Part shown: positions 1 through 25,692 of the stretch, piece by piece
Position numbering within the stretch: position 1 is the first letter of the stretch
How the letters are laid out: the number at the start of each line of letters is the position of its first letter
Assembly (NCBI GenBank): GCA_964425505.1
Contig: CAYRME010000001.1
Location: 1 to 25,692 of the forward strand
Origin: an uncultured Candidatus Saccharibacteria bacterium
GTDB taxonomy: Bacteria; Patescibacteriota; Minisyncoccia; Minisyncoccales; PWPS01
Length of the DNA: 25,692 nucleotides
Reading direction: 5' to 3'
Translations under genes and position numbers: made by a program
Notes under the pieces: model-generated
Seen by the model: the letters and a program-made list of their open reading frames with translations, nothing else
Databases searched by the model: none
What the model was told of the DNA's origin: nothing

Positions 1-788
1 CTATGACCCATGACTCTCTTCTCTTTTTCACCGATAGCGGAAAGGTGTTCAGTGTGCCCGTCTATCAGGTTCCCGAGGGGGCGAGAGCGGCCAGAGGAAG
101 AGGTCTTATGAATTTCCTCGAGATCTCGTCCGAAGAGAAGGTTCTTACCGTGATTCCCTTGGAAAAAGGAGAAATAAAGGAGGAGAAGAACCTGGTACTA
201 ACTACCGAAAAAGGGATCATAAAGAAAACACCCCTGAAAGAGTTCAGCAATATAAGGAGATCGGGACTTATCGCTATTACCTTAAAGGAGGGAGATGAGG
301 TGTGCAGGGTAAGGAAGACCTCGGGAGAGGATGACGTGACGATCGCCACCGGGAAGGGGCAACTCATTCGATTCAGAGAAAAAGATGTTCGGACCATGGG
401 AAGACAGGCCGGGGGAGTGAAAGGGATCTCCTTAAGAAAAGGAGATAAGGTTGCCGATGTAACTGTTATAGGGAAAGATGATCCCAAAGAGACTCGGTTG
501 CTCCTTATGACGGAGAACGGCTATGGGAAGAAGATACGAGTTAATAACTACAAACCTCAAAAAAGAGGAGGAATGGGAGTTAAGACCGTAAAGAACACGG
601 AAAAAGTGGGAGGTGTTATTTCCCTGAGAACAACAAAGGAAGAAACGGACCTTATTGCCATTTCGAGAAAAGGGAAGGTCATACGAATGAAGCTTAAGAA
701 TATTCCCGAGCAGTCGAGATTAACGCAAGGAGTGAGATTAATGAAGATGGATAAAGGAGACAAGCTCGCTTCGGTCATTTGTATATAA
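1..788 (+). CDS. gyrA: DNA gyrase subunit A, C-terminal beta-pinwheel region (5' partial)
   Basis: Repeated blade motifs (IRRSG, MGRQAGGVKG, QKRGGMGVK, QSRLTQGVRLM) and the HDSLLFFTDSGKVF segment typical of the GyrA/ParC CTD. The frame runs in from the window edge, so the ATG at 3 is internal. Confidence 0.9.
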   Translation, partial: MTHDSLLFFTDSGKVFSVPVYQVPEGARAARGRGLMNFLEISSEEKVLTVIPLEKGEIKEEKNLVLTTEKGIIKKTPLKEFSNIRRSGLIAITLKEGDEVCRVRKTSGEDDVTIATGKGQLIRFREKDVRTMGRQAGGVKGISLRKGDKVADVTVIGKDDPKETRLLLMTENGYGKKIRVNNYKPQKRGGMGVKTVKNTEKVGGVISLRTTKEETDLIAISRKGKVIRMKLKNIPEQSRLTQGVRLMKMDKGDKLASVICI

Positions 789-865
789 GGAGAGGGTGCA
801 AGAACGGATATAAACTTGTTTGATGAAATTTTGGTAGGAACCAAATAAAAGTGCAAAGTTCAACG

Positions 866-1053
866 TAAAAAATCAAAATTCAAAATATTAAATAAATCAA
901 AATGCAAAATGCAAAAGCCAAAATGACAAGTATTTGTAATTTCCAATTTCCAAGTAATAAATTTCCAAACAAATTTTAATTTCCAATTGTTTAATTTCCA
1001 AACAAGTTTGGAGCTTGGAAATTAGAATATTTTGGTCTTTGATCTTTGATTTT
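866..1053 (+). repeat. Dispersed intergenic repeat family A, copy 1, with a 7-mer tract at its left end
   Basis: 900-1043 is the exact reverse complement of 8504-8647; 922-1053 matches 7514-7646 with 3 differences; 978-1047 is identical to 3921-3990. Confidence 0.95.
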
Positions 1054-1117
1054 TATTACGTGGTTTCCTTAATATTAAAAAGCGACTTTGGCATTTGATG
1101 CTTGAGTCCAATGAATC

Positions 1118-1618
1118 ATGGTCGGTTTTTTGAATCCTAAAAGAATAATAATGGAAGAGATTCCGCTAGAGAAGGAGATGAGGATCGCGGATCTCGGTTG
1201 TGGTTCGGGAGGATGGGCAATTCCCCTTGCAAAAAGAAGCAAAGATGCCAAAATATACGCAGTGGATGTACTTGAAGAAGCTCTTTCCGCGCTGAGAGCG
1301 AGAGCGCAACTTGAAAGGGTTCACAATATAAGAACCATAAAGGGGGACCTTGAAAAGGGAGTAGAGCTGAAAAGTGATTTTTTTGACCTTGTCATTATTT
1401 CCAACGTTCTCTTTCAAGTGGAAGACAAGAGTTCCGTAATTCAAGAAGCTCACAGGATCCTTAAGAAAAAAGGGAGTGTATTGATAGTTGATTGGAGTAT
1501 AAAGGGAGATTCGGTACCCAAATTAATAGACAAGAGGGCAAGAGGAAAAGGGTTTCATTCTTTAAAAGATATTGAAGCGGGGGAGGATCATTTTGCCAAA
1601 CTATATGAGAAACAGTAA
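1118..1618 (+). CDS. Class I SAM-dependent methyltransferase
   Basis: Motif I IADLGCGSGG, acidic residue after strand 2 (YAVDV), FFDLVIISNVLFQ and RILKKKGSVLIVDW segments. Confidence 0.88.
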   Translation: MVGFLNPKRIIMEEIPLEKEMRIADLGCGSGGWAIPLAKRSKDAKIYAVDVLEEALSALRARAQLERVHNIRTIKGDLEKGVELKSDFFDLVIISNVLFQVEDKSSVIQEAHRILKKKGSVLIVDWSIKGDSVPKLIDKRARGKGFHSLKDIEAGEDHFAKLYEKQ

Positions 1619-1958
1619 GAGAATATTTTATACCGTTCTTTTGGGGTTCTTGCTTCTTGACCCCTTCTTTGCGCTTGCAAACAATAATGGAAATGGGGCG
1701 ATAACGATAAGAGACCCCTTGGGTGTTGACGGGATTCCCGAATTGATAGGTGCCATTGCAAGCTTTCTTGCCAACGTGGCCATCATTGCCGCTGTTATCA
1801 TATTCATTGTTGCCGGTTTCCAATATTACATGGCGGCCGGGGATCCGGAGAAGGCAAAGAATGCGGCAAATACCATAAAATGGGCCTTGGCGGGGATCGT
1901 GATCATACTTTTGGCACAAGGACTAGCAGATATTGTTATAAGTATATTGGGAGGTTGA
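1605..1958 (+). CDS. TrbC/VirB2-like (T4SS-type) pilin, membrane protein
   Basis: Signal-like N-terminus ending FALA, then two hydrophobic helices flanking AGFQYYMAAGDPEKAKNA. ATG at 1605 preferred over the ORF-track start at 1572. Confidence 0.75.
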   Translation: MRNSKRIFYTVLLGFLLLDPFFALANNNGNGAITIRDPLGVDGIPELIGAIASFLANVAIIAAVIIFIVAGFQYYMAAGDPEKAKNAANTIKWALAGIVIILLAQGLADIVISILGG

Positions 1959-1962
1959 TATT

Positions 1963-2367
1963 ATGTTTCGCTTTTTCTCAAAAAGAGGAAAGATAATAGC
2001 TTTCTTTTTCTGTGTTTTATTCATATCTTTTCCCGGTGTGGCACTTGGGAATAATAATGGTCCTTTTATAGATATAGGAAGCCAAGAGGAGTTCTTTGAG
2101 GTTCTCGGCAATATAGCTGTTTTTCTTTTCTCTCTCTTTTTGATCGCTACGGTACTTTTCTTTCTTTATGCCGCATTTACCTATTTTACATCGGCGGGGG
2201 ACCCGGAAAAGGCGAAGACGGCTCAAAACATGATAAAACACGGGCTCATAGCCGTAGTGATCGCTCTCCTGGCTTGGAGTGTGGTGTCCTTGGTGGCCTC
2301 CTTTCTTGATCCGGAATACTGGGAAGAAGAATATGAGTCCCGGATCGAGGAGTCTTATTTTTCTTGA
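1963..2367 (+). CDS. TrbC/VirB2-like pilin paralog
   Basis: Same architecture with AAFTYFTSAGDPEKAKTA loop; GGAGGT 7 nt upstream of the ATG. Confidence 0.75.
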   Translation: MFRFFSKRGKIIAFFFCVLFISFPGVALGNNNGPFIDIGSQEEFFEVLGNIAVFLFSLFLIATVLFFLYAAFTYFTSAGDPEKAKTAQNMIKHGLIAVVIALLAWSVVSLVASFLDPEYWEEEYESRIEESYFS

Positions 2368-2449
2368 CTATGGAAAAGAAATTTTTTATCCTTCTCGAAA
2401 GAGAACATAAAAATCGAAAAGGTCGTAAAGAAAACAAAATCTTTAAAGA

Positions 2450-2890
2450 ATGAAAAAAATACTCATAGCCATTTTAATGATAGCTGTTTTCGCGGTTCCG
2501 GTAGTAGGGCTTGCGAATGGTTACCTTGAACTTCCGGGTGTTAAAAGAGGTGAGGATGCTCCTGGTGTGATCATAGGAACACCGGGGGAGATTGAGGGTC
2601 TTGCCGGGTGGCTCTTGACCTTTGTATGGGGACTTTTGATCCTGGTAGTGGTAGGGTTCTTCCTGTATGCCGGATTCCTTTTTGTCACCGCTGCGGGAAG
2701 TGATGAAAAGATAACTCAGGCGAAACAGATGGTTACTTACGGAATTGTGGGAGTTATAGTAATGCTCCTTGCCTGGGGTGTAGTGGAACTCATGCAAGCA
2801 TTCTTGGAAGCACCTGACAACGGAGGTGGTAATGTGGTAATGGAGAACACCGAACACGTAAAGAATTATTTAACGGCGCGGTTCTTCTAG
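2450..2890 (+). CDS. TrbC/VirB2-like pilin paralog
   Basis: Signal peptide MKKILIAILMIAVFAVPVVGLA, two TM helices flanking AGFLFVTAAGSDEKITQA. Confidence 0.75.
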   Translation: MKKILIAILMIAVFAVPVVGLANGYLELPGVKRGEDAPGVIIGTPGEIEGLAGWLLTFVWGLLILVVVGFFLYAGFLFVTAAGSDEKITQAKQMVTYGIVGVIVMLLAWGVVELMQAFLEAPDNGGGNVVMENTEHVKNYLTARFF

Positions 2891-2913
2891 TTGAAGAAAA
2901 AAAAGAAAAGCTT

Positions 2914-2944
2914 ACGTCTCGGGGTTTTGCCTCGAGGCGTTTTA
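2914..2944 (+). terminator. Intrinsic terminator after the pilin-like cluster
   Basis: 11-bp stem acgtctcgggg/cctcgaggcgt with two G-U pairs, followed by a short T run. Confidence 0.6.
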
Positions 2945-2962
2945 TTGTAAAATATTGGAAAT

Positions 2963-3048
2963 GCTGCGGTGGCGGAATTGGTAGACGCGCATGGCTTAGG
3001 ACCATGTGGGGCTTTTGCCTCTTGGGAGTTCGAGTCTCCCCCGCAGCA
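2963..3048 (+). tRNA. tRNA-Leu (anticodon TAG), CCA not encoded
   Basis: Acceptor GCTGCGG/CCGCAGC-A, anticodon arm catgg-ctTAGga-ccatg, long variable arm, T-loop TTCGAGT. Confidence 0.96.
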
Positions 3049-3173
3049 CAATTTCTTAAGGGTTTTTACCATGAACCCTACGTGGTTCATGGCGAGTCCC
3101 TCCCCCGCAACAATTCCTTAAGAGTTTTTACCATGAACCCCACGTGGTTCATGGCGAGTCTCCCCCGCAGCAC
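3031..3173 (+). repeat. Two tandem 62-63 bp units, each with a 9-bp hairpin and a copy of the tRNA-Leu 3' end
   Basis: cgagtctcccccgcagca at 3031-3048 and 3156-3173, variant at 3093-3112; hairpins ccatgaacc-N6-ggttcatgg at 3069-3092 and 3132-3155. Confidence 0.93.
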
Positions 3174-3180
3174 CTAAAAT

Positions 3181-3211
3181 AAAAAACCCGCATTTTGCGG
3201 GTTTTTCTTTT
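3181..3211. terminator. Bidirectional intrinsic terminator between tRNA-Leu and hsp20
   Basis: aaaaacccgc-atttt-gcgggttttt, with A and T runs on either side, between convergent genes. Confidence 0.8.
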
Positions 3212-3219
3212 TTGATACT

Positions 3220-3654
3220 TTATACGTCTATCTTTCTTTTCTTTTCTTTTTCTATCTTGGGAGCTTTTACGGTTAGTACACCTTCTTCCATATCGGCCTC
3301 GATTCGAGAGGGGTCTGTTTCCTCCGGCAAGATGACCTCCCTTCGGAATTCTCCGAAATGGCATTCTTGAGTATAGAACTCCTTTATTTCTTGCTTTTCG
3401 GGTCTATTTCTCTTACCTTTGATCGTTACCATATCCTTTTCCGTGGTTATTTCAAGATCATCCTTCCTTACTCCCGCTATGGGAGCTTGGATAACAACAT
3501 GATCCTCCGTTTCGTAAACATCCACGGCAAGCTCTCCTTCTTTTTTCATCCACGATCTTTCCTTCTTCTCTTCCTTGGAAGATTCTTCTTTTTTAGGCTT
3601 CTCATTGTTTAGTTTTTCCGCTTTCCATCTTTTCTCGTTGTCTTTTTTTGTCAT
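3220..3654 (-). CDS. Small heat shock protein, Hsp20/alpha-crystallin family
   Basis: LAVDVYETEDHVVIQAPIAGV, ECHFGEFRREVILP, ADMEEGVLTVKAPK alpha-crystallin motifs. Confidence 0.92.
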   Translation of the reverse strand: MTKKDNEKRWKAEKLNNEKPKKEESSKEEKKERSWMKKEGELAVDVYETEDHVVIQAPIAGVRKDDLEITTEKDMVTIKGKRNRPEKQEIKEFYTQECHFGEFRREVILPEETDPSRIEADMEEGVLTVKAPKIEKEKKRKIDV

Positions 3655-3721
3655 AGAGATTGAATCTAAATGATCATGAGTTCAAAATAGCACTTGCTTT
3701 GAAAAAAGACAAGGCAAATAA

Positions 3722-3836
3722 TAAATCCTCCACCCCACCTCTTAATTTTCAATTCTCAATTCTATCTTCTTCGCTGAAATAAATTTCAGCTACGAAGGTC
3801 AAGGCAATTTTCAATTTCTAAATCCTCCACCCCACC
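3722..3836 (+). repeat. Repeat family B, copy 1: hairpin module between 18-bp direct repeats
   Basis: taaatcctccaccccacc at 3722-3739 and 3819-3836; 3745-3814 matches 10777-10846 at 67/70; hairpin cttcg-ctgaaat-aa-atttcag-cta-cgaag at 3769-3797. Confidence 0.9.
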
Positions 3837-3920
3837 AAGAGAGAAATCTCAAATAACAAATTACAAATAAGTTCCAAGCTCCAATGATCGAAAGCTCAAA
3901 TCCGCCGCCGCCGAATTTTC

Positions 3921-3990
3921 AATTTCCAATTGTTTAATTTCCAAACAAGTTTGGAGCTTGGAAATTAGAATATTTTGGTCTTTGATCTTT
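3921..3990 (+). repeat. Repeat family A, partial copy overlapping the valS 3' end
   Basis: 70/70 identical to 978-1047. Confidence 0.95.
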
Positions 3991-6235
3991 TGGGCCATTT
4001 TTCTATCATTATATACTCTCTTGATTCGGTTGATCTCGGGATAAGAGACCATATCTCTTCTGTTATATAGGGCATGAAAGGATGGAGAAGCTTTAGTTGT
4101 TCCGAGAGTTGCAAGTAAAGATTCTGAAGGGCGGACAATCGCTCTTCATCGTTTCCGTTATAAATACTATCCTTACTCTCTTCTATGATAACGTCCGCAA
4201 AAGTGTGCCAGAAATACTGATACAACTTCTCGGCCGCCAGATAAAATCGAAAGTTTTCCATTTGTTCGGTGACATCTCTTATATGCTCCTCAAGCTTCTC
4301 TTTATCCCTTTTGTCTTTTTCAAGAAGAGTTATTTCGTTATCGGATATTCTTCTCATTTCTTCTTCGTCATCGGGCATCGTAGAAAGAACGAAGCGTGTG
4401 GCGTTCCATATCTTGTTCGCAAAATGTTTTTGCGCTTTTACCTTTTCTTCGGATATCTTGACGTCGTTCCCCGGAGCGGAACCTATGATAAGGGACATTC
4501 TTAGGGCGTCAGTCCCATATTCCTTTGAGACCTCCATGGGATCCAAGATATTGCCCAGAGATTTACTCATTTTTTGCCCCTTCTCATCGCGAACTATTCC
4601 GTGGAGATAAACATAACGAAAAGGAATTTCTCCCATGAGTGAAGTGGTCATGAGGATCATTCTTGCCACCCAAAAGAAGAGTATGTCGTGCCCCGTCTCA
4701 AGGACGGTAGTGGGATGGTAGCTATCAAGATCCTCGGACCCTTGAGGCCATCCCAGGGTGGAAAAGGTCCAAAGCCCGGAAGAGAACCATGTGTCCAGAG
4801 TATCGGTGTCTCTTTCCATTTCACAATCTTCGCAGAAAGGACATTTTTTAGGCTCCTTGGTGCCGACCGTAAAGTTGGCGTCCTTTTTTTCTTTGTCTTC
4901 CTTTTTACAATAATAGGCGGGAATGCGATGGCCGAACCATATCTGTCTGCTTATGCACCAATCGCGAAGGTTCTCTATCCAGTGGAAATAAGTCTTCTCA
5001 AATCTTTCGGGAAGAATGGAGATATGGTCCTCTCTCACGGAAAGGTCCATTAGTTTCTTGAGAGTTGTCTTTTCTCCTTTTTCCACGAAAGAAAGGGAGG
5101 AATGAGGGAATTCGAATTCTTTGTTCACATCAATGAACCACTGCATCTTGGGGAGAGGTTCTATTATTCCGTCCGTTCGTTCCGCTTTGGCGATGTTCTG
5201 CTCCACAAGCTCTTCTTTTACAAGAAGCTCATTCTTTCTCAATTCTTCTACTATTTTTTCTCGAGCTTCTTTTGTTCTCATTCCTTGAAATTGAGAGTTT
5301 TCTATATCGATCCTCCCTTTTTCATTGATGACTTGTTTCATCTCCAGGCCATGCTTTTGCGCTATCTCCCAGTCCGTAAAACTGTGTGCGGGAGTGACCC
5401 CTACCGCCCCCGTTCCGAATTCGGGGTCGATGTTCTCGTCTCCCACCACGCTTATAAAAAGCTCTTCACCGAGGAAATTTACTTGAAAATCCTTTCCTAT
5501 GTATTCTTTGTACCTCTCATCTTCGGGATTTACCGCTACTGCTGTGTCGCCAAGCTTTGTTTCCGGCCTGGTTGTGGCAACGGGTATGGGAAAGTTCTTA
5601 TCGTAATAGAAGGTATAAAGATCTCCTTTGGTCTCTTCGTAATTCACCTCGTCATCGGACACGGTGGTCTGTCCTTCGGGATCGAAGTTCACGATCCTGA
5701 TGCCTCGGTAGATAAGACCGAGCTCATAAAGTTCTTGGAATGCCGTTTCCACCGCCTCATTCCTTTTTTCGTCAAGAGTGTATGCCTCTCTTTTCCAATC
5801 CACGGAAGCCCCCATTTTCTTTACCTGTTCCACGATAGTTTCGTGACTATTTCTTGCGAAGTCGTTGACTCTTTTTAAAAATTCTTCTTTTCCAAGGTCA
5901 TGACGGGTCTTATCCTCCTCTTTTTTAAGAAGAGATTCCACTTTGGATTGGGTGGCAATAGCGGCGTGATCCGTTCCCGGGACCCAAAGAGTTCTCAAGC
6001 CTTTCATTCGATGGAAACGAACCATTATGTCTTCCGTGGTTACTGCCAGGGCGTGTCCCATATGGAGGATTCCCGTGACATTGGGGGGAGGAAGAACAAT
6101 AGAGAAATGGGGAGCATCTTTGGACGTCACTCCTTTTTCTATGCAGGTCTCGGGACTGAAAAGGTCCTCCTTTTTCCATTTCTCATAGATCTTATCTTCG
6201 GTTTCTTTGTGGTCGTAGTTCTTTGGTATCTTCAT
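3965..6235 (-). CDS. valS: Valyl-tRNA synthetase, short form (756 aa) lacking the C-terminal coiled-coil arm
   Basis: PPPNVTGILHMGHA (HIGH), GTDHAAIATQ, editing domain TTRPET, DWCISRQIWFGHRIP, KMSKS motif. Confidence 0.97.
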   Translation of the reverse strand: MKIPKNYDHKETEDKIYEKWKKEDLFSPETCIEKGVTSKDAPHFSIVLPPPNVTGILHMGHALAVTTEDIMVRFHRMKGLRTLWVPGTDHAAIATQSKVESLLKKEEDKTRHDLGKEEFLKRVNDFARNSHETIVEQVKKMGASVDWKREAYTLDEKRNEAVETAFQELYELGLIYRGIRIVNFDPEGQTTVSDDEVNYEETKGDLYTFYYDKNFPIPVATTRPETKLGDTAVAVNPEDERYKEYIGKDFQVNFLGEELFISVVGDENIDPEFGTGAVGVTPAHSFTDWEIAQKHGLEMKQVINEKGRIDIENSQFQGMRTKEAREKIVEELRKNELLVKEELVEQNIAKAERTDGIIEPLPKMQWFIDVNKEFEFPHSSLSFVEKGEKTTLKKLMDLSVREDHISILPERFEKTYFHWIENLRDWCISRQIWFGHRIPAYYCKKEDKEKKDANFTVGTKEPKKCPFCEDCEMERDTDTLDTWFSSGLWTFSTLGWPQGSEDLDSYHPTTVLETGHDILFFWVARMILMTTSLMGEIPFRYVYLHGIVRDEKGQKMSKSLGNILDPMEVSKEYGTDALRMSLIIGSAPGNDVKISEEKVKAQKHFANKIWNATRFVLSTMPDDEEEMRRISDNEITLLEKDKRDKEKLEEHIRDVTEQMENFRFYLAAEKLYQYFWHTFADVIIEESKDSIYNGNDEERLSALQNLYLQLSEQLKLLHPFMPYITEEIWSLIPRSTESREYIMIEKWPKRSKTKIF

Positions 6236-6270
6236 CGTTCCTTGATTTTTAAGTAAAGAATTAATGGAAA

Positions 6271-7413
6271 TTACATTCTATCATACATCTTTAAATTCGC
6301 ATCCGGTCCTAAGTTCTCGGGTGCGACCTCCTCTTTTTCCGCCGTGGCCGCAATTCCTATTATTTCGGCATTATCGGTGGAAAGTTCCGGAGAGGGTAAT
6401 ATCACCTCGGTTCCCGGAAACTCTTTTTCGAGATTCTTAGCTTTTTCTTGAAGGGTTTGGTTGGCGGTCACTCCTCCTCCCATGATAAGGGTTTTTGTGC
6501 CATGGTCCTTCATTGCTTTTTTTGACTTGGAGATAAGTACATCCGTTATCGCTTCCTCTATTTCCTTTGCCATTTCGCCCACATATTCTTCACTCTTTTT
6601 TGTTTTTTCATCTTGAGAAAGAACATCATAGAGTACCGCCGTTTTGAGACCCGAAAAGCTGAAGTCGTAATCATTACTATTTATCATCGGCCTGGGAAGG
6701 TTAATTTCGAATTTTGAGTTTTGAATTTCGAATTCAGCTGCTTTAGTGGCTATGGCGGGTCCTCCGGGGTAACCAAGTCCCAGGATCCTTGCGGTCTTGT
6801 CAAAACACTCTCCCGCGGCGTCATCTCTTGTCCCTCCCAGGAGTTCGAATGATCCGGGAGAATGCATAAGAATGAGCTCCGTATGGCCCCCGCTTACGAT
6901 AAGGGTTATGGCAGGGAATTTCATTTCTTTCTTATCTTTTAAAAAGAAAAGGACGTGCGCCTTTATGTGATTTACGGGGATAATGGGAACTTCAAGGTAG
7001 AGCGAGAGAGCTTTTGCGAAGTTGATACCCGCAAACAAACAGGGCTCAAGTCCGGGACCCTTTGTTACCGCTATTTTATCGATTTCCTTTTTTATTTGGT
7101 ATTTCTTGAAGAATGCTCTTGTTTGTTCAAGCAAGGTTTTTTCTCTCGTAAATATCTCTTCAAGGCCTTCCGGTTCAGAAACCCCTCCCTCCTCTAGCAG
7201 GTCGGCTTTCTCCAGCGCTTTAATGAGCGTGGGAACGAGATTCCTTTGATGAGCTCTCTTGGCCTCAAAAGGGTAAACACCTCCCCATTTTTTATGAATT
7301 CCATCTTGAGAGGAAAGGGCGCTTCCTCGTACTTTTATTTCCCCATTTTCTCTCTTTTCCGTGATGGCTACTCCTGTATCATCACAAGATGTCTCGATAC
7401 TTAGAATCAACAT
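6271..7413 (-). CDS. tsaD: tRNA N6-adenosine threonylcarbamoyltransferase TsaD
   Basis: IETSCDDT, GPGL, NHIKAH metal motif, VSGGHTEL, TRDDAAGECFDKTARILGLGYPGGP, FSFSGLKTA, STDNA. Confidence 0.96.
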   Translation of the reverse strand: MLILSIETSCDDTGVAITEKRENGEIKVRGSALSSQDGIHKKWGGVYPFEAKRAHQRNLVPTLIKALEKADLLEEGGVSEPEGLEEIFTREKTLLEQTRAFFKKYQIKKEIDKIAVTKGPGLEPCLFAGINFAKALSLYLEVPIIPVNHIKAHVLFFLKDKKEMKFPAITLIVSGGHTELILMHSPGSFELLGGTRDDAAGECFDKTARILGLGYPGGPAIATKAAEFEIQNSKFEINLPRPMINSNDYDFSFSGLKTAVLYDVLSQDEKTKKSEEYVGEMAKEIEEAITDVLISKSKKAMKDHGTKTLIMGGGVTANQTLQEKAKNLEKEFPGTEVILPSPELSTDNAEIIGIAATAEKEEVAPENLGPDANLKMYDRM

Positions 7414-7422
7414 AATCTAAAA

Positions 7423-7646
7423 TTGAAAAATCAAAAATCAAAATATTAAATAAGTCAAAATGCAAAGTTACTTAATCGCGAAGCGATTACAGTGAGCGAA
7501 GCGAACGGTTTGTAATGACAAGTATTTGTAATTTCCAATTTCCAAGTAATAAATTTCCAAACAAATTTTAATTTCCAATTGTTTAATTTCCAAAACAAGT
7601 TTGGAGTTTGGAAATTAGAATATTTTGGTCTTTGATTTTTGATTTT
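7423..7646 (+). repeat. Repeat family A copy (7514-7646) with a left 7-mer tract and inserted module D (7468-7518)
   Basis: Matches 922-1053 with one extra A and two C-to-T changes; left tract resembles 866-910; the 7468-7518 segment has an inverted relative at 20119-20169. Confidence 0.93.
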
Positions 7647-7660
7647 ATATTTTATATCTC

Positions 7661-7689
7661 TTGCATCTTTTTATGGCTTATATTATAAT
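7661..7689 (+). promoter_or_regulatory. Sigma70-type promoter for tRNA-Glu
   Basis: TTGCAT-17 nt-TATAAT about 50 nt upstream of the tRNA. Confidence 0.6.
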
Positions 7690-7740
7690 ACTTCTCCAGT
7701 TAAAAATAAAATTCGAATACCGAAATTCGAATTTTTAAAT

Positions 7741-7815
7741 GGCCCCGTCGTCTAGTCTGGCCTAGGACGCCGGGTTTTCATCCCGGTAACAGGGGTTCAA
7801 ATCCCCTCGGGGTCA
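7741..7815 (+). tRNA. tRNA-Glu (anticodon TTC), CCA not encoded
   Basis: Acceptor GGCCCCG/CGGGGTC-A, anticodon arm ccggg-ttTTCat-cccgg, T arm agggg-ttcaaat-cccct. Confidence 0.95.
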
Positions 7816-7822
7816 CAAATGC

Positions 7823-7855
7823 AAAGAACGGCCTCTTCTGGCCGTTCTTTTGTTT
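7823..7855. terminator. Bidirectional intrinsic terminator
   Basis: Perfect 11-bp stem aaagaacggcc-tcttct-ggccgttcttt plus T run, between convergent tRNA units. Confidence 0.8.
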
Positions 7856-7885
7856 GAAGTATAAGGGAGTCCTGCTCTCCTAAAG

Positions 7886-8164
7886 CGGCGGGAGTAAGGG
7901 AGTAGCACCTGATTGGGGTTCGGATGCTACTCCCTAAATTCGAACCCCTGGGTGTATTTTCACGATCCCGTAAAAGAGCGGTGGGTGCAGGATTCGAACC
8001 TGCAAGGGCTTGCGCCCGGCGGTTTTCAAGACCGCTGCCTTGCCAATTCGGCCAACCCACCGCCCTTTTACGGGATGCGTTACTAAAACCATTCTTGAAT
8101 GCAAGTCTCGTAAAATCCCTTTACGGGACAAGATCGCCCCGTTCGTCCGCTCCGGCATCCCGCC
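7886..8164 (-). pseudogene. Interrupted tRNA-Ser-like gene (outer frame) in three segments
   Basis: 5' half GGCGGGA-TG-CCGGAGCGGACGAACGG-G-GCGAT-CTTG (8164-8129); middle ATCGT...AGGGG-TTCGAAT (7966-7938); 3' end TCCCGCC-G (7893-7886) pairs perfectly with the 5' GGCGGGA. The variable arm and T-stem do not reconstruct cleanly. Confidence 0.7.
7979..8061 (-). tRNA. tRNA-Ser (anticodon TGA), nested in the outer interrupted tRNA
   Basis: Acceptor GGTGGGT/ACCCACC-G, anticodon arm gcggt-ctTGAaa-accgc, variable arm gggc-gcaa-gccc, T arm gcagg-ttcgaat-cctgc. Confidence 0.95.
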
Positions 8165-8175
8165 TAAATTAAATG

Positions 8176-8259
8176 CGGAGGAGGCGGGACTCGAACCCGC
8201 AAGCGGAGAACCGCTACGGATTAGCAATCCGCTGCCTTACCGATTCGGCGCACTCCTCC
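8176..8259 (-). tRNA. tRNA-Ser (anticodon GCT)
   Basis: Acceptor GGAGGAG/CTCCTCC-G, anticodon arm gcgga-ttGCTaa-tccgt, variable arm agcgg-ttct-ccgct, T arm gcggg-ttcgagt-cccgc. Confidence 0.93.
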
Positions 8260-8270
8260 TGTAATTTTTT

Positions 8271-8299
8271 ATTTTACCTTATTCTTCCCACCTTTTCAA
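8271..8299 (-). promoter_or_regulatory. Sigma70-type promoter for the tRNA-Ser cluster
   Basis: Minus strand TTGAAA-17 nt-TAAAAT ending 11 nt before tRNA-Ser(GCT). Confidence 0.6.
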
Positions 8300-8383
8300 T
8301 GCCCTTTTGTTCATTTCGGGACTGGATAGCAAGGTGATCTCTTTTAAAAAGCATCTTCTTTTATTATAATAAAGGAGTTTTAT

Positions 8384-8456
8384 GCGCCCGTAGCTCAGCG
8401 GATAGAGCGCTTCCCTGCGGAGGAAGAGGTCAGGGGTTCAAATCCTCTCGGGCGCA
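8384..8456 (+). tRNA. tRNA-Arg (anticodon GCG)
   Basis: Acceptor GCGCCCG/CGGGCGC-A, D arm gctcagcggatagagc, anticodon arm cttcc-ctGCGga-ggaag. Confidence 0.94.
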
Positions 8457-8503
8457 CAAATAATTGTCCTTCCACCTCTCCACCCCAAACTCAAAGATCA
8501 AAA

Positions 8504-8647
8504 ATCAAAGACCAAAATATTCTAATTTCCAAGCTCCAAACTTGTTTGGAAATTAAACAATTGGAAATTAAAATTTGTTTGGAAATTTATTACTTGGAAA
8601 TTGGAAATTACAAATACTTGTCATTTTGGCTTTTGCATTTTGCATTT
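8504..8647 (-). repeat. Repeat family A, inverted copy immediately upstream of recG
   Basis: 144/144 reverse complement of 900-1043. Confidence 0.96.
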
Positions 8648-8655
8648 ATATTAAT

Positions 8656-10752
8656 ATGAACTTTTCCACCCCCGTTTCCAAGGTACCGAATGTGGGACCT
8701 GTTTACGAAAAGAGGTTGAAGAAAATAGGGATAAGAACGGTGGGAGATCTTCTCTACCACTTTCCTTCCCATTACGAGGACCTCTCCCGAAAAACTTCCA
8801 TATCCTCCATTTTTCATGATGGCAAATATACTGTTGAAGGAGAGGTGGAGAAGGCGGAATCGGGAAGAACTCCTCGAAGAAGGATCCCTTTTTCGGAGAT
8901 CCTGTTGCGAGATGAGACGGGAGAGATGAAGATAGTTTTCTTTAATCAACCCTATCTTGCAAAGAACTTAAAAGAAGGAGAAAAACTCCTTGTTTCGGGG
9001 AAGGTTTATCATTCCAAGGAAGGCCTGCAATTCATGAACCCTTATTACGAAAAAGTGGAAAAGAATTCCGGCGGGCTTGGAATAATTCCCGTGTACCGTG
9101 AAACGAGAGGAGTGAATTCTAAATGGCTGCGTTCGGTGATAAAACCACTCTTGGAAAACACAACCCCCAGGATCGAAGATACTCTCCCTCTTGAGATCAT
9201 TCAAGAGAAAGAACTTTACTCTCTTTCTAGCGCTTTGAGTGAAATTCACTTTCCTTCTTCAATGAGATCCTTGCAAAAGGCAAAGGAGAGATTTTCTTTC
9301 GAAAGAATTCTTCTTCTTCAGTTGTTCCTCTTAAAGCAAAAAACGAACCTTTCCCGGAAAAAAGGTATCCCCATAGAAGTGGAAATAGAAGAGGTTCGGG
9401 ATCTTGTCTCCGTCCTTCCTTTTGATCTTACTCAGGCCCAAAGAAAAGCTGCTTGGCAGATAGTAAAGGACCTTGAAAAAGAAGTGCCTATGAATAGGCT
9501 CCTTGAAGGGGATGTGGGGTCCGGAAAGACGGTAGTGGCCGTGATAGCTGCTCTCGCGGCGATAAAAAGCGGGTATCAGGTGGCCTTCATGGCTCCCACA
9601 GAAGTTCTTTCCAAGCAACACTTCGATGAAGTGGCGAAACTCCTTTGGAAATTCAAAGCGGACATCGGACTCTTAACGGGAAAGAAGGACAAGATGAGAT
9701 CGCAAAAATTAAAAGGAGATACATTGGAGGTATCAAGGAATAAACTTATCGAAAAGACCCGAAAAGGAGAGGTGGACCTCTTAGTGGGAACTCATGCTCT
9801 TATTCAGGACAAGGTAAAATTCAAGGATCTGGCGCTCGTTATTTTGGATGAACAGCATCGCTTTGGAGTGGAGCAAAGATCAAAATTATGCTTGAAAGAT
9901 GACGATCGCATTCCTCACTTACTTTCCATGACGGCAACTCCTATTCCCAGAACTCTTACACTAACTCTTTACGGGGACCTTGATCTTTCCGTTATAGATG
10001 AAATGCCTCAAGGAAGAAAGAAGACCGTAACTCGTCTTGTTCCTCCTCAAAAAAGAGAAAAAGCTTATGAGTTCATTAAAAAAGAATTGAGAGCGGGCCG
10101 GCAAGCATTCTTTATATGCCCGCGCATCGAGGAATCCGAAAAAGAAGAAGATTCTCCGTGGAAAGGAGTAAAATCGGTGCGAGAAGAAAAAGAGAGACTT
10201 GAAAGAGAGGTGTTTTCGGAATTCCGCGTAGAACTTTTGCACGGAAAAATGAGTTCTACCGAAAAAGAGGGGATCATGAAGAATTTTAGAGACGGGGAGA
10301 TAGATGTCCTTGTCTCCACTTCGGTTGTGGAGGTGGGCGTGGATATCAAGAACGCGAGCGTTATGGTCATCGAGGGAGCGGAGATGTTCGGGTTGTCTCA
10401 GCTTCATCAGTTCCGAGGAAGAGTGGGGAGAGGAGATTTTCAATCCTATTGCTTTCTCTTTACCGATTCAAGGAGCAAGAAGACCAGACAGAGATTAAAA
10501 GCTTTGGTGCAATCTGATAACGGATTCGATCTTGCCGAAAAGGATCTTCAAATACGTGGTCCGGGAGATTTCGTGGGAAAAAGGCAGTGGGGAACCCCGG
10601 ACTTTACTATGGATGCTTTGACTGACAAGGAAATGGTTGAAGATGCAAAGAATACAGCAAAGGATTTTCTTTCAAGGGATCCCGAATTGAATCAATATCC
10701 CATCTTAAAGAGAAGAGTTGCCGCTCTTGAGAAGAAGTTTCACCTGGAGTAG
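8656..10752 (+). CDS. recG: ATP-dependent DNA helicase RecG
   Basis: N-terminal wedge/OB region (DLLYHFPSHYED), EGDVGSGKT, DEQHRFG, MTATPIPR, QLHQFRGRVGRG, DLQIRGPG. True start is the ATG at 8656; the ORF-track extension lies inside repeat A. Confidence 0.96.
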   Translation: MNFSTPVSKVPNVGPVYEKRLKKIGIRTVGDLLYHFPSHYEDLSRKTSISSIFHDGKYTVEGEVEKAESGRTPRRRIPFSEILLRDETGEMKIVFFNQPYLAKNLKEGEKLLVSGKVYHSKEGLQFMNPYYEKVEKNSGGLGIIPVYRETRGVNSKWLRSVIKPLLENTTPRIEDTLPLEIIQEKELYSLSSALSEIHFPSSMRSLQKAKERFSFERILLLQLFLLKQKTNLSRKKGIPIEVEIEEVRDLVSVLPFDLTQAQRKAAWQIVKDLEKEVPMNRLLEGDVGSGKTVVAVIAALAAIKSGYQVAFMAPTEVLSKQHFDEVAKLLWKFKADIGLLTGKKDKMRSQKLKGDTLEVSRNKLIEKTRKGEVDLLVGTHALIQDKVKFKDLALVILDEQHRFGVEQRSKLCLKDDDRIPHLLSMTATPIPRTLTLTLYGDLDLSVIDEMPQGRKKTVTRLVPPQKREKAYEFIKKELRAGRQAFFICPRIEESEKEEDSPWKGVKSVREEKERLEREVFSEFRVELLHGKMSSTEKEGIMKNFRDGEIDVLVSTSVVEVGVDIKNASVMVIEGAEMFGLSQLHQFRGRVGRGDFQSYCFLFTDSRSKKTRQRLKALVQSDNGFDLAEKDLQIRGPGDFVGKRQWGTPDFTMDALTDKEMVEDAKNTAKDFLSRDPELNQYPILKRRVAALEKKFHLE

Positions 10753-10776
10753 CCCCACCACAACCCCGCCTCCTTG

Positions 10777-10846
10777 ATTTTCAATTCTCAATTCTACCTA
10801 CTTCGCTGAAATAAATTTCAGCTACGAAGGTCGAGGCAATTTTCAA
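10777..10846 (+). repeat. Repeat family B, copy 2
   Basis: 67/70 identical to 3745-3814, same hairpin at 10801-10829. Confidence 0.92.
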
Positions 10847-10869
10847 ATCCACCCCATCCCAAGGGGAAA

Positions 10870-10969
10870 TTACAAATCACAAATAACAAACTACAAATAA
10901 ATCTCAATGACCGAAGGACCAAATCCACCACCGTTCCGCCGGAAATTTGTAGTCCGCCGCCACCGCCAC
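10870..10969 (+). repeat. 7-mer tract plus repeat family C, copy 1
   Basis: ttacaaa-tcacaaa-taacaaa-ctacaaa at 10870-10897; caccaccgttccgccggaaatttgtag (10926-10952) and tccgccgccaccgccac (10953-10969) recur at 11767-11793 and 11824-11840. Confidence 0.88.
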
Positions 10970-11081
10970 TAAAGATGCTCATGAATATTTTGTGGTTCTA
11001 ATATTTATATCTTTGCATTTTGCATCTTGAATTTTATGATAGGGTATAAAACCTAGTTTTAACTAAGTTCGGTATTTTATT

Positions 11082-11729
11082 ATGTTTTCCATAAAAGAAG
11101 CTTTGAAGTTCGGATGGGAGAAGGTCAAGAACGACCTTGGCTTTTTTTTGGCCCTCATGTTCGTGGTTCTTCTTATATACTTCATTCCTGCTACTGTATC
11201 ATTTCTTTTGACGGAGCAAGGATTCGTATGGACCTCTCTGGGGATCGATGTCATCAGTTTTGTTTTGACTGCCATAGTGGGCCTGGGGCTCGTTAGAATC
11301 GCCTTGAATTTTTACAAAGGAGAGGAAAGTCACATAGAGACTTTGGTATCTTGTTATCACCTCTTCCCAAAGTACTTTCTTGCCTTTATTATTTATATTT
11401 TGGCGGTGGGTTTCGGGCTTTTTCTTTTCATTATCCCTGGGATATATATTTCTTTAAGGCTCTGGTTCTTTGACTATTTTCTTGTGGACGAGGAGTGCGG
11501 AGCCGTGGAATCCCTAAAGAAAAGTTTTGGTGCTACCAAGGGAAATGTACTGAAGCTTCTCCTTTTTCTCCTAATAGCGGGTCTTGTGAATCTTGTAGGA
11601 GCTCTGGTGCTTCTTGTGGGGCTTTTTGTTACCATTCCCTTGACCATATTGGCCACCGCTTTTGTGTACAAAGAGATCTCCGGGAGCGATAACGATGACC
11701 ATGACCATGACCATGATGATGAATCTTAA
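11082..11729 (+). CDS. Multi-pass membrane protein, DUF975-like
   Basis: Several hydrophobic helices, GLFLFIIPGIYISLRLWF and ESLKKSFGATKGN motifs; C-terminal DHDHDH tail from a hexamer repeat. Confidence 0.7.
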   Translation: MFSIKEALKFGWEKVKNDLGFFLALMFVVLLIYFIPATVSFLLTEQGFVWTSLGIDVISFVLTAIVGLGLVRIALNFYKGEESHIETLVSCYHLFPKYFLAFIIYILAVGFGLFLFIIPGIYISLRLWFFDYFLVDEECGAVESLKKSFGATKGNVLKLLLFLLIAGLVNLVGALVLLVGLFVTIPLTILATAFVYKEISGSDNDDHDHDHDDES

Positions 11730-11766
11730 AAAAAAGGGGGGGGTCTCAAACAACAAGCTCCAAATT

Positions 11767-11907
11767 CACCACCGTTCCGCCGGAAATTTGTAGAAATTTA
11801 TTGAAATTGATAGAAATTTGTCGTCCGCCGCCACCGCCACCGCCGAAGATATTCATGGTTACGAACTACAAACTAAAAGTTACAAACTATAAACTGCAAA
11901 CTAATTA
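11767..11907 (+). repeat. Repeat family C, copy 2 (with 30-nt internal insert), plus 7-mer tract
   Basis: Both C blocks as at 10926-10969; seven 7-mers ttacgaa-ctacaaa-ctaaaag-ttacaaa-ctataaa-ctgcaaa-ctaatta at 11859-11907. Confidence 0.88.
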
Positions 11908-11968
11908 ATATTTGATAATTTCTCTCAAAACAGTTATTATCTCTAGAAGGTAATTCTTACCTCATTCT

Positions 11969-13024
11969 ATGATAAATCTTCCCTTTTTCTCCAAAAAACC
12001 GGGTAATTTCTTGGGCGTTGATATAGGAACCTCCTCCGTGAAAGTAGTGGAGCTTTCCGGGCGGGAAGATGATCTTACTCTGGAGAACTATGGGGAAGTT
12101 TTTATGAGAGAATTTCTTGGGGAGAGTGAGAAGAAAGAAAAGGAGGGCAACCTACCCTTTTCAAGCGAAGAAATAGCGAACGCCCTCTCCACTCTCCTTG
12201 ATGAAGCGGGGATAGGAACCAGGAGAGCCTATTTCTCTCTTCCGGACTTTGTTAGTTTTTTCACTCCTCTGAAATTGCCGCCCATGAAAGAAGAGGAGAT
12301 AGATTCCGCGGTGGAGCACCACTCGAGACAATACATTCCTCTTCCTATTTCCGAGGTCGCTTTGGATTGGTTCTTGGCGGAAAAGCGAGAAGAAAAAAAA
12401 GAAGTAAAGGTTAATCTCATAGCGATCCCCAATGAGGTCATAGAACAGTATCAAAAAATAGCGAGTCTTGCCGAGATGGAGGTTGTTGCTCTGGAAGGAG
12501 AGATGCTCTCTTTGTCGAGAGCTTTCACTCGTCAAAGGGAAGGCGTAACAGCGATCATCGATATGGGAGAACAAAGTACACTTCTTTCCGTTGTGGAGAA
12601 CGGGGTATTAAAAACCACCCATAGCCTCGAGATAGCGGGGAATTCCTTTATTGGTCAAATTGCAAAGAAAGCGAGTATTGATTATAATCAAGCAAGGGGC
12701 ATAGTGACGAGTTACGGGGTGAAGGAAGATGTGGTAAAGAGAGTGATGAGCAATACTTCTCAGTCTCTGTTTTCCGAGGTCGATCGTGTACTGAACTCTT
12801 TTGAAAAGAAACAGAAAAAGGAGGTGAACGAAGTTATTATGGCGGGAGGAATGTCCTTGGTCCCGGGAATGGTGGAGTATGCAAGAGATAACATGACAAG
12901 AGAGGTGAGAGTGAGCAATTGTTTTGAGGGCATAAGCTATCCCTCGGAACTGGAAGATAAGATGAAGAGTTTGAGTCAATCCCATGCTATTTCTTTGGGA
13001 GCCGCATTAAATGAAATAACGTAA
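11969..13024 (+). CDS. pilM: Type IV pilus assembly protein PilM (actin-like)
   Basis: LGVDIGTSSVKVVEL, IIDMGEQST, VIMAGGMS, AISLGAAL; first gene of a pilMNO block. Confidence 0.92.
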   Translation: MINLPFFSKKPGNFLGVDIGTSSVKVVELSGREDDLTLENYGEVFMREFLGESEKKEKEGNLPFSSEEIANALSTLLDEAGIGTRRAYFSLPDFVSFFTPLKLPPMKEEEIDSAVEHHSRQYIPLPISEVALDWFLAEKREEKKEVKVNLIAIPNEVIEQYQKIASLAEMEVVALEGEMLSLSRAFTRQREGVTAIIDMGEQSTLLSVVENGVLKTTHSLEIAGNSFIGQIAKKASIDYNQARGIVTSYGVKEDVVKRVMSNTSQSLFSEVDRVLNSFEKKQKKEVNEVIMAGGMSLVPGMVEYARDNMTREVRVSNCFEGISYPSELEDKMKSLSQSHAISLGAALNEIT

Positions 13025-13037
13025 TAACTTTTCCTTT

Positions 13038-13616
13038 ATGGCCATTAAGGTGGGAGAGGAACAAAAAAAGAAACAGGGGAAGGGCAAAGAAGTTCCTCAA
13101 AGTTTGGATATTTTTCTTCCCGTCACCCTCATTCTACTCCTTCTCATGGGAGGCGCTTACTTTTTTGTCCTCTCTTTGGAGTCGCAAGCCAAAGAAGAAA
13201 AGGAGGAATTGGAAAGAATGATAGAGGTAAAAGAGGAAGAGATTCCCGAGGAGACTGAAGAGAGGGTTGAGAGGTACAGTGATCTCTTTAACGATTTTAA
13301 GACAGTTGTGGAACGCCATCATGTTGCTTCTCCCTTCTTTGAGCCGCTTGAAAGGAGGATGCATTCTCGTGTGGAGATCAATATTCTAGATCTTGATCTT
13401 GAGAACAATGAACTTTCTTTGTCCGGAGAAGGGGAGGGCTTTGTGGCAGTGGGACAGCAGTTTCATGCTCTTAAAGATGCAGATTTCATAAAAGAAATAG
13501 ATCTTAGCAATCTTGAGCTTGTCAAGGCAGAAGAAGGCCCTGATCACATTAACTTTTCCTTTGAAGGAAGGGTAAAACCAGAGCTTATTAAATTCATTAC
13601 CGAAGAAGATGATTAA
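13038..13616 (+). CDS. pilN: PilN-like alignment protein
   Basis: Single N-terminal TM, coiled coil, ferredoxin-like end (LSLSGEG...INFSFEG); position after pilM. Confidence 0.72.
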   Translation: MAIKVGEEQKKKQGKGKEVPQSLDIFLPVTLILLLLMGGAYFFVLSLESQAKEEKEELERMIEVKEEEIPEETEERVERYSDLFNDFKTVVERHHVASPFFEPLERRMHSRVEINILDLDLENNELSLSGEGEGFVAVGQQFHALKDADFIKEIDLSNLELVKAEEGPDHINFSFEGRVKPELIKFITEEDD

Positions 13617-14193
13617 ACTTATTCTCACCATTGTATTCTTTGTCTCTTTTGTAGCGGGAGGATTATACCTTGTGCATCCGGTATATGAGGATTATGTTCT
13701 CCAAGAAGAGGAAAATGAGGCCCTCCAAGAAGAGCTTGACAGTATAGAGAACTATATAGAGGAATTAGAAGCTCTGGAAGAAAGAGCGGAAGAAGAGGAA
13801 GAGGATATTGAAGTACTGGAAAGTGCTTTCCCGGAAGATCACGATACTCCTTCTTTGTTTCTTTACTTAAAAGAAGTGGCGGAAAATAATAACTTATCGG
13901 TTGGAAGCGGGTTTGGTAGTTTTTCCGTGGAGCCCTATGTAGAATTATCTGATGATGAGGAGGCGGAAGGAGAGGAGCATTCTCGAATAAAAGAAATCAG
14001 TTTTGATATAACGATCAGCGGTGATTATGAGGATATAAAGAATTTCTTTGATGATATAGAAAAAGTCGCAAGGCTTATCAGAGTGGATGAAGTAAGTATT
14101 TCCTACGGGGAAGGGGATCCTTTCATGACAGGAGATGAGACCGAAGAGGATGAATTTGATGCTACTATACAAGCAAGTACTTATTCTTATTAA
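13609..14193 (+). CDS. pilO: PilO-like alignment protein
   Basis: N-terminal TM, coiled coil, AFPEDHDTPSLFLYL, ISGDYEDIKNFFDDIEKVARLIRVDEVSI. Confidence 0.85.
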   Translation: MIKLILTIVFFVSFVAGGLYLVHPVYEDYVLQEEENEALQEELDSIENYIEELEALEERAEEEEEDIEVLESAFPEDHDTPSLFLYLKEVAENNNLSVGSGFGSFSVEPYVELSDDEEAEGEEHSRIKEISFDITISGDYEDIKNFFDDIEKVARLIRVDEVSISYGEGDPFMTGDETEEDEFDATIQASTYSY

Positions 14194-14199
14194 ATTCTT

Positions 14200-14475
14200 A
14201 TGAGTCCCGAAACGAACAAGACGGAAAAGGCGAACAAGCAAGTTGTCATTATTGGCACCATTCTCGTTTTGGGAGCCATAGGGTTTCTTGCTTGGAAATT
14301 CTTTTTGGATGAACCTCAGCACGATGTCCCTCCTGTTCCTGCCACGAGAACCGCTCCCACTTTGGATTTTGAGTATCTTGAGAGCGATGAATTCGAATAT
14401 TTCGAAGAATATGAGAGCATAGATCCTCCCGAAGAAGGAGACTTGGGACGTGACAATCCTTTCCTTCCTTATTGA
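14200..14475 (+). CDS. Small single-TM protein at the pilP position, ending in GRDNPF
   Basis: One hydrophobic helix, Pro/acidic linker, terminal GRDNPFLPY; between pilO and pilB. Confidence 0.7.
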   Translation: MSPETNKTEKANKQVVIIGTILVLGAIGFLAWKFFLDEPQHDVPPVPATRTAPTLDFEYLESDEFEYFEEYESIDPPEEGDLGRDNPFLPY

Positions 14476-14483
14476 ATCTCTTT

Positions 14484-17400
14484 ATGGAAATAACCGACAA
14501 ACTTGTCGAAAAAGATCTTTTGAACGAGGAAAAGGCCTCTCATGTAAAGGAGAGAGCGGAAGAGGAGGAGCTTGAGGAAGAGGAGGTGATCCTCGAAGAG
14601 AGTCTTGTTCCCGAAGAAGAACTCTTTAAAGTAAAGAGCGAGCTTCTGGGTGTTTCTTTAAGAGGAGATGTGAGTAAAGAGGATATTCCCGGAGAAGTTC
14701 TTGATCTTTTGAATCGGGAGTCAATTGAGCATTTCAAGATGATCCCTATCGGGAAAGAGGAGGACGGTACAGTGAGGATCGGAATGGTTTTTCCGGAGGA
14801 CCTTCGAGCGCAACAAGCACTAAAATTTACTCTCAAAAGAAAAAATATTCCCTATGAAATACATCTCTTGTCTTTGAGTAAGTTCAATGAACTTACCAAA
14901 ACCCTTAAAGAGGGGTCTTCGGAAGAAGAAGCGCAAGAGGAACCTTCTTACGAAGATCTCCAAGAAGAAGATCTTTCCGAAGAAGGAACCTTAGAGAAAC
15001 CGAAAGATAAAGGGGATGAAGATGTGGTAGCTCTTCTCGCGGGAAAAGGTTTTTTAAATGAAGAACAAAAAAAAGAAGTAAAGGAAAAAGCCGAGCGAGA
15101 AGAAAGGAATGAGGAAGAGGTGATACTTGAAGAGGATCTTGTTTCCGAAGAAGACCTCTTCAATGTAAAGAGCGAGGTAGTGGATTTTCCTCTAAAGGAA
15201 GATGTGGAGGTGGAAGCCATACCGGAGGATGTGCTTGACCTTATCCATGAGGACTCTGTTGATCACTACAAAATGATCCCTATCGGAAAAGAAGGGGAGC
15301 AGGTGCAGATAGGAATGGTTCATCCCGAGGATCTGAAGGCTCAGGAAGCACTTCGGTTCATCTCGAGACAAAAGATCTTTTCTTATAAGGTTTATCTTAT
15401 ACCTTTAAGTCTTTTTGAGAGAACAAGAAAGAGATTTCGAGTGATGGGAAAAGATCTTAGTGCTGTCCTTCTCGATGATCTTGTTGAAGGAGGTTTCCTT
15501 GACGAAGAAAAAAAAGAAGAAATTGAAAAAAAGTCTGAAAAGAGCGAGAAACCCAAAGAGGAGGTGATCCTCGAAGAGGAATTCCTTTCCGAGGAGGATC
15601 TCTTCAAGGTAAAGAGCGAGGTAGTGGAGACTCCCTTAAAAGAGGAAGTGAACGAAGAGAATGTTACCGAGGAACTTTTGAAATTGTTCTCGAGAGATGA
15701 GATGAACCACTATCGAATGATCCCTATTGAGAAGAGAGAGGATGGTGTCATTGAGGTTGGAATGGTTTACCCGGAGGATCCCGGAGCTGTGGAGGCGCTG
15801 GATTTTCTTTCAAGACAAGGAAATTTTGAATACGAGATCCGCCTCATCACTTTGAGCGATTTCAAAAAAGCGGCCAAGAAAGTAAAGAAGGTAACCAAGG
15901 AGGCGGGATCTCTTCTTACGGAGAAATTGGTGGAGAAGGAGTTTATTGATGATGAAGAGGCCAATTCCATAGATTCTCGAGCGGAAAGCGGAGAAAAAAG
16001 TAGAGAAGAACTCATCTTGGACCAAAAACTTGTTTCCGAAGAGGATCTTTTCAAAGTGAAAAGTGAAGTTACGGGGGTGCCTTTCAAGGATGATGTTGAT
16101 GTAAAGGGAATTCCGGAGAATATCTTAAGGGTTATTCCCGAAGATTCGGCGAATTATTACAGGATGGCCCCTATTGGAAAAGAAGATGATGCGATCCAGG
16201 TGGGAATGATCCATCCGGAGGACCTTCGGGCCAAGGAAGCTCTCAGATTCCTTGCAAGAAGAGATGATTTCTCTTATAAGATCTATCTTATTTCGCTAAG
16301 CACTTTTGAAGAGATAAGCAAGCAATATCGTACTCTTTCCGAAGAGGTGGGTAAGGCCTTGGAGGATCTTGATACGGAGCTTGAAGAAACGGAAGAAGAA
16401 GAGGTTACGGAAGAAGAGGATATCGGAAAACTTGCCGAAGAGGCTCCCATTGTAAAGGTGGTGGGAGTTATATTAAGGAATGCCGTGGAAGGAAGTGCAT
16501 CCGATATTCATATTGAGCCTACGAGAGACAAATTAAAGGTTAGGTTCCGTGTGGACGGAGAGCTTCATTCCTCTTTATTCCTTCCAGGCGGTACCCATCT
16601 TGCGGCGATCGCCAGGATAAAGATTCTTGCGGGATTAAAGATCGATGAACAGCGGCTCCCGCAGGACGGGAGATTTTCAAGTAAAATAGGTGATAAGACC
16701 GTGGATTTTCGTGTTGCAACTCTTCCCACAACCCTGGGAGAGAAGGCGGTGATAAGAGTTCTTGATCCTACGCAAGGATTAAAAACCGTAGAGGAGCTCG
16801 GGGTGAGCGGAAAGAATTACCAGGTTTTAAATAGCGCCATGAAGAAGCCCACGGGAATGCTTCTTGTTACCGGTCCCACCGGTTCGGGTAAGACCACCAC
16901 TCTCTATTCTGCAATGAGGATATTGAACGAGGACAGGGTCAATATCGTAACCTTGGAAGATCCGGTGGAATATTTCATAGATGGAGTTAATCAATCCCAA
17001 GTGAACCCGGATATAGGGTATGTCTTCTCTTCCGGATTGAGACAGATCCTGCGTCAGGACCCGGACATCATAATGGTTGGTGAGATTCGTGATGAAGAGA
17101 CGGCGGACCTTGCCGTGCACGCCGCTCTTACCGGTCATATCGTACTTTCCACTTTGCACACCAATGATGCCACCGGAGTGGTTCATCGTCTCATTGACAT
17201 GGGAATAAAACCTTTTCTTATACCTCCTTCCCTGAATACTTCCATGGCGCAAAGACTTGTAAAGAGGCTTTGTGATAAATGCAAGGAAGAAGTTGAGCCA
17301 AGCGATGAGATAAAGGCCATGATAGGTGAAGAACTCGAAAAATTACCAAAAGAGGCCCTGCAGGGAGTAGATCCTTCTTCCTTTAAAGTCTATAAAGCGA

Positions 17401-17633
17401 ACGGTTGTAAGCATTGCTCCGAAGAAGGCTTCGAGGGAAGGATCGGCATCTTTGAGTTATTCAAGATGACGGAGGATATCGGAGAAGTTGTAATGAGGAA
17501 CCCCACGGAAAAGGAGTTGAAGGCAGAGGTGAAAAAGCAAGGAATGGTGGACCTCAAAAAGGACGGTTTTTTGAAGGTGATTCAGGGATACACCACTATA
17601 GAGGAGGTATTGCGTGCAACGGAAGAAAAGTAG
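14484..17633 (+). CDS. pilB: Type IV pilus extension ATPase PilB/GspE with four tandem N-terminal modules
   Basis: ASDIHIEP, RLPQDGRF, Walker A GPTGSGKT, LRQDPDIIMVGEIRD, His box LSTLHTND, CDKC/CKHC zinc motif; about 620 aa N-terminal repeat region. ATG at 14484 preferred over TTG at 14472. Confidence 0.93.
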   Translation: MEITDKLVEKDLLNEEKASHVKERAEEEELEEEEVILEESLVPEEELFKVKSELLGVSLRGDVSKEDIPGEVLDLLNRESIEHFKMIPIGKEEDGTVRIGMVFPEDLRAQQALKFTLKRKNIPYEIHLLSLSKFNELTKTLKEGSSEEEAQEEPSYEDLQEEDLSEEGTLEKPKDKGDEDVVALLAGKGFLNEEQKKEVKEKAEREERNEEEVILEEDLVSEEDLFNVKSEVVDFPLKEDVEVEAIPEDVLDLIHEDSVDHYKMIPIGKEGEQVQIGMVHPEDLKAQEALRFISRQKIFSYKVYLIPLSLFERTRKRFRVMGKDLSAVLLDDLVEGGFLDEEKKEEIEKKSEKSEKPKEEVILEEEFLSEEDLFKVKSEVVETPLKEEVNEENVTEELLKLFSRDEMNHYRMIPIEKREDGVIEVGMVYPEDPGAVEALDFLSRQGNFEYEIRLITLSDFKKAAKKVKKVTKEAGSLLTEKLVEKEFIDDEEANSIDSRAESGEKSREELILDQKLVSEEDLFKVKSEVTGVPFKDDVDVKGIPENILRVIPEDSANYYRMAPIGKEDDAIQVGMIHPEDLRAKEALRFLARRDDFSYKIYLISLSTFEEISKQYRTLSEEVGKALEDLDTELEETEEEEVTEEEDIGKLAEEAPIVKVVGVILRNAVEGSASDIHIEPTRDKLKVRFRVDGELHSSLFLPGGTHLAAIARIKILAGLKIDEQRLPQDGRFSSKIGDKTVDFRVATLPTTLGEKAVIRVLDPTQGLKTVEELGVSGKNYQVLNSAMKKPTGMLLVTGPTGSGKTTTLYSAMRILNEDRVNIVTLEDPVEYFIDGVNQSQVNPDIGYVFSSGLRQILRQDPDIIMVGEIRDEETADLAVHAALTGHIVLSTLHTNDATGVVHRLIDMGIKPFLIPPSLNTSMAQRLVKRLCDKCKEEVEPSDEIKAMIGEELEKLPKEALQGVDPSSFKVYKANGCKHCSEEGFEGRIGIFELFKMTEDIGEVVMRNPTEKELKAEVKKQGMVDLKKDGFLKVIQGYTTIEEVLRATEEK

Positions 17634-17662
17634 TACAATAAAAGAATAACTAATATTACAAA

Positions 17663-18742
17663 ATGGAAGAGGAAAAAAAAGACTACAAGTCGCTTCTTGA
17701 AGATCTGATGCAAATAGCTGTTGAGGAAGGGGCTTCCGATCTTCACATATCGGTGGGGCATCCTCCCATTATCAGGGTGGATGGTAAGCTCATTGCGTTA
17801 AAGAAGAAAGAGGTCGTCACTTCTCACGACGCAAGGGAGCTTGCTATGACGATGATGAGCAAGGATCAAAGGGATAAGTTCGTGAGCAACTACGAGGTGG
17901 ATTTCTCTTACAATTACAAGGACGTGGCCCGTTTCAGGGTCAATATATTCTTCCAGAGAGGAGAGATCTCCTGTGCGATGAGACTCATTCCGAGTAAAGT
18001 AAAGAGCCTGGAGGAGATAAACATGCCCACTTCTCTTTATGATTTCTGTGGGAACTCTCAAGGGTTCGTCATAGTTACCGGTCCTACGGGTCATGGTAAA
18101 TCCACAACTTTGGCGGCGCTCATAGACAAGATAAATCAAGATAAGTTCAGTCATATCATAACCATTGAGGACCCCATCGAGTATGTCTTTGAAGAAGAGA
18201 GGTCTCTTATCGATCAAAGAGAGATACAACAGGACGCTCTCTCCTTTCCCAGAGCGTTAAAATCGGTCTTCAGGCAAGACCCGGACGTGATAATGGTGGG
18301 AGAGATGAGGGATCCCATTACCATATCGACTGCTATTACCGCCGCCGAGACGGGACACCTAGTCTTTTCCACGTTACACACCAACTCGGCCAGTCAAACC
18401 ATTCATCGTATTATTGACTCTTTCCCTCCGGAGCAGCAAGCACAGATAAGAGCGCAACTCTCGGCGGCGCTTCTCGGTGTTGTTTCTCAGAGGATCATTC
18501 CGGCAAAGAGGGGCGGGGTAATGCCGGCCTATGAGATAATGGCGGCGACTCCTGCAGTGGGGAATCTCATAAGAGAGAACAAGGTACATGAGATAGACCT
18601 TGTTATAGAGACTTCGAGCAAAGAGGGAATGATAAGTTTGAATCGTTCTCTCGCCGATCTTGTAAGACAAGGCGAGATATCCAAAGAAGATGCACTATCC
18701 TTTTCCAGAAACCCCTCGGAACTAAAAAGAAAGCTTACTTAA
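17663..18742 (+). CDS. pilT: Type IV pilus retraction ATPase PilT
   Basis: ASDLHISVGHPP, GPTGHGKSTT, TIEDPIE, RQDPDVIMVGEMRD, AAETGHLVFSTLHTNSA, AVGNLIRE (AIRNLIRE-like). Confidence 0.94.
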   Translation: MEEEKKDYKSLLEDLMQIAVEEGASDLHISVGHPPIIRVDGKLIALKKKEVVTSHDARELAMTMMSKDQRDKFVSNYEVDFSYNYKDVARFRVNIFFQRGEISCAMRLIPSKVKSLEEINMPTSLYDFCGNSQGFVIVTGPTGHGKSTTLAALIDKINQDKFSHIITIEDPIEYVFEEERSLIDQREIQQDALSFPRALKSVFRQDPDVIMVGEMRDPITISTAITAAETGHLVFSTLHTNSASQTIHRIIDSFPPEQQAQIRAQLSAALLGVVSQRIIPAKRGGVMPAYEIMAATPAVGNLIRENKVHEIDLVIETSSKEGMISLNRSLADLVRQGEISKEDALSFSRNPSELKRKLT

Positions 18743-18748
18743 AGGGGC

Positions 18749-19957
18749 ATGTTATTTGAATACAAAGCAAGAGATAAGGACGGCAACATTCAAGAAGGAG
18801 AGGTGGAGGCTTCCTCAAAGGAGGCCGCTTCTTTGGTAGTGGAGAGTTACGGATTATATATAGTCTCTCTGCAAAAGAAGAAGATACCTTTTTACAAAAA
18901 GGAGCTTCCTCCCATATTTGAAAGAGTTTCGGGAAAGGATATCGTAATGATCTCGAGGCAACTCGCGGTAATGGCGGAATCCAAGATCCCTATCGTGGAA
19001 GCTTTGCAGACTCTTTCCAGGCAACTTGAAAAAAAATCCTTGAGAGAAAAGATACTTGCGGTTGCGGACAAGGTGGAAGGAGGAATGCCGCTCTCGAAGG
19101 CGCTTTCTCAGTACCCGGAAGTGTTCTCGGAATTTTATGTGAACATGGTGAAATCCGGAGAGGCCTCCGGTAAACTCTCGGAGGCATTGAGATACTTGGC
19201 GGACCACATAGAGAAGGAATATAAGTTCCAACAGAAGATAAGGGGAGCGATGTTCTACCCTGTTTTTATTCTCATCGTTTTTGTGGGAATAATGATCTTC
19301 CTTTTTGTGGGAATAATGCCGGAACTTACGGATATACTTCTTGATGCGGGAGAGGAGATTCCCGCCATTACTCAGCTTGTAATAGGTATCTCGGATTTCA
19401 TGGTGGAAAGGGGGTGGATATTGGCTGTGGCGGCTTATTCCATAACGGTCTTTGCCATTAAGTTCTTCACTACCTCTCAAGGAAGGGAGATGTTCGATAA
19501 GTTCGTTCTGAAGGCTCCTGTGTTCCGGGATTTCTTCAAAAAAACTTATATCATCAGGTTTGCCGAGAGTTTCTCCACTCTCATAGCCGCGGGAGTTCCC
19601 ATAGTAAAATCTCTGGAAATAAGTGGCGAGATCGTTCAGAACACTGTCTACAAGAACGCCATTTTTCAGATTGCCGAGAATGTGGAGAAAGGGAGGCAAG
19701 TAAGTGAGTCAATGAAGAAATATCCGGATCTTTTCCCCGCCATGCTCATTCAAATGTCCTTGGTTGGAGAGAGAAGTGGTAGGTTGGGACCTTCTCTCAT
19801 GAATGTGGTTGATTTCTTGCAAGACGAACTTCAAAGAACCCTTGACAAGTACATAAGCATGATCGAGCCGGCCTTGATAATAAGTTTAGGGGTCTTGGTG
19901 GGAGGACTTGTCGCTTCCGTGCTCATTCCCATCTACAATGTGAGCATGTCGATATAG
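18749..19957 (+). CDS. pilC: Type IV pilus platform protein PilC (GspF family)
   Basis: Two GspF repeats (GEASGKLSEAL, GERSGRLGPSL), AMFYPVFIL and MIEPALII TM entries. Confidence 0.93.
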   Translation: MLFEYKARDKDGNIQEGEVEASSKEAASLVVESYGLYIVSLQKKKIPFYKKELPPIFERVSGKDIVMISRQLAVMAESKIPIVEALQTLSRQLEKKSLREKILAVADKVEGGMPLSKALSQYPEVFSEFYVNMVKSGEASGKLSEALRYLADHIEKEYKFQQKIRGAMFYPVFILIVFVGIMIFLFVGIMPELTDILLDAGEEIPAITQLVIGISDFMVERGWILAVAAYSITVFAIKFFTTSQGREMFDKFVLKAPVFRDFFKKTYIIRFAESFSTLIAAGVPIVKSLEISGEIVQNTVYKNAIFQIAENVEKGRQVSESMKKYPDLFPAMLIQMSLVGERSGRLGPSLMNVVDFLQDELQRTLDKYISMIEPALIISLGVLVGGLVASVLIPIYNVSMSI

Positions 19958-19975
19958 CCCACTCTCACCGTCGCC

Positions 19976-20005
19976 GACCATGACGATGACAATGACGATG
20001 ACAAT
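19976..20005 (+). repeat. Five tandem GACNAT hexamers
   Basis: gaccat-gacgat-gacaat-gacgat-gacaat. Confidence 0.85.
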
Positions 20006-20118
20006 AAAAACTCAAAATTCAAAAATCCTGAAAAAATAGAAAATAGTTTTCCATACCATTCTCTATTTTCTATATCACTGTTTTCCCTTTTCTATATATC
20101 TTTTTGAATTTTTCTCTT

Positions 20119-20169
20119 TCATTACAAATCGTTCACTTCGTTCACTGTGATCGATTCGCGATTAAGTGA
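20119..20169 (-). repeat. Repeat module D, inverted diverged copy
   Basis: 45/51 identical to the reverse complement of 7468-7518. Confidence 0.85.
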
Positions 20170-20206
20170 TATTTGACTTTTGCATTTTGAGTTTTGGATT
20201 TCATCA

Positions 20207-20234
20207 TTGACACTCTTCGGGTGATTGCTAGAAT
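20207..20234 (+). promoter_or_regulatory. Strong sigma70-type promoter for pilin 1
   Basis: TTGACA-16 nt-TAGAAT with extended -10 TGn. Confidence 0.72.
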
Positions 20235-20290
20235 GCAAGGCAAGGAGTTATGCATAAAAGGTCGTTTAAGCAAAGTTTAAAATAAAAAGT

Positions 20291-20701
20291 ATGTTACAAA
20301 AGATAAAGAAAGGCGGTTTCACCCTCATTGAGCTACTTGTCGTTATCGCCATCATCGCTATTCTCGCTACACTCGTTCTCGTAGCATTAGAAGGAGCTCA
20401 AGATCAGGCGGAGGATGCCGATAAACAGGGAGCGATATCTCAAATCAGATCCTTGGCGCAATTGGAGTATTCGGAAGAAGGAAATTATTCCGGCATTGAG
20501 GATCGTGATGAGTTTCCCGAAGACGAAATACACGGTGATGAGGTCCAGGTACTTGTAGATGATACCGACTCCGACTATTTCGTGGCTTATATAGAGAACT
20601 CCGAAGGCAATTATTTCTGTACGGATGATAGTCTGGATGTAGGTGAGGTTGATAATGCACCTGACGATGGAGCCGAAGAATGCCCCACTTTCATGGACTA
20701 A
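20291..20701 (+). CDS. Type IV prepilin 1 (probable major pilin)
   Basis: Basic leader, G|[17 protein letters not shown] cleavage/methylation motif with Glu5, C-terminal Cys pair. Confidence 0.93.
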   Translation: MLQKIKKGGFTLIELLVVIAIIAILATLVLVALEGAQDQAEDADKQGAISQIRSLAQLEYSEEGNYSGIEDRDEFPEDEIHGDEVQVLVDDTDSDYFVAYIENSEGNYFCTDDSLDVGEVDNAPDDGAEECPTFMD

Positions 20702-20724
20702 AAGCAAGCGACCAAAGTGATCAC

Positions 20725-20764
20725 AAAAAGAGCGGCTCTTTTATTTGAGGGGCCGCTCTTTCTC
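20725..20764 (+). terminator. Intrinsic terminator after pilin 1 (second copy at 21287-21326)
   Basis: aaagagcggctctt...ggggccgctcttt stem with G-U pairs and a T-rich tail. Confidence 0.75.
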
Positions 20765-20792
20765 TTGATGGAAAAGTAAAACTTGTTATACT
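20765..20792 (+). promoter_or_regulatory. Promoter for pilin 2 (second copy at 21327-21354 for pilin 3)
   Basis: TTGATG-16 nt-TATACT with extended -10 TGn, directly after the terminator. Confidence 0.62.
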
Positions 20793-20852
20793 AGAGAAAG
20801 TAAGAATAAGGTCAAAGAATACAAAGGTCGTATAAAATAAAACAAGAAGTAT

Positions 20853-21263
20853 ATGTTACAAAAAATAAAGAAAGGCGGTTTCACCCTCATTGAGCTACTT
20901 GTCGTTATCGCCATCATCGCTATTCTCGCTACACTCGTTCTCGTAGCATTAGAAGGAGCTCAAGATCAGGCGGAGGATGCCGATAAACAGGGAGCGATAT
21001 CTCAAATCAGATCCTTGGCGCAATTGGAGTATTCGGAAGAAGGAAATTATTCCGGCATTGAGGATCGTGATGAGTTTCCCGAAGACGAAATACACGGTGA
21101 TGAGGTCCAGGTACTTGTAGATGATACCGACTCCGACTATTTCGTGGCTTATATAGAGAACTCCGAAGGCAATTATTTCTGTACGGATGATAGTCTGGAT
21201 GTAGGTGAGGTTGATAATGCACCTGACGATGGAGCCGAAGAATGCCCCACTTTCATGGACTAA
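20853..21263 (+). CDS. Type IV prepilin 2, protein identical to prepilin 1
   Basis: Identical translation. Confidence 0.93.
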   Translation: MLQKIKKGGFTLIELLVVIAIIAILATLVLVALEGAQDQAEDADKQGAISQIRSLAQLEYSEEGNYSGIEDRDEFPEDEIHGDEVQVLVDDTDSDYFVAYIENSEGNYFCTDDSLDVGEVDNAPDDGAEECPTFMD

Positions 21264-21415
21264 AAGCAAGCGACCAAAGTGATCACAAAAAGAGCGGCTC
21301 TTTTATTTGAGGGGCCGCTCTTTCTCTTGATGGAAAAGTAAAACTTGTTATACTAGAGAAAGTAAGAATAAGGTCAAAGAATACAAAGGTCGTATAAGCT
21401 TTAAAAAAGAAACAT

Positions 21416-21844
21416 ATGTTACAAAAGATAAAGAAAGGCGGTTTCACCCTTATCGAGCTACTTGTGGTGATCGCCATCATCGCTATTCTTGCTACACTCG
21501 TTCTCGTAGCCCTCGAGGGAGCACAAGATCAGGCAAGAGACGCTGACAGACAAGGGGCAATAGCTCAAGTAAGAACCCTTGCTGAACTTGAAGCGGTACA
21601 ACATGAAGAAGGGCATTATGATGATCTTGCAGGTGCGGTAGGTGAGGAAGTTACCGATGAAGAAGGAGAAGTAAGAGGTAGCGAGCTTCACGTGGAAGGA
21701 AGTGGAGAGAATTTCATTGCTTTCATAGAGAATTCCGAAGGCGACTATTTCTGCACGGATGAGACTTACAGCGTAGAAGATGTTGACTCGGAAGACCTTG
21801 ACCCGACTAACTTTGGTGCCGATGACAATTGTGTAGTAGAATAG
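21416..21844 (+). CDS. Type IV prepilin 3
   Basis: Same first 40 aa as prepilin 1, divergent head, [12 protein letters not shown] motif. Confidence 0.92.
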
Positions 21845-21863
21845 TTAAAATTCAAAGAAAGAG

Positions 21864-21893
21864 ACAAAAGCTCCCCTTCGGGGGAGTTTTTGT
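21864..21893 (+). terminator. Intrinsic terminator with cUUCGg tetraloop
   Basis: acaaaagctcccc-ttcg-ggggagtttttgt. Confidence 0.85.
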
Positions 21894-21922
21894 TTATTTT
21901 CAAAATATTCTATAATAAAGCA

Positions 21923-22330
21923 ATGACCAACAAGAATGGTTTTACATTAATTGAGTTACTTGTTGTTATCGCCATTATTGCTATTTTGGCTACACTCGTT
22001 CTTGTTGCGCTTGGCGGAGCGGGAGATCTGGCGGAAGATACCGACAGAAAAAGGGCCGTGTCGCAAATAAGATCCCTTTCGGAGATCTATTATACCGCGG
22101 ATGGGCATTATGAGAATTTGGAGGATGCCGAAGAGCTTGAAGAGGTGTTCGATAAATACGGAAAGGGAGATGAAGAAGAAGATCTTCTTGTCTTGGAAAC
22201 GGAAGAAGAAAGGTATTGTGCCGAAATAGAACTCACGGGCGATGATTATTTTTGTATTGATCATACTCTGAGGGAGAGAGAGGATCACACGGAGAGAGTT
22301 TGCAGTGAAGAGAATGTTGATTGTGACTAA
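21923..22330 (+). CDS. Type IV prepilin 4
   Basis: MTNKNG|FTLIELL, four Cys in the head; ATG at 21923 preferred over the ORF-track start at 21890, which lies in the terminator. Confidence 0.9.
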   Translation: MTNKNGFTLIELLVVIAIIAILATLVLVALGGAGDLAEDTDRKRAVSQIRSLSEIYYTADGHYENLEDAEELEEVFDKYGKGDEEEDLLVLETEEERYCAEIELTGDDYFCIDHTLREREDHTERVCSEENVDCD

Positions 22331-22348
22331 GAAAAATCGTTTTATTTT

Positions 22349-22822
22349 ATGAGAAAAATAAAAAAGAAGGACGGCTTTACGTTGCCCCGCAACGTGACCA
22401 CTAAAAGTGGTTTTACGTTGATCGAGCTACTTGTCGTTATCGCCATCATCGCTATCCTTGCCACGCTCGTTCTCGTCGCCCTCGAGGGAGCGCAAGGACA
22501 AGCAAGAGATGCGGACAGAGAGGGCGCTCTCTCACAAGTGAGAAATTATGCTCAGCTTTACTATACAAAAGAGAGAACTTATGATGGGCTTGATGAAGAG
22601 GGTAGCGAATTGCATAACATGGAAGATAGGGATATATTTTCTTCAAGATATTTTGACGAAGAGGTGGTGCCCTTTAGAGTTGAGACTGAAGAAGATGAGT
22701 TTTGTGCCCACATTCATCTTGAAGTTGAGGAAAAATATGTATGTGTGGACAATGATCTGGAGCTCAAAAGAGGTGATACATGTGAGGACCTCACAGAAGG
22801 AGCGAGATGTGTAGAAAATTAA
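22349..22822 (+). CDS. Type IV prepilin 5 with duplicated GFTL leader
   Basis: KKDGFTLPRNVTTKSG|FTLIELL, four Cys. Confidence 0.9.
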   Translation: MRKIKKKDGFTLPRNVTTKSGFTLIELLVVIAIIAILATLVLVALEGAQGQARDADREGALSQVRNYAQLYYTKERTYDGLDEEGSELHNMEDRDIFSSRYFDEEVVPFRVETEEDEFCAHIHLEVEEKYVCVDNDLELKRGDTCEDLTEGARCVEN

Positions 22823-22830
22823 TTGTTTTT

Positions 22831-23328
22831 ATGAAAATAATTTCCGAAAAAAGGAATAAGGGTCTTACCATCATGGAGCTCATGGTAGTTCTTGTTATTA
22901 TTGCGGTCTTGACTTCTGTGATACTTGTTTCTTTTAATATGGCGAGGGAGAGAACGAGGGATGAAGTAATAAAGAGCGAGCTTGAGCAATTAATGGGAAT
23001 TGCCGAAACTGCCTATCATCCCGAATTGCAATATGAAGAACTTTATAAAATGAGAGAAGATGATCATGAGAATATAGTTACAATAAGGAATAGGATTGAG
23101 GATGATATGGGGCAAGACTTCAATTTTAATTTTCCCGAGGACTCAGTAGATTTTGATGGCTTTGATCAATATTGTGCGTATGTACGTCTTGTTTTTGAAG
23201 ATGAAAAGATGTTTTGCATAGATTACAGAGGGGTAGCTACTGCAAAGGAAGTTCCGAGAGGGGCAACCGAGTTAAATTGCCAAGAAAGAGATAGTAAATA
23301 TGCCGACTGTGACCGTATAGAAGAATAA
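22831..23328 (+). CDS. Type IV prepilin 6 (minor)
   Basis: RNKG|LTIMELMVVLVII, YCAY...FCID motif; ATG at 22831. Confidence 0.88.
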   Translation: MKIISEKRNKGLTIMELMVVLVIIAVLTSVILVSFNMARERTRDEVIKSELEQLMGIAETAYHPELQYEELYKMREDDHENIVTIRNRIEDDMGQDFNFNFPEDSVDFDGFDQYCAYVRLVFEDEKMFCIDYRGVATAKEVPRGATELNCQERDSKYADCDRIEE

Positions 23329-23338
23329 GTTGTGGTTA

Positions 23339-23367
23339 TTGCATTGTTTCAAAATTTTTTATATTAT
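23339..23367 (+). promoter_or_regulatory. Possible internal promoter for prepilin 7-pilD
   Basis: TTGCAT-17 nt-TATTAT in an AT-rich gap. Confidence 0.45.
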
Positions 23368-23404
23368 AAAGTAAGATAATTATTATTAGTCTAAAAAAAG
23401 ATTC

Positions 23405-23929
23405 ATGATACAGGAAAAAGAAAAAGGTGTTACTCTAATAGAACTTCTTACTGTTATCGTTATCATTGGTATCTTGGCTACCGTGGTACTTGTTTCTTTG
23501 GATTATGCAAGGGAAAGTGCCAGAGATTCCACTATTGAGCAACAAATGCATCAACTAAGAAATGTTGCCGAGGCCGCTTATACTTTTGAAGATGGATATG
23601 AAAGGCTGAATACTCTAATGGAAAGTTATGAGGAGGATGGGGAAGATAATGAATACGGAATGATAAAAAATCAGATAGAAGATGTTGCCGCCGAAGAGGT
23701 TTTGGACGATGAAAAGAAGGTAGATGTCGATGAAGCTTTTGAATTAAGGGTGAACGAAGGAGATAATTACAGTGAATATTGCGCTTACGCCTATCTTGTA
23801 ACGCATACCGATGAGGTTCATTGCATAGATTCTGCGGGAAACGCCGAGAGGATGGATACGGAAGAAGAAGCTGGTGTTAAGTGTGTAGAGGGTGTTGACT
23901 ATGTATGTGAGATAGAAGAAGGTTTCTAG
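23405..23929 (+). CDS. Type IV prepilin 7 (minor)
   Basis: KEKG|VTLIELLTVIVII, YCAY...HCID motif. Confidence 0.88.
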   Translation: MIQEKEKGVTLIELLTVIVIIGILATVVLVSLDYARESARDSTIEQQMHQLRNVAEAAYTFEDGYERLNTLMESYEEDGEDNEYGMIKNQIEDVAAEEVLDDEKKVDVDEAFELRVNEGDNYSEYCAYAYLVTHTDEVHCIDSAGNAERMDTEEEAGVKCVEGVDYVCEIEEGF

Positions 23930-23936
23930 GTGTGCT

Positions 23937-24740
23937 ATGTATTATGCGGTATTTCTTGTCTTTTTGGCAGGTCTCTTTCTAGGATCTTTTTTGAATTGCA
24001 TTATATATAGAACAAGCATCGGTAAGAAGCCCGAAGGAAGGTCTTATTGCCCCAAGTGCAAGCACACTTTACAGACCAGGGATCTTATTCCCCTCTTCAG
24101 CTTTCTTTTCCTTTTAGGGAAATGCAGATACTGCAAAAAAAAGATTTCTCTTGAGTACCCCCTTATAGAATTCTTAACGGGGGTGCTTTTTGTTTTTTCT
24201 GCGTCTCACTCCGGTTTTTTGACCTCCTTTCCCGCTGTTTCCACGGTGGAGGTTGCCATTATGGTGTATCTTTTTGCTATTTTTTTCTTTCTTCTCCTTA
24301 TCTTCTTCTATGATCTTAAATACTTCCTTATTCCCGATATTGCCGTTTTCTCTCTTATAGGACTCTCTTTCCTTTTCCTTTTTTCAGAATTTCTTTTCGA
24401 GGGAGACGTGGAAATTCTCATTCATGGAATTTTTGCCGCTCTGGGAGCTTTTCTTGTCTTCTTTCTTCTTTTTTATTTCACCAAAGGAAGAGGGATGGGA
24501 TTTGGTGATGTAAAATTCGTTGTTTTTATGGGTCTTTTTTTGGGGGTGCCTAATATAATTGCGGGGCTTTTTATTTCCTTTCTTTTGGGTGCTATAATAG
24601 GAATAATACTCATACTTTTTAAGAAAAAGGGAATGAAGAGCCAGATTCCCTTTGGGCCGTTCCTTGTTATCGGTACTCTCTTGGCTCTTTCCTTTGGAGA
24701 GACGATAATGGAATTCTATATTAACCACCTTCTCTACTAA
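23937..24740 (+). CDS. pilD: Prepilin peptidase PilD
   Basis: GSFLNCIIYR, RSYCPKC...KCRYC zinc motif, YDLKYFLIPD, GMGFGDVK catalytic Asp motif, IPFGPFL. Confidence 0.95.
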   Translation: MYYAVFLVFLAGLFLGSFLNCIIYRTSIGKKPEGRSYCPKCKHTLQTRDLIPLFSFLFLLGKCRYCKKKISLEYPLIEFLTGVLFVFSASHSGFLTSFPAVSTVEVAIMVYLFAIFFFLLLIFFYDLKYFLIPDIAVFSLIGLSFLFLFSEFLFEGDVEILIHGIFAALGAFLVFFLLFYFTKGRGMGFGDVKFVVFMGLFLGVPNIIAGLFISFLLGAIIGIILILFKKKGMKSQIPFGPFLVIGTLLALSFGETIMEFYINHLLY

Positions 24741-25291
24741 TGACTCAAAAAAAAGCTCCCAAAGAAAGAAGACAAGGACTTACTTTAATAGAATTAATGG
24801 TGGTCTTTGCGATTGTCATGGTCCTTATTGTTTATACCATTGCCGGATACTCCGGGGCTTTTCCGAGACTTGCCATGGAAAGAAATATTGAGACCCTAAA
24901 GAGTGATATTTACAGGGCAAGGGAGCGTGCCTATAGTTCTCTGGCTCATGATTATGAGGGAGAAATAAAGAATAGTAGCTACGGGATCCTTATAGAGAAT
25001 ACGGATGAAGGAGCTGATAGTTATACTTTTTTTAGAACTAAAGAGTCAAACAAAGAATACGGAGAAGGTGCGGTCAATGAAAGGGTTGTGGATCTTGAGG
25101 AAGGTATTCATATAGAAAGTGAAGAATATGAGGACCTTCATATACTGTTCTGTTCCGAAGAAAAAAAGGTTTATTTCAACGGTGAAAAGGCGGAAGGTGA
25201 TCTGGAGGTCACTCTCTCCTATGAAGGAGAAGAGTTTGATGATAGAATTCTCATAATCGATGAACAGGGAACTGTGGAGCTTGAATTCTGA
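24740..25291 (+). CDS. Minor pilin / pseudopilin (FimT/GspH-like)
   Basis: RRQG|LTLIELMVVFAI; starts in the pilD stop codon. Confidence 0.8.
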   Translation: MTQKKAPKERRQGLTLIELMVVFAIVMVLIVYTIAGYSGAFPRLAMERNIETLKSDIYRARERAYSSLAHDYEGEIKNSSYGILIENTDEGADSYTFFRTKESNKEYGEGAVNERVVDLEEGIHIESEEYEDLHILFCSEEKKVYFNGEKAEGDLEVTLSYEGEEFDDRILIIDEQGTVELEF

Positions 25292-25293
25292 CC

Positions 25294-25692
25294 ATGATCC
25301 CAAGGAAAAGAAAAAAAGAAGAGGGACTTACATTGGCGGAGCTAATGATAGCGATAGCTATCATTGTTCTTGCCGCAACATCTTTGGTTGTCTTGGGAGA
25401 CAGAACAGTTGCGGAAACAGAATTCTATTCAAGGTATAATACCGCTATTTTCTTGACCAAAGAAGGTATGGAGATATTGAGTGATGATACTGTTCGAGGA
25501 GAAGCGGATCCCGGAGACGGGGAGGAGTATTTTATAAACTATGAGGACAAGGGAGATGGTTTTCTTTGGGAGGATGAAAATAATGAATGTGAGGATACCA
25601 ATTTGGTTATTGTTGACGACTATTACAGTTATGGAGATGTTTATGAAACGAATTTTTCTAGTTTTGCCTACCTTGAAGAAAAATATGATAGC
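25294..25692 (+). CDS. Minor pilin (PilV-like), 3' partial; missing from the ORF track
   Basis: My translation: MIPRKRKKEEG|LTLAELMIAIAIIVLAATSLVVLG...AIFLTKEGMEIL..., open to the window end. Confidence 0.8.
   Translation, partial: MIPRKRKKEEGLTLAELMIAIAIIVLAATSLVVLGDRTVAETEFYSRYNTAIFLTKEGMEILSDDTVRGEADPGDGEEYFINYEDKGDGFLWEDENNECEDTNLVIVDDYYSYGDVYETNFSSFAYLEEKYDS

What the first reader, a model, noticed from the sequence alone, without database searches (positions are those of the whole stretch)
866..8647. Dispersed ~145-bp AT-rich repeat (family A) in four places with no transposase nearby
Seen: one exact 144-bp inverted pair (900-1043 and 8504-8647), a near-identical direct copy (7514-7646) and an exact 70-bp partial copy (3921-3990). 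The unit holds five AATTTCCA words followed by their complement TTGGAAATT and an internal ccaaac-aa-gtttgg hairpin, with 7-mer tracts at both ends. Copies sit between housekeeping and tRNA genes. Inference: a recently spreading non-autonomous element (MITE- or REP-like), a repeated protein-binding array, or a structured RNA.
Basis: partly seen in the sequence, partly recalled or inferred. Interest (0 to 1): 0.68.

Follow-up and report, generated by a model that had tools for sequence, protein, structure and literature searches.

The report
Small palindromic intergenic repeat family
A roughly 190-bp AT-rich non-coding repeat, absent from related genomes with the same gene order, has recently filled several gene spacers of an uncultured soda-lake Patescibacteria bacterium; it most resembles the small transposase-less mobile repeats (MITEs) known from other bacteria.

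Summary
900-1043 is the exact reverse complement of 8504-8647 (144 nt). 7514-7646 is a near-identical direct copy. 3921-3990 is an exact 70-nt partial copy.

The copies are real. Independent short-read assemblies from several soda-lake metagenomes reach them from unique flanks and break inside them.

The unit is about 186 bp (868-1054). It has inverted tracts of degenerate heptamers at its ends, five AATTTCCAA words plus one inverted, and folds as one long imperfect hairpin.

Four related Paceibacteria-like genomes keep the same gene order but have tiny spacers at the four sites: 4-65, 46-68, 78-130 and 2-3 nt, against 329, 310, 327 and 198 nt here. None has the word array. The copies are therefore lineage-specific insertions.

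Depth in the metagenomes shows further diverged or partial copies on contigs with this organism's coverage. Exact copies are limited to this neighbourhood.

Best reading (about 0.5): a new sequence family of MITE-, Correia- or ERIC-like non-autonomous intergenic repeats, with nearby copies kept identical by gene conversion. Against a classical MITE, no target-site duplication was found, copy boundaries vary, and no transposase could be sought.

Inferred side effects are a new C-terminus and stop for valS, new upstream sequence (with a candidate outward promoter) for tsaD and recG, and an inversion-prone perfect inverted pair. Interest is moderate.

The parts
868..1054 (+). Copy c1, full length (about 186 bp), between the gyrA stop (788) and the methyltransferase start (1118). 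Layout: left heptamer tract (NNCAAAA)n, then five AATTTCCAA words, then the inverted word and hairpin, then right heptamer tract (TTTTGNN)n.
   Evidence: The left boundary at 868 and right boundary at 1053/1054 are also where other copies' flanks join in the metagenome contigs.
7425..7653 (+). Copy c2, full length. 13 nt of c1 (909-921) are replaced here by a 47-nt hairpin module (7467-7513). It lies 10 nt upstream of the tsaD start codon (7413, - strand) and upstream of the tRNA-Glu promoter.
   Evidence: It is assembled intact in an independent ENA contig, L001.
8493..8650 (-). Copy c3, inverted. It lacks the left heptamer tract. It lies between the 3' end of tRNA-Arg (8457) and the recG ATG (8656). 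Its core 8504-8647 is the exact inverted partner of 900-1043.
   Evidence: (I1). Both of its junctions are seen as loose ends in runs X1, X2 and X4.
3914..3990 (+). Copy c4, partial (exact over 3921-3990, equal to 978-1047 of c1). It overlaps the 3' end of valS on the - strand and supplies its last 8 codons (KRSKTKIF) and its stop codon (3965-3967).
993..1023 (+). Hairpin in the core: 9-bp outer stem AATTTCCAA/TTGGAAATT around the inner CCAAAC-AA-GTTTGG. The c2 differences fall in the loop and are not compensatory.
   Evidence: (I13).
973..1001 (-). Promoter-like site inside c1 on the antisense strand (TTGGAA-17-TAAAAT), pointing to the element's left end. Here that direction is antisense to the gyrA 3' end.
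   Evidence: Consensus match only (9 of 12).
7565..7593 (-). The same promoter-like site in c2, pointing at tsaD.
8546..8574 (+). The same promoter-like site in c3, pointing at recG (ATG at 8656).
   Evidence: It is almost the same as the site in front of tRNA-Ser(gct), TTGAAA-17-TAAAAT at 8299-8271.
19997..20205 (.). A second element with different cargo but the same kind of ends. It has 31-nt terminal inverted heptamer tracts at 81% and carries a relative of the 47-nt module of c2 (20119-20195 against 7442-7518, 77%, inverted). It lies just upstream of the pilin promoter.
   Evidence: (I5, I11).

Best explanation
Family A is a new sequence family of small, non-coding, non-autonomous intergenic repeats of the MITE, Correia or ERIC kind, in an uncultured soda-lake Patescibacteria (Paceibacteria-like) bacterium.

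Shown:
- The unit is about 186 bp and imperfectly palindromic. It is bounded by inverted tracts of degenerate heptamers: AAAAATCAAAATTCAAAATATT on the left and AATATTTTGGTCTTTGATCTTT on the right.
- The core carries five direct AATTTCCAA words and one inverted.
- The unit was added to compact spacers in this lineage only.
- It occurs in both orientations.
- It has further diverged or partial copies in the same organism.

Inferred:
- It was copied into new spacers by a transposase supplied in trans that recognises the heptamer-tract ends.
- The copies within this roughly 8-11-kb neighbourhood stay identical through recent local copying or gene conversion.

Inferred consequences:
- c4 replaced the last codons and the stop of valS.
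- c2 and c3 separate tsaD and recG from their ancestral upstream DNA. These genes must now be transcribed from or through the element, possibly from its outward TTGGAA-17-TAAAAT site.
- The perfect 144-bp inverted pair c1/c3 is a substrate for inversion of the 7.4 kb between them.
For: Reality of the copies:
- ENA contig L001 equals window 903-8644 at 100% and contains c2 and c4 intact.
- Logan contigs of X1-X3 enter c1 from the gyrA side and from the methyltransferase side, and c3's two flanks are seen as loose ends.
- Contigs of several samples end in c1, c2 or c3.

Lineage-specific presence. Relatives L014-L016 keep the whole order gyrA, methyltransferase, pilins, tRNA-Leu, hsp20, valS, tsaD, tRNA-Glu, recG; L017-L019 are short contigs that cover only its gyrA-methyltransferase end. 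Their spacers are much shorter:
- gyrA to methyltransferase: 4, 11, 15 and about 65 nt, against 329 nt here.
- valS to hsp20: 46-68 nt, against 310 nt.
- tsaD to tRNA-Glu: 78-130 nt, against 327 nt.
- tRNA-Arg to recG ATG: 2-3 nt, against 198 nt.
- None of them has an AATTTCC array.

MITE-like anatomy:
- The ends form a 22-nt inverted repeat at 82% (868-889 against 1026-1047).
- The whole unit folds as one hairpin, with z of -4.3 (RNA, + strand), -3.5 (RNA, - strand) and -4.9 (DNA).
- The end motif AAAAWYTCAAAATTCAAAA occurs 11 times against 0.41 expected. It also bounds a second element with other cargo at 19997-20205.
- c2 is a hybrid that carries a module of that second element (I5, 12).
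- No ORF in the unit has relatives.

More copies in the same organism:
- In X1, summed depth over the unit is 150-250 (972-1048) and 600-760 (937-971), against 14-16 in the flanks.
- Contigs of 3.4, 5.3, 14.4 and 29 kb with depth 14-17 carry partial copies.
- At least 7 different left flanks join at 937/938.
- One further copy, with 6 mismatches in 102 nt and inverted, lies about 3.3 kb left of c1 (record 1).

Co-occurrence: the unit is found only in the runs that hold this organism.

valS: relatives end at ...EKWP plus 0-10 residues. Here the end is EKWP-KRSKTKIF-stop, read from c4.

Promoter-like site: it is present in c1, c2 and c3, faces tsaD and recG, and is as good as the tRNA-Ser promoter match.
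Against: - No consistent target-site duplication. Only 4-nt matches flank c1 and c2 (ACGT, ATCT). An 8-nt TCCACCCC match flanks c3, but it lies in a recurrent C-rich motif and in recG coding sequence.
- Boundaries are not sharp. c3 lacks the left tract, c4 starts at 978, other copies start at 937/938, 945 or 978 and end at 975-1003, and the terminal heptamers differ in number and order between copies.
- Exact 48-53-nt words of the core have only 2.5-2.9 times single-copy depth. The identical copies are therefore just the local ones, which local duplication or gene conversion explains as well as transposition.
- The ratio of core depth to flank depth varies between runs (about 7 to 45 times). 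Part of the extra depth may belong to other genomes.
- No element-free allele was seen in four runs.
- No transposase is in the window, and the rest of the genome could not be searched.
- The relatives are distant (valS at most 75% identical), so the empty sites are not exact pre-insertion sequences.
- The spacers also hold other added DNA.
Confidence: 0.5

Rival explanations
1. Growth in place and spread by recombination, with no transposase. Heptamer microsatellite tracts arise in spacers by slippage. They degenerate and duplicate (7 nt, then 15/18 nt, then 33 nt units). The resulting mosaics are then copied between nearby spacers by template switching or gene conversion, using the tracts or short C-rich motifs as microhomology.
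For: - The core is itself an internal tandem duplication (period 33, 2 copies, 84%) built on AATTTCC x2.
- Many other spacers of the window carry period-7 tracts without the element.
- A closer relative (L017) has only a heptamer tract (CAAATAA CCAATGA CAAATGG ...) in the gyrA-methyltransferase spacer.
- Copy boundaries are variable and coincide with word starts.
- The terminal heptamers differ in number and order between copies.
- Identical copies are all local.
- An 8-nt TCCACCCC microhomology flanks c3.
Against: - An exact 144-nt block in opposite orientation 7.4 kb away, and a 70-nt exact block inside the valS 3' end, are hard to obtain by slippage. Conversion needs homology on both sides in the right orientation at each recipient site.
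- The ends are inverted repeats shared with a second element of different cargo, as expected for recognition by one enzyme.
Confidence: 0.22
2. A selected functional module. The AATTTCCAA words would form an array of binding sites for a DNA-binding protein of this lineage (regulator or nucleoid protein), and the element would be kept because it supplies promoter or upstream-element function to neighbouring genes.
For: - The word occurs six times per unit at spacings of 7, 15, 18, 15 and 22 nt, and recurs in variant copies. Loose ends read TTGGAAATTGTTTGGAAATTG.
- A promoter-like site faces tsaD and recG.
- The TTTGCATTTTGC-type tracts of the left end also sit upstream of the DUF975 gene (11012-11035) and of the pilin promoter (20172-20201) (I10/I13, 24, 25).
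- The right tract of c1 supplies a TTGATT hexamer 17 nt before TAATAT, upstream of the methyltransferase gene (read).
Against: - Orientation relative to genes is inconsistent. In c1 the inner promoter faces the 3' end of gyrA, and c4 sits on the 3' end of valS.
- Relatives express the same housekeeping genes without it.
- Selection on binding sites does not explain 100% identity of the spacers between the words.
- No candidate protein is known.
Confidence: 0.15
3. A multi-copy structured small RNA gene, or a cis-acting RNA hairpin such as a processing site or terminator.
For: - Both strands fold much better than shuffles, with z of -4.3 and -3.5.
- Long hairpin repeats in transcripts are RNase III targets in Neisseria (PMC10969869).
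Against: - No Rfam family matches. The best hit has E of 0.6 and lies far below its gathering score.
- No intrinsic-terminator-like site lies in any copy.
- The three differences between c1 and c2 in the hairpin region are not compensatory.
- The fold follows from the palindromic DNA itself.
- No RNA data are available.
Confidence: 0.08
4. Assembly artefact: the exact copies would be collapsed or mis-joined repeats created by the assembler.
For: - Independent k=141 contigs end inside the exact 144-nt core (L001 equals 903-8644).
- The window's joins at c1 and c3 therefore rest on the repeat itself. The orientation of the 7.4-kb segment is not fixed by word overlap.
Against: - All eight junctions between unique flank and repeat are seen in independent runs or assemblies.
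- c2 and c4 are assembled through.
- The window's order keeps the gyrA-methyltransferase and tRNA-Arg-recG adjacencies of all relatives.
- Core word depth is 2.5-2.9 times single copy, as expected for real copies.
Confidence: 0.03

Closest known systems
Correia repeat-enclosed elements (CREE/NEMIS) of Neisseria
   Same: - About 100-200 bp, non-coding, with terminal inverted repeats.
- Tens to hundreds of intergenic copies in either orientation.
- No transposase of its own.
- Often immediately upstream of genes, and carries sigma-70-like outward promoters.
- Forms hairpins in transcripts (PMC10969869).
   Different: - No sequence similarity.
- Correia has sharp 26-bp inverted ends and a TA duplication. 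Here the ends are variable heptamer tracts and no duplication was found.
- Promoter activity is not tested here.
ERIC/IRU elements of Enterobacteriaceae and Vibrionaceae
   Same: - Imperfect palindrome of similar size (127 bp).
- Intergenic, with occasional overlap of gene ends.
- Copy number differs between lineages.
- No known transposase (PMC10969869).
   Different: - No sequence similarity.
- ERIC copies are old and diverged, and are conserved across genera. Family A is confined to one lineage, and its local copies are identical.
BOX, RUP and SPRITE repeats of Streptococcus pneumoniae
   Same: - Modular, mosaic small repeats that cluster together and insert into one another in spacers (PMC10969869).
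- Here, c2 carries a module of another element, and family A abuts a second repeat family (3741-3814) and C-rich modules.
   Different: - Unrelated sequences.
- RUP has a known partner, IS630-Spn1 (from established knowledge). No partner is known here.
Rickettsia palindromic elements and Coxiella QMITEs
   Same: Small palindromic repeats that can fuse with gene ends and change a protein terminus (PMC10969869, PMC5896051). Here c4 supplies 8 codons and the stop of valS.
   Different: Only one such case here, and it lies after the conserved end of the protein, so there is no in-frame internal insertion.
Cyanobacterial STRR heptanucleotide tandem repeats (from established knowledge: Mazel et al. 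1990)
   Same: Intergenic tandem tracts with a 7-nt unit, as at the ends of family A and in many other spacers of this window.
   Different: STRR arrays are longer and more regular, and are not the ends of a defined palindromic unit. The comparison rests on memory and was not tested.
REP/BIME elements with RAYT (Y1) transposases
   Same: Intergenic, hairpin-forming, mosaic arrangement, no transposase inside.
   Different: REPs are 20-40-nt G+C-rich palindromes with a conserved 5' tetranucleotide. Family A is 186 bp and AT-rich. A RAYT could not be sought.

Membership tests
MITE (prokaryotic) | Small (about 50-500 bp) and without coding capacity | tested here: met
   The unit is about 186 bp (229 bp in c2). 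It has only short ORFs, and a search with all six reading frames found no relatives.
MITE (prokaryotic) | Terminal inverted repeats | tested here: met
   868-889 against 1026-1047: 22 nt at 82%. In c2, 23 nt at 87%. The repeats are imperfect and built of heptamer tracts. The same type of end occurs on a second element (I11, 73).
MITE (prokaryotic) | Target-site duplication of fixed length flanking each copy | tested here: not met
   Only ACGT (c1), ATCT (c2) and TCCACCCC (c3, in a recurrent motif) were found, at different lengths and offsets. The ends are fuzzy, so the test is weak.
MITE (prokaryotic) | Many dispersed copies with common, sharp ends | tested here: inconclusive
   Several extra copies exist in the organism, but their boundaries vary (868, 900, 937/938, 945, 978; 975-1054). 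The full genome is not available.
MITE (prokaryotic) | Absent from orthologous sites of relatives (insertion polymorphism) | tested here: met
   All four sites are short and empty in syntenic relatives. The relatives are distant, and no within-population empty allele was seen.
MITE (prokaryotic) | A related autonomous insertion sequence with the same ends | not testable with these tools
   None is in the window. The exact 21-mer scans of genome and metagenome collections gave only chance hits. The short-read genome bin of this species is broken at the repeats.
REP/BIME | 20-40-nt G+C-rich imperfect palindrome with a conserved 5' tetranucleotide, and a RAYT gene in the genome | tested here: not met
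   The unit is 186 bp and AT-rich, and its hairpin stems are A/T-rich. RAYT presence is not testable.
Known RNA family (Rfam 15) | Score at or above a family's gathering threshold | tested here: not met
   Only tRNAs pass in the window. On 780-1120 the best score is 20.5 bits against a gathering score of 43.
DNA uptake sequence (DUS/USS-like) | Short word over-represented throughout the genome, including in genes | tested here: not met
   21 of 23 AATTTCCAA words lie inside the four copies. Two lie elsewhere, against 1.1 expected.
DnaA-box cluster / replication origin | Clustered TTATCCACA-like boxes at a single locus | tested here: not met
   The words (ATTTCCAAA/T/G) lack the CACA end of the box (read). 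The unit occurs at four or more loci, and no dnaA gene is in the window.

The most novel reading that the evidence does not exclude
The heptamer-tract-bounded units (family A, the element at 19997-20205 and their hybrids) are a kind of mobile or self-propagating intergenic module specific to Patescibacteria. They would spread without a classical transposase, seeded in heptamer microsatellites and copied by template switching. Alternatively, their AATTTCCAA arrays would be binding sites of a lineage-specific DNA-binding protein that organises or regulates these minimal genomes.
Probability: 0.12. Interest if true: 0.7.

Novelty: new member of a known kind. Interest (0 to 1): 0.42.

Why it matters
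- Patescibacteria (CPR) genomes are small and compact. They are known almost only from short-read bins, which break at exactly such repeats, so small mobile repeats in them are practically undescribed. Two literature searches found nothing on the topic.
- This family shows that spacers in such a genome can grow five-fold (about 200 to about 1160 nt over four sites).
- It also rewires the upstream regions of essential genes (tsaD, recG) and changes a protein terminus (valS).
- It creates perfect inverted repeats that can flip a 7.4-kb block of housekeeping genes.
- In practice, it explains why assemblies of this organism fragment here.

Tried and rejected
- Exact 21-mer scans (TTGGAAATTAGAATATTTTGG) of genome contigs and metagenome contigs gave only chance matches inside unrelated coding sequences.
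- Two viral-contig scans gave 0 hits.
- blastn against plasmids and phages gave no match.
- A protein search with the six reading frames of the unit, meant to catch ORFs called through other copies, found nothing.
- A gyrA-fragment search, meant to fetch the organism's full gyrA contig and the copy upstream of it, returned only relatives of at most 81% identity. These were still useful as empty sites.
- No RNA run holds the organism.
- A covariation analysis was dropped, because the copies are nearly identical.
- valS truncation by c4 is rejected. Relatives are 725-770 aa and end at the same EKWP.
- The heptamer-motif hit inside tsaD (6705-6730) is ordinary coding sequence with no insertion relative to relatives.
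- DUS, oriC and REP readings are rejected (see membership tests).
- DGR template/variable repeat is rejected. The copies are identical rather than differing at adenines, and no reverse transcriptase is in the window.

Full report
**Observation**

- 900-1043 is the exact reverse complement of 8504-8647. The match is 144 nt and cannot be extended.
- 3921-3990 equals 978-1047 exactly (70 nt).
- 7514-7646 differs from 922-1054 by one inserted A, two substitutions and one deleted base.
- The repeat finder recovers the same families. It shows the inverted arms continuing at 95% over 173 nt (882-1054 and 8493-8665).
- Aligning the four copies shows that c1 and c2 share a further left part, back to about 868 and 7425. 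c3 lacks that tract. c4 is only the right 77 nt.
- AATTTCCAA occurs 23 times in the window against 1.1 expected, and 21 of those lie in the four copies.
- Period-7 tracts sit at both ends, and the core is an internal 33-nt tandem duplication.

**Context**

The window encodes the following:
- the C-terminal part of GyrA;
- a small methyltransferase;
- T4SS-pilin-like proteins;
- tRNA-Leu, Hsp20, ValRS and TsaD;
- tRNA-Glu, two tRNA-Ser and tRNA-Arg;
- RecG, a DUF975 protein and a type IV pilus operon.

No transposase, integrase or nuclease lies near the copies. The best ValRS relatives are from Patescibacteria (Paceibacterota, Yonathbacteria) bins and are at most 75% identical. The sequence is held only by soda-lake metagenomes.

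**Are the copies real?**

- ENA contig L001 from another assembly equals window 903-8644 at 100%. It starts in c3, runs through c2 (including its 47-nt module) and c4, and ends in c1.
- Other contigs start or end in c2 or c3.
- Logan contigs of three runs enter c1 from the gyrA side (to 929) and from the methyltransferase side (from 1018). The two flanks of c3 appear as loose ends.
- Exact 48-53-nt words of the core have depth 34.5-40.5, against 13.6-16 for single-copy flanks. This fits the two to three copies that share each word here.

One caveat follows. The k=141 contigs end inside the exact 144-nt core, so the window's joins at c1 and c3 rest on the repeat, and word overlap alone does not fix the orientation of the 7.4-kb segment. 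The window's order is the one that keeps the gyrA-methyltransferase and tRNA-Arg-recG adjacencies seen in all relatives.

**How many copies?**

- In run X1 the summed depth over the unit is as follows:

| Region | Depth |
|---|---|
| flanks | 14-16 |
| 867-894 | about 40 |
| 895-936 | 57-190 |
| 937-971 | 600-760 |
| 972-1048 | 150-250 |

- Contigs of 3.4, 5.3, 14.4 and 29 kb with depth 14-17, which is the organism's coverage, carry partial copies of 37-59 nt (mostly 37-40 nt) with 2-4 mismatches.
- At least seven different left flanks join at 937/938, others at 945 and 978. Other right ends lie at 975-1003.
- One more copy, with 6 mismatches in 102 nt and inverted, lies about 3.3 kb left of c1, beyond gyrA (record 1).
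- The ratio of core to flank depth differs between runs (about 7 to 45 times). Part of the depth may therefore come from other genomes or be lost at low coverage.
- The unit is found in no run that lacks the organism.
- Exact-pattern scans of the genome, metagenome and viral collections, and blastn against plasmids and phages, found no true copy. This is partly because short-read bins break at the repeat.

**Empty sites**

Three relatives (L014, L015, L016) keep the whole gene order. Three short contigs (L017-L019) cover only its gyrA-methyltransferase end. Their spacers compare with the window as follows:

| Site | Relatives | Window |
|---|---|---|
| gyrA to methyltransferase (c1) | 4, 11, 15 and about 65 nt | 329 nt |
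| valS to hsp20 (c4) | 46-68 nt | 310 nt |
| tsaD to tRNA-Glu (c2) | 78-130 nt | 327 nt |
| tRNA-Arg to recG ATG (c3) | 2-3 nt | 198 nt |

- None of the relatives has an AATTTCC array.
- The 65-nt spacer of the closest relative, L017, consists of a heptamer tract only.
- The copies are thus additions in this lineage. Because the relatives are distant, the sites are not exact pre-insertion sequences.
- No element-free allele was seen in four runs.

**Anatomy**

- The ends are inverted. AAAAATCAAAATTCAAAATATT (868-889) pairs with AATATTTTGGTCTTTGATCTTT (1026-1047) at 82%.
- The whole unit folds as one long imperfect hairpin on either strand, with z of -4.3 and -3.5 as RNA and -4.9 as DNA.
- The end motif AAAAWYTCAAAATTCAAAA has 11 matches against 0.41 expected. 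It also bounds a second element of different content at 19997-20205, with 31-nt inverted ends at 81%.
- c2 carries, in place of 13 nt of c1, a 47-nt hairpin module whose relative lies in that second element (I5, 12, 24). Shared ends with exchangeable cargo, and hybrid copies, are what families mobilised by one enzyme look like.
- Against that, no consistent flanking duplication exists. The number and order of terminal heptamers differ between copies, and boundaries vary.

**Effects on neighbours**

- valS in relatives ends at ...EKWP plus 0-10 residues. Here it ends EKWP-KRSKTKIF-stop, with the last eight codons and the TAA read from c4. The protein is not truncated: it has 756 aa against 725-770 aa in relatives.
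- c2 begins 10 nt from the tsaD ATG, and c3 ends 5 nt before the recG ATG. Both genes have therefore lost their ancestral upstream DNA. In the relative, recG follows tRNA-Arg directly.
- The consensus scan finds the same site, TTGGAA-17-TAAAAT, on the antisense strand of c1, c2 and c3. In c2 it faces tsaD and in c3 it faces recG. It closely resembles the match in front of tRNA-Ser, TTGAAA-17-TAAAAT. This is a consensus match, not evidence of activity. In c1 it faces the 3' end of gyrA.
- No terminator-like site lies in any copy.

**Interpretation**

- The best-supported reading is a new sequence family of MITE-, Correia- or ERIC-like intergenic repeats (features of those families from PMC10969869). 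The local copies would be kept identical by recent local copying or gene conversion.
- The main rival is growth from heptamer tracts with recombinational spread. It is favoured by the fuzzy ends, the tract-only spacer in L017, the internal tandem structure and the purely local identity.
- A selected binding-site or promoter module and a structured RNA remain possible but lack positive evidence.
- REP, DUS, oriC and DGR readings fail their defining features.

**Verdict**

The feature is real, lineage-specific and moderately interesting, mainly because such repeats are practically undescribed in Patescibacteria and are invisible in most of their assemblies. It belongs to a known kind of element.

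Noticed in passing
window 3031-3173: A 62-nt unit is repeated 2.3 times in tandem right after tRNA-Leu (2963-3049). Each unit starts with a copy of the tRNA's 3' end (CGAGTCTCCCCCGCAGCA) and is followed by a hairpin, CCATGAACC..GGTTCATGG. It looks like serial duplication of a tRNA 3' end, as left by integrating elements (D9, 13, 27).
   Followed up: no
window 3741-3814 and 10773-10846: A second repeat family: 74 nt at 95%, with the hairpin GCTGAAAT-AA-ATTTCAGC, flanked by C-rich CCACCCCACC modules and CAAATNA heptamer tracts. Depth in X1 is about 3 times single copy (D6/D11, 7, 25, 72). The whole stretches 3700-3915 and 10773-10975 look homologous.
   Followed up: partly
window 10818-10982 (-) and 11746-11856 (-): Two small ORFs on the minus strand have similar glycine-rich starts, MSIFSGGGGGLQISGGTVVDL and MNIFGGGGGGGRQISINF..LQISGGTVVNL. 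They lie on repeated DNA (D14 at 92%, D17 at 96%). It is unclear whether they are genes or by-products of the repeats.
   Followed up: no
window 20290-20589 and 20852-21151: Two pilin genes are 100% identical over 300 nt in the window. Independent assemblies of the same organism (L009, L010) have a different 152-aa second pilin there, with 52 mismatches and 10 gaps over 20206-21215. This is either strain variation in a pilin cassette or a mis-assembly of the window (D2, 38, 66).
   Followed up: partly
window 7741-10752 compared with L014 1052-3480: The block tRNA-Arg-recG is inverted relative to tsaD and tRNA-Glu when compared with three relatives. Two tRNA-Ser genes sit at the junction. The breakpoints fall in repeat-laden spacers, and c2 and c3 (mutually inverted) bracket the tRNA cluster.
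   Followed up: partly
L014 1120-1135: In the relative, the recG start codon follows the 3' end of tRNA-Arg by only 2-3 nt. recG is presumably made from the tRNA transcript with almost no leader.
   Followed up: no
window 7467-7513: The 47-nt module of c2 contains TAATCGC-GAA-GCGATTA and two GCGAAGC motifs. GCGAAGC is the very stable DNA mini-hairpin sequence known from the literature (from memory). A diverged copy lies at 20119-20195.
   Followed up: no
L017 862-926: In a closer relative (GyrA C-terminal fragment 81% identical), the gyrA-methyltransferase spacer consists of a degenerate heptamer tract, CAAATAA CCAATGA CAAATGG CCAATGA CCGACAA CCAAGGA, without family A.
   Followed up: no
window 8479-8486 and 8665-8672: The 8-nt direct repeat TCCACCCC flanks c3 together with the recG start codon. 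It could be microhomology used when the block was copied, or chance in a recurrent C-rich motif.
   Followed up: no
window, most gene starts (e.g. 3654, 7413, 8656, 11082, 20291): No Shine-Dalgarno-like sequence is visible upstream of most start codons read here. Translation initiation in this organism seems not to rely on it (read).
   Followed up: no

What the first reader, a model, noticed from the sequence alone, without database searches (positions are those of the whole stretch)
3031..3173. tRNA-Leu 3' end repeated twice, each time behind a small hairpin cassette
Seen: the 18 nt from the T-loop (CGAGT) to the discriminator recur twice at 62-63 nt spacing, separated by 44-45 nt cassettes containing ccatgaacc-N6-ggttcatgg. 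The cassette also echoes the tRNA anticodon arm (cttaagg...accatg versus cttagg-accatg). Established: integrative elements often cross over in the T-loop and regenerate the tRNA 3' end as a direct repeat. Inference: two serial integrations of a minimal element, or scars of larger islands.
Basis: partly seen in the sequence, partly recalled or inferred. Interest (0 to 1): 0.62.

Follow-up and report, generated by a model that had tools for sequence, protein, structure and literature searches.

The report
Mobile hairpin splitting spare tRNA-Leu tails
Behind the working tRNA-Leu gene of this ultra-small (CPR) bacterium lie two decayed copies of the tRNA's 3' end, each cut open in its T-loop by a 24-base mobile DNA hairpin; that hairpin occurs at tRNA genes in many bacterial phyla, often beside a tiny GIY-YIG nuclease gene, and I found no paper describing the pairing.

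Summary
tRNA-Leu(UAG) at 2963-3048 is followed by two 62-nt units. Its last 19 nt recur perfectly at 3155 and in diverged form at 3093, each directly behind CCATGAACC-N6-GGTTCATGG.

The hairpin is mobile, but nothing points to an integrase or an island scar.
- The same hairpin sits behind tRNA-Ile on contig C19, again abutting a tail copy that starts at T-loop C56, and next to a frameshifted mini GIY-YIG nuclease gene on C14.
- An intact nuclease gene (C26) most likely follows tRNA-Gln.
- The 18-nt core occurs in more than 117 stretches from many phyla. About 14 copies abut a tRNA or tmRNA 3' end, and 18 loci have a small GIY-YIG ORF within 400 nt.
- The bases left of each hairpin end in a T-stem half plus T54-T55. 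Each unit is therefore a pseudo tRNA 3' fragment split at T55|C56.
- A Yonathbacteria tRNA-Ile carries the identical 28-nt insert at the same position.
- Same-genus relatives have empty sites at both loci.

The closest described systems are Ssn/SRM and REP/RAYT, and their defining features tested here are not met. The mechanism (nuclease-made break plus copying repair) is inferred.

The parts
2914..2940 (+). Terminator of the upstream pilin gene. It bounds the tRNA transcription unit on the left. No 5' tRNA fragment lies here.
   Evidence: relatives have a terminator-like hairpin at the same place upstream of their tRNA-Leu
2963..3048 (+). Intact tRNA-Leu(UAG), the only gene with this anticodon found in the genome. 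CCA is not encoded.
   Evidence: (56.9 bits)
3031..3049 (+). Tail copy 1: C56 to A73 plus one C. This is the functional 3' end of the tRNA. The T55|C56 junction is 3030|3031.
3050..3064 (+). Left part of pseudo-unit 1, AATTTCTTAAGGGTT. It ends in a pseudo T-stem 5' half (AAGGG, 3058-3062) plus T54-T55 (3063-3064). G3061 pairs with C3099 of tail 2.
   Evidence: read; RNA fold pairs AGGG with CCCU; same layout with longer homology in L090 and L174
3065..3092 (.). 28-nt insert: filler TTTA (3065-3068) plus palindrome CCATGAACC-CTACGT-GGTTCATGG (3069-3092).
   Evidence: identical 28 nt in the T-loop of tRNA-Ile pseudo-halves in L090 and L174
3093..3111 (+). Tail copy 2 (diverged): CGAGT CCCTC CCCCGCA A C. 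It starts at C56.
3112..3126 (+). Left part of pseudo-unit 2, AATTCCTTAAGAGTT. Pseudo T-stem half AAGAG (3120-3124) plus TT (3125-3126). A3123 pairs with T3161 of tail 3.
   Evidence: read
3127..3154 (.). 28-nt insert: TTTA (3127-3130) plus palindrome CCATGAACC-CCACGT-GGTTCATGG (3131-3154).
3155..3173 (+). Tail copy 3, identical to copy 1 (19/19). It is joined to the native downstream flank.
   Evidence: the flank with its terminator is orthologous to that of G005
3182..3206 (.). Bidirectional intrinsic terminator, the first one after the tRNA. The two units are therefore most likely transcribed as the tRNA's 3' trailer.

Best explanation
The stretch 3050-3173 consists of two tandem, non-functional copies of the 3' end of tRNA-Leu(UAG). 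Each copy holds a T-stem half plus T54-T55, and then C56 to the tRNA end. Each is split exactly between T55 and C56 by the same 28-nt insert: TTTA plus the 24-nt palindrome CCATGAACC-N6-GGTTCATGG.

The palindrome is a nuclease-less copy of a mobile hairpin family that occurs in many bacterial phyla. There it usually begins at the CCA or discriminator end of a tRNA or tmRNA gene, and it often precedes a gene for an approximately 85-95-residue single-domain GIY-YIG nuclease. This genome holds such nuclease genes. One is intact on contig C26, most likely behind tRNA-Gln. One is frameshifted on C14, next to the same hairpin as a doublet. The units in the window therefore relate to the full element as a MITE does to an IS, or a REP to its RAYT.

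Shown here:
- the anatomy of the units;
- the same layout at tRNA-Ile on C19;
- the cross-phylum spread of the hairpin core;
- its anchoring at tRNA ends and its link with the nuclease gene;
- the recurrent C56 junction;
- empty sites in relatives.

Inferred:
- The nuclease recognises folded (single-stranded or cruciform) DNA of the tRNA gene and of the hairpin.
- It cuts at structural landmarks, namely the T-loop at 55/56 and the 3' end.
- Copying repair then installs the hairpin and leaves a spare tail, so an intact tRNA always survives upstream.
- The second unit arose by unequal recombination or slippage between the tail repeats.
- The units are probably co-transcribed as a 3' trailer and removed during tRNA maturation.
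For: (1) Own genome. The hairpin sits at C19:4744-4767, behind tRNA-Ile(UAU). It is directly followed by a 21-nt copy of that tRNA's tail starting at C56, and 'GGTTC' stands left of the hairpin doublet. A hairpin doublet at C14:13871-13922 lies beside a frameshifted GIY-YIG gene.

(2) Intact nuclease. An 87-aa GIY-YIG gene lies at C26:36-299 (PF01541, E 2e-17). Contig C38 ends exactly at the 3' end of tRNA-Gln. C26 starts with the sequence that, in relative G005, joins tRNA-Gln-CCA, two hairpins and a 79% identical nuclease gene.

(3) Spread. Of 128 cores, 94 have at least 3 extra flanking pairs against 2 expected, and 50 have a second perfect hairpin within 40 nt against 14 in the control.

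(4) tRNA and nuclease link. About 14 cores lie 0-2 nt after a tRNA or tmRNA end, and the tRNA's own CCA often forms the first stem bases. 18 of 117 loci have a small GIY-YIG ORF within 400 nt.

(5) T-loop insertion. In L090 (Yonathbacteria) and L174, 21 nt identical to tRNA-Ile (anticodon loop to T55) precede the identical 28-nt insert, followed by the tail from C56. In L097 the piece left of the hairpin keeps that tRNA's rare T-loop variant TCCG, so it derives from the target. In L149, L075, L119 and L105, 'GTTCG' precedes the hairpins and 'CGAAT...' follows them.

(6) Tail copies. 6 of 23 tRNAs with the core downstream have a perfect or near-perfect tail copy; controls have 0.

(7) Covariation in the window. 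G3061:C3099 in unit 1 corresponds to A3123:T3161 in unit 2.

(8) Empty sites in same-genus relatives at both loci.

(9) No other enzyme candidate. There is no Y1 transposase, and the only tyrosine recombinase lies on contig C2, not at any of these loci.
Against: - No experiment or read data links the nuclease to the hairpin or to the T-loop cut.
- Co-occurrence is loose in a small sample. Nuclease homologues also occur in relatives that lack this core, and G252 has the hairpin but no homologue.
- In the window the homology left of the hairpin is short (5-7 nt), and the single covariation has a chance probability of roughly 0.05.
- No model explains the 10 nt between tail and pseudo T-stem (AATTYCTTAA).
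- The middle tail is more diverged (6/19) than the rest of the unit (3/43). A simple recent tandem duplication does not predict that.
- Several loci (L149, L051, L158, L090, L174) show a different history: a replacement tRNA inserted in the anticodon loop, with 5' fragments left upstream. No 5' fragment exists in the window, so one mechanism may not cover all cases.
- The exact hairpin|C56 junction is rare: 0 of 400 other genomes of the phylum.
Confidence: 0.62

Rival explanations
1. Miniature transposon with a long target-site duplication. The 43-nt cassette as a whole is the element. It inserts through staggered cuts at T55|C56 on one strand and just after position 74 on the other. Fill-in then duplicates the 19-21 nt tail, as in casposon or CRISPR-spacer integration.
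For: Tail copies are perfect at six loci: window, C19, L064, L075, L090 and L097. One border is always C56 and the other lies at the tRNA end. In L075 the duplication runs 6 nt into the flank. Tandem arrays sharing one repeat are known for casposons (my own knowledge).
Against: The sequence left of the hairpin derives from the target, not from the element: 21 nt of tRNA-Ile in L090 and L174, and the TCCG variant in L097. Spacers differ completely between loci, and only the hairpin is shared. In L051, L077, L149 and L158 the downstream tail differs from the upstream tRNA's tail and matches a split resident gene. I made no search for a Cas1 or casposase gene.
Confidence: 0.15
2. A tyrosine integrase crossed over in the T-loop, and the repeats are att cores. 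The cassettes are then two serial integrations of a minimal element, or scars of larger islands that lost their cargo.
For: A direct repeat of the tRNA 3' end starting in the T-loop is the classical footprint of the T-loop sublocation of integrases (my own knowledge, Williams 2002). The palindrome is laid out as 9-11 bp arms around a 6-bp centre, like a recombinase core site.
Against: The genome has one tyrosine recombinase, on contig C2 and not near any copy. No copy anywhere holds island cargo or an integrase. The neighbouring gene, where there is one, is a GIY-YIG nuclease. The same hairpin sits at Leu, Ile, Gln, Ser, Gly, Lys and Thr tRNAs and at tmRNA, so it cannot carry a matching att core for each. 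The hairpin arms covary between copies (CAATGAACC/GGTTCATTG, CAGTGAACT/AGTTCACTG), which indicates a folded structure and not a fixed protein-binding sequence.
Confidence: 0.07
3. Functional RNA. The units are kept because the trailer does something. It could be a processing or stability element for the tRNA precursor. In the boldest form, the distal perfect tail (3155-3173) serves as the real 3' end of an interrupted tRNA.
For: No terminator lies between the tRNA and 3182, so the units are co-transcribed. The minimum-energy fold pairs the 5' acceptor strand with the distal tail (z = -5.6). Tail 3 is perfect while tail 2 has decayed. One assembly has C56A and C66A in the first tail only.
Against: Relatives do without the units. 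The hairpin occurs in both orientations and in non-tRNA contexts. There is no Rfam match. Bacteria have no known way to remove or tolerate a 124-nt insert in a T-loop. Tail 3 with 0/19 changes is not unusual at 7% divergence (P about 0.25). Both variants are C-to-A changes in a single assembly and may be errors.
Confidence: 0.05
4. Plain slippage or tandem duplication of local sequence, with no mobile element involved.
For: The two units are in tandem and share flank-specific bases and the TTTA filler, so the step from one unit to two probably was a local duplication.
Against: The hairpin occurs elsewhere in the genome, in five other genomes of the order, and in more than 100 stretches from many phyla.
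Confidence: 0.03

Closest known systems
Ssn nucleases with their NTS/SRM hairpin repeats (Chenal et al. 2025, Nat Commun, PMC11893778)
   Same: A single-domain GIY-YIG protein of about 90 aa is encoded next to 20-50-nt hairpin-forming repeats that also occur dispersed without the gene. The authors discuss an REP/RAYT-like origin. This offers a plausible mechanism: site-specific cutting of folded single-stranded DNA near the hairpin.
   Different: The published SRM search motif does not match these hairpins (1 hit in the genome against 2.7 in shuffles). The paper never mentions tRNA. The nearest solved structures are UPF0213 BH0048 and SLX1, and membership of the Ssn clade cd10448 could not be tested. 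Here the repeats are anchored at tRNA ends and in T-loops, and they come with duplicated or displaced tRNA parts.
REP / REPIN / BIME elements with RAYT (Y1 HUH) transposases
   Same: Short extragenic palindromes, often as inverted doublets, exist as many nuclease-less copies plus a few copies next to the enzyme gene.
   Different: There is no Y1 transposase in this genome; the partner is a GIY-YIG nuclease. The core sequence is shared across phyla, whereas REPs are lineage-specific (my own knowledge). Targeting of tRNA 3' ends and T-loops is not a REP trait.
Free-standing GIY-YIG homing endonucleases, such as phage T4 SegB in the tRNA gene cluster (PMC2330249)
   Same: A GIY-YIG nuclease gene sits among or behind tRNA genes. 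Spread by a break plus copying repair would explain co-converted or duplicated tRNA parts.
   Different: SegB-type enzymes carry DNA-binding domains and no hairpin repeats. Here the protein is the bare catalytic domain, and the conserved partner is a palindrome.
tRNA-gene integration sites of phages and islands, T-loop sublocation (Williams 2002; my own knowledge)
   Same: A direct repeat of the tRNA 3' end begins in the T-loop, and an intact tRNA is kept at one side.
   Different: There is no integrase and no cargo. The same element occurs at many different tRNAs, and the remnant of the T-stem 5' half lies left of the insert.
Homing-endonuclease insertions in organelle genes that duplicate the displaced 3' end of the host gene, such as rps3 of Ophiostoma (my own knowledge)
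   Same: A selfish insert lands inside an essential gene, and a spare copy of the displaced 3' end keeps the gene working.
   Different: Those cases involve protein-coding genes, LAGLIDADG or GIY-YIG ORFs and eukaryotic organelles. None involves a 24-nt palindrome.

Membership tests
tRNA-anchored palindrome / mini GIY-YIG elements (not found in the literature searched; defined here by the features seen) | Hairpin with core TGAACC-N6(ACGT)-GGTTCA and variable complementary outer stem | tested here: met
   3069-3092 and 3131-3154 have the exact core plus CCA/TGG outer pairs. 94 of 128 cores elsewhere have at least 3 extra pairs.
tRNA-anchored palindrome / mini GIY-YIG elements (not found in the literature searched; defined here by the features seen) | Sits at or inside the 3' part of a tRNA or tmRNA gene | tested here: met
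   In the window it follows tRNA-Leu, inside pseudo T-loops. On C19 it follows tRNA-Ile. About 14 cores elsewhere lie 0-2 nt after a tRNA or tmRNA end.
tRNA-anchored palindrome / mini GIY-YIG elements (not found in the literature searched; defined here by the features seen) | A small single-domain GIY-YIG gene next to some copies, in the same genome | tested here: met
   Frameshifted gene on C14 beside a hairpin doublet. Intact 87-aa gene on C26, with G005 synteny placing it behind tRNA-Gln plus hairpins. 18 of 117 loci elsewhere.
tRNA-anchored palindrome / mini GIY-YIG elements (not found in the literature searched; defined here by the features seen) | Patchy, insertion-like distribution with empty sites in close relatives | tested here: met
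   6 of 301 genomes of the order have the core. Sites are empty in same-genus genomes at both loci.
Ssn / SRM system (Chenal et al. 2025) | Single-domain GIY-YIG protein of about 90-100 aa | tested here: met
   C26 protein is 87 aa, and PF01541 covers residues 4-73.
Ssn / SRM system (Chenal et al. 2025) | Flanking repeats that fit the SRM motif HGTCWYN(0-2)YYVSBRHN(0-5)WNVSBRGN(0-2)RNCYNB | tested here: not met
   No match at any hairpin locus. One match in the whole genome against 2.7 in shuffles.
Ssn / SRM system (Chenal et al. 2025) | Protein belongs to clade cd10448 | not testable with these tools
   No CDD library is on hand. The nearest solved chains are UPF0213 BH0048 (E 9e-4) and SLX1.
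Ssn / SRM system (Chenal et al. 2025) | Site-specific cleavage of single-stranded DNA near the hairpin | not testable with these tools
   Needs biochemistry.
REP / REPIN with RAYT | Y1 (HUH) transposase gene in the genome | tested here: not met
   PF01797 has no match in the genome; controls respond.
REP / REPIN with RAYT | Dispersed extragenic palindromes, often as inverted doublets | tested here: met
   Doublets with opposite loop orientation on C14, on C19 and in many loci.
Integrase-borne element in a tRNA gene (att sites) | Tyrosine or serine integrase gene between or next to the repeats | tested here: not met
   The single PF00589 match is on C2. The ORFs around 3031-3173 are a pilin and Hsp20.
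Integrase-borne element in a tRNA gene (att sites) | Direct repeat equal to the tRNA 3' end, starting in a loop | tested here: met
   19/19 identity between 3031-3049 and 3155-3173.
Integrase-borne element in a tRNA gene (att sites) | Cargo DNA between the repeats, here or in relatives | tested here: not met
   43 nt lie between the repeats. Relatives have 0 units and no larger insert of this kind.
Known RNA families (Rfam 15) | Covariance-model match to the unit | tested here: not met
   Only the tRNA scores. The weak leader-type hits all rest on the terminator.

The most novel reading that the evidence does not exclude
tRNA genes across bacterial phyla are parasitised by an integrase-free system: a bare-domain GIY-YIG nuclease plus its cognate palindrome. 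The system reads the folded shape of tRNA-gene DNA and cuts at two landmarks, the T-loop at T55|C56 and the 3' end. Repair installs the palindrome and, because the tRNA is essential, only outcomes that keep or bring a working copy survive. The arrays of hairpin-split tails seen here, and the nested 'Russian-doll' tRNAs seen in L090 and L174, would then be the fossil record of repeated kill-and-replace cycles. That would amount to a gene-conversion drive acting on tRNA genes.
Probability: 0.3. Interest if true: 0.8.

Novelty: new variant of a known kind. Interest (0 to 1): 0.6.

Why it matters
Pairs of a hairpin repeat and a small nuclease were described only recently (Ssn/SRM, 2025), and what makes such repeats spread is still open. 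This locus, with its relatives, shows a second and differently built set of hairpins. They are tied to the most conserved structured genes of the cell. Their insertion point is nucleotide-precise (T55|C56 and the CCA end), and their footprints record what happened to the target.

That makes the question testable. The predicted substrates are 20-80-nt oligonucleotides and an 87-residue protein.

It also matters for annotation of CPR and other metagenome genomes:
- Orphan tRNA tails and split tRNAs near these hairpins are scars, not att sites of islands.
- Contigs tend to break at these elements, as seen here at tRNA-Gln and on C14.
- A structure-reading single-domain nuclease could become a useful tool for single-stranded DNA.

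Tried and rejected
- Rfam at permissive threshold over 2500-3700 found only the tRNA. The weak 'leader' hits all rest on the terminator.
- The published SRM motif does not fit.
- RAYT: no Y1 transposase in the genome.
- Integrase: one tyrosine recombinase, on another contig.
- 5' tRNA-Leu fragment upstream of the intact gene, as in L149, L051, L158 and L090: none found. The 12/13 match between 2921-2933 and the tRNA's variable arm lies in a terminator that relatives also have at that place, so I treat it as chance.
Half of it is the palindrome itself.
- Strict co-occurrence of hairpin and nuclease in 12 chosen genomes: not discriminating.
- Exact hairpin|C56 junction in 400 genomes of the phylum: only the own genome. 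In JGI metagenomes: one contig.
I therefore had no read-level test of unit-number polymorphism, of the two C-to-A variants, or of transcription.
- Five literature searches found no description of hairpins anchored at tRNA ends with mini GIY-YIG genes. The library lacks most subscription journals.
Full report
**What is in the window.** ARAGORN and Rfam agree on an intact tRNA-Leu(UAG) at 2963-3048. It is the only gene with this anticodon among the 35 tRNA genes found in the 593-kb, 70-contig genome. Earlier notes of this scan describe the organism as an uncultured CPR/Patescibacteria bacterium from soda lakes. In the tRNA, T54-T55 are 3029-3030, C56 is 3031 and the discriminator A73 is 3048. 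CCA is not encoded.

The 19 nt from C56 to the base after the discriminator (CGAGTCTCCCCCGCAGCAC, 3031-3049) recur perfectly at 3155-3173. They recur in diverged form at 3093-3111. Each repeat lies directly behind the palindrome CCATGAACC-N6-GGTTCATGG (3069-3092 and 3131-3154). The first terminator after the tRNA is at 3182-3206. It is orthologous to the terminator that directly follows tRNA-Leu in relatives. Three other assemblies of the same organism carry the same two units.

**The hairpin is not local.**
- The same palindrome occurs on contig C19, on the minus strand between tRNA-Ile(UAU) and tRNA-Val(GAC). There it is again directly followed by a copy of the upstream tRNA's tail that starts at C56 (CAAGTCCAGGTGCGCCCACCC).
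- It occurs as a doublet of two hairpins with covarying arms at the end of contig C14.
- In 301 genomes of the same order, the core TGAACYNNACGTRGTTCA is present in only six, and the reversed-pattern control gave none.
I expect about 17 by chance, by my own calculation from the collection size. The hits come from Patescibacteria of many classes, Omnitrophota, Planctomycetota, Nitrospirota, Desulfobacterota, Gammaproteobacteria, Caldisericota and others.
- Of 128 cores, 94 have at least three further Watson-Crick pairs on both sides (2 expected). 50 have a second perfect hairpin within 40 nt, against 14 in a control placed 300 nt away.

Plain slippage cannot be the whole story.

**What the hairpin goes with.**
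- tRNA ends. About 14 cores lie 0-2 nt after the 3' end of a tRNA or tmRNA gene. The tRNA's own terminal bases, often the encoded CCA, then form the first pairs of the stem: CCA-TGAACC-ACGTAG-GGTTCA-TGG.
- Nuclease gene. In 18 of 117 loci a small GIY-YIG ORF lies within 400 nt. Typically it stands directly behind the hairpin doublet (L048, L088, L094, L121, L147).
- Own genome, C14. A frameshifted GIY-YIG gene lies right behind the C14 doublet.
- Own genome, C26. An intact 87-residue gene starts at base 36 of contig C26 (PF01541, E 2e-17).
- Likely position of the C26 gene. Contig C38 ends exactly at the last base of tRNA-Gln(UUG). In the same-genus genome G005, the flanks of C38 and C26 are joined by tRNA-Gln-CCA, a CCA-anchored hairpin, a TGAACC...GGTTCG hairpin and a 79% identical nuclease gene. 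A full-length element therefore most likely sits behind tRNA-Gln in this genome, and the assembly broke in its hairpins.
- Other enzymes. The genome has no Y1 transposase. Its one tyrosine recombinase lies on contig C2.

**Re-parsing the units.** The bases left of each hairpin are not arbitrary.
- Unit 1 ends AAGGG-TT (3058-3064) and unit 2 ends AAGAG-TT (3120-3126). The real tRNA has GGGAG-TT at 3024-3030. After four filler bases (TTTA) and the palindrome, the sequence resumes with C56.
- The one difference between the two pseudo T-stem halves (G3061 against A3123) matches the difference in their partner tails (C3099 against T3161). In both units, position 52 can therefore pair with position 62. 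The RNA fold also draws these stems. Taken alone this is weak: I estimate a chance probability near 0.05.

Other loci make the same layout unambiguous:
- In a Yonathbacteria genome (L090) and a metagenome contig (L174), 21 nt identical to tRNA-Ile(GAU), from the anticodon loop to T55, are followed by the identical 28-nt insert TTTACCATGAACCCTACGTGGTTCATGG. The tail from C56 comes next.
- In L097 the piece left of the hairpins keeps that tRNA's unusual T-loop variant TCCG.
- In L149, L075, L119 and L105, 'GTTCG' stands left of the hairpins and 'CGAAT...' stands right of them.
- On C19, 'GGTTC' precedes the doublet.

The hairpins therefore sit inside T-loops of partial tRNA copies. The junction lies at positions 55-57, and at exactly T55|C56 in about 12 of the 14 cases I saw. 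Among 23 tRNAs with the core within 250 nt downstream, six have a perfect or near-perfect tail copy and controls have none.

**Insertion, not ancestry.** Same-genus genomes G002, G005, G010 and G013, and G019 of a sister genus, have tRNA-Leu(UAG), a terminator and the same downstream Hsp20 gene, with no unit. G005, G006 and G012 have tRNA-Ile(UAU) followed after 25-49 nt by tRNA-Val, again with no unit. Both loci in this genome are lineage-specific gains.

**How it most likely works.** The facts above are shown. The mechanism that follows is inferred. The closest described system is the Ssn family: single-domain GIY-YIG nucleases that cut folded single-stranded DNA next to their own hairpin repeats (PMC11893778). 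By analogy I propose the following:
1. The mini nuclease recognises folded DNA of the hairpin and of tRNA genes. The T-arm of a tRNA gene is itself a GGTTCRANYCC hairpin.
2. It cuts at the T-loop and at the 3' end.
3. Repair by copying installs the palindrome.
4. Because tRNA-Leu(UAG) is single-copy and essential, only products that retain an intact gene survive. That would explain why the hairpin is only ever seen in spare or displaced tails.

The two units share their non-element left part and the TTTA filler. The step from one unit to two was therefore probably unequal recombination between tail repeats, not a second insertion.

Other loci (L149, L051, L158, L090, L174) show a related but different outcome. 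There the resident tRNA is split in the anticodon loop by an insert that brings a replacement tRNA. The old 5' fragment is left upstream, and the old tail, which starts at C56 behind hairpins, is left downstream. The window has no 5' fragment, so I cannot say that a single pathway produced all cases.

Three things remain unexplained:
- the 10 nt AATTYCTTAA;
- the stronger divergence of the middle tail (6/19 against 3/43 in the cassette);
- the order of duplication and insertion.

**Rivals.**
- A transposon-type insertion with a 19-21-nt target duplication would give the perfect tails. It does not explain the target-derived T-arm remnants or the heterologous tails.
- The integrase reading fails on enzyme, cargo and target range.
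- A functional-RNA reading rests on three points: co-transcription, a fold that pairs the 5' acceptor strand with the distal tail, and two C-to-A changes in one assembly (C56 and C66 of the first tail only). Relatives lack the units, however, and the hairpin occurs in both orientations and away from tRNAs.

**Comparison with what is known.** The system works like REP/RAYT or Ssn/SRM, in that there are many enzyme-less hairpins and a few copies with the enzyme gene. Membership fails where I could test it. The SRM motif does not match and there is no RAYT. The nearest solved relatives of the nuclease are UPF0213 BH0048 and SLX1. The Ssn paper does not mention tRNA, and five literature searches found nothing on hairpins anchored at tRNA ends.

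Earlier notes of this scan describe the same family in many genomes. I reached the tRNA anchoring and the nuclease link from my own searches before reading those notes, and I treat them as agreement, not as evidence. This locus adds three things: the T-loop as a second, nucleotide-precise site; the arrays of hairpin-split tails; and an identical 28-nt insert in two different tRNAs of distant CPR lineages.

**Verdict.** The feature is real. I class it as a new variant of a known kind, a hairpin repeat plus small nuclease partnership, with a mechanism that is still inferred. One tool (look-up of sequencing runs) was closed, so no read-level test was possible.

Noticed in passing
window 3031 and 3041 (locus L171, assembly ERZ27266011): Over 2841 aligned bases, this assembly differs from the window only by C3031A (C56, exactly at the T55|C56 junction) and C3041A (C66). 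Both changes lie in the functional tail of tRNA-Leu. They may be read errors, or a real variant at the proposed cut site.
   Followed up: partly
G000 contig C38 end (5668-5740) and contig C26 start (1-299): C38 stops at the last base of tRNA-Gln(UUG). C26 starts 35 nt before an intact 87-aa GIY-YIG gene. In G005 the two are joined by two hairpins, so the assembly gap most likely hides a full-length element.
   Followed up: yes
G000 contig C14:13588-13922: A hairpin doublet with opposite loop orientations is followed by a terminator-like hairpin and a GIY-YIG gene. The gene is broken by one frameshift in an A-run. The contig ends 50 nt beyond the doublet.
   Followed up: partly
L179 (G011, same genus), between tRNA-Ile(UAU) and tRNA-Val: The spacer holds a different palindrome, TGTCATTTCCGCC...GGCGGGAATGACA. 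It resembles the Neisseria NTS/SRM type (GTCATTCC...GGAATGAC) described by Chenal et al.
   Followed up: no
L090 7200-7800 and L174 2250-2800: Nested tRNA-Ile(GAU): a 5' half ending in the anticodon loop, an intact tRNA with inverted-repeat flanks, then one to three 3' halves. In L174 the 5' half also has a palindromic insert in its D-loop. In L090, unit 3 has the same hairpin with the loop flipped (ACGTAG instead of CTACGT).
   Followed up: partly
G136 (loci L027, L031, L033, L035, L037, L039-L042): Nine copies of a longer MITE-like element with heptamer-repeat arms contain the hairpin doublet (GCCCTATACC...GGGTATAGGGC plus AACCC-TGAACC-CTACGT-GGTTCA-GGGTT). Most lie at contig ends.
   Followed up: no
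L012 (G004, same genus), after tRNA-Leu(UAG): This relative has a different insert at the same place: TAATTATCGGAGG twice, then a long hairpin GGTCCGACCTTCGCAGAATTGCAGAGGTCGGACC. The 3' flank of this tRNA is therefore hit repeatedly by different small elements.
   Followed up: no
window 2921-2933 versus 3009-3021: GGGGTTTTGCCTC in the upstream terminator matches the tRNA's variable arm at 12 of 13 bases. Relatives have a terminator at the same place, so I take the match as chance.
   Followed up: partly
window 2450-2890 and 1963-2367: The genes upstream of the tRNA are T4SS_pilin/TrbC-type small pilins (PF18895). The gene downstream on the minus strand (3220-3654) is Hsp20, followed by valS.
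   Followed up: no

What the first reader, a model, noticed from the sequence alone, without database searches (positions are those of the whole stretch)
7886..8164. Russian-doll tRNA: intact tRNA-Ser(TGA) nested in the anticodon loop of another tRNA-Ser-like gene
Seen on the minus strand: a canonical type II tRNA 5' half (8164-8129) stops at C32-T33-T34-G35. A 162-nt insert (8128-7967) follows, containing a complete tRNA-Ser(TGA). Then come the matching anticodon-stem strand ATCGT, a T-loop, and TCCCGCC-G, which pairs 7/7 with the outer 5' end and has the Ser-type G discriminator. The outer anticodon starts TG, so it was plausibly the same isoacceptor as the passenger. Inference: an element targeted the anticodon loop of the resident tRNA-Ser and carried a replacement, or both tRNAs are cut from one precursor. 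Caveat: outer positions 36-38, the variable arm and the T-stem do not reconstruct cleanly, so the outer gene may be dead.
Basis: partly seen in the sequence, partly recalled or inferred. Interest (0 to 1): 0.86.

Follow-up and report, generated by a model that had tools for sequence, protein, structure and literature searches.

The report
Dead tRNA-Ser gene split by its replacement
In this uncultured (CPR/Patescibacteria) bacterium the original tRNA-Ser(UGA) gene was broken in its anticodon loop by a 162-base palindromic insert that carries a working tRNA-Ser(UGA); the outer gene is a scrambled relic, not a second tRNA, so this is a curious gene-replacement scar and not a new splicing system.

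Summary
On the minus strand, 8164-8129 is a genuine tRNA-Ser(UGA) 5' half: 34/36 identical to an intact metagenomic tRNA-Ser(TGA), and 27.8 bits (E about 1e-5) against a model of that tRNA type. It sits where the CPR relative L089 has its resident tRNA-Ser(TGA), just after tRNA-Ser(GCU). A 162-nt insert (8128-7967) holds an intact tRNA-Ser(UGA) (8061-7979; 60 bits Rfam). Downstream lie the co-varying anticodon-stem strand ATCGT, a T-loop, and TCCCGCC-G.

The outer gene is dead. No single excision yields a tRNA. Double excisions yield tRNA shapes, none with a Ser anticodon, because A36-A38 are missing. Its 3' half also carries a 31-nt insert holding an inverted copy of the sequences on either side (19/20 bases; 0/300 shuffles) and an 8-nt tandem duplication.

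The inner tRNA sits on a 22-bp stalk: its acceptor stem plus 15 further base pairs. 108 other tRNAs showed 0-4. The whole tRNA cluster is flanked by an 81-nt perfect inverted repeat.

Best reading: the resident gene was replaced in place, and palindrome-forming rearrangements shaped the locus. No relative shares the arrangement and no second copy of the insert was found. Modest interest.

The parts
8271..8299 (-). Promoter-like site (TTGAAA-17-TAAAAT) upstream of tRNA-Ser(GCU). It is the only minus-strand promoter-like site found ahead of the nested locus.
   Evidence: 10 of 12 consensus matches. No minus-strand site was found between 8164 and 8061.
8176..8259 (-). tRNA-Ser(GCU), first gene of the transcription unit. 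Ortholog of the L089 tRNA-Ser(GCT).
   Evidence: (57.6 bits)
8129..8164 (-). Outer relic, 5' half of a type II tRNA-Ser(UGA): acceptor 5' strand, D-arm, anticodon-stem 5' strand, then C32 U33 U34 G35.
   Evidence: 34/36 identical to the intact L094 tRNA-Ser(TGA). 27.8 bits, E = 1.5e-5 with model R1. Syntenic with the L089 tRNA-Ser(TGA).
8106..8128 (-). Small hairpin TCCCGTAAAGGG/ATTTTACGAGA, flanked by CTTG on both sides. It resembles the stalk arms with no tRNA between them. Its first 9 nt are the left terminal inverted repeat of the insert.
   Evidence: D13, D16, I25
8077..8105 (-). Spacer of the insert. It contains the small palindrome CTTG-CATT-CAAG next to the breakpoint.
   Evidence: direct reading
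8062..8076 (-). 5' arm of the stalk (ATCCCGTAAAAGGGC). It pairs base for base with the 3' trailer and continues the inner acceptor stem. With a one-base bulge the pairing extends to 8080.
   Evidence: I2 and I6 (22 nt, 95% complementary); MFE fold
7979..8061 (-). Inner, intact tRNA-Ser(UGA) with G73 and a 4-bp variable arm closed by GCAA. It is the only UCN-reading tRNA-Ser in the window.
   Evidence: 60.2 bits; 67.2 bits
7965..7978 (-). 3' arm of the stalk (CTCTTTTACGGGAT). Its last 9 nt are the right terminal inverted repeat of the insert. Its last 2 nt overlap the outer anticodon-stem strand.
   Evidence: (I2, I25)
7962..7966 (-). Outer relic, anticodon-stem 3' strand ATCGT. It pairs 5/5 with GCGAT at 8136-8132, including G27-U43.
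7938..7961 (-). Outer relic: shortened, unpaired variable region (GAAAATACACCC), T-stem 5' strand (AGGGG) and T-loop (TTCGAAT).
   Evidence: 21-nt local match to the variable arm and T-arm of the L027 tRNA-Ser(GCT); alignment A2
7907..7937 (-). 31-nt insertion in the outer T-arm: TTA, then a 20-nt inverted copy (7934-7915) of the two sequences that now flank it, then AATCAGGT.
   Evidence: Reverse complement of 7934-7915 equals 7948-7938 joined to 7906-7898 at 19/20 bases. 0 of 300 shuffles show such a split inverted copy.
7894..7906 (-). Outer relic: T-stem 3' strand region present twice (GCTACTCCC then TTAC, an 8-nt tandem duplication). Neither copy pairs with AGGGG.
7886..7893 (-). Outer relic: acceptor 3' strand TCCCGCC, 7/7 with 8164-8158, plus discriminator G.
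   Evidence: last 13 nt are 12/13 identical to the L094 3' end
7823..7850 (.). Perfect 11-bp hairpin (AAAGAACGGCC/GGCCGTTCTTT) between the convergent Ser unit and tRNA-Glu. Probable two-way terminator.
   Evidence: I17. It was not called by the strict terminator scan, so this is an inference.

Best explanation
**What it is.** The outer 'tRNA' is the dead, rearranged remnant of the lineage's resident tRNA-Ser(UGA) gene. The inner tRNA-Ser(UGA) is the working gene that replaced it in place.

**History (inferred).** A 162-nt segment carrying a complete tRNA-Ser(UGA) of a different sequence type entered the resident gene between G35 and position 39, with loss of A36-A38. The locus was then, or at the same time, reshaped by palindrome-forming events. 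I favour replication template switching primed on the tRNAs' own stems. Three outcomes fit this:
- The inner acceptor stem was extended by 15 bp into a 22-bp stalk.
- CCCGTAAA/TTTACGGG now abuts both strands of the outer anticodon stem.
- The outer T-arm received an inverted copy of its own flanks and an 8-nt tandem duplication.

**How it works now (inferred from anatomy).** One transcript runs from the promoter-like site at 8299-8271 to the hairpin at 7850-7823. It passes through tRNA-Ser(GCU), the relic 5' half, the leader, the stalk-borne tRNA-Ser(UGA) and the relic 3' pieces. Only the two intact tRNAs mature. The inner one probably needs the double-stranded stalk to be opened or cut, for example by RNase III, before RNase P and 3' trimming can act. 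The outer pieces are by-products.
For: **Resident status of the outer gene**
- The 5' half is 34/36 identical to L094 and has the same acceptor pair set and G73.
- It occupies the same slot after tRNA-Ser(GCU) as the L089 tRNA-Ser(TGA).
- Model R1 gives 27.8 bits, E = 1.5e-5.

**The outer gene is dead**
- ARAGORN and Rfam do not call it.
- 0 of 595 single-excision constructs are tRNA-like. The 1,722 double-excision calls have no Ser anticodon.
- T-stem strands AGGGG versus GCTAC/CTTAC do not pair.

**The inner gene is functional-looking**
- 60.2 bits with Rfam and 67.2 bits with R1, and it is the sole UCN tRNA-Ser in the window.

**In-place palindrome formation**
- 7934-7915 is the reverse complement (19/20) of its two flanks joined; 0/300 shuffles show this.
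- The stalk's 5' arm continues into ACG(C)AT. That is an inverted copy of the outer gene's own ATCGT, so the arm was copied after the junction existed.
- The 15-bp leader-trailer extension compares with 0-4 bp in 108 other tRNAs.
- An 81-nt perfect inverted repeat flanks the whole cluster, and RecG is inverted relative to all relatives.

**Lineage-specific**
- L002, L027, L029, L089 and L098 have plain tRNA-Ser(GCT)/tRNA-Ser(TGA) pairs.
Against: - Only one organism has the arrangement: identical sequence in two assemblies. There is no variation to test for selection or neutrality.
- Point substitutions in the relic pieces are few. That fits a recent event, but equally fits constraint on the pieces.
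- The donor of the inner tRNA and of the CCCGTAAAAGGG motif is unknown.
- The insert has perfect 9-bp terminal inverted repeats, and an 'empty' hairpin copy lies beside it. A mobile cassette would also explain both.
- Template switching is inferred from sequence signatures, not shown.
- Processing of the stalk by RNase III is conjecture.
Confidence: 0.7

Rival explanations
1. A small non-autonomous mobile cassette (MITE-like, terminal inverted repeats TCCCGTAAA/TTTACGGGA, about 163 nt) carries tRNA-Ser(UGA). It inserted into the anticodon loop of the cognate resident gene, killing it while supplying the replacement.
For: - Perfect 9-bp inverted repeats lie exactly at the insert boundaries (I25).
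- A 23-nt 'empty' hairpin of the same motif, flanked by CTTG...CTTG, lies at the left end.
- The motif is over-represented locally: 9 matches in the window against 2.55 expected, three of them inside the insert.
- The insert and the gene it broke are the same isoacceptor.
Against: - No target-site duplication at the insert boundaries.
- No second copy in the window, in 98 fetched loci, in viral contigs, phages or plasmids, or through a five-frame protein search.
- The stalk arm includes an inverted copy of the host gene's own ATCGT, which points to in-place copying.
- No transposase is known for such ends.
Confidence: 0.15
2. Scar of an integrase-mediated insertion. A phage or island integrated at the anticodon loop of tRNA-Ser(UGA) and was later almost entirely deleted, leaving its tRNA.
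For: Two viral contigs (L019, L022) show a tRNA-Ser(TGA) 5' half that runs to CTTGAAA(A/G)CC and then breaks into phage DNA with repeated arm-like motifs. So this site class is used in nature.
Against: - No integrase or phage gene lies near the locus. The neighbours are TsaD, an aminoacyl-tRNA synthetase and RecG.
- No direct repeat of a tRNA segment, which is the hallmark of att sites, is present.
- Such elements normally carry only a partial tRNA that restores the target, not a complete unrelated tRNA.
- The insert ends are inverted repeats, not direct ones.
Confidence: 0.07
3. A functional nested precursor. The outer RNA is assembled or spliced, after excision of the inner tRNA, into a second working tRNA or a two-piece tRNA.
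For: - 7/7 acceptor pairing with G73, a 5/5 anticodon stem and an intact D-arm and T-loop.
- The whole region folds far better than shuffles (z = -6.9), with the outer ends paired in the MFE structure.
Against: - No excision restores a 7-nt anticodon loop with a Ser anticodon.
- The T-stem is unpaired and interrupted by 31 nt, and the variable arm is unpaired.
- No group I intron or ribozyme family is detected even at E up to 10.
- No bulge-helix-bulge motif is present.
- The layout is not conserved in any relative.
Confidence: 0.03
4. Coincidence or assembly artefact. An orphan 5' half happens to lie near unrelated tRNA-like fragments.
For: tRNA clusters contain many similar short motifs. For example TCCCGCC also occurs in the T-arm of tRNA-Ser(GCU) at 8189-8183.
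Against: - The acceptor 3' strand plus G, the co-varying ATCGT, the T-loop and the order and spacing of the pieces all match one tRNA-Ser(TGA) type.
- An independent assembly has identical sequence over 1,231 nt.
Confidence: 0.03

Closest known systems
Integrative elements (phages, islands) that use a tRNA gene as attachment site, including sites in the anticodon loop
   Same: A resident tRNA gene is broken at or near the anticodon loop and its function is kept by incoming DNA. Two viral contigs fetched here (L019, L022) break tRNA-Ser(TGA) at almost the same place.
   Different: - The insert here is 162 nt with no integrase.
- It brings a complete, differently sequenced tRNA, not a matching half.
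- Its ends are inverted repeats, not direct ones.
- The displaced halves stay adjacent, which gives the nested look.
Group I introns in bacterial tRNA anticodon loops (cyanobacterial tRNA-Leu(UAA), tRNA-fMet; Azoarcus tRNA-Ile) - from my own knowledge
   Same: A long insertion in the anticodon loop of a bacterial tRNA gene.
   Different: - No group I core is detected.
- At 162 nt, half of it a tRNA, the insert is too short.
- No exon junction restores a Ser anticodon loop.
- The 'exon' T-arm is destroyed.
Archaeal split, permuted and multi-intron tRNAs processed at bulge-helix-bulge motifs - from my own knowledge
   Same: tRNA halves separated in the gene and held together by extra helices next to the anticodon stem.
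   Different: - The genome context is bacterial (TsaD, RecG, GyrA, type IV pilus genes).
- There is a single 5-nt bulge on one strand instead of bulge-helix-bulge.
- The outer tRNA body is not intact.
Quasipalindrome / template-switch mutations and inverted duplications at rearrangement breakpoints - from my own knowledge
   Same: - The A - rc(AB) - B signature in the outer T-arm.
- Perfecting and lengthening of a pre-existing stem, from the 7-bp acceptor stem to a 22-bp stalk.
- Nested inverted repeats across the locus.
   Different: These events are usually described as point or short-tract changes in model bacteria. Here they would have acted several times on tRNA stems and accompanied a gene replacement. 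The mechanism is inferred only.
Intervening sequences in bacterial rRNA genes removed by RNase III without re-ligation - from my own knowledge
   Same: A long, nearly perfect helix replaces a hairpin loop of a structured RNA, and a double-strand nuclease is the likely processing enzyme.
   Different: The host RNA here is a tRNA that cannot work in two pieces. The useful product is inside the insert, not around it.

Membership tests
Functional bacterial type II tRNA (tRNA-Ser) - outer gene | Recognised as a tRNA by standard detectors (cloverleaf plus conserved positions) | tested here: not met
ARAGORN and Rfam RF00005 call only the inner gene.
Functional bacterial type II tRNA (tRNA-Ser) - outer gene | 7-nt anticodon loop with a Ser anticodon after removal of the insert | tested here: not met
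   0 of 595 single excisions are tRNA-like. The 1,722 tRNA-shaped double excisions read Val, Asp, Arg, Thr, Lys, Pro or a stop codon (the rest have no 3-nt anticodon), never Ser.
Functional bacterial type II tRNA (tRNA-Ser) - outer gene | Paired T-stem and paired long variable arm | tested here: not met
   AGGGG versus GCTAC/CTTAC do not pair. The T-arm is interrupted by 31 nt, and GAAAATACACCC has no stem.
Functional bacterial type II tRNA (tRNA-Ser) - outer gene | 7-bp acceptor stem with G73, D-arm, anticodon stem | tested here: met
   7/7 acceptor pairs plus G. The D-arm is identical to 64 metagenomic tRNA-Ser(TGA) genes. GCGAT/ATCGT pairs 5/5.
Functional bacterial type II tRNA (tRNA-Ser) - inner gene | Recognised by detectors, UGA anticodon, long variable arm, G73 | tested here: met
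   ARAGORN calls Ser(tga). Rfam gives 60.2 bits and R1 gives 67.2 bits.
Group I intron in a tRNA anticodon loop | Group I catalytic core detectable by covariance model | tested here: not met
   cmscan of 7820-8200 against all Rfam families at E up to 10 gave no intron or ribozyme family.
Group I intron in a tRNA anticodon loop | Splice junctions that restore a working anticodon loop | tested here: not met
   Exhaustive junction scan.
Bulge-helix-bulge intron / split tRNA | Two 3-nt bulges separated by a 4-bp helix at the exon-intron boundaries | tested here: not met
   By inspection there is one 5-nt bulge (CTTGT) on the 5' strand only. The 3' strand is continuous.
Bulge-helix-bulge intron / split tRNA | Splicing endonuclease and ligase encoded by the organism | not testable with these tools
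   Only 25.7 kb of the genome is available.
tRNA-targeting integrative element | Integrase gene beside the interrupted tRNA | tested here: not met
   The insert is 162 nt. The flanking genes are TsaD, an aminoacyl-tRNA synthetase and RecG.
tRNA-targeting integrative element | Direct repeat of a tRNA segment at the two ends (attL/attR) | tested here: not met
   No direct duplicate of either outer half was found.
tRNA-targeting integrative element | Break point in the anticodon loop/stem of the target | tested here: met
   The break follows G35. L019 and L022 break 6-7 nt further on.
MITE-like element with terminal inverted repeats | Terminal inverted repeats at the exact insert ends | tested here: met
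   TCCCGTAAA (8128-8120) and TTTACGGGA (7974-7966), 9/9 (I25).
MITE-like element with terminal inverted repeats | Target-site duplication | tested here: not met
   The flanks are ...ATCTTG and TCGTGA... with no duplication.
MITE-like element with terminal inverted repeats | Multiple copies in the genome or in relatives | tested here: inconclusive
   None in the window, in 98 loci, in viral contigs, phages or plasmids. The rest of the genome could not be searched.
Template-switch inverted duplication | Inserted tract is the reverse complement of the sequences that now flank it | tested here: met
   19/20 bases for 7934-7915 against 7948-7938 joined to 7906-7898; 0/300 shuffles. The stalk's 5' arm against the reverse complement of the 3' arm has one mismatch and one 1-nt bulge over 21-22 nt outside the acceptor stem.

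The most novel reading that the evidence does not exclude
The 162-nt insert is a self-targeting tRNA cassette: a tiny palindromic mobile element that homes into the anticodon loop of the tRNA it encodes, destroys the resident copy and makes the host depend on the element's own copy. A second reading also not excluded: the 22-bp stalk is a selected processing signal, meaning tRNA release from a double-stranded stalk, a maturation route not described for bacterial tRNAs.
Probability: 0.1. Interest if true: 0.85.

Novelty: new variant of a known kind. Interest (0 to 1): 0.4.

Why it matters
It is a clear, datable example of how an essential single-copy tRNA gene can be replaced without loss of function in a streamlined CPR genome. 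The old gene is still legible around the new one.

It also shows tRNA stems apparently acting as seeds for palindrome growth. A 7-bp stem became a 22-bp stalk, and the T-arm received an inverted copy of its own flanks.

Practically, it warns annotators that orphan tRNA halves can flank a live tRNA, and that a tRNA on a long stalk may need unusual processing.

If the insert proved to be mobile, it would be a new class of selfish element that targets its own cognate tRNA.

Tried and rejected
- **Splicing the outer gene in silico.** No tRNA-Ser emerged.
- **Known RNA families.** Rfam at gathering score and at E up to 10 gave only tRNAs and chance-level hits. A partial Deinococcus Y-RNA hit is just the inner T-arm.
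- **Closer relatives.** None exists above 66% TsaD identity in 5.8 billion proteins. Nine syntenic loci were fetched and none is nested.
- **Metagenome scan for the outer 5' half.** It returned 64 loci, all ordinary tRNA-Ser(TGA) genes.
- **Second copies of the cassette.** These searches found nothing beyond tRNA similarity:
  - phages
  - plasmids
  - a viral-contig pattern for the two arms
  - all fetched loci
  - a protein search with five open frames across the cassette, to catch spurious ORFs called over homologous DNA
- **Literature.** Searches for nested tRNAs and CPR tRNA introns gave nothing relevant.
- **Ideas considered and dropped:**
  - tmRNA or two-piece tmRNA: the acceptor identity is wrong and a D-arm is present.
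  - tRNA-Sec: wrong architecture.
  - Integron attC: no core sites.
  - IS200/IS605-type ends: no matching pair of hairpins.
  - Origin of the motif from tRNA-Glu (a 14/16 local match): too weak to use.

Full report
**Context.** The window is a chromosomal piece of an uncultured CPR/Patescibacteria bacterium. It encodes the GyrA C-terminus, a class I aminoacyl-tRNA synthetase, TsaD, RecG and type IV pilus proteins. The best genome relative is labelled Candidatus Nealsonbacteria, at 66% TsaD identity. No closer TsaD exists among 5.8 billion proteins. ARAGORN and Rfam agree on five tRNAs:
- Leu(tag), 2963-3049, plus strand
- Glu(ttc), 7741-7816, plus strand
- Ser(tga), 7978-8061, minus strand
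- Ser(gct), 8175-8259, minus strand
- Arg(gcg), 8384-8457, plus strand

**Checking the observation.**
- 8164-8129 is GGCGGGA TG CCG GAGCGGACGAA CGG G GCGAT CTTG.
- 8128-7967 is a 162-nt insert holding the intact tRNA-Ser(UGA) at 8061-7979.
- After the insert come ATCGT (7966-7962), AGGGG TTCGAAT (7949-7938) and TCCCGCC G (7893-7886).
- A separately assembled ENA contig (L016) is identical over 1,231 nt.

**Is the 5' half a real tRNA piece?**
- An IUPAC pattern of its D-arm plus CTTG hit seven viral contigs. Four are intact tRNA-Ser(TGA) genes. Two are prophage ends where a tRNA-Ser(TGA) 5' half breaks just after the anticodon loop.
- A tighter pattern hit 64 metagenome loci. All are tRNA-Ser(TGA) genes, four of them cut by a contig end.
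- L094 is 34/36 identical over the 5' half and has the same acceptor stem and G73.
- A covariance model of 25 such genes (R1) scores the inner gene at 67.2 bits and tRNA-Ser(GCU) at 42.7 bits. The outer 5' half scores 27.8 bits (E = 1.5e-5). The 3' debris reaches only 4.2 bits.

**Which gene was there first?**
- In L089 the order is Ser(GCT), 15 nt, Ser(TGA), Arg(GCG), RecG. L089 is a CPR relative with 53% RecG identity.
- Its Ser(GCT) shares the acceptor stem and D-arm type of the window's Ser(GCU). Its Ser(TGA) is of the outer type.
- In the window the outer 5' half starts 11 nt after Ser(GCU). The outer gene therefore occupies the resident slot, and the inner gene is the newcomer.
- Closer relatives carry other tRNA-Ser sequence types and no relic. 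These are L027 (66% RecG), L098, L029 and L002. tRNA-Ser genes have evidently been swapped more than once in this clade.
- The inner type also occurs in a phage tRNA array, L095: 39 consecutive identical bases. Its source remains open.

**Is the outer gene alive?** No.
- I made 595 constructs with one deletion around the insert. ARAGORN called none.
- Of 100,800 constructs with a second deletion between the T-loop and the 3' end, 1,722 were tRNA-shaped. Their anticodons were Val, Asp, Arg, Thr, Lys, Pro, a stop codon or malformed (two or four bases), never Ser.
- A36-A38 are simply missing.
- The variable region (GAAAATACACCC) has no stem.
- The T-stem 5' strand AGGGG cannot pair with GCTAC or CTTAC.

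**What happened to the 3' half?**
- The 20 nt at 7934-7915 are the reverse complement, 19/20, of 7948-7938 joined to 7906-7898. Those are the two tracts that now flank it. No shuffle of the region (0/300) shows such a split inverted copy.
- This is the A - rc(AB) - B signature of an inverted duplication inserted at a break.
- Next to it, (C)TACTCCC (T)TACTCCC is an 8-nt tandem duplication.
- Removing both gives TTCGAAT GCTAC TCCCGCC G. That is the right spacing for T-loop, T-stem strand, acceptor strand and discriminator.

**The insert and the stalk.**
- The inner acceptor stem continues without a break into its flanks. 8076-8055 pairs with 7986-7965: 22 bp with one G-T. With one bulged C, three further pairs (ACG/CGT) follow.
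- In 109 distinct tRNAs from the window and all fetched loci, leader-trailer pairing beyond the acceptor stem is 0-4 bp. The inner gene has 15.
- The extra three pairs matter. ACG(C)AT at 8080-8075 is an inverted copy of the outer gene's own anticodon-stem strand ATCGT. At least that part of the arm was therefore copied after the junction existed.
- The insert ends in perfect 9-bp inverted repeats, TCCCGTAAA/TTTACGGGA (I25).
- A 23-nt hairpin of the same motif with nothing in its loop lies at the left end, flanked by CTTG on both sides.
- The whole region folds much better than shuffles (z = -6.9).

**Wider locus.**
- The four-tRNA cluster is bracketed by an inverted repeat. It is perfect over 81 nt (7514-7594 / 8545-8625) and weaker out to 7653 / 8487.
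- Each arm holds an outward-facing promoter-like site.
- RecG is inverted relative to every relative examined. Its true start is about 8656.
- Two Logan contigs stop 130 nt upstream of the TsaD start, at about window position 7543, which is inside one arm of this repeat. That is what a real repeat would cause.
- Three nested layers of inverted repeats in 1.1 kb point to a rearrangement-prone spot.

**Explanation chosen.** The outer gene is a scrambled relic of the resident tRNA-Ser(UGA). The inner gene is its in-place replacement. The palindromes are best explained by template switching seeded on tRNA stems.
- Shown: homology, synteny, the non-functionality of the outer gene, the exceptional stalk and the inverted-duplication signature.
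- Inferred: the order of events, the mechanism of the first insertion and the RNA processing route.
- A single promoter-like site (8299-8271) and a hairpin at 7850-7823 suggest one transcript. Only the two intact tRNAs would mature from it.

**Rivals.**
- A mobile cassette with terminal inverted repeats remains possible (about 0.15). It has the right ends but no target duplication and no second copy anywhere I could look.
- An integrase scar lacks an integrase and direct repeats.
- A functional nested or spliced outer tRNA is contradicted by the excision scan, by the absence of any intron or ribozyme family and by the lack of conservation.

**Verdict.** The exciting readings (splicing, or two tRNAs from one precursor) are not supported. 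It is an unusual but explicable gene-replacement scar. Interest is moderate. It would rise sharply only if the insert is found elsewhere or the stalk proves to be a processing signal.

Noticed in passing
window 7514-7653 and 8487-8625: A roughly 140-nt inverted repeat, perfect over 81 nt (7514-7594 / 8545-8625), brackets the whole tRNA cluster (Glu, relic plus Ser(UGA), Ser(GCU), Arg). It is rich in TTGGAAATT-like motifs. Each arm has an outward promoter-like site facing TsaD or RecG. It could be an invertible segment or the footprint of a recent inversion with duplication.
   Followed up: partly
window 8575-10752: RecG is inverted relative to its orientation in all relatives examined, where RecG and TsaD are co-directional. 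The listed TTG start at 8575 lies inside the inverted repeat. Alignment to relatives puts the real start at the ATG near 8656.
   Followed up: partly
window 20291-20701 and 20853-21263: Two 136-aa pilin-like ORFs (N-terminus ...[17 protein letters not shown]...) are 100% identical tandem copies 562 nt apart. This is another very recent duplication in the same window.
   Followed up: partly
L019 240-420 and L022 1180-1000 (viral contigs): High-GC phage contigs carry a tRNA-Ser(TGA) 5' half that ends at CTTGAAA(A/G)CC. It is followed by repeated GACACG/GAACACGATC motifs, which look like att sites with arm-type repeats. The element seems to carry the 5' part of the tRNA.
   Followed up: no
L098 3350-3040 (minus strand): In a CPR relative both tRNA-Ser genes are followed by the same 25-nt tail (CCATCCTACGCCAAGGC(T)TCGGA). 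tRNA-Ser(TGA) is followed by about three tandem 30-nt repeats of a related unit. Their meaning is unknown.
   Followed up: no
L027 7400-7486, L089 3929-4121, L002/L029/L098 tRNA-Ser genes: tRNA-Ser D-arm types are distributed as a mosaic among related CPR genomes. The outer-type D-arm TGCCGGAGCGGACGAACGGGGC is in Ser(TGA) in L089 but in Ser(GCT) in L027. This suggests repeated exchange or replacement of tRNA-Ser genes in this clade.
   Followed up: partly
window 8189-8158: The relic's 5' acceptor strand GGCGGGA is complementary to the T-stem 3' strand TCCCGCC of the upstream tRNA-Ser(GCU), 18 nt away. In the primary transcript the relic could compete with folding of that tRNA.
   Followed up: no

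Follow-up and report, generated by a model that had tools for sequence, protein, structure and literature searches.

A hairpin in the T-loop of a decayed tRNA-Ser(UGA) gene as a probable shrunken remnant of a ~270-nt inverted-repeat element family of ultra-small bacteria

Introduction

The MITEs and palindromic repeats described in bacteria include the Correia elements of Neisseria, RUP and BOX of Streptococcus pneumoniae, and the REPINs. The Rickettsia palindromic elements (RPEs) are palindromic insertions that are tolerated inside genes of small-genome bacteria, RNA genes among them. In archaea, tRNA genes are interrupted by introns at non-canonical positions such as 59/60; cases are found in the Thermoproteales and reportedly in Aeropyrum pernix.

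The DNA analyzed here, in the following called the window, is a stretch of 25,692 nt (contig CAYRME010000001.1, assembly GCA_964425505.1) from an uncultured Candidatus Saccharibacteria bacterium with a genome of 593 kb in 70 contigs, which is 96.9% complete. By this size and completeness it is taken to be an ultra-small, CPR-like bacterium. On its minus strand, a tRNA gene, the outer gene, is broken in the anticodon loop by a cassette with an inner tRNA gene and directly after the T-loop by a hairpin. We consider it probable, although with some reservation, that this hairpin is an internally deleted remnant of an element from a gene-less ~270-nt family which came to lie in a dead tRNA-Ser(UGA) gene. 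In the following, this interpretation is weighed against a template switch, a functional intron and a separate class of tiny hairpins.

Results

The hairpin is directly apparent on the minus strand. Immediately 3' of the T-loop TTCGAAT of the outer tRNA (7944-7938), the left arm AGGGAGTAGCATC (7935-7923) pairs with the right arm GGTGCTACTCCCT (7909-7897) over 13 bp, one of which is a G-U wobble, and the arms enclose a 13-nt loop, CGAACCCCAATCA (7922-7910). Compared with shuffled sequences, the fold reaches z = -4.1 as RNA and z = -5.7 as DNA, and none of 200 shuffles equalled it. Thus, the 13-bp hairpin that an initial annotation had placed after TTCGAAT was confirmed. The complementarity between loop and T-arm noted there holds as well: the loop sequence CGAACCCC (7922-7915) is the exact complement of the T-arm sequence GGGGTTCG (7948-7941) over 8 nt, and 10/11 positions match when the comparison is extended. 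Complementarity of at least 8 nt to the 60 nt upstream was obtained with 109 of 20000 shuffled loops (~0.5%). Also as annotated, TACTCCC is duplicated at the 3' junction, with copies at 7904-7898 and 7896-7890 of the same strand. A search for further copies of the hairpin in its own genome found none, so that it stands there as a single putative remnant.

The tRNA gene that carries the hairpin has visibly decayed. The segment 8164-7886 (minus strand) starts as a type II tRNA over 36 nt and ends with TCCCGCC-G. The 5' part (8129..8164, minus strand) comprises the acceptor strand GGCGGGA, the D-arm, the 5' strand of the anticodon stem and C-T-T-G of the anticodon loop, and nucleotides 1-28 of the gene are identical to the tRNA-Ser(CGA) of genome G037, with close counterparts in G005, G002 and G040. 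The decayed middle (7938..7960, minus strand), which was assigned by comparison with genomes G079, G099 and G352, consists of AAAA from the 3' side of the anticodon loop, TACACCC, the T-stem 5' strand AGGGG and the T-loop TTCGAAT; here, TACACCC is the sole remainder where the relatives carry a stem strand and the variable arm. At the 3' end (7886..7898, minus strand), the T-stem 3' strand CTTAC is followed by the acceptor 3' strand TCCCGCC and the discriminator G. TCCCGCC pairs 7/7 with 8164-8158, and the 3' end as a whole, CTTACTCCCGCCG, is identical in 12/13 positions to CCTACTCCCGCCG of the G352 tRNA-Ser(UGA) and of the outer 3' half in G099. In comparison with G079, G099 and G352, ~17 nt are gone from the outer gene, namely the 3' strand of the anticodon stem and the variable arm. 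The outer gene was called neither by ARAGORN, also with introns allowed, nor by the Rfam tRNA model at any threshold.

The best full-length comparison for the outer gene is the intact tRNA-Ser(UGA) of G352. Its acceptor, GGCGGGA/TCCCGCC, is that of the outer gene, and 3 nt separate it from the 3' end of a preceding tRNA-Ser(GCU), a neighbourhood also found in the window. On the basis of these comparisons, the outer gene is interpreted as a dead tRNA-Ser(UGA), a pseudogene whose job would be done by the inner gene. Each of the four serine anticodons has an intact tRNA-Ser gene in the genome: those for UGA and GCU lie in the window, that for CGA on contig 23 and that for GGA on contig 31. In the outer gene, AGGGG and CTTAC, the two halves of the T-stem, do not pair with each other, which we regard as a further sign of its decay, and the state before the insertion can apparently be reconstructed only in part. 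When metagenomes were scanned with a 20-mer of the outer 5' half for variants of the locus, six chance matches were obtained, all in GC-rich coding DNA, and neither an intact nor a variant copy was found.

In the outer genes of G079 and G099 as well as in the intact gene of G352 the T-arm is uninterrupted and without insert, and deletion of 7937-7899 (39 nt) from the window sequence restores TTCGAAT-CTTAC-TCCCGCC-G with canonical lengths. On both grounds we take the hairpin to be an insertion at or next to position 60/61 that is specific to the window genome among those compared. Its boundary can slide by up to 4 nt, since TTA is present on both sides. Two further assignments of the hairpin were tried, one to a plus-strand tRNA and one to an enlarged variable arm (GTAGC/GCTAC in G079); both were rejected, since the parts do not follow in collinear order. 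A promoter-like site (TTGAAA, 17 nt, TAAAAT; 8271-8299, minus strand) precedes tRNA-Ser(GCU), and one transcript therefore probably covers both outer halves, the inner tRNA and the hairpin; it would end near a hairpin at 7851-7823 that is common to the convergent tRNA-Glu.

An insert at this place might be a functional intervening sequence whose loop and arm pair with both exons in a guide-like manner and whose removal yields a working tRNA. In favour of this, 8 nt of the loop pair with the T-arm upstream, TACTCCC downstream is a possible partner of GGGAGTA, and the genome keeps an RtcB RNA ligase (506 bits). The host, however, lacks the anticodon loop, the 3' strand of the anticodon stem and the variable arm, so that no tRNA-Ser could be made from it, and all four Ser isoacceptors are encoded elsewhere in the genome. 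No match to the tRNA splicing endonuclease family PF01974 was found in the 96.9% complete genome, and four archaeal controls were positive. A bulge-helix-bulge motif was not seen on inspection; the junctions flank a continuous 13-bp stem and show no 3-nt bulges separated by 4 bp. The group I and group II intron models of Rfam gave no match anywhere in the window at gathering score, and none within 7600-8600 when E was raised to 10. Moreover, in the resulting pseudoknot, linkers of 5 nt would have to span helices of 13 and 8 bp, and the complementarity itself is generic to the element family described below. A functional intron is thus highly improbable, and the proposal of a removable intervening sequence was given up for a host that is unable to provide a tRNA a genome without splicing endonuclease, and a locus with neither bulge-helix-bulge motif nor group I or II intron match. 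As an observation in its own right, the RtcB ligase is full-length (C3:13969-15222, G000) in a 0.59-Mb genome without tRNA splicing endonuclease; RtcB ligases are common in bacteria.

The cassette in the outer anticodon loop (7961..8128, minus strand) contains the inner tRNA, a flanking helix and the end motif TCGTG (7965-7961, minus strand). The inner gene is a live tRNA-Ser(UGA) (8061-7978, minus strand) that is called by both ARAGORN and Rfam, and the flanking helix has 15 bp (8076-8062 / 7979-7965, minus strand). Window positions 7961-8164 (minus strand) were compared with locus L154, positions 294-494, of G079 and locus L155, positions 301-455, of G099. In G079, the genes for Arg(GCG) and Ser(GCU) are followed by an outer gene that is broken after CTTG. 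The interruption consists of CCCCGTAAGAAAGC, an inner tRNA-Ser(UGA) and CTTTCTTACGGGG-TCGCG, after which the outer gene continues with AAAA, ACAGT, the variable arm, GGGGG-TTCGAAT-CCTCC and TCCCGCC-G. In G099 the inner gene is kept, the right end reads ..TTAGGGGG-TCGCG and the outer 3' half GTAGG-TTCGAAT-CCTAC-TCCCGCC-G. At the same place, the window reads ..TTTTACGGGA-TCGTG-AAAA-TACACCC-AGGGG-TTCGAAT. Cassette ends homologous to those of the window (..TTACGGGG TCGCG AAAA..) are present in G079 and G099; the ends can be written as YCCCGTAAR.. / ..YTTACGGGR-TCGYG, and the insertion point after U34-G35 is common. The nesting of a live in a dead tRNA-Ser(UGA) is thus found in genomes of three different taxonomic families (window, G079 and G099), and no paper describing nested replacement tRNA genes was found in the literature.

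ATCGT was considered as the 3' strand of the outer anticodon stem and rejected, since the cassettes of G079 and G099 end in TCGCG at this place although the stems there are GCTG(T)/ACAGT. As TCGTG belongs to the cassette end, ATCGT is probably part of that end and its resemblance to a stem partner coincidental. Separately, when introns were allowed, ARAGORN proposed on contig C49 (1951-2141, G000) a tRNA-Phe(GAA) that is interrupted at position 39 by 97 nt. A normal tRNA-Phe is present on contig 19, and the C49 gene could be another interrupted tRNA or a false call.

To a BLAST search with the 91 nt of 7970-7880 against 400 genomes of the order, only G352, G238 and G322 responded, with matches that each start exactly at TTTAGGGAG. 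The similarity that supports family membership is short (E ~1e-3 per genome over 400 genomes), and the three matched genomes are interrelated, all of them belonging to one taxonomic family. The matched sequence is the terminus of a repeat, GGGAGTAGGATTCGAACCAGAATCAATTTAG ... CTAAATTGATTCTGGTTCGAATCCTACTCCC, with a length of 144-338 nt, mostly ~270 nt, which ends in inverted repeats of 25-31 nt and is present in several copies per genome. The copies are flanked by short AT-rich direct repeats of 3-5 nt (TTTA, TAAA, TAAAA, ATAA, TAG, TTA). With one copy as query, the family was detected in 37 of 401 genomes of the order; these belong to many taxonomic families, and four of them to the window's own genus. 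The copy number reaches ~8 in G238, in varied contexts.

Sixteen full copies share a fold in which a terminal helix of ~30 bp is combined with two arms, and 51 of the 84 predicted pairs show compensatory double changes. The sequence of the termini varies by copy, complementarity is kept, and a T-loop-like core, GGATTCGAACC, is always present. The termini resemble tRNA 3' ends, the core being the reverse complement of canonical GGTTCGAATCC. Relatives contain shortened copies (159 and 144 nt) as well as stubs of 35-60 nt with a single end, and in G238 unpaired termini are present. The ~1.5-kb flanks contain no tRNA at 34 of the 37 loci fetched; the remaining three represent two sites, whose nearest tRNAs are at distances of 22 nt or ~1.2 kb. 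Rfam reported only tRNAs, and no model of the family, in the window and in two loci with full copies. In the literature, we found no paper describing the ~270-nt family and none linking MITEs with these bacteria.

Furthermore, the predicted pairs of the family (loci L090, L091, L107 and others) include, in a tally on a strand that structure prediction itself favours, ~100 G-U versus ~25 A-C cells, which suggests that the fold may be selected on one strand, either as RNA or as single-stranded DNA. The window remnant has the same sense as the G-U-favoured strand of the family and lies on the tRNA-coding strand.

The hairpin was then aligned with the family termini. Its left terminus, GGGAGTAGCATCCGAACCCCAATCA (7910..7934, minus strand; assigned by BLAST and profile), covers arm and loop including CGAACCCC. 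By BLAST it is identical to the termini of G352 and G238 in 25/29 positions, and in register (7934-7910) to the left termini of G352 and of G004, a genome of the same genus, in 21/25 positions; CCCCAAT is common to the remnant and the G004 copy. When a profile of 28 termini was run over both strands of the 593 kb, the left terminus ranked first with 24.6 bits, and the next sites were reverse complements of real tRNA 3' ends with 23.3 and 20.9 bits. The inner 7 nt contribute +5.1 bits as compared to 2.7 or less for real tRNA ends, and the inner bases AATCA are family-specific and not tRNA-like. The right terminus GGTGCTACTCCC (7898..7909, minus strand), which corresponds to the right arm, is complementary to the left one as in every full copy; its boundary is ambiguous by 1-4 nt, and the C at its end (7898) could instead be part of the T-stem of the host. 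As terminal inverted repeats, the 13-bp arms match the family termini. TTA flanks the remnant on both sides (left copy 7935..7937, right copy 7895..7897, minus strand) as a candidate target-site duplication; full copies carry repeats of 3-5 nt, and a repeat of 3 nt may be due to chance.

The conserved interior of the family (two arms, ~245 nt) is absent, and the whole-family HMM had no match in the window genome. The copy is therefore filed as a family remnant and not as an intact member. A search of five genomes of the same genus with a terminus pattern at up to 3 mismatches found no copy. As a two-ended stub of 37 nt, the hairpin would represent the extreme of the shortening pattern observed in relatives. 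Over about 20 of its 25 nt, the left terminus resembles the 3' end of the host itself (17/20) no less than it does the family termini. Since tRNA 3' ends score nearly as high as the remnant (23.3 versus 24.6 bits), most of the profile score is non-specific, and the family assignment depends on AATCA, on the geometry of the arms, on the TTA flanks and on the terminal position of the match.

A possible second, smaller remnant, GGAGAGCAGGACTCCC (7865..7880, minus strand), lies between TTTA (7884-7881) and TTA (7864-7862). Over its first 11 nt it is similar to family termini, for instance GGAGAGTAGGA of G188, and it has the direct repeat ACTCCCTTA in common with the main remnant. Because its fold is no better than that of shuffles (z ~0), we list it as a candidate only.

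The likeness of the hairpin to the host's own 3' end could also have arisen without any mobile element. In that case, a template switch or fold-back repair would have placed in the T-loop an inverted copy of the tRNA's T-arm and 3' end as well as an additional, direct copy of CTACTCCC, and the resulting split repeat would fold as a hairpin. Indeed, GGGGTTCGAAT (7948-7938) joined to GCTACTCCCT (7906-7897) matches the reverse complement of 7935-7915 in 20/21 positions, the reconstructed host 3' end matches the tRNA-like 20 nt in 17/20 positions and hence as well as the family termini do, and the genome holds no other copy of the hairpin. This reading leaves unexplained the inner AATCA that the hairpin shares with the family termini, the TTA on both flanks and the start of the similarity at the exact terminal base of the family. 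It also needs two extra copies, one inverted and one direct, which are more alike mutually than to the host. We therefore keep the trace of template switching, which the initial annotation had offered, as the main rival and judge it unlikely.

The match between loop and T-arm is most likely a by-product of the tRNA-like ends of the family. Since the family core is the reverse complement of the T-loop consensus, an element whose core (..ATYCGAACC..) lies in opposite orientation to a tRNA would automatically be complementary to the adjacent T-arm. Among the 28 termini, which come from other genomes, 11 pair with the window T-arm over at least 8 nt (up to 10 nt), and all of these lie more than 1 kb from any tRNA. 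The additional two C's with which the match becomes perfect in the window (CCCC) are also present in the G004 copy, which lies outside any tRNA. These observations argue against the guide-like, exon-binding role that had been attributed to the loop. The check proposed with it, whether the loops of inserts track their own T-arm, was negative, as the same T-loop-like motif is found in both termini and in copies that are not linked to tRNAs. The doubled TACTCCC would have a similar origin, with one copy being the end of the element and the other the T-stem and acceptor of the tRNA, which resemble that end. Of the suggested tiny tRNA-targeting element, the insertion at ~60/61 and, probably, the nature of a small mobile element remain; targeting does not, given that the copies are mostly without tRNA (34/37 loci).

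In G352, the family terminus at positions 123-140 of locus L075 (contig C17) is identical in 18/18 positions to the T-loop-to-acceptor stretch of that genome's tRNA-Ser(UGA); no such identity to a tRNA was seen for the family termini in G238 and G322. Because of this identity, and because the window copy sits at 60/61 of the homologous gene, it is conceivable that the element uses its tRNA-like termini to locate tRNA 3' ends or to recombine with them, so that the pairing would be the footprint of a homology-guided entry. We regard this as quite improbable.

Elsewhere in the window (3031-3173, plus strand), two decayed tRNA-Leu 3' tails are each split after the TT of the T-loop by a hairpin, CCATGAACC..GGTTCATGG. 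It contains a GGTTC/GAACC motif and, compared by eye, has no sequence relation to the hairpin studied here. The splitting of these tails in the T-loop, together with the stem-closed cassette in the anticodon loop, could point to a distinct class of very small hairpin insertions in tRNA-gene loops which does not descend from the ~270-nt family and has become T-loop-like by convergence. Yet no sequence relation links the studied hairpin with the tRNA-Leu hairpin or with the cassette ends, and the 21/25 match to the family termini would be a coincidence. In addition, one genome for each of 185,579 species was scanned for the same 10+10-nt stem with any loop. The scan yielded only 20 unrelated hairpins from many phyla, as compared to ~6 expected by chance, none of them within ~2 kb of a tRNA. 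We thus consider a separate class of this kind improbable. A conserved family of the hairpin itself was also rejected, as the matches of the stem scan are unrelated and none is within ~2 kb of a tRNA.

According to the preferred interpretation, the 37-39 nt that separate the T-loop from the 3' strand of the T-stem would be the vestige of a strongly folded ~270-nt inverted-repeat element. Of its two termini, ~25 and ~12 nt would have been retained, and its ~245-nt interior would be gone, in parallel to the shorter and one-ended copies of relatives. The paired termini would then form the 13-bp hairpin and the inner part of the longer terminus its loop. We infer a transposition at TTA that was followed later by the internal deletion, in this order. 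The host, an ancestral tRNA-Ser(UGA), may have been dead before the insertion or may have become so by now. The hairpin would now be inert DNA, probably co-transcribed in the trailer of the tRNA-Ser operon, with no role in guiding or splicing.

Discussion

As a dead remnant, the hairpin alone changes little. More generally, loops that are complementary to an exon can follow automatically in bacterial tRNA loci from repeats with tRNA-like ends, and comparative evidence is therefore needed before they are interpreted as guides or introns. The locus adds one case of nested replacement tRNA genes and one case of a structured, apparently mobile ~270-nt family with tRNA-like termini in ultra-small bacteria. 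The family seems to decay to hairpins of a few dozen bases, which can be mistaken for new elements.

Like the archaeal tRNA introns at 59/60, the window locus has an extra segment in the T-loop region that pairs with an exon. Unlike these, it is found in a bacterium without splicing endonuclease, shows no bulge-helix-bulge motif and sits in a non-viable host tRNA. As with the exon-binding guides of group I and II introns, bases of the insert are complementary to both flanking exons; however, the 39-nt insert has no catalytic core, and its complementarity would stem from the T-loop-like core of the family. With the RPEs it shares a palindromic insertion inside a gene of a small-genome bacterium, but in the window the host gene appears to be already dead and the insert lies outside any working product.

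The closest resemblance is to MITEs and palindromic repeats such as the Correia elements, RUP, BOX and REPINs. Like these, the family is short and non-coding, has inverted-repeat ends and flanking duplications and is present in several copies per genome, in or beside genes and with internally deleted or one-ended derivatives. In contrast to them, the window copy is only 37 nt long and single in its genome, and the family keeps a three-part fold with termini that are variable yet complementary and resemble tRNA 3' ends.

What the first reader, a model, noticed from the sequence alone, without database searches (positions are those of the whole stretch)
14484..16331. PilB with four tandem ~140-aa N-terminal modules
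Seen: four homologous modules (about nt 14484-14909, 15021-15440, 15465-15884, 15912-16331), each with L-x3-(G/D/E)-(F/L)-(L/I), EE(V/L)IL, (S/P)EE(D/E)LF-x-VKSE, (Y/F)-(K/R)-M-x-PI-(G/E)-K and GM-x2-PED, with an acidic linker after module 1, giving a 1049-aa ATPase. Established: PilB/GspE usually has one such N-domain (MshEN/T2SSE_N type) that contacts PilM or GspL. The c-di-GMP motif RLG...Q is not present in any copy. Inference: a hexamer would display 24 modules, possibly a multivalent PilM scaffold, or sensors for several ligands or pilin sets, matching the expanded pilin array.
Basis: partly seen in the sequence, partly recalled or inferred. Interest (0 to 1): 0.76.

Follow-up and report, generated by a model that had tools for sequence, protein, structure and literature searches.

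The report
Pilus motor with four N-terminal domains
This is the type IV pilus assembly ATPase (PilB) of an uncultured Patescibacteria (CPR) bacterium. It carries four, instead of the usual one, complete MshEN/GSPII-type N-terminal domains, and none of them can bind c-di-GMP in the known way. The layout is real and conserved in its clade, but it extends the three-domain design known from Thermus PilF and is not a new kind of machine.

Summary
ORF 14484-17633 (+) encodes a 1049-aa PilB with an intact ATPase half and four ~140-aa modules. Each module alone passes Pfam's MshEN threshold. Module 2 was modelled (pLDDT 95) and matches the whole MshEN/GSPII fold: V. cholerae MshE and Thermus PilF GSPII-A and GSPII-B. 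The copies are old: 44-51% identical in protein and 61-72% in DNA, so they are not an assembly artefact.

All 25 protein clusters of the immediate clade are multi-module (24 with four modules, one with seven). They form one clade in the ATPase tree. All 95 other listed Patescibacteria relatives and all 80 GTDB loci have one module.

None of 196 modules matches even the relaxed c-di-GMP motif. The motif is also absent from the one-module relatives.

Four-MshEN PilBs arose independently elsewhere (Ca. Magnetoovum and Magnetobacterium, Nitrospirota, with canonical motifs), and Thermus PilF has three.

Most likely mechanism, inferred by analogy with PilF:
- The ATPase-proximal module 4, the most conserved, couples the motor to the PilM/N/O platform.
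- Modules 1-3 form extra tiers that stabilise the hexamer or add docking valency.

The proposed link to the pilin array is not supported. Verdict: new variant of a known kind, moderate interest.

The parts
14484..17633 (+). pilB: 1049-aa type IV pilus extension ATPase (stop codon included)
   Evidence: Translation; Pfam T2SSE plus 4x MshEN; 24 orthologous clusters of 1016-1116 aa
14487..14909 (+). Module 1 (aa 2-142), a complete MshEN/GSPII domain, net charge -14
   Evidence: (39.6 bits)
14910..15020 (+). Acidic disordered linker (aa 143-179, net -14). Its length varies among orthologues and most lack it.
   Evidence: (pLDDT below 40)
15021..15440 (+). Module 2 (aa 180-319), a complete MshEN/GSPII domain. 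This module type was re-duplicated in the 7-module relative.
   Evidence: AF2 model pLDDT 94.9; Foldseek TM 0.77 to 5HTL
15465..15887 (+). Module 3 (aa 328-468), a complete MshEN/GSPII domain. It groups by position across orthologues.
15912..16331 (+). Module 4 (aa 477-616), the ATPase-proximal MshEN/GSPII domain. It is the most conserved module and the closest to the single module of relatives.
   Evidence: (59% among orthologues; 44% to single-module proteins)
16332..16457 (+). Acidic linker to the ATPase half (aa 617-658, net -15). It overlaps the start of the Pfam T2SSE match at aa 651.
16434..17615 (+). N2 plus C-terminal ATPase domains (aa 651-1044). Walker A GPTGSGKT is at aa 797-804, and four invariant Cys are at 930, 933, 975 and 978.
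   Evidence: T2SSE 428.9 bits; invariant columns; sequence
11969..13024 (+). pilM (351 aa), the actin-like platform protein and likely docking partner of PilB
   Evidence: PilM_2, 1.3e-33. It has about the same length in single- and multi-module loci.
13038..13616 (+). pilN-like gene (192 aa)
   Evidence: Weak PilN / PAP_PilO hits; conserved position
13609..14193 (+). pilO (194 aa, net charge -47)
14200..14475 (+). Conserved 91-aa ORF with one predicted transmembrane helix and an acidic tail, lying between pilO and pilB
   Evidence: No Pfam hit; homologues at the same position in L081, L082 and 9 single-module loci
17663..18742 (+). pilT (359 aa), the retraction ATPase
18749..19957 (+). pilC (402 aa), the platform protein
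   Evidence: T2SSF, 2 stretches
20291..25291 (+). Eight pilin-like genes with the N_methyl motif (starts 20291, 20853, 21416, 21890, 22349, 22807, 23405, 24740), plus the prepilin peptidase pilD at 23937-24740

Best explanation
The gene is the pilus-extension motor PilB of a Patescibacteria (Paceibacteria-like) type IV pilus operon: pilM-N-O-orf91-pilB-pilT-pilC-pilins-pilD.

Shown:
- The C-terminal half is a normal, apparently active PilB/GspE ATPase.
- The N-terminal 616 residues are four tandem, complete MshEN/GSPII domains. Each has a four-helix bundle plus an alpha/beta subdomain.
- The array arose by tandem duplication in the ancestor of one small clade and has been kept in every known member since. 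One relative has grown to seven modules.
- All eight half-motifs lack the Arg, Gly and Gln needed for c-di-GMP binding, as do the one-module relatives. The modules are therefore not c-di-GMP receptors of the MshE/PilF-B type.

Inferred, by analogy with Thermus PilF:
- Module 4 is next to the ATPase, is the most conserved, and is the closest to the ancestral single domain. It is probably the module that couples the hexamer to the PilM/PilN/PilO platform, as GSPII-C does in PilF.
- Modules 1-3 probably form additional tiers that contact neighbouring subunits. They would stabilise or tune the hexamer and may add low-affinity docking valency for PilM.
- The strong negative charge, about -10 per module and about -87 over the whole N-region here, would keep the tiers extended.
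- The expected net effect is on pilus dynamics (assembly rate or persistence), not on ATP hydrolysis itself.
For: Identity and anatomy:
- Pfam finds T2SSE plus 4 MshEN, each module above threshold on its own.
- The module profile aligns over positions 3-116 to MshE 5HTL, PilF 6F8L/9G1W and Geobacter PilB 5TSG.
- The AF2 model of module 2 has pLDDT 94.9. Foldseek top hits cover the whole domain: 5HTL (TM 0.77), Xanthomonas PilB-N 7LKM, PilF GSPII-A 9G1W, GSPII-B 8PDK and XpsE-N 2D28.
- The full-length model gives the same secondary-structure pattern four times, at pLDDT about 71-89, with disordered linkers.
- Walker A and the four-Cys motif are invariant.

Clade conservation and single origin:
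- 24 clusters have 4 modules, 1 has 7 and 95 have 1.
- The multi-module proteins are monophyletic in the ATPase tree (30/30 NJ bootstraps). Their ATPase identity to the window is 67-79%, against 56-62% for single-module proteins.
- Modules 3 and 4 group by position across orthologues.
- The operon order is the same in L081 and L082.

Ongoing duplication: modules 2-4 of the 7-module P0002 are 76-87% identical to each other. They form a 444-nt tandem array with 79-84% matches.

No c-di-GMP motif:
- 0 of 196 modules match the relaxed motif of PMC5013675, while MshE motif II scores 11/11.
- Gly at position 3 is critical for binding (PMC12002112).

Analogy with PilF:
- PilF has three GSPII domains.
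- GSPII-C is required for PilMN stimulation (PMC6325625).
- Deleting A+B or all three destabilises the complex (PMC6325625).
- GSPII domains of adjacent subunits contact each other in the hexamer (PMC6145873).
- Deleting GSPII-A lowers twitching motility but not ATPase activity (PMC12002112).

Module 4 is special: 59% identity among orthologues against 46-52% for modules 1-3, and it is the nearest to single-module domains.

Charge.
Against: - No interaction or arrangement was tested. The full-length model has pTM 0.34 and says nothing about how the tiers pack.
- In Thermus no GSPII domain is needed to bind PilMN (PMC6325625), so 'multivalent PilM docking' may be wrong.
- PilM shows no matching change in length between one- and four-module loci.
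- Module 4 has the same acidic shift and the same hydrophobic-to-charged replacements as modules 1-3 relative to single-module proteins. It is therefore not simply the unchanged ancestral domain.
- The invariant Lys in the VKSE motif (K50 in alignment A4) and the EE pair in EE(V/L)IL, conserved in 84-92 of 94 modules and 90-93 of 95 single-module domains, could mark a different ligand or partner site that this account ignores.
Confidence: 0.55

Rival explanations
1. The four modules are a multi-site sensor array. Each binds a small ligand, either c-di-GMP in a non-canonical way or a different nucleotide or metabolite, and the motor integrates several signals.
For: MshEN domains are established c-di-GMP receptors (PMC5013675), and two of the three PilF domains bind it (PMC12002112). 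The four-helix bundle that forms the pocket is retained in every module. A clade-wide motif set conserved in modules and single-module domains alike (EE in 84-93 of about 95; K of VKSE in 92-95 of about 95) could line a new pocket.
Against: 0 of 196 modules match even the relaxed motif. Arg1, Gly3, Leu21 and Gln24 are replaced in all eight half-motifs, mostly by Glu, Lys or Val. PilF GSPII-A fails to bind with far fewer deviations, and Gly3 is critical (PMC12002112). The one-module relatives lack the motif too, so the loss came before the expansion. Acidic pockets are poor sites for anionic nucleotides.
Confidence: 0.1
2. The extra modules are adaptors for additional protein partners other than the PilM/N/O platform. 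Examples would be a PilZ-like regulator, a second platform, or competence/DNA-handling proteins. One motor could then serve several pilus functions.
For: The same fold binds PilZ in Xanthomonas citri PilB (7LKM; PMC8389850) and XpsL/EpsL in T2SS (2D28 and 2BH1). Modules 1-4 have diverged to 44-51% identity and are each conserved by position (modules 3 and 4), as expected if each has its own partner. Patescibacteria use T4P for host binding, motility and possibly DNA uptake (PMC12206443).
Against: No candidate partner gene is specific to multi-module loci. Operon content matches that of single-module loci, including orf91. The jump from 4 to 7 modules by re-duplicating one module type fits dosage or length tuning better than distinct partners. 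The pilin-number link is weak, and PilB is cytoplasmic, so it does not touch pilin globular domains.
Confidence: 0.15
3. The array is mainly a passive, highly charged spacer or 'entropic bristle'. Length and negative charge matter (copy number 4-7), not specific binding. It would, for example, hold the ATPase ring at a set distance or keep nucleoid and ribosomes away from the pilus base in an ultra-small cell.
For: Net charge is about -10 per module in the whole clade, against 0 in one-module relatives. Linkers carry -14 and -15, and the window's N-region totals about -87. The shift is not proteome-wide, since GyrA-C, RecG and the methyltransferase are basic. Linker length and module number vary.
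Against: A pure spacer would not need folded domains kept at 46-59% identity by position, with the same core motifs as functional single domains. Linkers are mostly only 8 residues long, which gives little entropic freedom.
Confidence: 0.15
4. The repeat is an artefact: an assembly error, a chimeric contig, or a mis-called gene fusing several ORFs.
For: Metagenome assemblies can expand or collapse repeats. An exact 562-bp duplication elsewhere in the window shows repeats occur on this contig.
Against: The copies are only 61-72% identical in DNA. The frame is open for 1049 codons. The same four-module layout occurs in 23 other protein clusters from NCBI, JGI, ENA and Logan assemblies, with conserved synteny.
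Confidence: 0.01

Closest known systems
Thermus thermophilus PilF (T4P/DNA-uptake extension ATPase with three GSPII domains A-C; PDB 6F8L, 6EJF, 9G1W, 8PDK)
   Same: A PilB-type ATPase preceded by several tandem complete GSPII/MshEN domains. Module 2 matches GSPII-A and GSPII-B in fold and the module profile matches PilF in sequence. [quoted passage not shown] Both sit with pilM/N/O.
   Different: There are four modules here (seven in a relative) against three. The origin is independent, because this clade nests among one-module Patescibacteria PilBs. No module keeps the c-di-GMP motif, whereas PilF-B and PilF-C bind it at 324 and 12 nM, assigned to B and C respectively (PMC12002112). The modules are strongly acidic. 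The host is a monoderm-like ultra-small bacterium without a secretin.
Four-MshEN PilBs of Nitrospirota magnetotactic bacteria (Ca. Magnetoovum chiemensis P0251, Ca. Magnetobacterium P0271/P0274, and P0275)
   Same: The same 4x MshEN + T2SSE architecture and similar length, 1018-1091 aa. These are database entries only; no study of them was found.
   Different: Their modules are canonical: about 57-65 Pfam bits each against 32-40 here. Relaxed c-di-GMP motifs are present in modules 2-4 of P0251. Their similarity to the window's module profile is weak (66 bits in total), so this is a separate expansion. Some carry a C-terminal double zinc ribbon.
Vibrio cholerae MshE N-domain (MshEN, PDB 5HTL), the c-di-GMP receptor prototype
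   Same: The whole 140-aa fold matches (TM 0.77), and the profile aligns over residues 11-119. The hydrophobic scaffold positions of both 24-residue motifs are kept.
   Different: MshE has a single copy. Arg, Gly3, Leu21 and Gln24 of both motifs are replaced here, so the defining ligand-binding feature is not met.
One-module PilB of other Patescibacteria (Nealsonbacteria, Parcubacteria, Paceibacterota; 576-590 aa)
   Same: The ATPase half is 56-62% identical. The operon is the same, including orf91. The same degenerate motif and the same module signature (EEVIL, LKSE, MIP, GMVYPED) are present.
   Different: They have one module against four. Their module is neutral (net 0) against about -10 here. 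Hydrophobic residues at module positions 22, 24 and 45 are replaced by charged residues in the four-module clade.
GspE/EpsE/XpsE N1 domain bound to GspL (T2SS; PDB 2BH1, 4PHT, 2D28) and Xanthomonas citri PilB-N bound to PilZ (7LKM)
   Same: The alpha/beta subdomain (2BH1, 65 columns) or the whole domain (2D28, 7LKM) is matched by fold. These are the experimental precedents for this domain acting as a protein-docking module.
   Different: They have single copies, and the partners (GspL cytoplasmic domain, PilZ) were not tested here. No PilZ gene lies in the window.

Membership tests
PilB/GspE-type secretion ATPase (Pfam T2SSE, PF00437) | N2 plus CTD ATPase core matching the family profile above the curated cut-off | tested here: met
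   428.9 bits against 24.9, aa 651-1044 covering profile positions 3-370 of 370
PilB/GspE-type secretion ATPase (Pfam T2SSE, PF00437) | Walker A (GPTGSGKT), Asp/His-box region and tetracysteine motif present | tested here: met
   GPTGSGKT at aa 797-804. DPDIIMVGEIRD, LTGHIVLSTLHTN and C930/C933/C975/C978 are invariant in 20 orthologues.
PilB/GspE-type secretion ATPase (Pfam T2SSE, PF00437) | Hexamer formation and ATP hydrolysis | not testable with these tools
   Needs purified protein
T4aP-like extension ATPase (PilB as opposed to PilT or GspE) | Encoded in a pilus operon with pilM/N/O, pilT, pilC, prepilin peptidase and pilins | tested here: met
   The same order is seen in L081 and L082.
MshEN / GSPII (N1) domain (Pfam PF05157) | Each module matches the family profile above the curated cut-off | tested here: met
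   39.6, 35.8, 34.5 and 32.4 bits against 23.1
MshEN / GSPII (N1) domain (Pfam PF05157) | Two-subdomain fold: N-terminal four-helix bundle plus C-terminal alpha/beta subdomain | tested here: met
   AF2 model of module 2 with pLDDT 94.9. TM 0.67-0.77 over about 140 columns to 5HTL, 9G1W and 8PDK. The same secondary-structure pattern appears in all four modules.
MshEN as c-di-GMP receptor (MshE, PilF GSPII-B/C) | Two tandem 24-residue motifs RLGxx(L/V/I)(L/V/I)xxG(L/V/I)(L/V/I)xxxxLxxxLxxQ, or the relaxed form [RKPN]hGxxhhxx[GAS]hhxxxxhxxxhxx[QNKRYWST] | tested here: not met
   0 of 196 modules, including all four here, match the relaxed motif. The best half-motifs satisfy 5-7 of 11 positions, and Gly3 and Leu21 are missing in every copy whose register aligns with the motif (module 4 motif II scored best at a shifted register); Arg1 is missing in five of eight and Gln24 in six of eight under the relaxed residue sets. 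The MshE control scores 11/11 (columns).
MshEN as c-di-GMP receptor (MshE, PilF GSPII-B/C) | Measured c-di-GMP binding | not testable with these tools
   Needs ITC or DRaCALA on purified modules
PilF-type multi-GSPII traffic ATPase (Thermus thermophilus PilF) | More than one complete GSPII domain in tandem before the ATPase | tested here: met
   Four domains
PilF-type multi-GSPII traffic ATPase (Thermus thermophilus PilF) | Common descent of the multi-domain array with PilF (orthology) | tested here: not met
   The multi-module clade is nested among one-module Patescibacteria PilBs (30/30 bootstraps). Its modules resemble those single modules (about 130 bits) far more than PilF (17.5 bits for the best domain). 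This is a convergent expansion.
PilF-type multi-GSPII traffic ATPase (Thermus thermophilus PilF) | The ATPase-proximal GSPII domain mediates stimulation by PilMN, and the distal domains stabilise the hexamer | not testable with these tools
   Inferred only from PMC6325625 and PMC6145873

The most novel reading that the evidence does not exclude
The degenerate, strongly acidic MshEN modules have been repurposed as a new kind of copy-number-tunable (4 to 7) regulatory array on the pilus motor. Each module would bind a ligand or partner unrelated to c-di-GMP through the clade-conserved EE / VKSE surface. Episymbiotic Patescibacteria, which appear to lack the canonical MshEN c-di-GMP input on this motor, would then control pilus extension through a so far unknown input.
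Probability: 0.12. Interest if true: 0.65.

Novelty: new variant of a known kind. Interest (0 to 1): 0.4.

Why it matters
The experimental literature calls Thermus PilF unique for having three GSPII domains (PMC6325625), and the function of the extra domains is still described as unknown (PMC12002112). This clade adds three things:

- Tandem expansion of the PilB N-domain has happened repeatedly. It reaches four modules here and in Nitrospirota, and seven in one relative.
- It persists over long evolutionary time.
- It does so without any c-di-GMP motif.

The clade is thus a natural experiment that separates the structural or docking role of the extra domains from second-messenger sensing.

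In Patescibacteria, type IV pili drive host attachment and motility (PMC12206443, PMC9894109), so a modified motor may bear on how these epibionts control their pili.

The gain is incremental. It refines an existing picture and does not open a new one.

Tried and rejected
- **GTDB scan with the window's N-region alone.** It gave 262 pattern matches and no relative.
- **GTDB scan with the 20-protein alignment.** It returned 80 loci whose long match spans looked like multi-module genes. Extracting the ORFs showed that every one has a single module (or none detected, as in L023 and L067); the long spans were PilB plus the adjacent PilT.
- **The listing of cluster members for organism names.** None of the four-module proteins carries a name.
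- **Lineage from ValRS.** The nearest named relatives are only Ca. Paceibacterota and Yonathbacteria at 58-59%. Contigs of the closest ValRS relatives end, or are rearranged, before any pil locus, so they could not show whether those genomes carry a four-module PilB.
- **Full-length AF2 with 20 sequences.** The modules fold, but pTM is 0.34 and the ATPase half is poorly modelled. Nothing can be said about tier packing.
- **Pilin number against module number.** A crude regex count gave 5, 5 and 7 for multi-module loci against a median of 3. Single-module loci reach 5-6, and the multi-module loci are one lineage. Rejected as evidence.
- **'Salt-in halophile' explanation for module acidity.** Rejected, because cytoplasmic GyrA-C, RecG and the methyltransferase are basic, and ValRS of close relatives has a median pI of 8.7.
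- **PilM co-variation.** PilM has about the same length in both groups.
- **Literature search.** Searches for 'four MshEN', 'four GSPII' and 'multiple MshEN' found no paper describing such proteins.
Full report
**1. What is in the sequence**

The window is a Patescibacteria-type gene neighbourhood. It holds a GyrA C-terminus, a methyltransferase, two PF18895 'T4SS_pilin' genes, Hsp20, ValRS, TsaD, RecG and a DUF975 membrane protein.

A complete type IV pilus operon follows on the + strand:
- pilM, 11969-13024
- a pilN-like gene, 13038-13616
- pilO, 13609-14193
- a 91-aa ORF, 14200-14475
- the gene in question, 14484-17633
- pilT, 17663-18742
- pilC, 18749-19957
- eight pilin-like genes with the N-methylation motif
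- the prepilin peptidase pilD, 23937-24740

The ORF is open for 1049 codons from the ATG at 14484. That Met is invariant in 20 orthologues.

**2. Check of the observation**

Pfam finds the ATPase core (T2SSE, aa 651-1044, E 1.6e-128) and four MshEN stretches.

An HMM built from the four modules places them at aa 2-142, 180-319, 328-468 and 477-616.

In DNA they are 61-72% identical, which is too diverged for Tandem Repeats Finder. They are old duplications, not an assembly artefact.

The linker after module 1 (aa 143-179) has net charge -14 and is predicted disordered.

**3. What a module is**

The Pfam match covers only the second half of each module. A profile of the four modules, however, aligns over positions 3-116 with V. 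cholerae MshE (5HTL residues 11-119), Thermus PilF (6F8L, 9G1W) and Geobacter PilB (5TSG).

An AlphaFold2 model of module 2, built with a 64-sequence alignment, has mean pLDDT 94.9. It shows four helices followed by an alpha/beta unit.

Foldseek against the PDB returns whole-domain matches:
- MshEN with c-di-GMP (5HTL, TM 0.77)
- the Xanthomonas citri PilB N-domain in complex with PilZ (7LKM)
- PilF GSPII-A (9G1W) and GSPII-B (8PDK)
- XpsE-N (2D28)

The full-length model repeats the same secondary-structure pattern four times at pLDDT about 71-89. Its pTM of 0.34 gives no information on how the modules pack.

Each module is therefore a complete MshEN/GSPII (N1) domain.

**4. c-di-GMP motif**

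The defining ligand motif is two 24-residue copies of RLGxx(L/V/I)(L/V/I)xxG(L/V/I)(L/V/I)xxxxLxxxLxxQ. Wang et al. used a relaxed form for genome surveys (PMC5013675).

- None of the 196 modules from the 120 best homologues matches even the relaxed form.
- The eight half-motifs of this protein satisfy 5-7 of 11 constrained positions.
- They keep the hydrophobic scaffold but lack Gly3 and Leu21 throughout (where the register aligns), and lack Arg1 and Gln24 in most copies.
- MshE motif II scores 11/11 as a control.
- The one-module Patescibacteria relatives lack the motif as well, so the loss came before the expansion.

PilF GSPII-A fails to bind with fewer deviations, and Gly3 is critical (PMC12002112). 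Canonical c-di-GMP sensing is therefore very unlikely.

**5. Distribution**

Among 5.8 billion clustered proteins, the best 120 hits to the whole protein comprise:
- 24 clusters with four modules (1016-1116 aa, plus two N-terminally cut ones),
- one with seven modules (P0002, 1466 aa, confirmed by Pfam),
- 95 with one module (576-600 aa).

There are no two- or three-module intermediates. Bit scores drop from 1093 straight to 728.

An exhaustive HMM scan of 1.84 billion 50%-identity representatives with the module profile found few multi-module hits. Two representatives belong to this clade. The third is a distant protein, P0251, which the scan reported with three stretches and Pfam later resolved as four MshEN domains.

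All 80 best loci from GTDB species representatives carry one-module PilBs.

In an ATPase-domain tree the 25 multi-module proteins are monophyletic in 30 of 30 NJ bootstraps. Their ATPase identity to the window is 67-79%, against 56-62% for one-module proteins.

Two further loci, L081 and L082, have the same operon order.

The layout is thus the norm inside one small clade and rare across Patescibacteria. The nearest named relatives are Nealsonbacteria and Parcubacteria for PilB and Ca. Paceibacterota and Yonathbacteria for ValRS. At least some relatives come from assemblies whose isolate names (T1Sed10) appear in soda-lake studies. That habitat link is an inference.

**6. History of the array**

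Modules 3 and 4 each group by position across all orthologues, including modules 6 and 7 of the seven-module protein. Module 4 branches nearest the single modules.

Identity among orthologous modules is 48%, 52%, 46% and 59% for modules 1 to 4. All four are under constraint, and module 4 the most.

Modules 1 and 2 group by lineage in three sub-clades, including the window's. This suggests gene conversion or re-duplication, but the NJ tree on 140 columns has low resolution.

In P0002, modules 2-4 are 76-87% identical to each other and related to the module-2 type. They form a 444-nt tandem array with 79-84% matches. Copy number is therefore still evolving by tandem duplication.

**7. Comparison with what is known**

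The literature states that most PilBs have one such domain and that Thermus PilF has three (PMC6957770). [quoted passage not shown]

What is known about PilF:
- GSPII-B and GSPII-C bind c-di-GMP, and GSPII-A does not.
- No GSPII domain is needed to bind PilMN, but GSPII-C is needed for PilMN stimulation of ATPase activity.
- Removing A+B or all three destabilises the complex.
- N-domains of adjacent subunits contact each other in the cryo-EM hexamer.
- Loss of GSPII-A lowers twitching motility but not ATPase activity.

No paper in the library mentions four MshEN or GSPII domains. Four-domain PilBs do exist in databases, however:
- P0251 is the annotated PilB of Ca. Magnetoovum chiemensis. It has four canonical MshEN domains and recognisable c-di-GMP motifs in modules 2-4.
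- Ca. Magnetobacterium relatives also have four, and other relatives have three.

The window's protein is therefore an independent, convergent expansion. It differs in having only degenerate, acidic modules and, in one relative, the highest count seen here (seven).

**8. Mechanism**

Shown: an apparently functional PilB motor, with Walker A, His box and four Cys invariant, carrying four folded N1 domains that cannot bind c-di-GMP canonically.

Inferred by analogy with PilF:
- Module 4 couples the motor to PilM/N/O.
- Modules 1-3 form extra tiers that stabilise or tune the hexamer and may add docking valency.

One clade-specific feature is charge. Modules here carry about -10 each, against 0 in one-module relatives, and the window's N-region sums to about -87. 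This is not a proteome-wide bias. It would favour an extended array.

Rival readings cannot be excluded: a sensor for another ligand, an adaptor for other partners, or a passive charged spacer. Assembly artefact is excluded.

**9. The pilin link**

The window has eight pilin-like genes. By one uniform regex count, multi-module loci have 5, 5 and 7 pilin-like ORFs within 8 kb downstream, and single-module loci have 0-6 with a median of 3. Several single-module loci (L003, L011, L024) reach 5-6. The three multi-module loci are one lineage. PilM has about the same length in both groups, and the 91-aa ORF is also shared. The proposed match between module number and pilin array is not supported.

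**10. Verdict**

This is a real, clade-conserved architectural variant of a known kind: a PilF-like multi-GSPII PilB. It is of moderate interest, mainly as a natural separation of the structural role of extra N-domains from c-di-GMP sensing, and as evidence that 'three domains' is neither unique nor the upper limit.

Noticed in passing
window 20290-21414: The first two pilin genes (20291-20701 and 20853-21263, 136 aa each) lie in a tandem duplication with a 562-bp period. The aligned stretches are 100% identical. The third pilin gene (21416-21844) is a diverged copy, 62-92% identical by segment. This could be a very recent duplication or an assembly artefact.
   Followed up: partly
window 14200-14475: A 91-aa ORF with one predicted transmembrane helix and an acidic C-terminal tail ending DNPFLPY. 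It has no Pfam match. Homologues lie between pilO and pilB in L081, L082 and 9 single-module Patescibacteria loci. It may be an undescribed small platform component.
   Followed up: partly
L067:8255-10915 and L074:79-2568: Two Patescibacteria PilB reading frames (887 and 830 aa, read stop to stop) begin with an HU-type Bac_DNA_binding domain (PF00216, 52-61 bits). About 220-285 unassigned residues follow, then one MshEN domain and the ATPase. This may be an HU-PilB fusion. Start codons and a possible separate upstream hupA gene were not checked.
   Followed up: no
L081:9342-13742 (GCA_003560095.1, PWJI01000017.1): A relative encodes a 1466-aa PilB with seven MshEN modules. Modules 2-4 are 76-87% identical to each other and form a 444-nt tandem array (79-84% matches). 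This is the highest MshEN count seen here.
   Followed up: yes
window 13609-14193 and 20291-25291: PilO is extremely acidic (net -47 over 194 aa, pI 4.05), and the pilins have pI 4.05-4.63. Cytoplasmic GyrA-C, RecG and the methyltransferase are basic. The acidity is therefore confined to envelope or extracellular parts and, unusually, the cytoplasmic PilB N-region. This fits a saline or alkaline habitat, which was not verified.
   Followed up: partly
window 14487-15440 (modules 1 and 2); P0003, P0004, P0023-P0025: In three sub-clades, modules 1 and 2 of the same protein group together and not with their positional counterparts in other proteins. This hints at gene conversion or independent re-duplication of the first two modules. 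The tree is NJ on 140 columns, so support is weak.
   Followed up: partly
window 1963-2890; L083, L084, L085: Two (window) or three (relatives) small PF18895 'T4SS_pilin' genes sit next to a methyltransferase and gyrA, in conserved synteny with Hsp20 and ValRS. Compared with L083 and L084, the RecG gene is inverted relative to TsaD and ValRS in the window.
   Followed up: no
P0271, P0275 (Ca. Magnetobacterium and an unnamed relative): Some four-MshEN PilBs carry an extra C-terminal double zinc ribbon (PF12773) after the ATPase.
   Followed up: no

Follow-up and report, generated by a model that had tools for sequence, protein, structure and literature searches.

A type IVa pilus locus and its pilin block

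The window (the whole stretch of DNA analysed, 25,692 nucleotides) holds a type IVa pilus locus of an uncultured, ultrasmall soda-lake bacterium of the Paceibacteria type (CPR, Patescibacteria), and the array of pilin genes described here is the pilin block of that locus. The genes lie on the plus strand in the order pilMNO-pilB-pilT-pilC, seven prepilin genes, pilD, and minor pilins. The machinery block upstream of the array (11969-19957) comprises pilM (11969-13024; Pfam PilM_2), a pilN-like gene (13038-13616), pilO (13609-14193; Pfam PilO), pilB with four MshEN domains (14472-17633; Pfam T2SSE+MshEN), pilT (17663-18742; Pfam T2SSE), and pilC (18749-19957; Pfam T2SSF). Downstream of the array are the gene for the prepilin peptidase PilD (23937-24740; Pfam A24_N_bact and Peptidase_A24) and two core minor-pilin-like genes with N_methyl matches, p8 (24740-25291), whose clade is conserved in the tree, and p9 (25294 to the window end). 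The machinery for the array pilins (i.e. the prepilin peptidase with PilB, PilC, PilM/N/O, and PilT) is all encoded alongside them, and the window contains a single set of pilB, pilC, and pilD.

The array consists of p1 (20291-20701; 136 aa, pI 4.05), a small major-type type IVa pilin, followed by p2 (20853-21263; 136 aa), p3 (21416-21844; 142 aa), p4 (21923-22330; 135 aa), p5 (22349-22822; 157 aa, or 146 aa from the TTG at 22382), p6 (22831-23328; 165 aa), and p7 (23405-23929; 174 aa), and its products are extremely acidic (pI about 4.05-4.6). All seven ORFs matched the Pfam profile N_methyl (PF07963) at about 24-36.3 bits against a cut-off of 21.2, and each begins with a class III signal peptide, recognized by a short basic leader, Gly-1, a hydrophobic residue at +1, Glu+5, and a run of about 20 hydrophobic residues. 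The leader junction reads G↓F/L/V-T-L/I-x-E in 7/7 pilins (KGG↓FTLIELL, KG↓LTIMELM, or KG↓VTLIELL); in the p5 leader, the GFTL motif is duplicated. In line with the original prediction, which was made from the DNA itself, the mature helix is invariant across p1-p5 (24 identical residues), the cysteine counts from p1 to p7 are 2, 2, 2, 4, 4, 4, and 4, and an aromatic-C-x-D strand is common to 7/7 pilins; the helices of p6 (LTIMELMVVLVIIAVL...) and p7 (VTLIELLTVIVIIGILA) differ. The accompanying claim that the heads differ fails for p1 and p2, whose proteins are identical.

The AF2 model of p1 (pLDDT 89.4) has the lollipop fold, with a helix at residues 12-63 and a small head in which alpha1 packs on a four-stranded antiparallel sheet with a C-terminal Cys pair; Cys110 and Cys131 are conserved. 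Its best PDB match by Foldseek was Thermus PilA4 (6xxd_A; TM 0.64/0.68), and Neisseria PilE (5vxx/1ay2) was among the other top matches. In contrast to the four-stranded p1 head, the head of the p7 model is larger, with two extra helices and six strands. The sites that vary among p1-p5 fall in the exposed alpha-beta loop, the beta1-beta2 loop, and the C-terminal tail. In the tree, p6 and p7 are one-to-one orthologs in all relatives (clade support 100/99 and 98/96, respectively), and p4 and p5, both small pilins, are placed as older paralogs than the p1/p2/p3 cassettes. The seven genes are thus not equivalent: p1, p2, and p3 are monocistronic and of major type, p4 and p5 are older, and p6 and p7 are conserved and have larger heads. 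The proposal that the array encodes interchangeable major pilins is consequently not supported for all seven, p6 and p7 being conserved orthologs with other helices and p7 having a larger head.

Cassette signals, duplication, and gene conversion

Each of p1, p2, and p3 is preceded by a promoter-like site with an extended TG, which reads TTGACA-16-TAGAAT in cassette 1 (20207-20234; 11/12 matches) and TTGATG-16-TATACT in cassettes 2 (20765-20792; 9/12) and 3 (21327-21354; 9/12). A terminator hairpin with a 15-bp stem follows p1 (20727-20761; -25.9 kcal/mol, z -3.43), a hairpin of the same sequence follows p2 (21289-21323), and a strong intrinsic terminator with a 15-bp stem and a U-run follows p3 (21862-21895; -23.7 kcal/mol, z -5.85). 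The expectation that pilins 1, 2, and 3 would each have a promoter and a terminator was therefore confirmed at the level of promoter-like sites and strong hairpins, and these separate signals are consistent with comparable expression of the three paralogs; a search for RNA runs containing the stretch gave none. A two-cassette version of this design, each cassette with a TTGACA promoter, a AAAGGTCG UTR motif, and a terminator, is present in the relatives L082, L083, L086, L087, and L088. By direct reading, a TATAAT box lies 6 nt before the p4 start (21911-21916) and is likely to be the promoter of a p4-p5-p6(-p7-pilD) operon; relatives have a TATAAT near the ATG of the gene equivalent to p4. 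The p4 transcript is possibly leaderless, and p4, p5, p6, and p7 probably share one operon with pilD.

The second cassette is a copy of the first. The segment 20290-20835, which carries the p1 coding sequence, its terminator, and the next promoter/5'UTR module, is repeated over its 546 bp at 20852-21397 (slot 2) with one mismatch (20302 G versus 20864 A). A reading of p1 and p2 as diverged paralogs was ruled out by this near-perfect duplication. Further, p1, p3, and p2' (a 152-aa paralog that occupies slot 2 in other assemblies; see below) form a lineage-specific clade (support 98/93), with p3 as sister of p1/p2'. Together with the inclusion of the terminator and the next promoter in the duplicated unit, this agrees with the suggestion that the array has grown by cassette duplication.

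Comparison of substitution rates revealed that the helix of p1 differs from those of p4 and p5 with a pS of 0.56-0.59 and a pN of only 0.04-0.08, and from that of p3 with a pS of 0.37, and that the heads of same-helix paralogs have diverged with a pN of 0.2-0.45. The synonymous divergence originally claimed beneath the identical helices is hence seen between p1 and p3, p4, or p5 and absent between p1 and p2. This low helix pN at high pS, which comes from the helix-versus-head comparison put forward with the original prediction, indicates that purifying selection maintains the helix. Because the invariant helix is also conserved across species, its invariance reflects a filament-core constraint as well as conversion.

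Between p1 and p2', pS is 0.14 for residues 1-25, 0.03 for residues 26-52, and 0.74 from residue 53 onward, where the head is saturated, and the breakpoint at about codon 52 (max-chi2 82) was reached in 0/2000 permutations. Slots 2 and 3 have promoter modules that match at 100% identity, and adjacent pilin pairs in relatives have a helix pS of 0.07-0.19 versus a head pS of 0.5-0.7. We read these patterns as gene conversion acting on the 5' halves of the array. The idea that conserved 5' ends could allow heads to be swapped gains support from the pS jump at codon ~52 and from a p1-helix::p3-head chimera in one assembly.

Slot-2 states among assemblies and sequencing runs

Outside slot 2, four assemblies from a single near-clonal soda-lake population agree at 100% identity, the comparison resting on assembled contigs (Logan contigs for runs X1-X6). 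In this window, slot 2 holds the p1 copy; in L081 (GCA_019594605.1) and L090 (ERZ27266004), it holds p2', which replaces the head part of the window's slot 2 (about 20906-21315); and in L091 (ERZ27266011), the slot-2 UTR and a p1-type helix are followed by the p3 head, with the contig ending about 100 nt past the chimeric junction. An array fixed across strains had been named as the outcome that would count against the original prediction. [quoted passage not shown] In a second soda-lake species pair, L088/L089 (99.15% identical), the differences are concentrated in the head of the first pilin.

The Logan contigs of the runs point in the same direction. Pieces specific to p2' are present in X2, X3, X4, and X5 and absent from X1 and X6. 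In X1, the p1 head has a depth of 10.4-12.5 versus 6.3-7.9 in its flanks (1.4-1.9x), the 180-nt 3' contig of the p1 head is unbroken, and the junction contigs of slots 2 and 3 are both present; the p1 head has a depth of about 1x in X2 and X3. The X1 depths are not clean, with the two helix arms summing to 23.4 and the head at 12.5, and X1 has a 31-nt contig gap at 21187-21217. Helix SNP haplotypes also vary between runs. Overall, the contig depths suggest that slot-2 forms differ between samples.

It could instead be argued that the array is fixed as p1-p2'-p3-p4-p5-p6-p7, that the p1 duplicate of the window and the L091 chimera are assembly artefacts, and that only old gene conversion is real, with cassettes no longer turning over today, in which case the locus would be no more than a large version of the usual Paceibacteria pilin array. 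Mis-threading of slot 2 by a de Bruijn assembler is indeed conceivable, given that an exact stretch of 57 nt (20865-20921) and a promoter module of 82-92 nt are common to the paralogs, both longer than typical small k values. Moreover, p2' occupies slot 2 in two independent assemblies, L081 and L090 (the latter contiguous from pilT), contigs break in or beside the array (that of L081 begins at 20206, and that of L091 stops within slot 2), and the X1 depths are, as noted, internally inconsistent. However, X1 is devoid of every p2'-specific piece found in X2-X5, and it combines the raised p1 head depth with both junction contigs. In addition, L091 is a k=141 assembly, in which 141-mers connect the slot-2-specific UTR with helix SNPs of the p1 type, the same linkage as in the window, and its crossover falls within no more than 20 nt of identity, too little to mislead a large-k graph. 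The variation of helix SNP haplotypes between runs also speaks against a fixed arrangement. We therefore regard a fixed array as unlikely, if still a serious contender.

A probable cassette-operon array and its relation to known pilin systems

Overall, we conclude that the locus is probably best explained by cassettes and an operon that share a core helix and evolve by birth, death, and gene conversion, with at least three states of slot 2. Under this explanation, p1, the slot-2 gene, and p3 are three monocistronic cassettes with separate promoters, 5'UTRs, and terminators and encode small, very acidic major-type pilins; p4, p5, p6, p7, pilD, and the core minor pilins would form a probable operon; and PilD would cleave all of the pilins at G↓F/L/V. 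The alpha1-N helix would be kept identical in p1-p5 because it builds the core of the filament and makes the contact with the assembly platform, and any of p1-p5 could therefore enter the same filament. The array would evolve by whole-cassette birth and death as well as gene conversion, with the promoter/UTR/leader/helix module, near-identical between neighbours, acting as a recombination substrate that flanks each head, and the natural population would contain at least the p1 copy, p2', and the p1-helix::p3-head fusion in slot 2. We infer that several cassettes are expressed and that their pilins co-assemble or alternate, thereby varying the pilus surface, and such variation may help the cell to attach to its host or to evade phages that bind the pilus. 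It could also be that a single pilin dominates and the rest are minor.

A stricter form of such dominance would make p1 the single true major pilin, with all others minor or accessory in fixed, non-interchangeable roles (priming, tip adhesion, or DNA binding) and with the shared helix reflecting only the need to join the same filament at low copy number. The p1 promoter match is the strongest (11/12 versus 9/12), p6 and p7 are orthologs conserved in relatives and have distinct heads, and cultivated Saccharibacteria have one highly expressed major pilin per pilus system (PMC11623550). This arrangement nonetheless seems improbable to us, as p2 (or p2') and p3 are built as major-pilin genes, i.e. 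monocistronic with their own promoter and terminator, have the same small head as p1, and are more closely related to it than the other paralogs; two cassettes of this kind are conserved in relatives; and a core minor-pilin set is already present after pilD. Programmed antigenic variation as in Neisseria pilE/pilS, where variable segments of donor cassettes are copied into one expression site by dedicated machinery, would fit the mosaic 5'/3' divergence of p1 and p2' and the replaced slot-2 head but is very hard to credit, given that the window has no silent, promoterless, or 5'-truncated donor cassettes (every copy is full length, with start codon, leader, helix, and promoter-like site) and no G-quadruplex motif (G3+N1-7 x4) on either strand, and that no recombinase or invertase genes were found near the array.

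Returning to the array of cassettes and operon, a more far-reaching version can be offered tentatively: in this near-clonal soda-lake population, complete promoter-bearing cassettes may be duplicated, replaced, and fused on ecological time scales through the homogenised promoter-leader-helix modules on either side of every head. Variation in pilus surface and dosage would then need neither silent loci nor a dedicated recombinase, and the slot-2 states of different samples would presumably be under selection from host surfaces or from phages that bind the pilus.

Among CPR bacteria, which from most habitats still resist cultivation, type IV pili have the best support as an organelle of host contact. 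The locus offers a concrete setting in which to test for diversity of the pilus surface in a CPR bacterium, where diversity would come from several expressed major-type pilins sharing one core helix and where recombination via the shared module would change the head repertoire even in an otherwise sequence-identical population. Tandem major pilins with homogenised 5' ends are already common in Paceibacteria, so no special mechanism is needed, and the layout here is an enlarged form: other Patescibacteria arrays (80 Paceibacteria loci) likewise begin, directly after pilC, with 2-4 small pilins that have almost the same helix and homogenised 5' coding DNA, and continue with minor pilins. Across 60 related Paceibacteria loci, pilC is followed by a run of 0-3 small pilins with similar helices, and by four or more in none, which makes the five here unusually many and the longest such run in the comparison set; small pilins number two in L083/L086/L087 and three in L082. 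The array is further set apart by its extremely acidic pilins and by allelic slot states seen directly in a near-clonal population.

In Saccharibacteria, T4P-1 and T4P-2 of TM7x are CPR type IV pili that mediate host binding and twitching (PMC11623550), and they share small lollipop major pilins with the locus described here; TM7x, however, has one major pilin per system in separate loci, in contrast to one locus with many major-type paralogs. Thermus thermophilus makes two different pili from one machinery with PilA4 and PilA5 (PMC7203116; PDB 6xxd), and here, too, structurally distinct pilins (the p1 and p7 models) accompany one pilB/pilC/pilD set in the window, with PilA4 the best structural match of p1. 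A PilB carrying several N-terminal MshEN/GSPII domains is a further common feature. Unlike p1-p5, PilA4 and PilA5 are not paralogs arranged in tandem with one helix, and recombination between the two is not described. In Neisseria pilE/pilS, as appears to be the case here, a conserved 5' part and a variable 3' head of pilin genes recombine by gene conversion; the copies in this window, however, are complete and promoter-bearing, with no silent loci or G4 element, and their variation is a population polymorphism rather than measured high-frequency switching. A further parallel is the type IV pilus of Streptococcus sanguinis, in which the tandem major pilins PilE1 and PilE2 co-assemble stochastically into a mosaic pilus surface (PMC10628169, PMC6497953). 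Both loci are of the monoderm type and have at least two adjacent major-type pilin genes with an identical alpha1-N (p1-p5 here) and differences in exposed head loops. They differ in that there are five same-helix paralogs here (six with p2') versus two, that the first three are separate promoter-terminator cassettes, that the heads here are far more diverged (pN 0.2-0.45), and that population-level cassette replacement is indicated here by assembled contigs. If our explanation is correct, the locus would show a pilin repertoire turning over naturally in a CPR bacterium and would add a third route to pilus variation, next to conversion from silent cassettes in Neisseria and a fixed heteropolymer of two pilins in S. 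sanguinis.

Type IV pilus locus and its pilins

The window contains a complete type IV pilus locus, in which pilM, a pilN-like gene, pilO, pilB, pilT, and pilC are followed by seven tandem prepilin genes (p1 to p7; 20291-23929, forward strand), the prepilin peptidase gene pilD, and more pilin-like genes. PilB (14472-17633; 1053 aa) carries four N-terminal MshEN domains, as does PilB of the related contigs L082, L086, and L087 (1041-1056 aa), and a 12-nt tandem repeat, GACAATGACGAT, is present in 2.5 copies directly 3' of the pilC stop codon (19976-20005). When 185,579 species representatives were searched, the closest PilC was only 43% identical, and the window appears to have no close relative among them. 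The PilC search yielded 80 related loci, used only for class-wide comparison, all from Patescibacteria MAGs labeled mostly as Paceibacteria, Parcubacteria, or "Saccharibacteria". All public runs with a stretch of the locus were soda-lake metagenomes, none of them an RNA run, and a search of metagenome contigs with p3 gave matches confined to the N-terminal helix. The window also holds a second, unrelated pilin array of three tandem VirB2/TrbC-like T4SS pilin paralogs (1572-1958, 1963-2367, and 2450-2890, forward strand; Pfam T4SS_pilin PF18895, E 8e-14 to 9e-9), directly 3' of a gyrA C-terminal fragment (3-788) and a SAM methyltransferase gene (1118-1618); arrays of this kind are known for Patescibacteria T4SS (PMC12102498).

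All seven prepilin ORFs score above the Pfam N_methyl threshold and have the leader junction G|F/L/V-T-L/I-x-E. As originally predicted, p1 to p5 share an invariant helix (24 residues of the mature sequence), and the cysteine counts of p1 to p7 are 2, 2, 2, 4, 4, 4, and 4, with an aromatic-Cys-x-Asp strand common to all; the helices of p6 (LTIMELMVVLVIIAVL...) and p7 (VTLIELLTVIVIIGILA...) are unlike that of p1 to p5. In the p5 leader (22349-22420), a 36-nt in-frame insertion doubles the GFTL motif, with Glu5 after the second copy only; sister assemblies have the same leader sequence, and the gene call there begins at TTG 22382. The AlphaFold2 model of p1, built from a 39-sequence alignment, is confident (pLDDT 89.4) and predicts a classical lollipop: alpha1 spans residues 12-63, and the model further contains four strands and a C-terminal tail. 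Among solved structures, it most closely resembles PilA4, the major pilin of Thermus thermophilus (TM 0.64/0.68, probability 1.0), and PilE of Neisseria gonorrhoeae. The p7 model, also confident (pLDDT 86.7), shows six strands and two extra helices; Foldseek found no significant match for it among solved structures, and, with the nearest (the Neisseria minor pilins PilX and PilV) at a non-significant E of ~0.3, we did not adopt a PilX/PilV type and kept p7 as a conserved larger pilin. The pilins (20291-25692) are very acidic (pI 4.05-4.57; D+E 22-27%; K+R down to 4%), compared with pI values of 5.7 for PilT, 6.2 for PilC, 9.0 for PilD, and 9.2 for RecG and with a D+E content of 5-10% in related pilins from other habitats. 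Such acidity probably adapts exposed proteins to soda-lake brine.

Cassette anatomy and orthology classes

Promoter-like sites precede p1 (11/12, TG-extended) and p2 and p3 (9/12, TG-extended), and 15-bp terminator hairpins follow p1 and p2 (-25.9 kcal/mol, z -3.4) and, with a subsequent U-run, p3 (-23.7 kcal/mol, z -5.9), which bears out the view of these genes as stand-alone transcription cassettes. The claim that synonymous divergence and different heads distinguish the array members is wrong for p1 and p2: 20290-20835 is directly duplicated at 20852-21397 (546 bp, one mismatch), and each copy consists of the CDS, its terminator, and the promoter/UTR module that follows. A 5'UTR motif, AAAGGTCG(T/C), is located 22-30 nt 5' of the cassette ATGs (20257-20265, 20823-20831, and 21385-21393), and we found no Shine-Dalgarno sequence between it and the start of the monocistronic cassettes. 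The motif is kept upstream of the first two pilins in five related species (L082, L083, L086, L087, and L088) and may act in translation or regulation specifically of the putatively highly expressed pilin genes. Further, the first two small pilins of the relatives each have their own TTGACA-type promoter, this motif, and a terminator; the stand-alone design is therefore ancestral to the clade and expanded here.

Directly 3' of the p3 terminator and 6 nt 5' of the p4 ATG is a perfect TATAAT (box to ATG, 21911-21925), a position which suggests that the p4 transcript is leaderless. Before the equivalent gene in relatives, TATAAT is 7-12 nt (L083, L087, and L088) or about 25 nt (L082) 5' of the ATG. 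Because the p4-p5 gap is 18 nt and p5 overlaps at its end with the longest p6 frame (ATG 22807), p4 to p6 are predicted to form an operon, which probably also includes p7 to pilD.

A tree of the pilins of the window and related arrays (L081-L083 and L086-L089) indicates that the seven are not equivalent, contrary to the suggestion of interchangeable major pilins. For p6 and p7, one-to-one orthologs occur in each relative that reaches that far (support 100/99 and 98/96), and p8, after pilD, belongs to a conserved post-pilD minor-pilin clade. The lineage-specific clade (support 98/93) consists of p1, p3, and p2', a 152-aa pilin found in other assemblies at the second cassette position (slot 2), which p2 holds in the window; p4 and p5 are older members of the small-pilin clade. 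The window has five small pilins, L082 three, and L083, L086, and L087 two. In 60 Paceibacteria loci that extend at least 5 kb beyond pilC, the number of consecutive small pilins with similar helices was zero in 5, one in 35, two in 14, three in 6, and never four or more. In L083, the array contains an inserted IS200-type Y1 transposase gene (10924-11694), which separates the second small pilin from the p6 ortholog.

Alternative occupants of the second cassette position

The p2' gene was found by protein search on contig L081 (GCA_019594605.1) and encodes a pilin 70% identical to p1. L081 is 100% identical to window positions 20206-25600 outside slot 2; the 156 differing columns all fall within about 20906-21400. 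L090 (ENA ERZ27266004, an 18.3-kb contig), from the same near-clonal population, has the order p1-p2'-p3, contiguous from pilT, and shows 100% upstream identity to the window and one difference downstream. A third assembly, L091 (ENA ERZ27266011, a k141 contig), matches the window at 100% identity from pilB as far as slot 2, where the slot-2-specific UTR leads into a p1-type helix joined to the p3 head, and ends soon afterwards. Its chimeric junction reads ...TATTCTCGCTACACTCGTTCTCGTAGC|CCTCGAGG, the crossover lies inside the 20-nt identity GCTACACTCGTTCTCGTAGC, and the UTR sequence specific to slot 3 (the p3 position) is GCTTTAAAAAAG. Thus, assemblies that are otherwise near-invariant show three slot-2 states (a p1 copy, p2', and p1 helix with p3 head), and, mis-assembly being possible, the array does not appear fixed. 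The differences between p1 and p2' map to the alpha-beta loop, beta1-beta2 loop, and C-terminal tail, which are the exposed parts on type IV pili; the two share the beta2-beta3 core (AYIxNSEGNYFCTDDSLD). In another soda-lake Paceibacteria species, contigs L088 and L089 are 99.15% identical over 8.8 kb, and about half of all differences (36 columns, including a 27-nt indel, at L088 8200-8300) cluster in 100 nt of the first-pilin head, in the alpha-beta-loop region; both contigs end inside the array. This head-focused divergence is an independent hint of real polymorphism.

The invariance of the helix appears to reflect both purifying selection and gene conversion. In comparisons of p1 with p4 or p5, the helix codons show a pS of 0.56-0.59 and a pN of 0.04-0.08, and the heads a pN of 0.40-0.45 with saturated pS. 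The proposed comparison of dN/dS therefore supports purifying selection on the helix, where pN is far below pS, but gives no estimable ratio for the heads because their synonymous sites are saturated. The same helix is kept across species whose PilC genes share only ~70% DNA identity. Between p1 and p2', pS is 0.14 for residues 1-25, 0.03 for 26-52, and 0.74 from 53 onward, with one breakpoint placed 174 nt 3' of the ATG (chi2 = 82, reached in 0/2000 permutations), and slots 2 and 3 share a 92-nt promoter/UTR module at 100% identity, while the 3' ends before the two copies differ. These mosaics agree with the suggestion of recombination through conserved 5' ends. Adjacent small pilins in relatives show a like pattern (helix pS 0.07-0.19; head pS 0.5-0.7).

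We examined six soda-lake sequencing runs (X1 to X6) as Logan contigs (k = 31) on the window sequence, so that depths are rough and p2' is traced only via loose ends, joints, and contig breaks; X1, X2, and X3 are probably SRR9330141, SRR9330143, and SRR13089369 (matching contigs of 1026, 1033, and 973 nt). p2'-specific loose ends or replacements were seen in X2 to X5, for example CCGGATAATGAGGATGCCGAGC ahead of 21147, 117 letters in place of 21215-21312, and AGTGACCTT ahead of 21312, and contigs of these runs are broken at the very positions where the p1 path meets the p2' path. No p2'-specific pieces were seen in X1 or X6. The 3' contig of X1 (21218-21397) is unbroken, and junction contigs of both slot 2 and slot 3 are present; each junction in X1 can therefore follow only a p1 3' end. 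Depth over the p1 head, relative to single-copy flanks, was 10.4-12.5 versus 6.3-7.9 in X1, 10.5-11.6 versus 8.1-9.6 in X3, and 10.4-14.2 versus 13.2-15.6 in X2. The X2 helix shows p2'-type SNPs only (20927T/20930C/20933G/20980T), at 2x depth, which implies that p1 in X2 has them as well; both helix haplotypes occur in X1 and X3, and the head branch point of X3 is at 21027 instead of 21019.

We consider it likely that the slot-2 differences are real recombinational polymorphism. That they are assembler artefacts seems doubtful given the lack of p2' pieces and the raised p1 head depth in X1 and the run-specific helix haplotypes, even with shared repeats of a kind that mislead assemblers, inconsistent depths in X1 (helix arms 16.7 + 6.7 = 23.4 versus head 12.5), and an unexplained 31-nt contig gap there (21187-21217). 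A three-unit model (p1, p1, p2') for X1 was dropped, as p2' head pieces are absent from that run.

Proposed mechanism and comparison with known systems

In the mechanism that we propose, PilD would cleave all the pilins, and p1 to p5 could be polymerized by one platform because they share the same core helix. The three monocistronic cassettes, built like major-pilin genes, would probably supply the bulk subunits, which may form a mosaic filament, as with S. sanguinis PilE1/PilE2 (PMC10628169), or alternative filaments, as with Thermus PilA4/PilA5 (PMC7203116); p6 and p7 would be conserved accessory pilins. The promoter-leader-helix modules flanking each head could allow RecA-type unequal crossover and conversion, altering head content and dosage. 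The variation may serve host attachment, by analogy with TM7x, where pili function in host attachment (PMC11623550), or phage evasion. An invertible or shufflon-type switch was rejected for want of a recombinase nearby, and a Neisseria-type system was rejected because its defining features, silent cassettes and a G4 motif, are absent from the window. The novelty of the array lies in how many pilins share one helix, in its modular cassette layout, and in the alternative slot states seen directly among assemblies of a near-clonal natural population.
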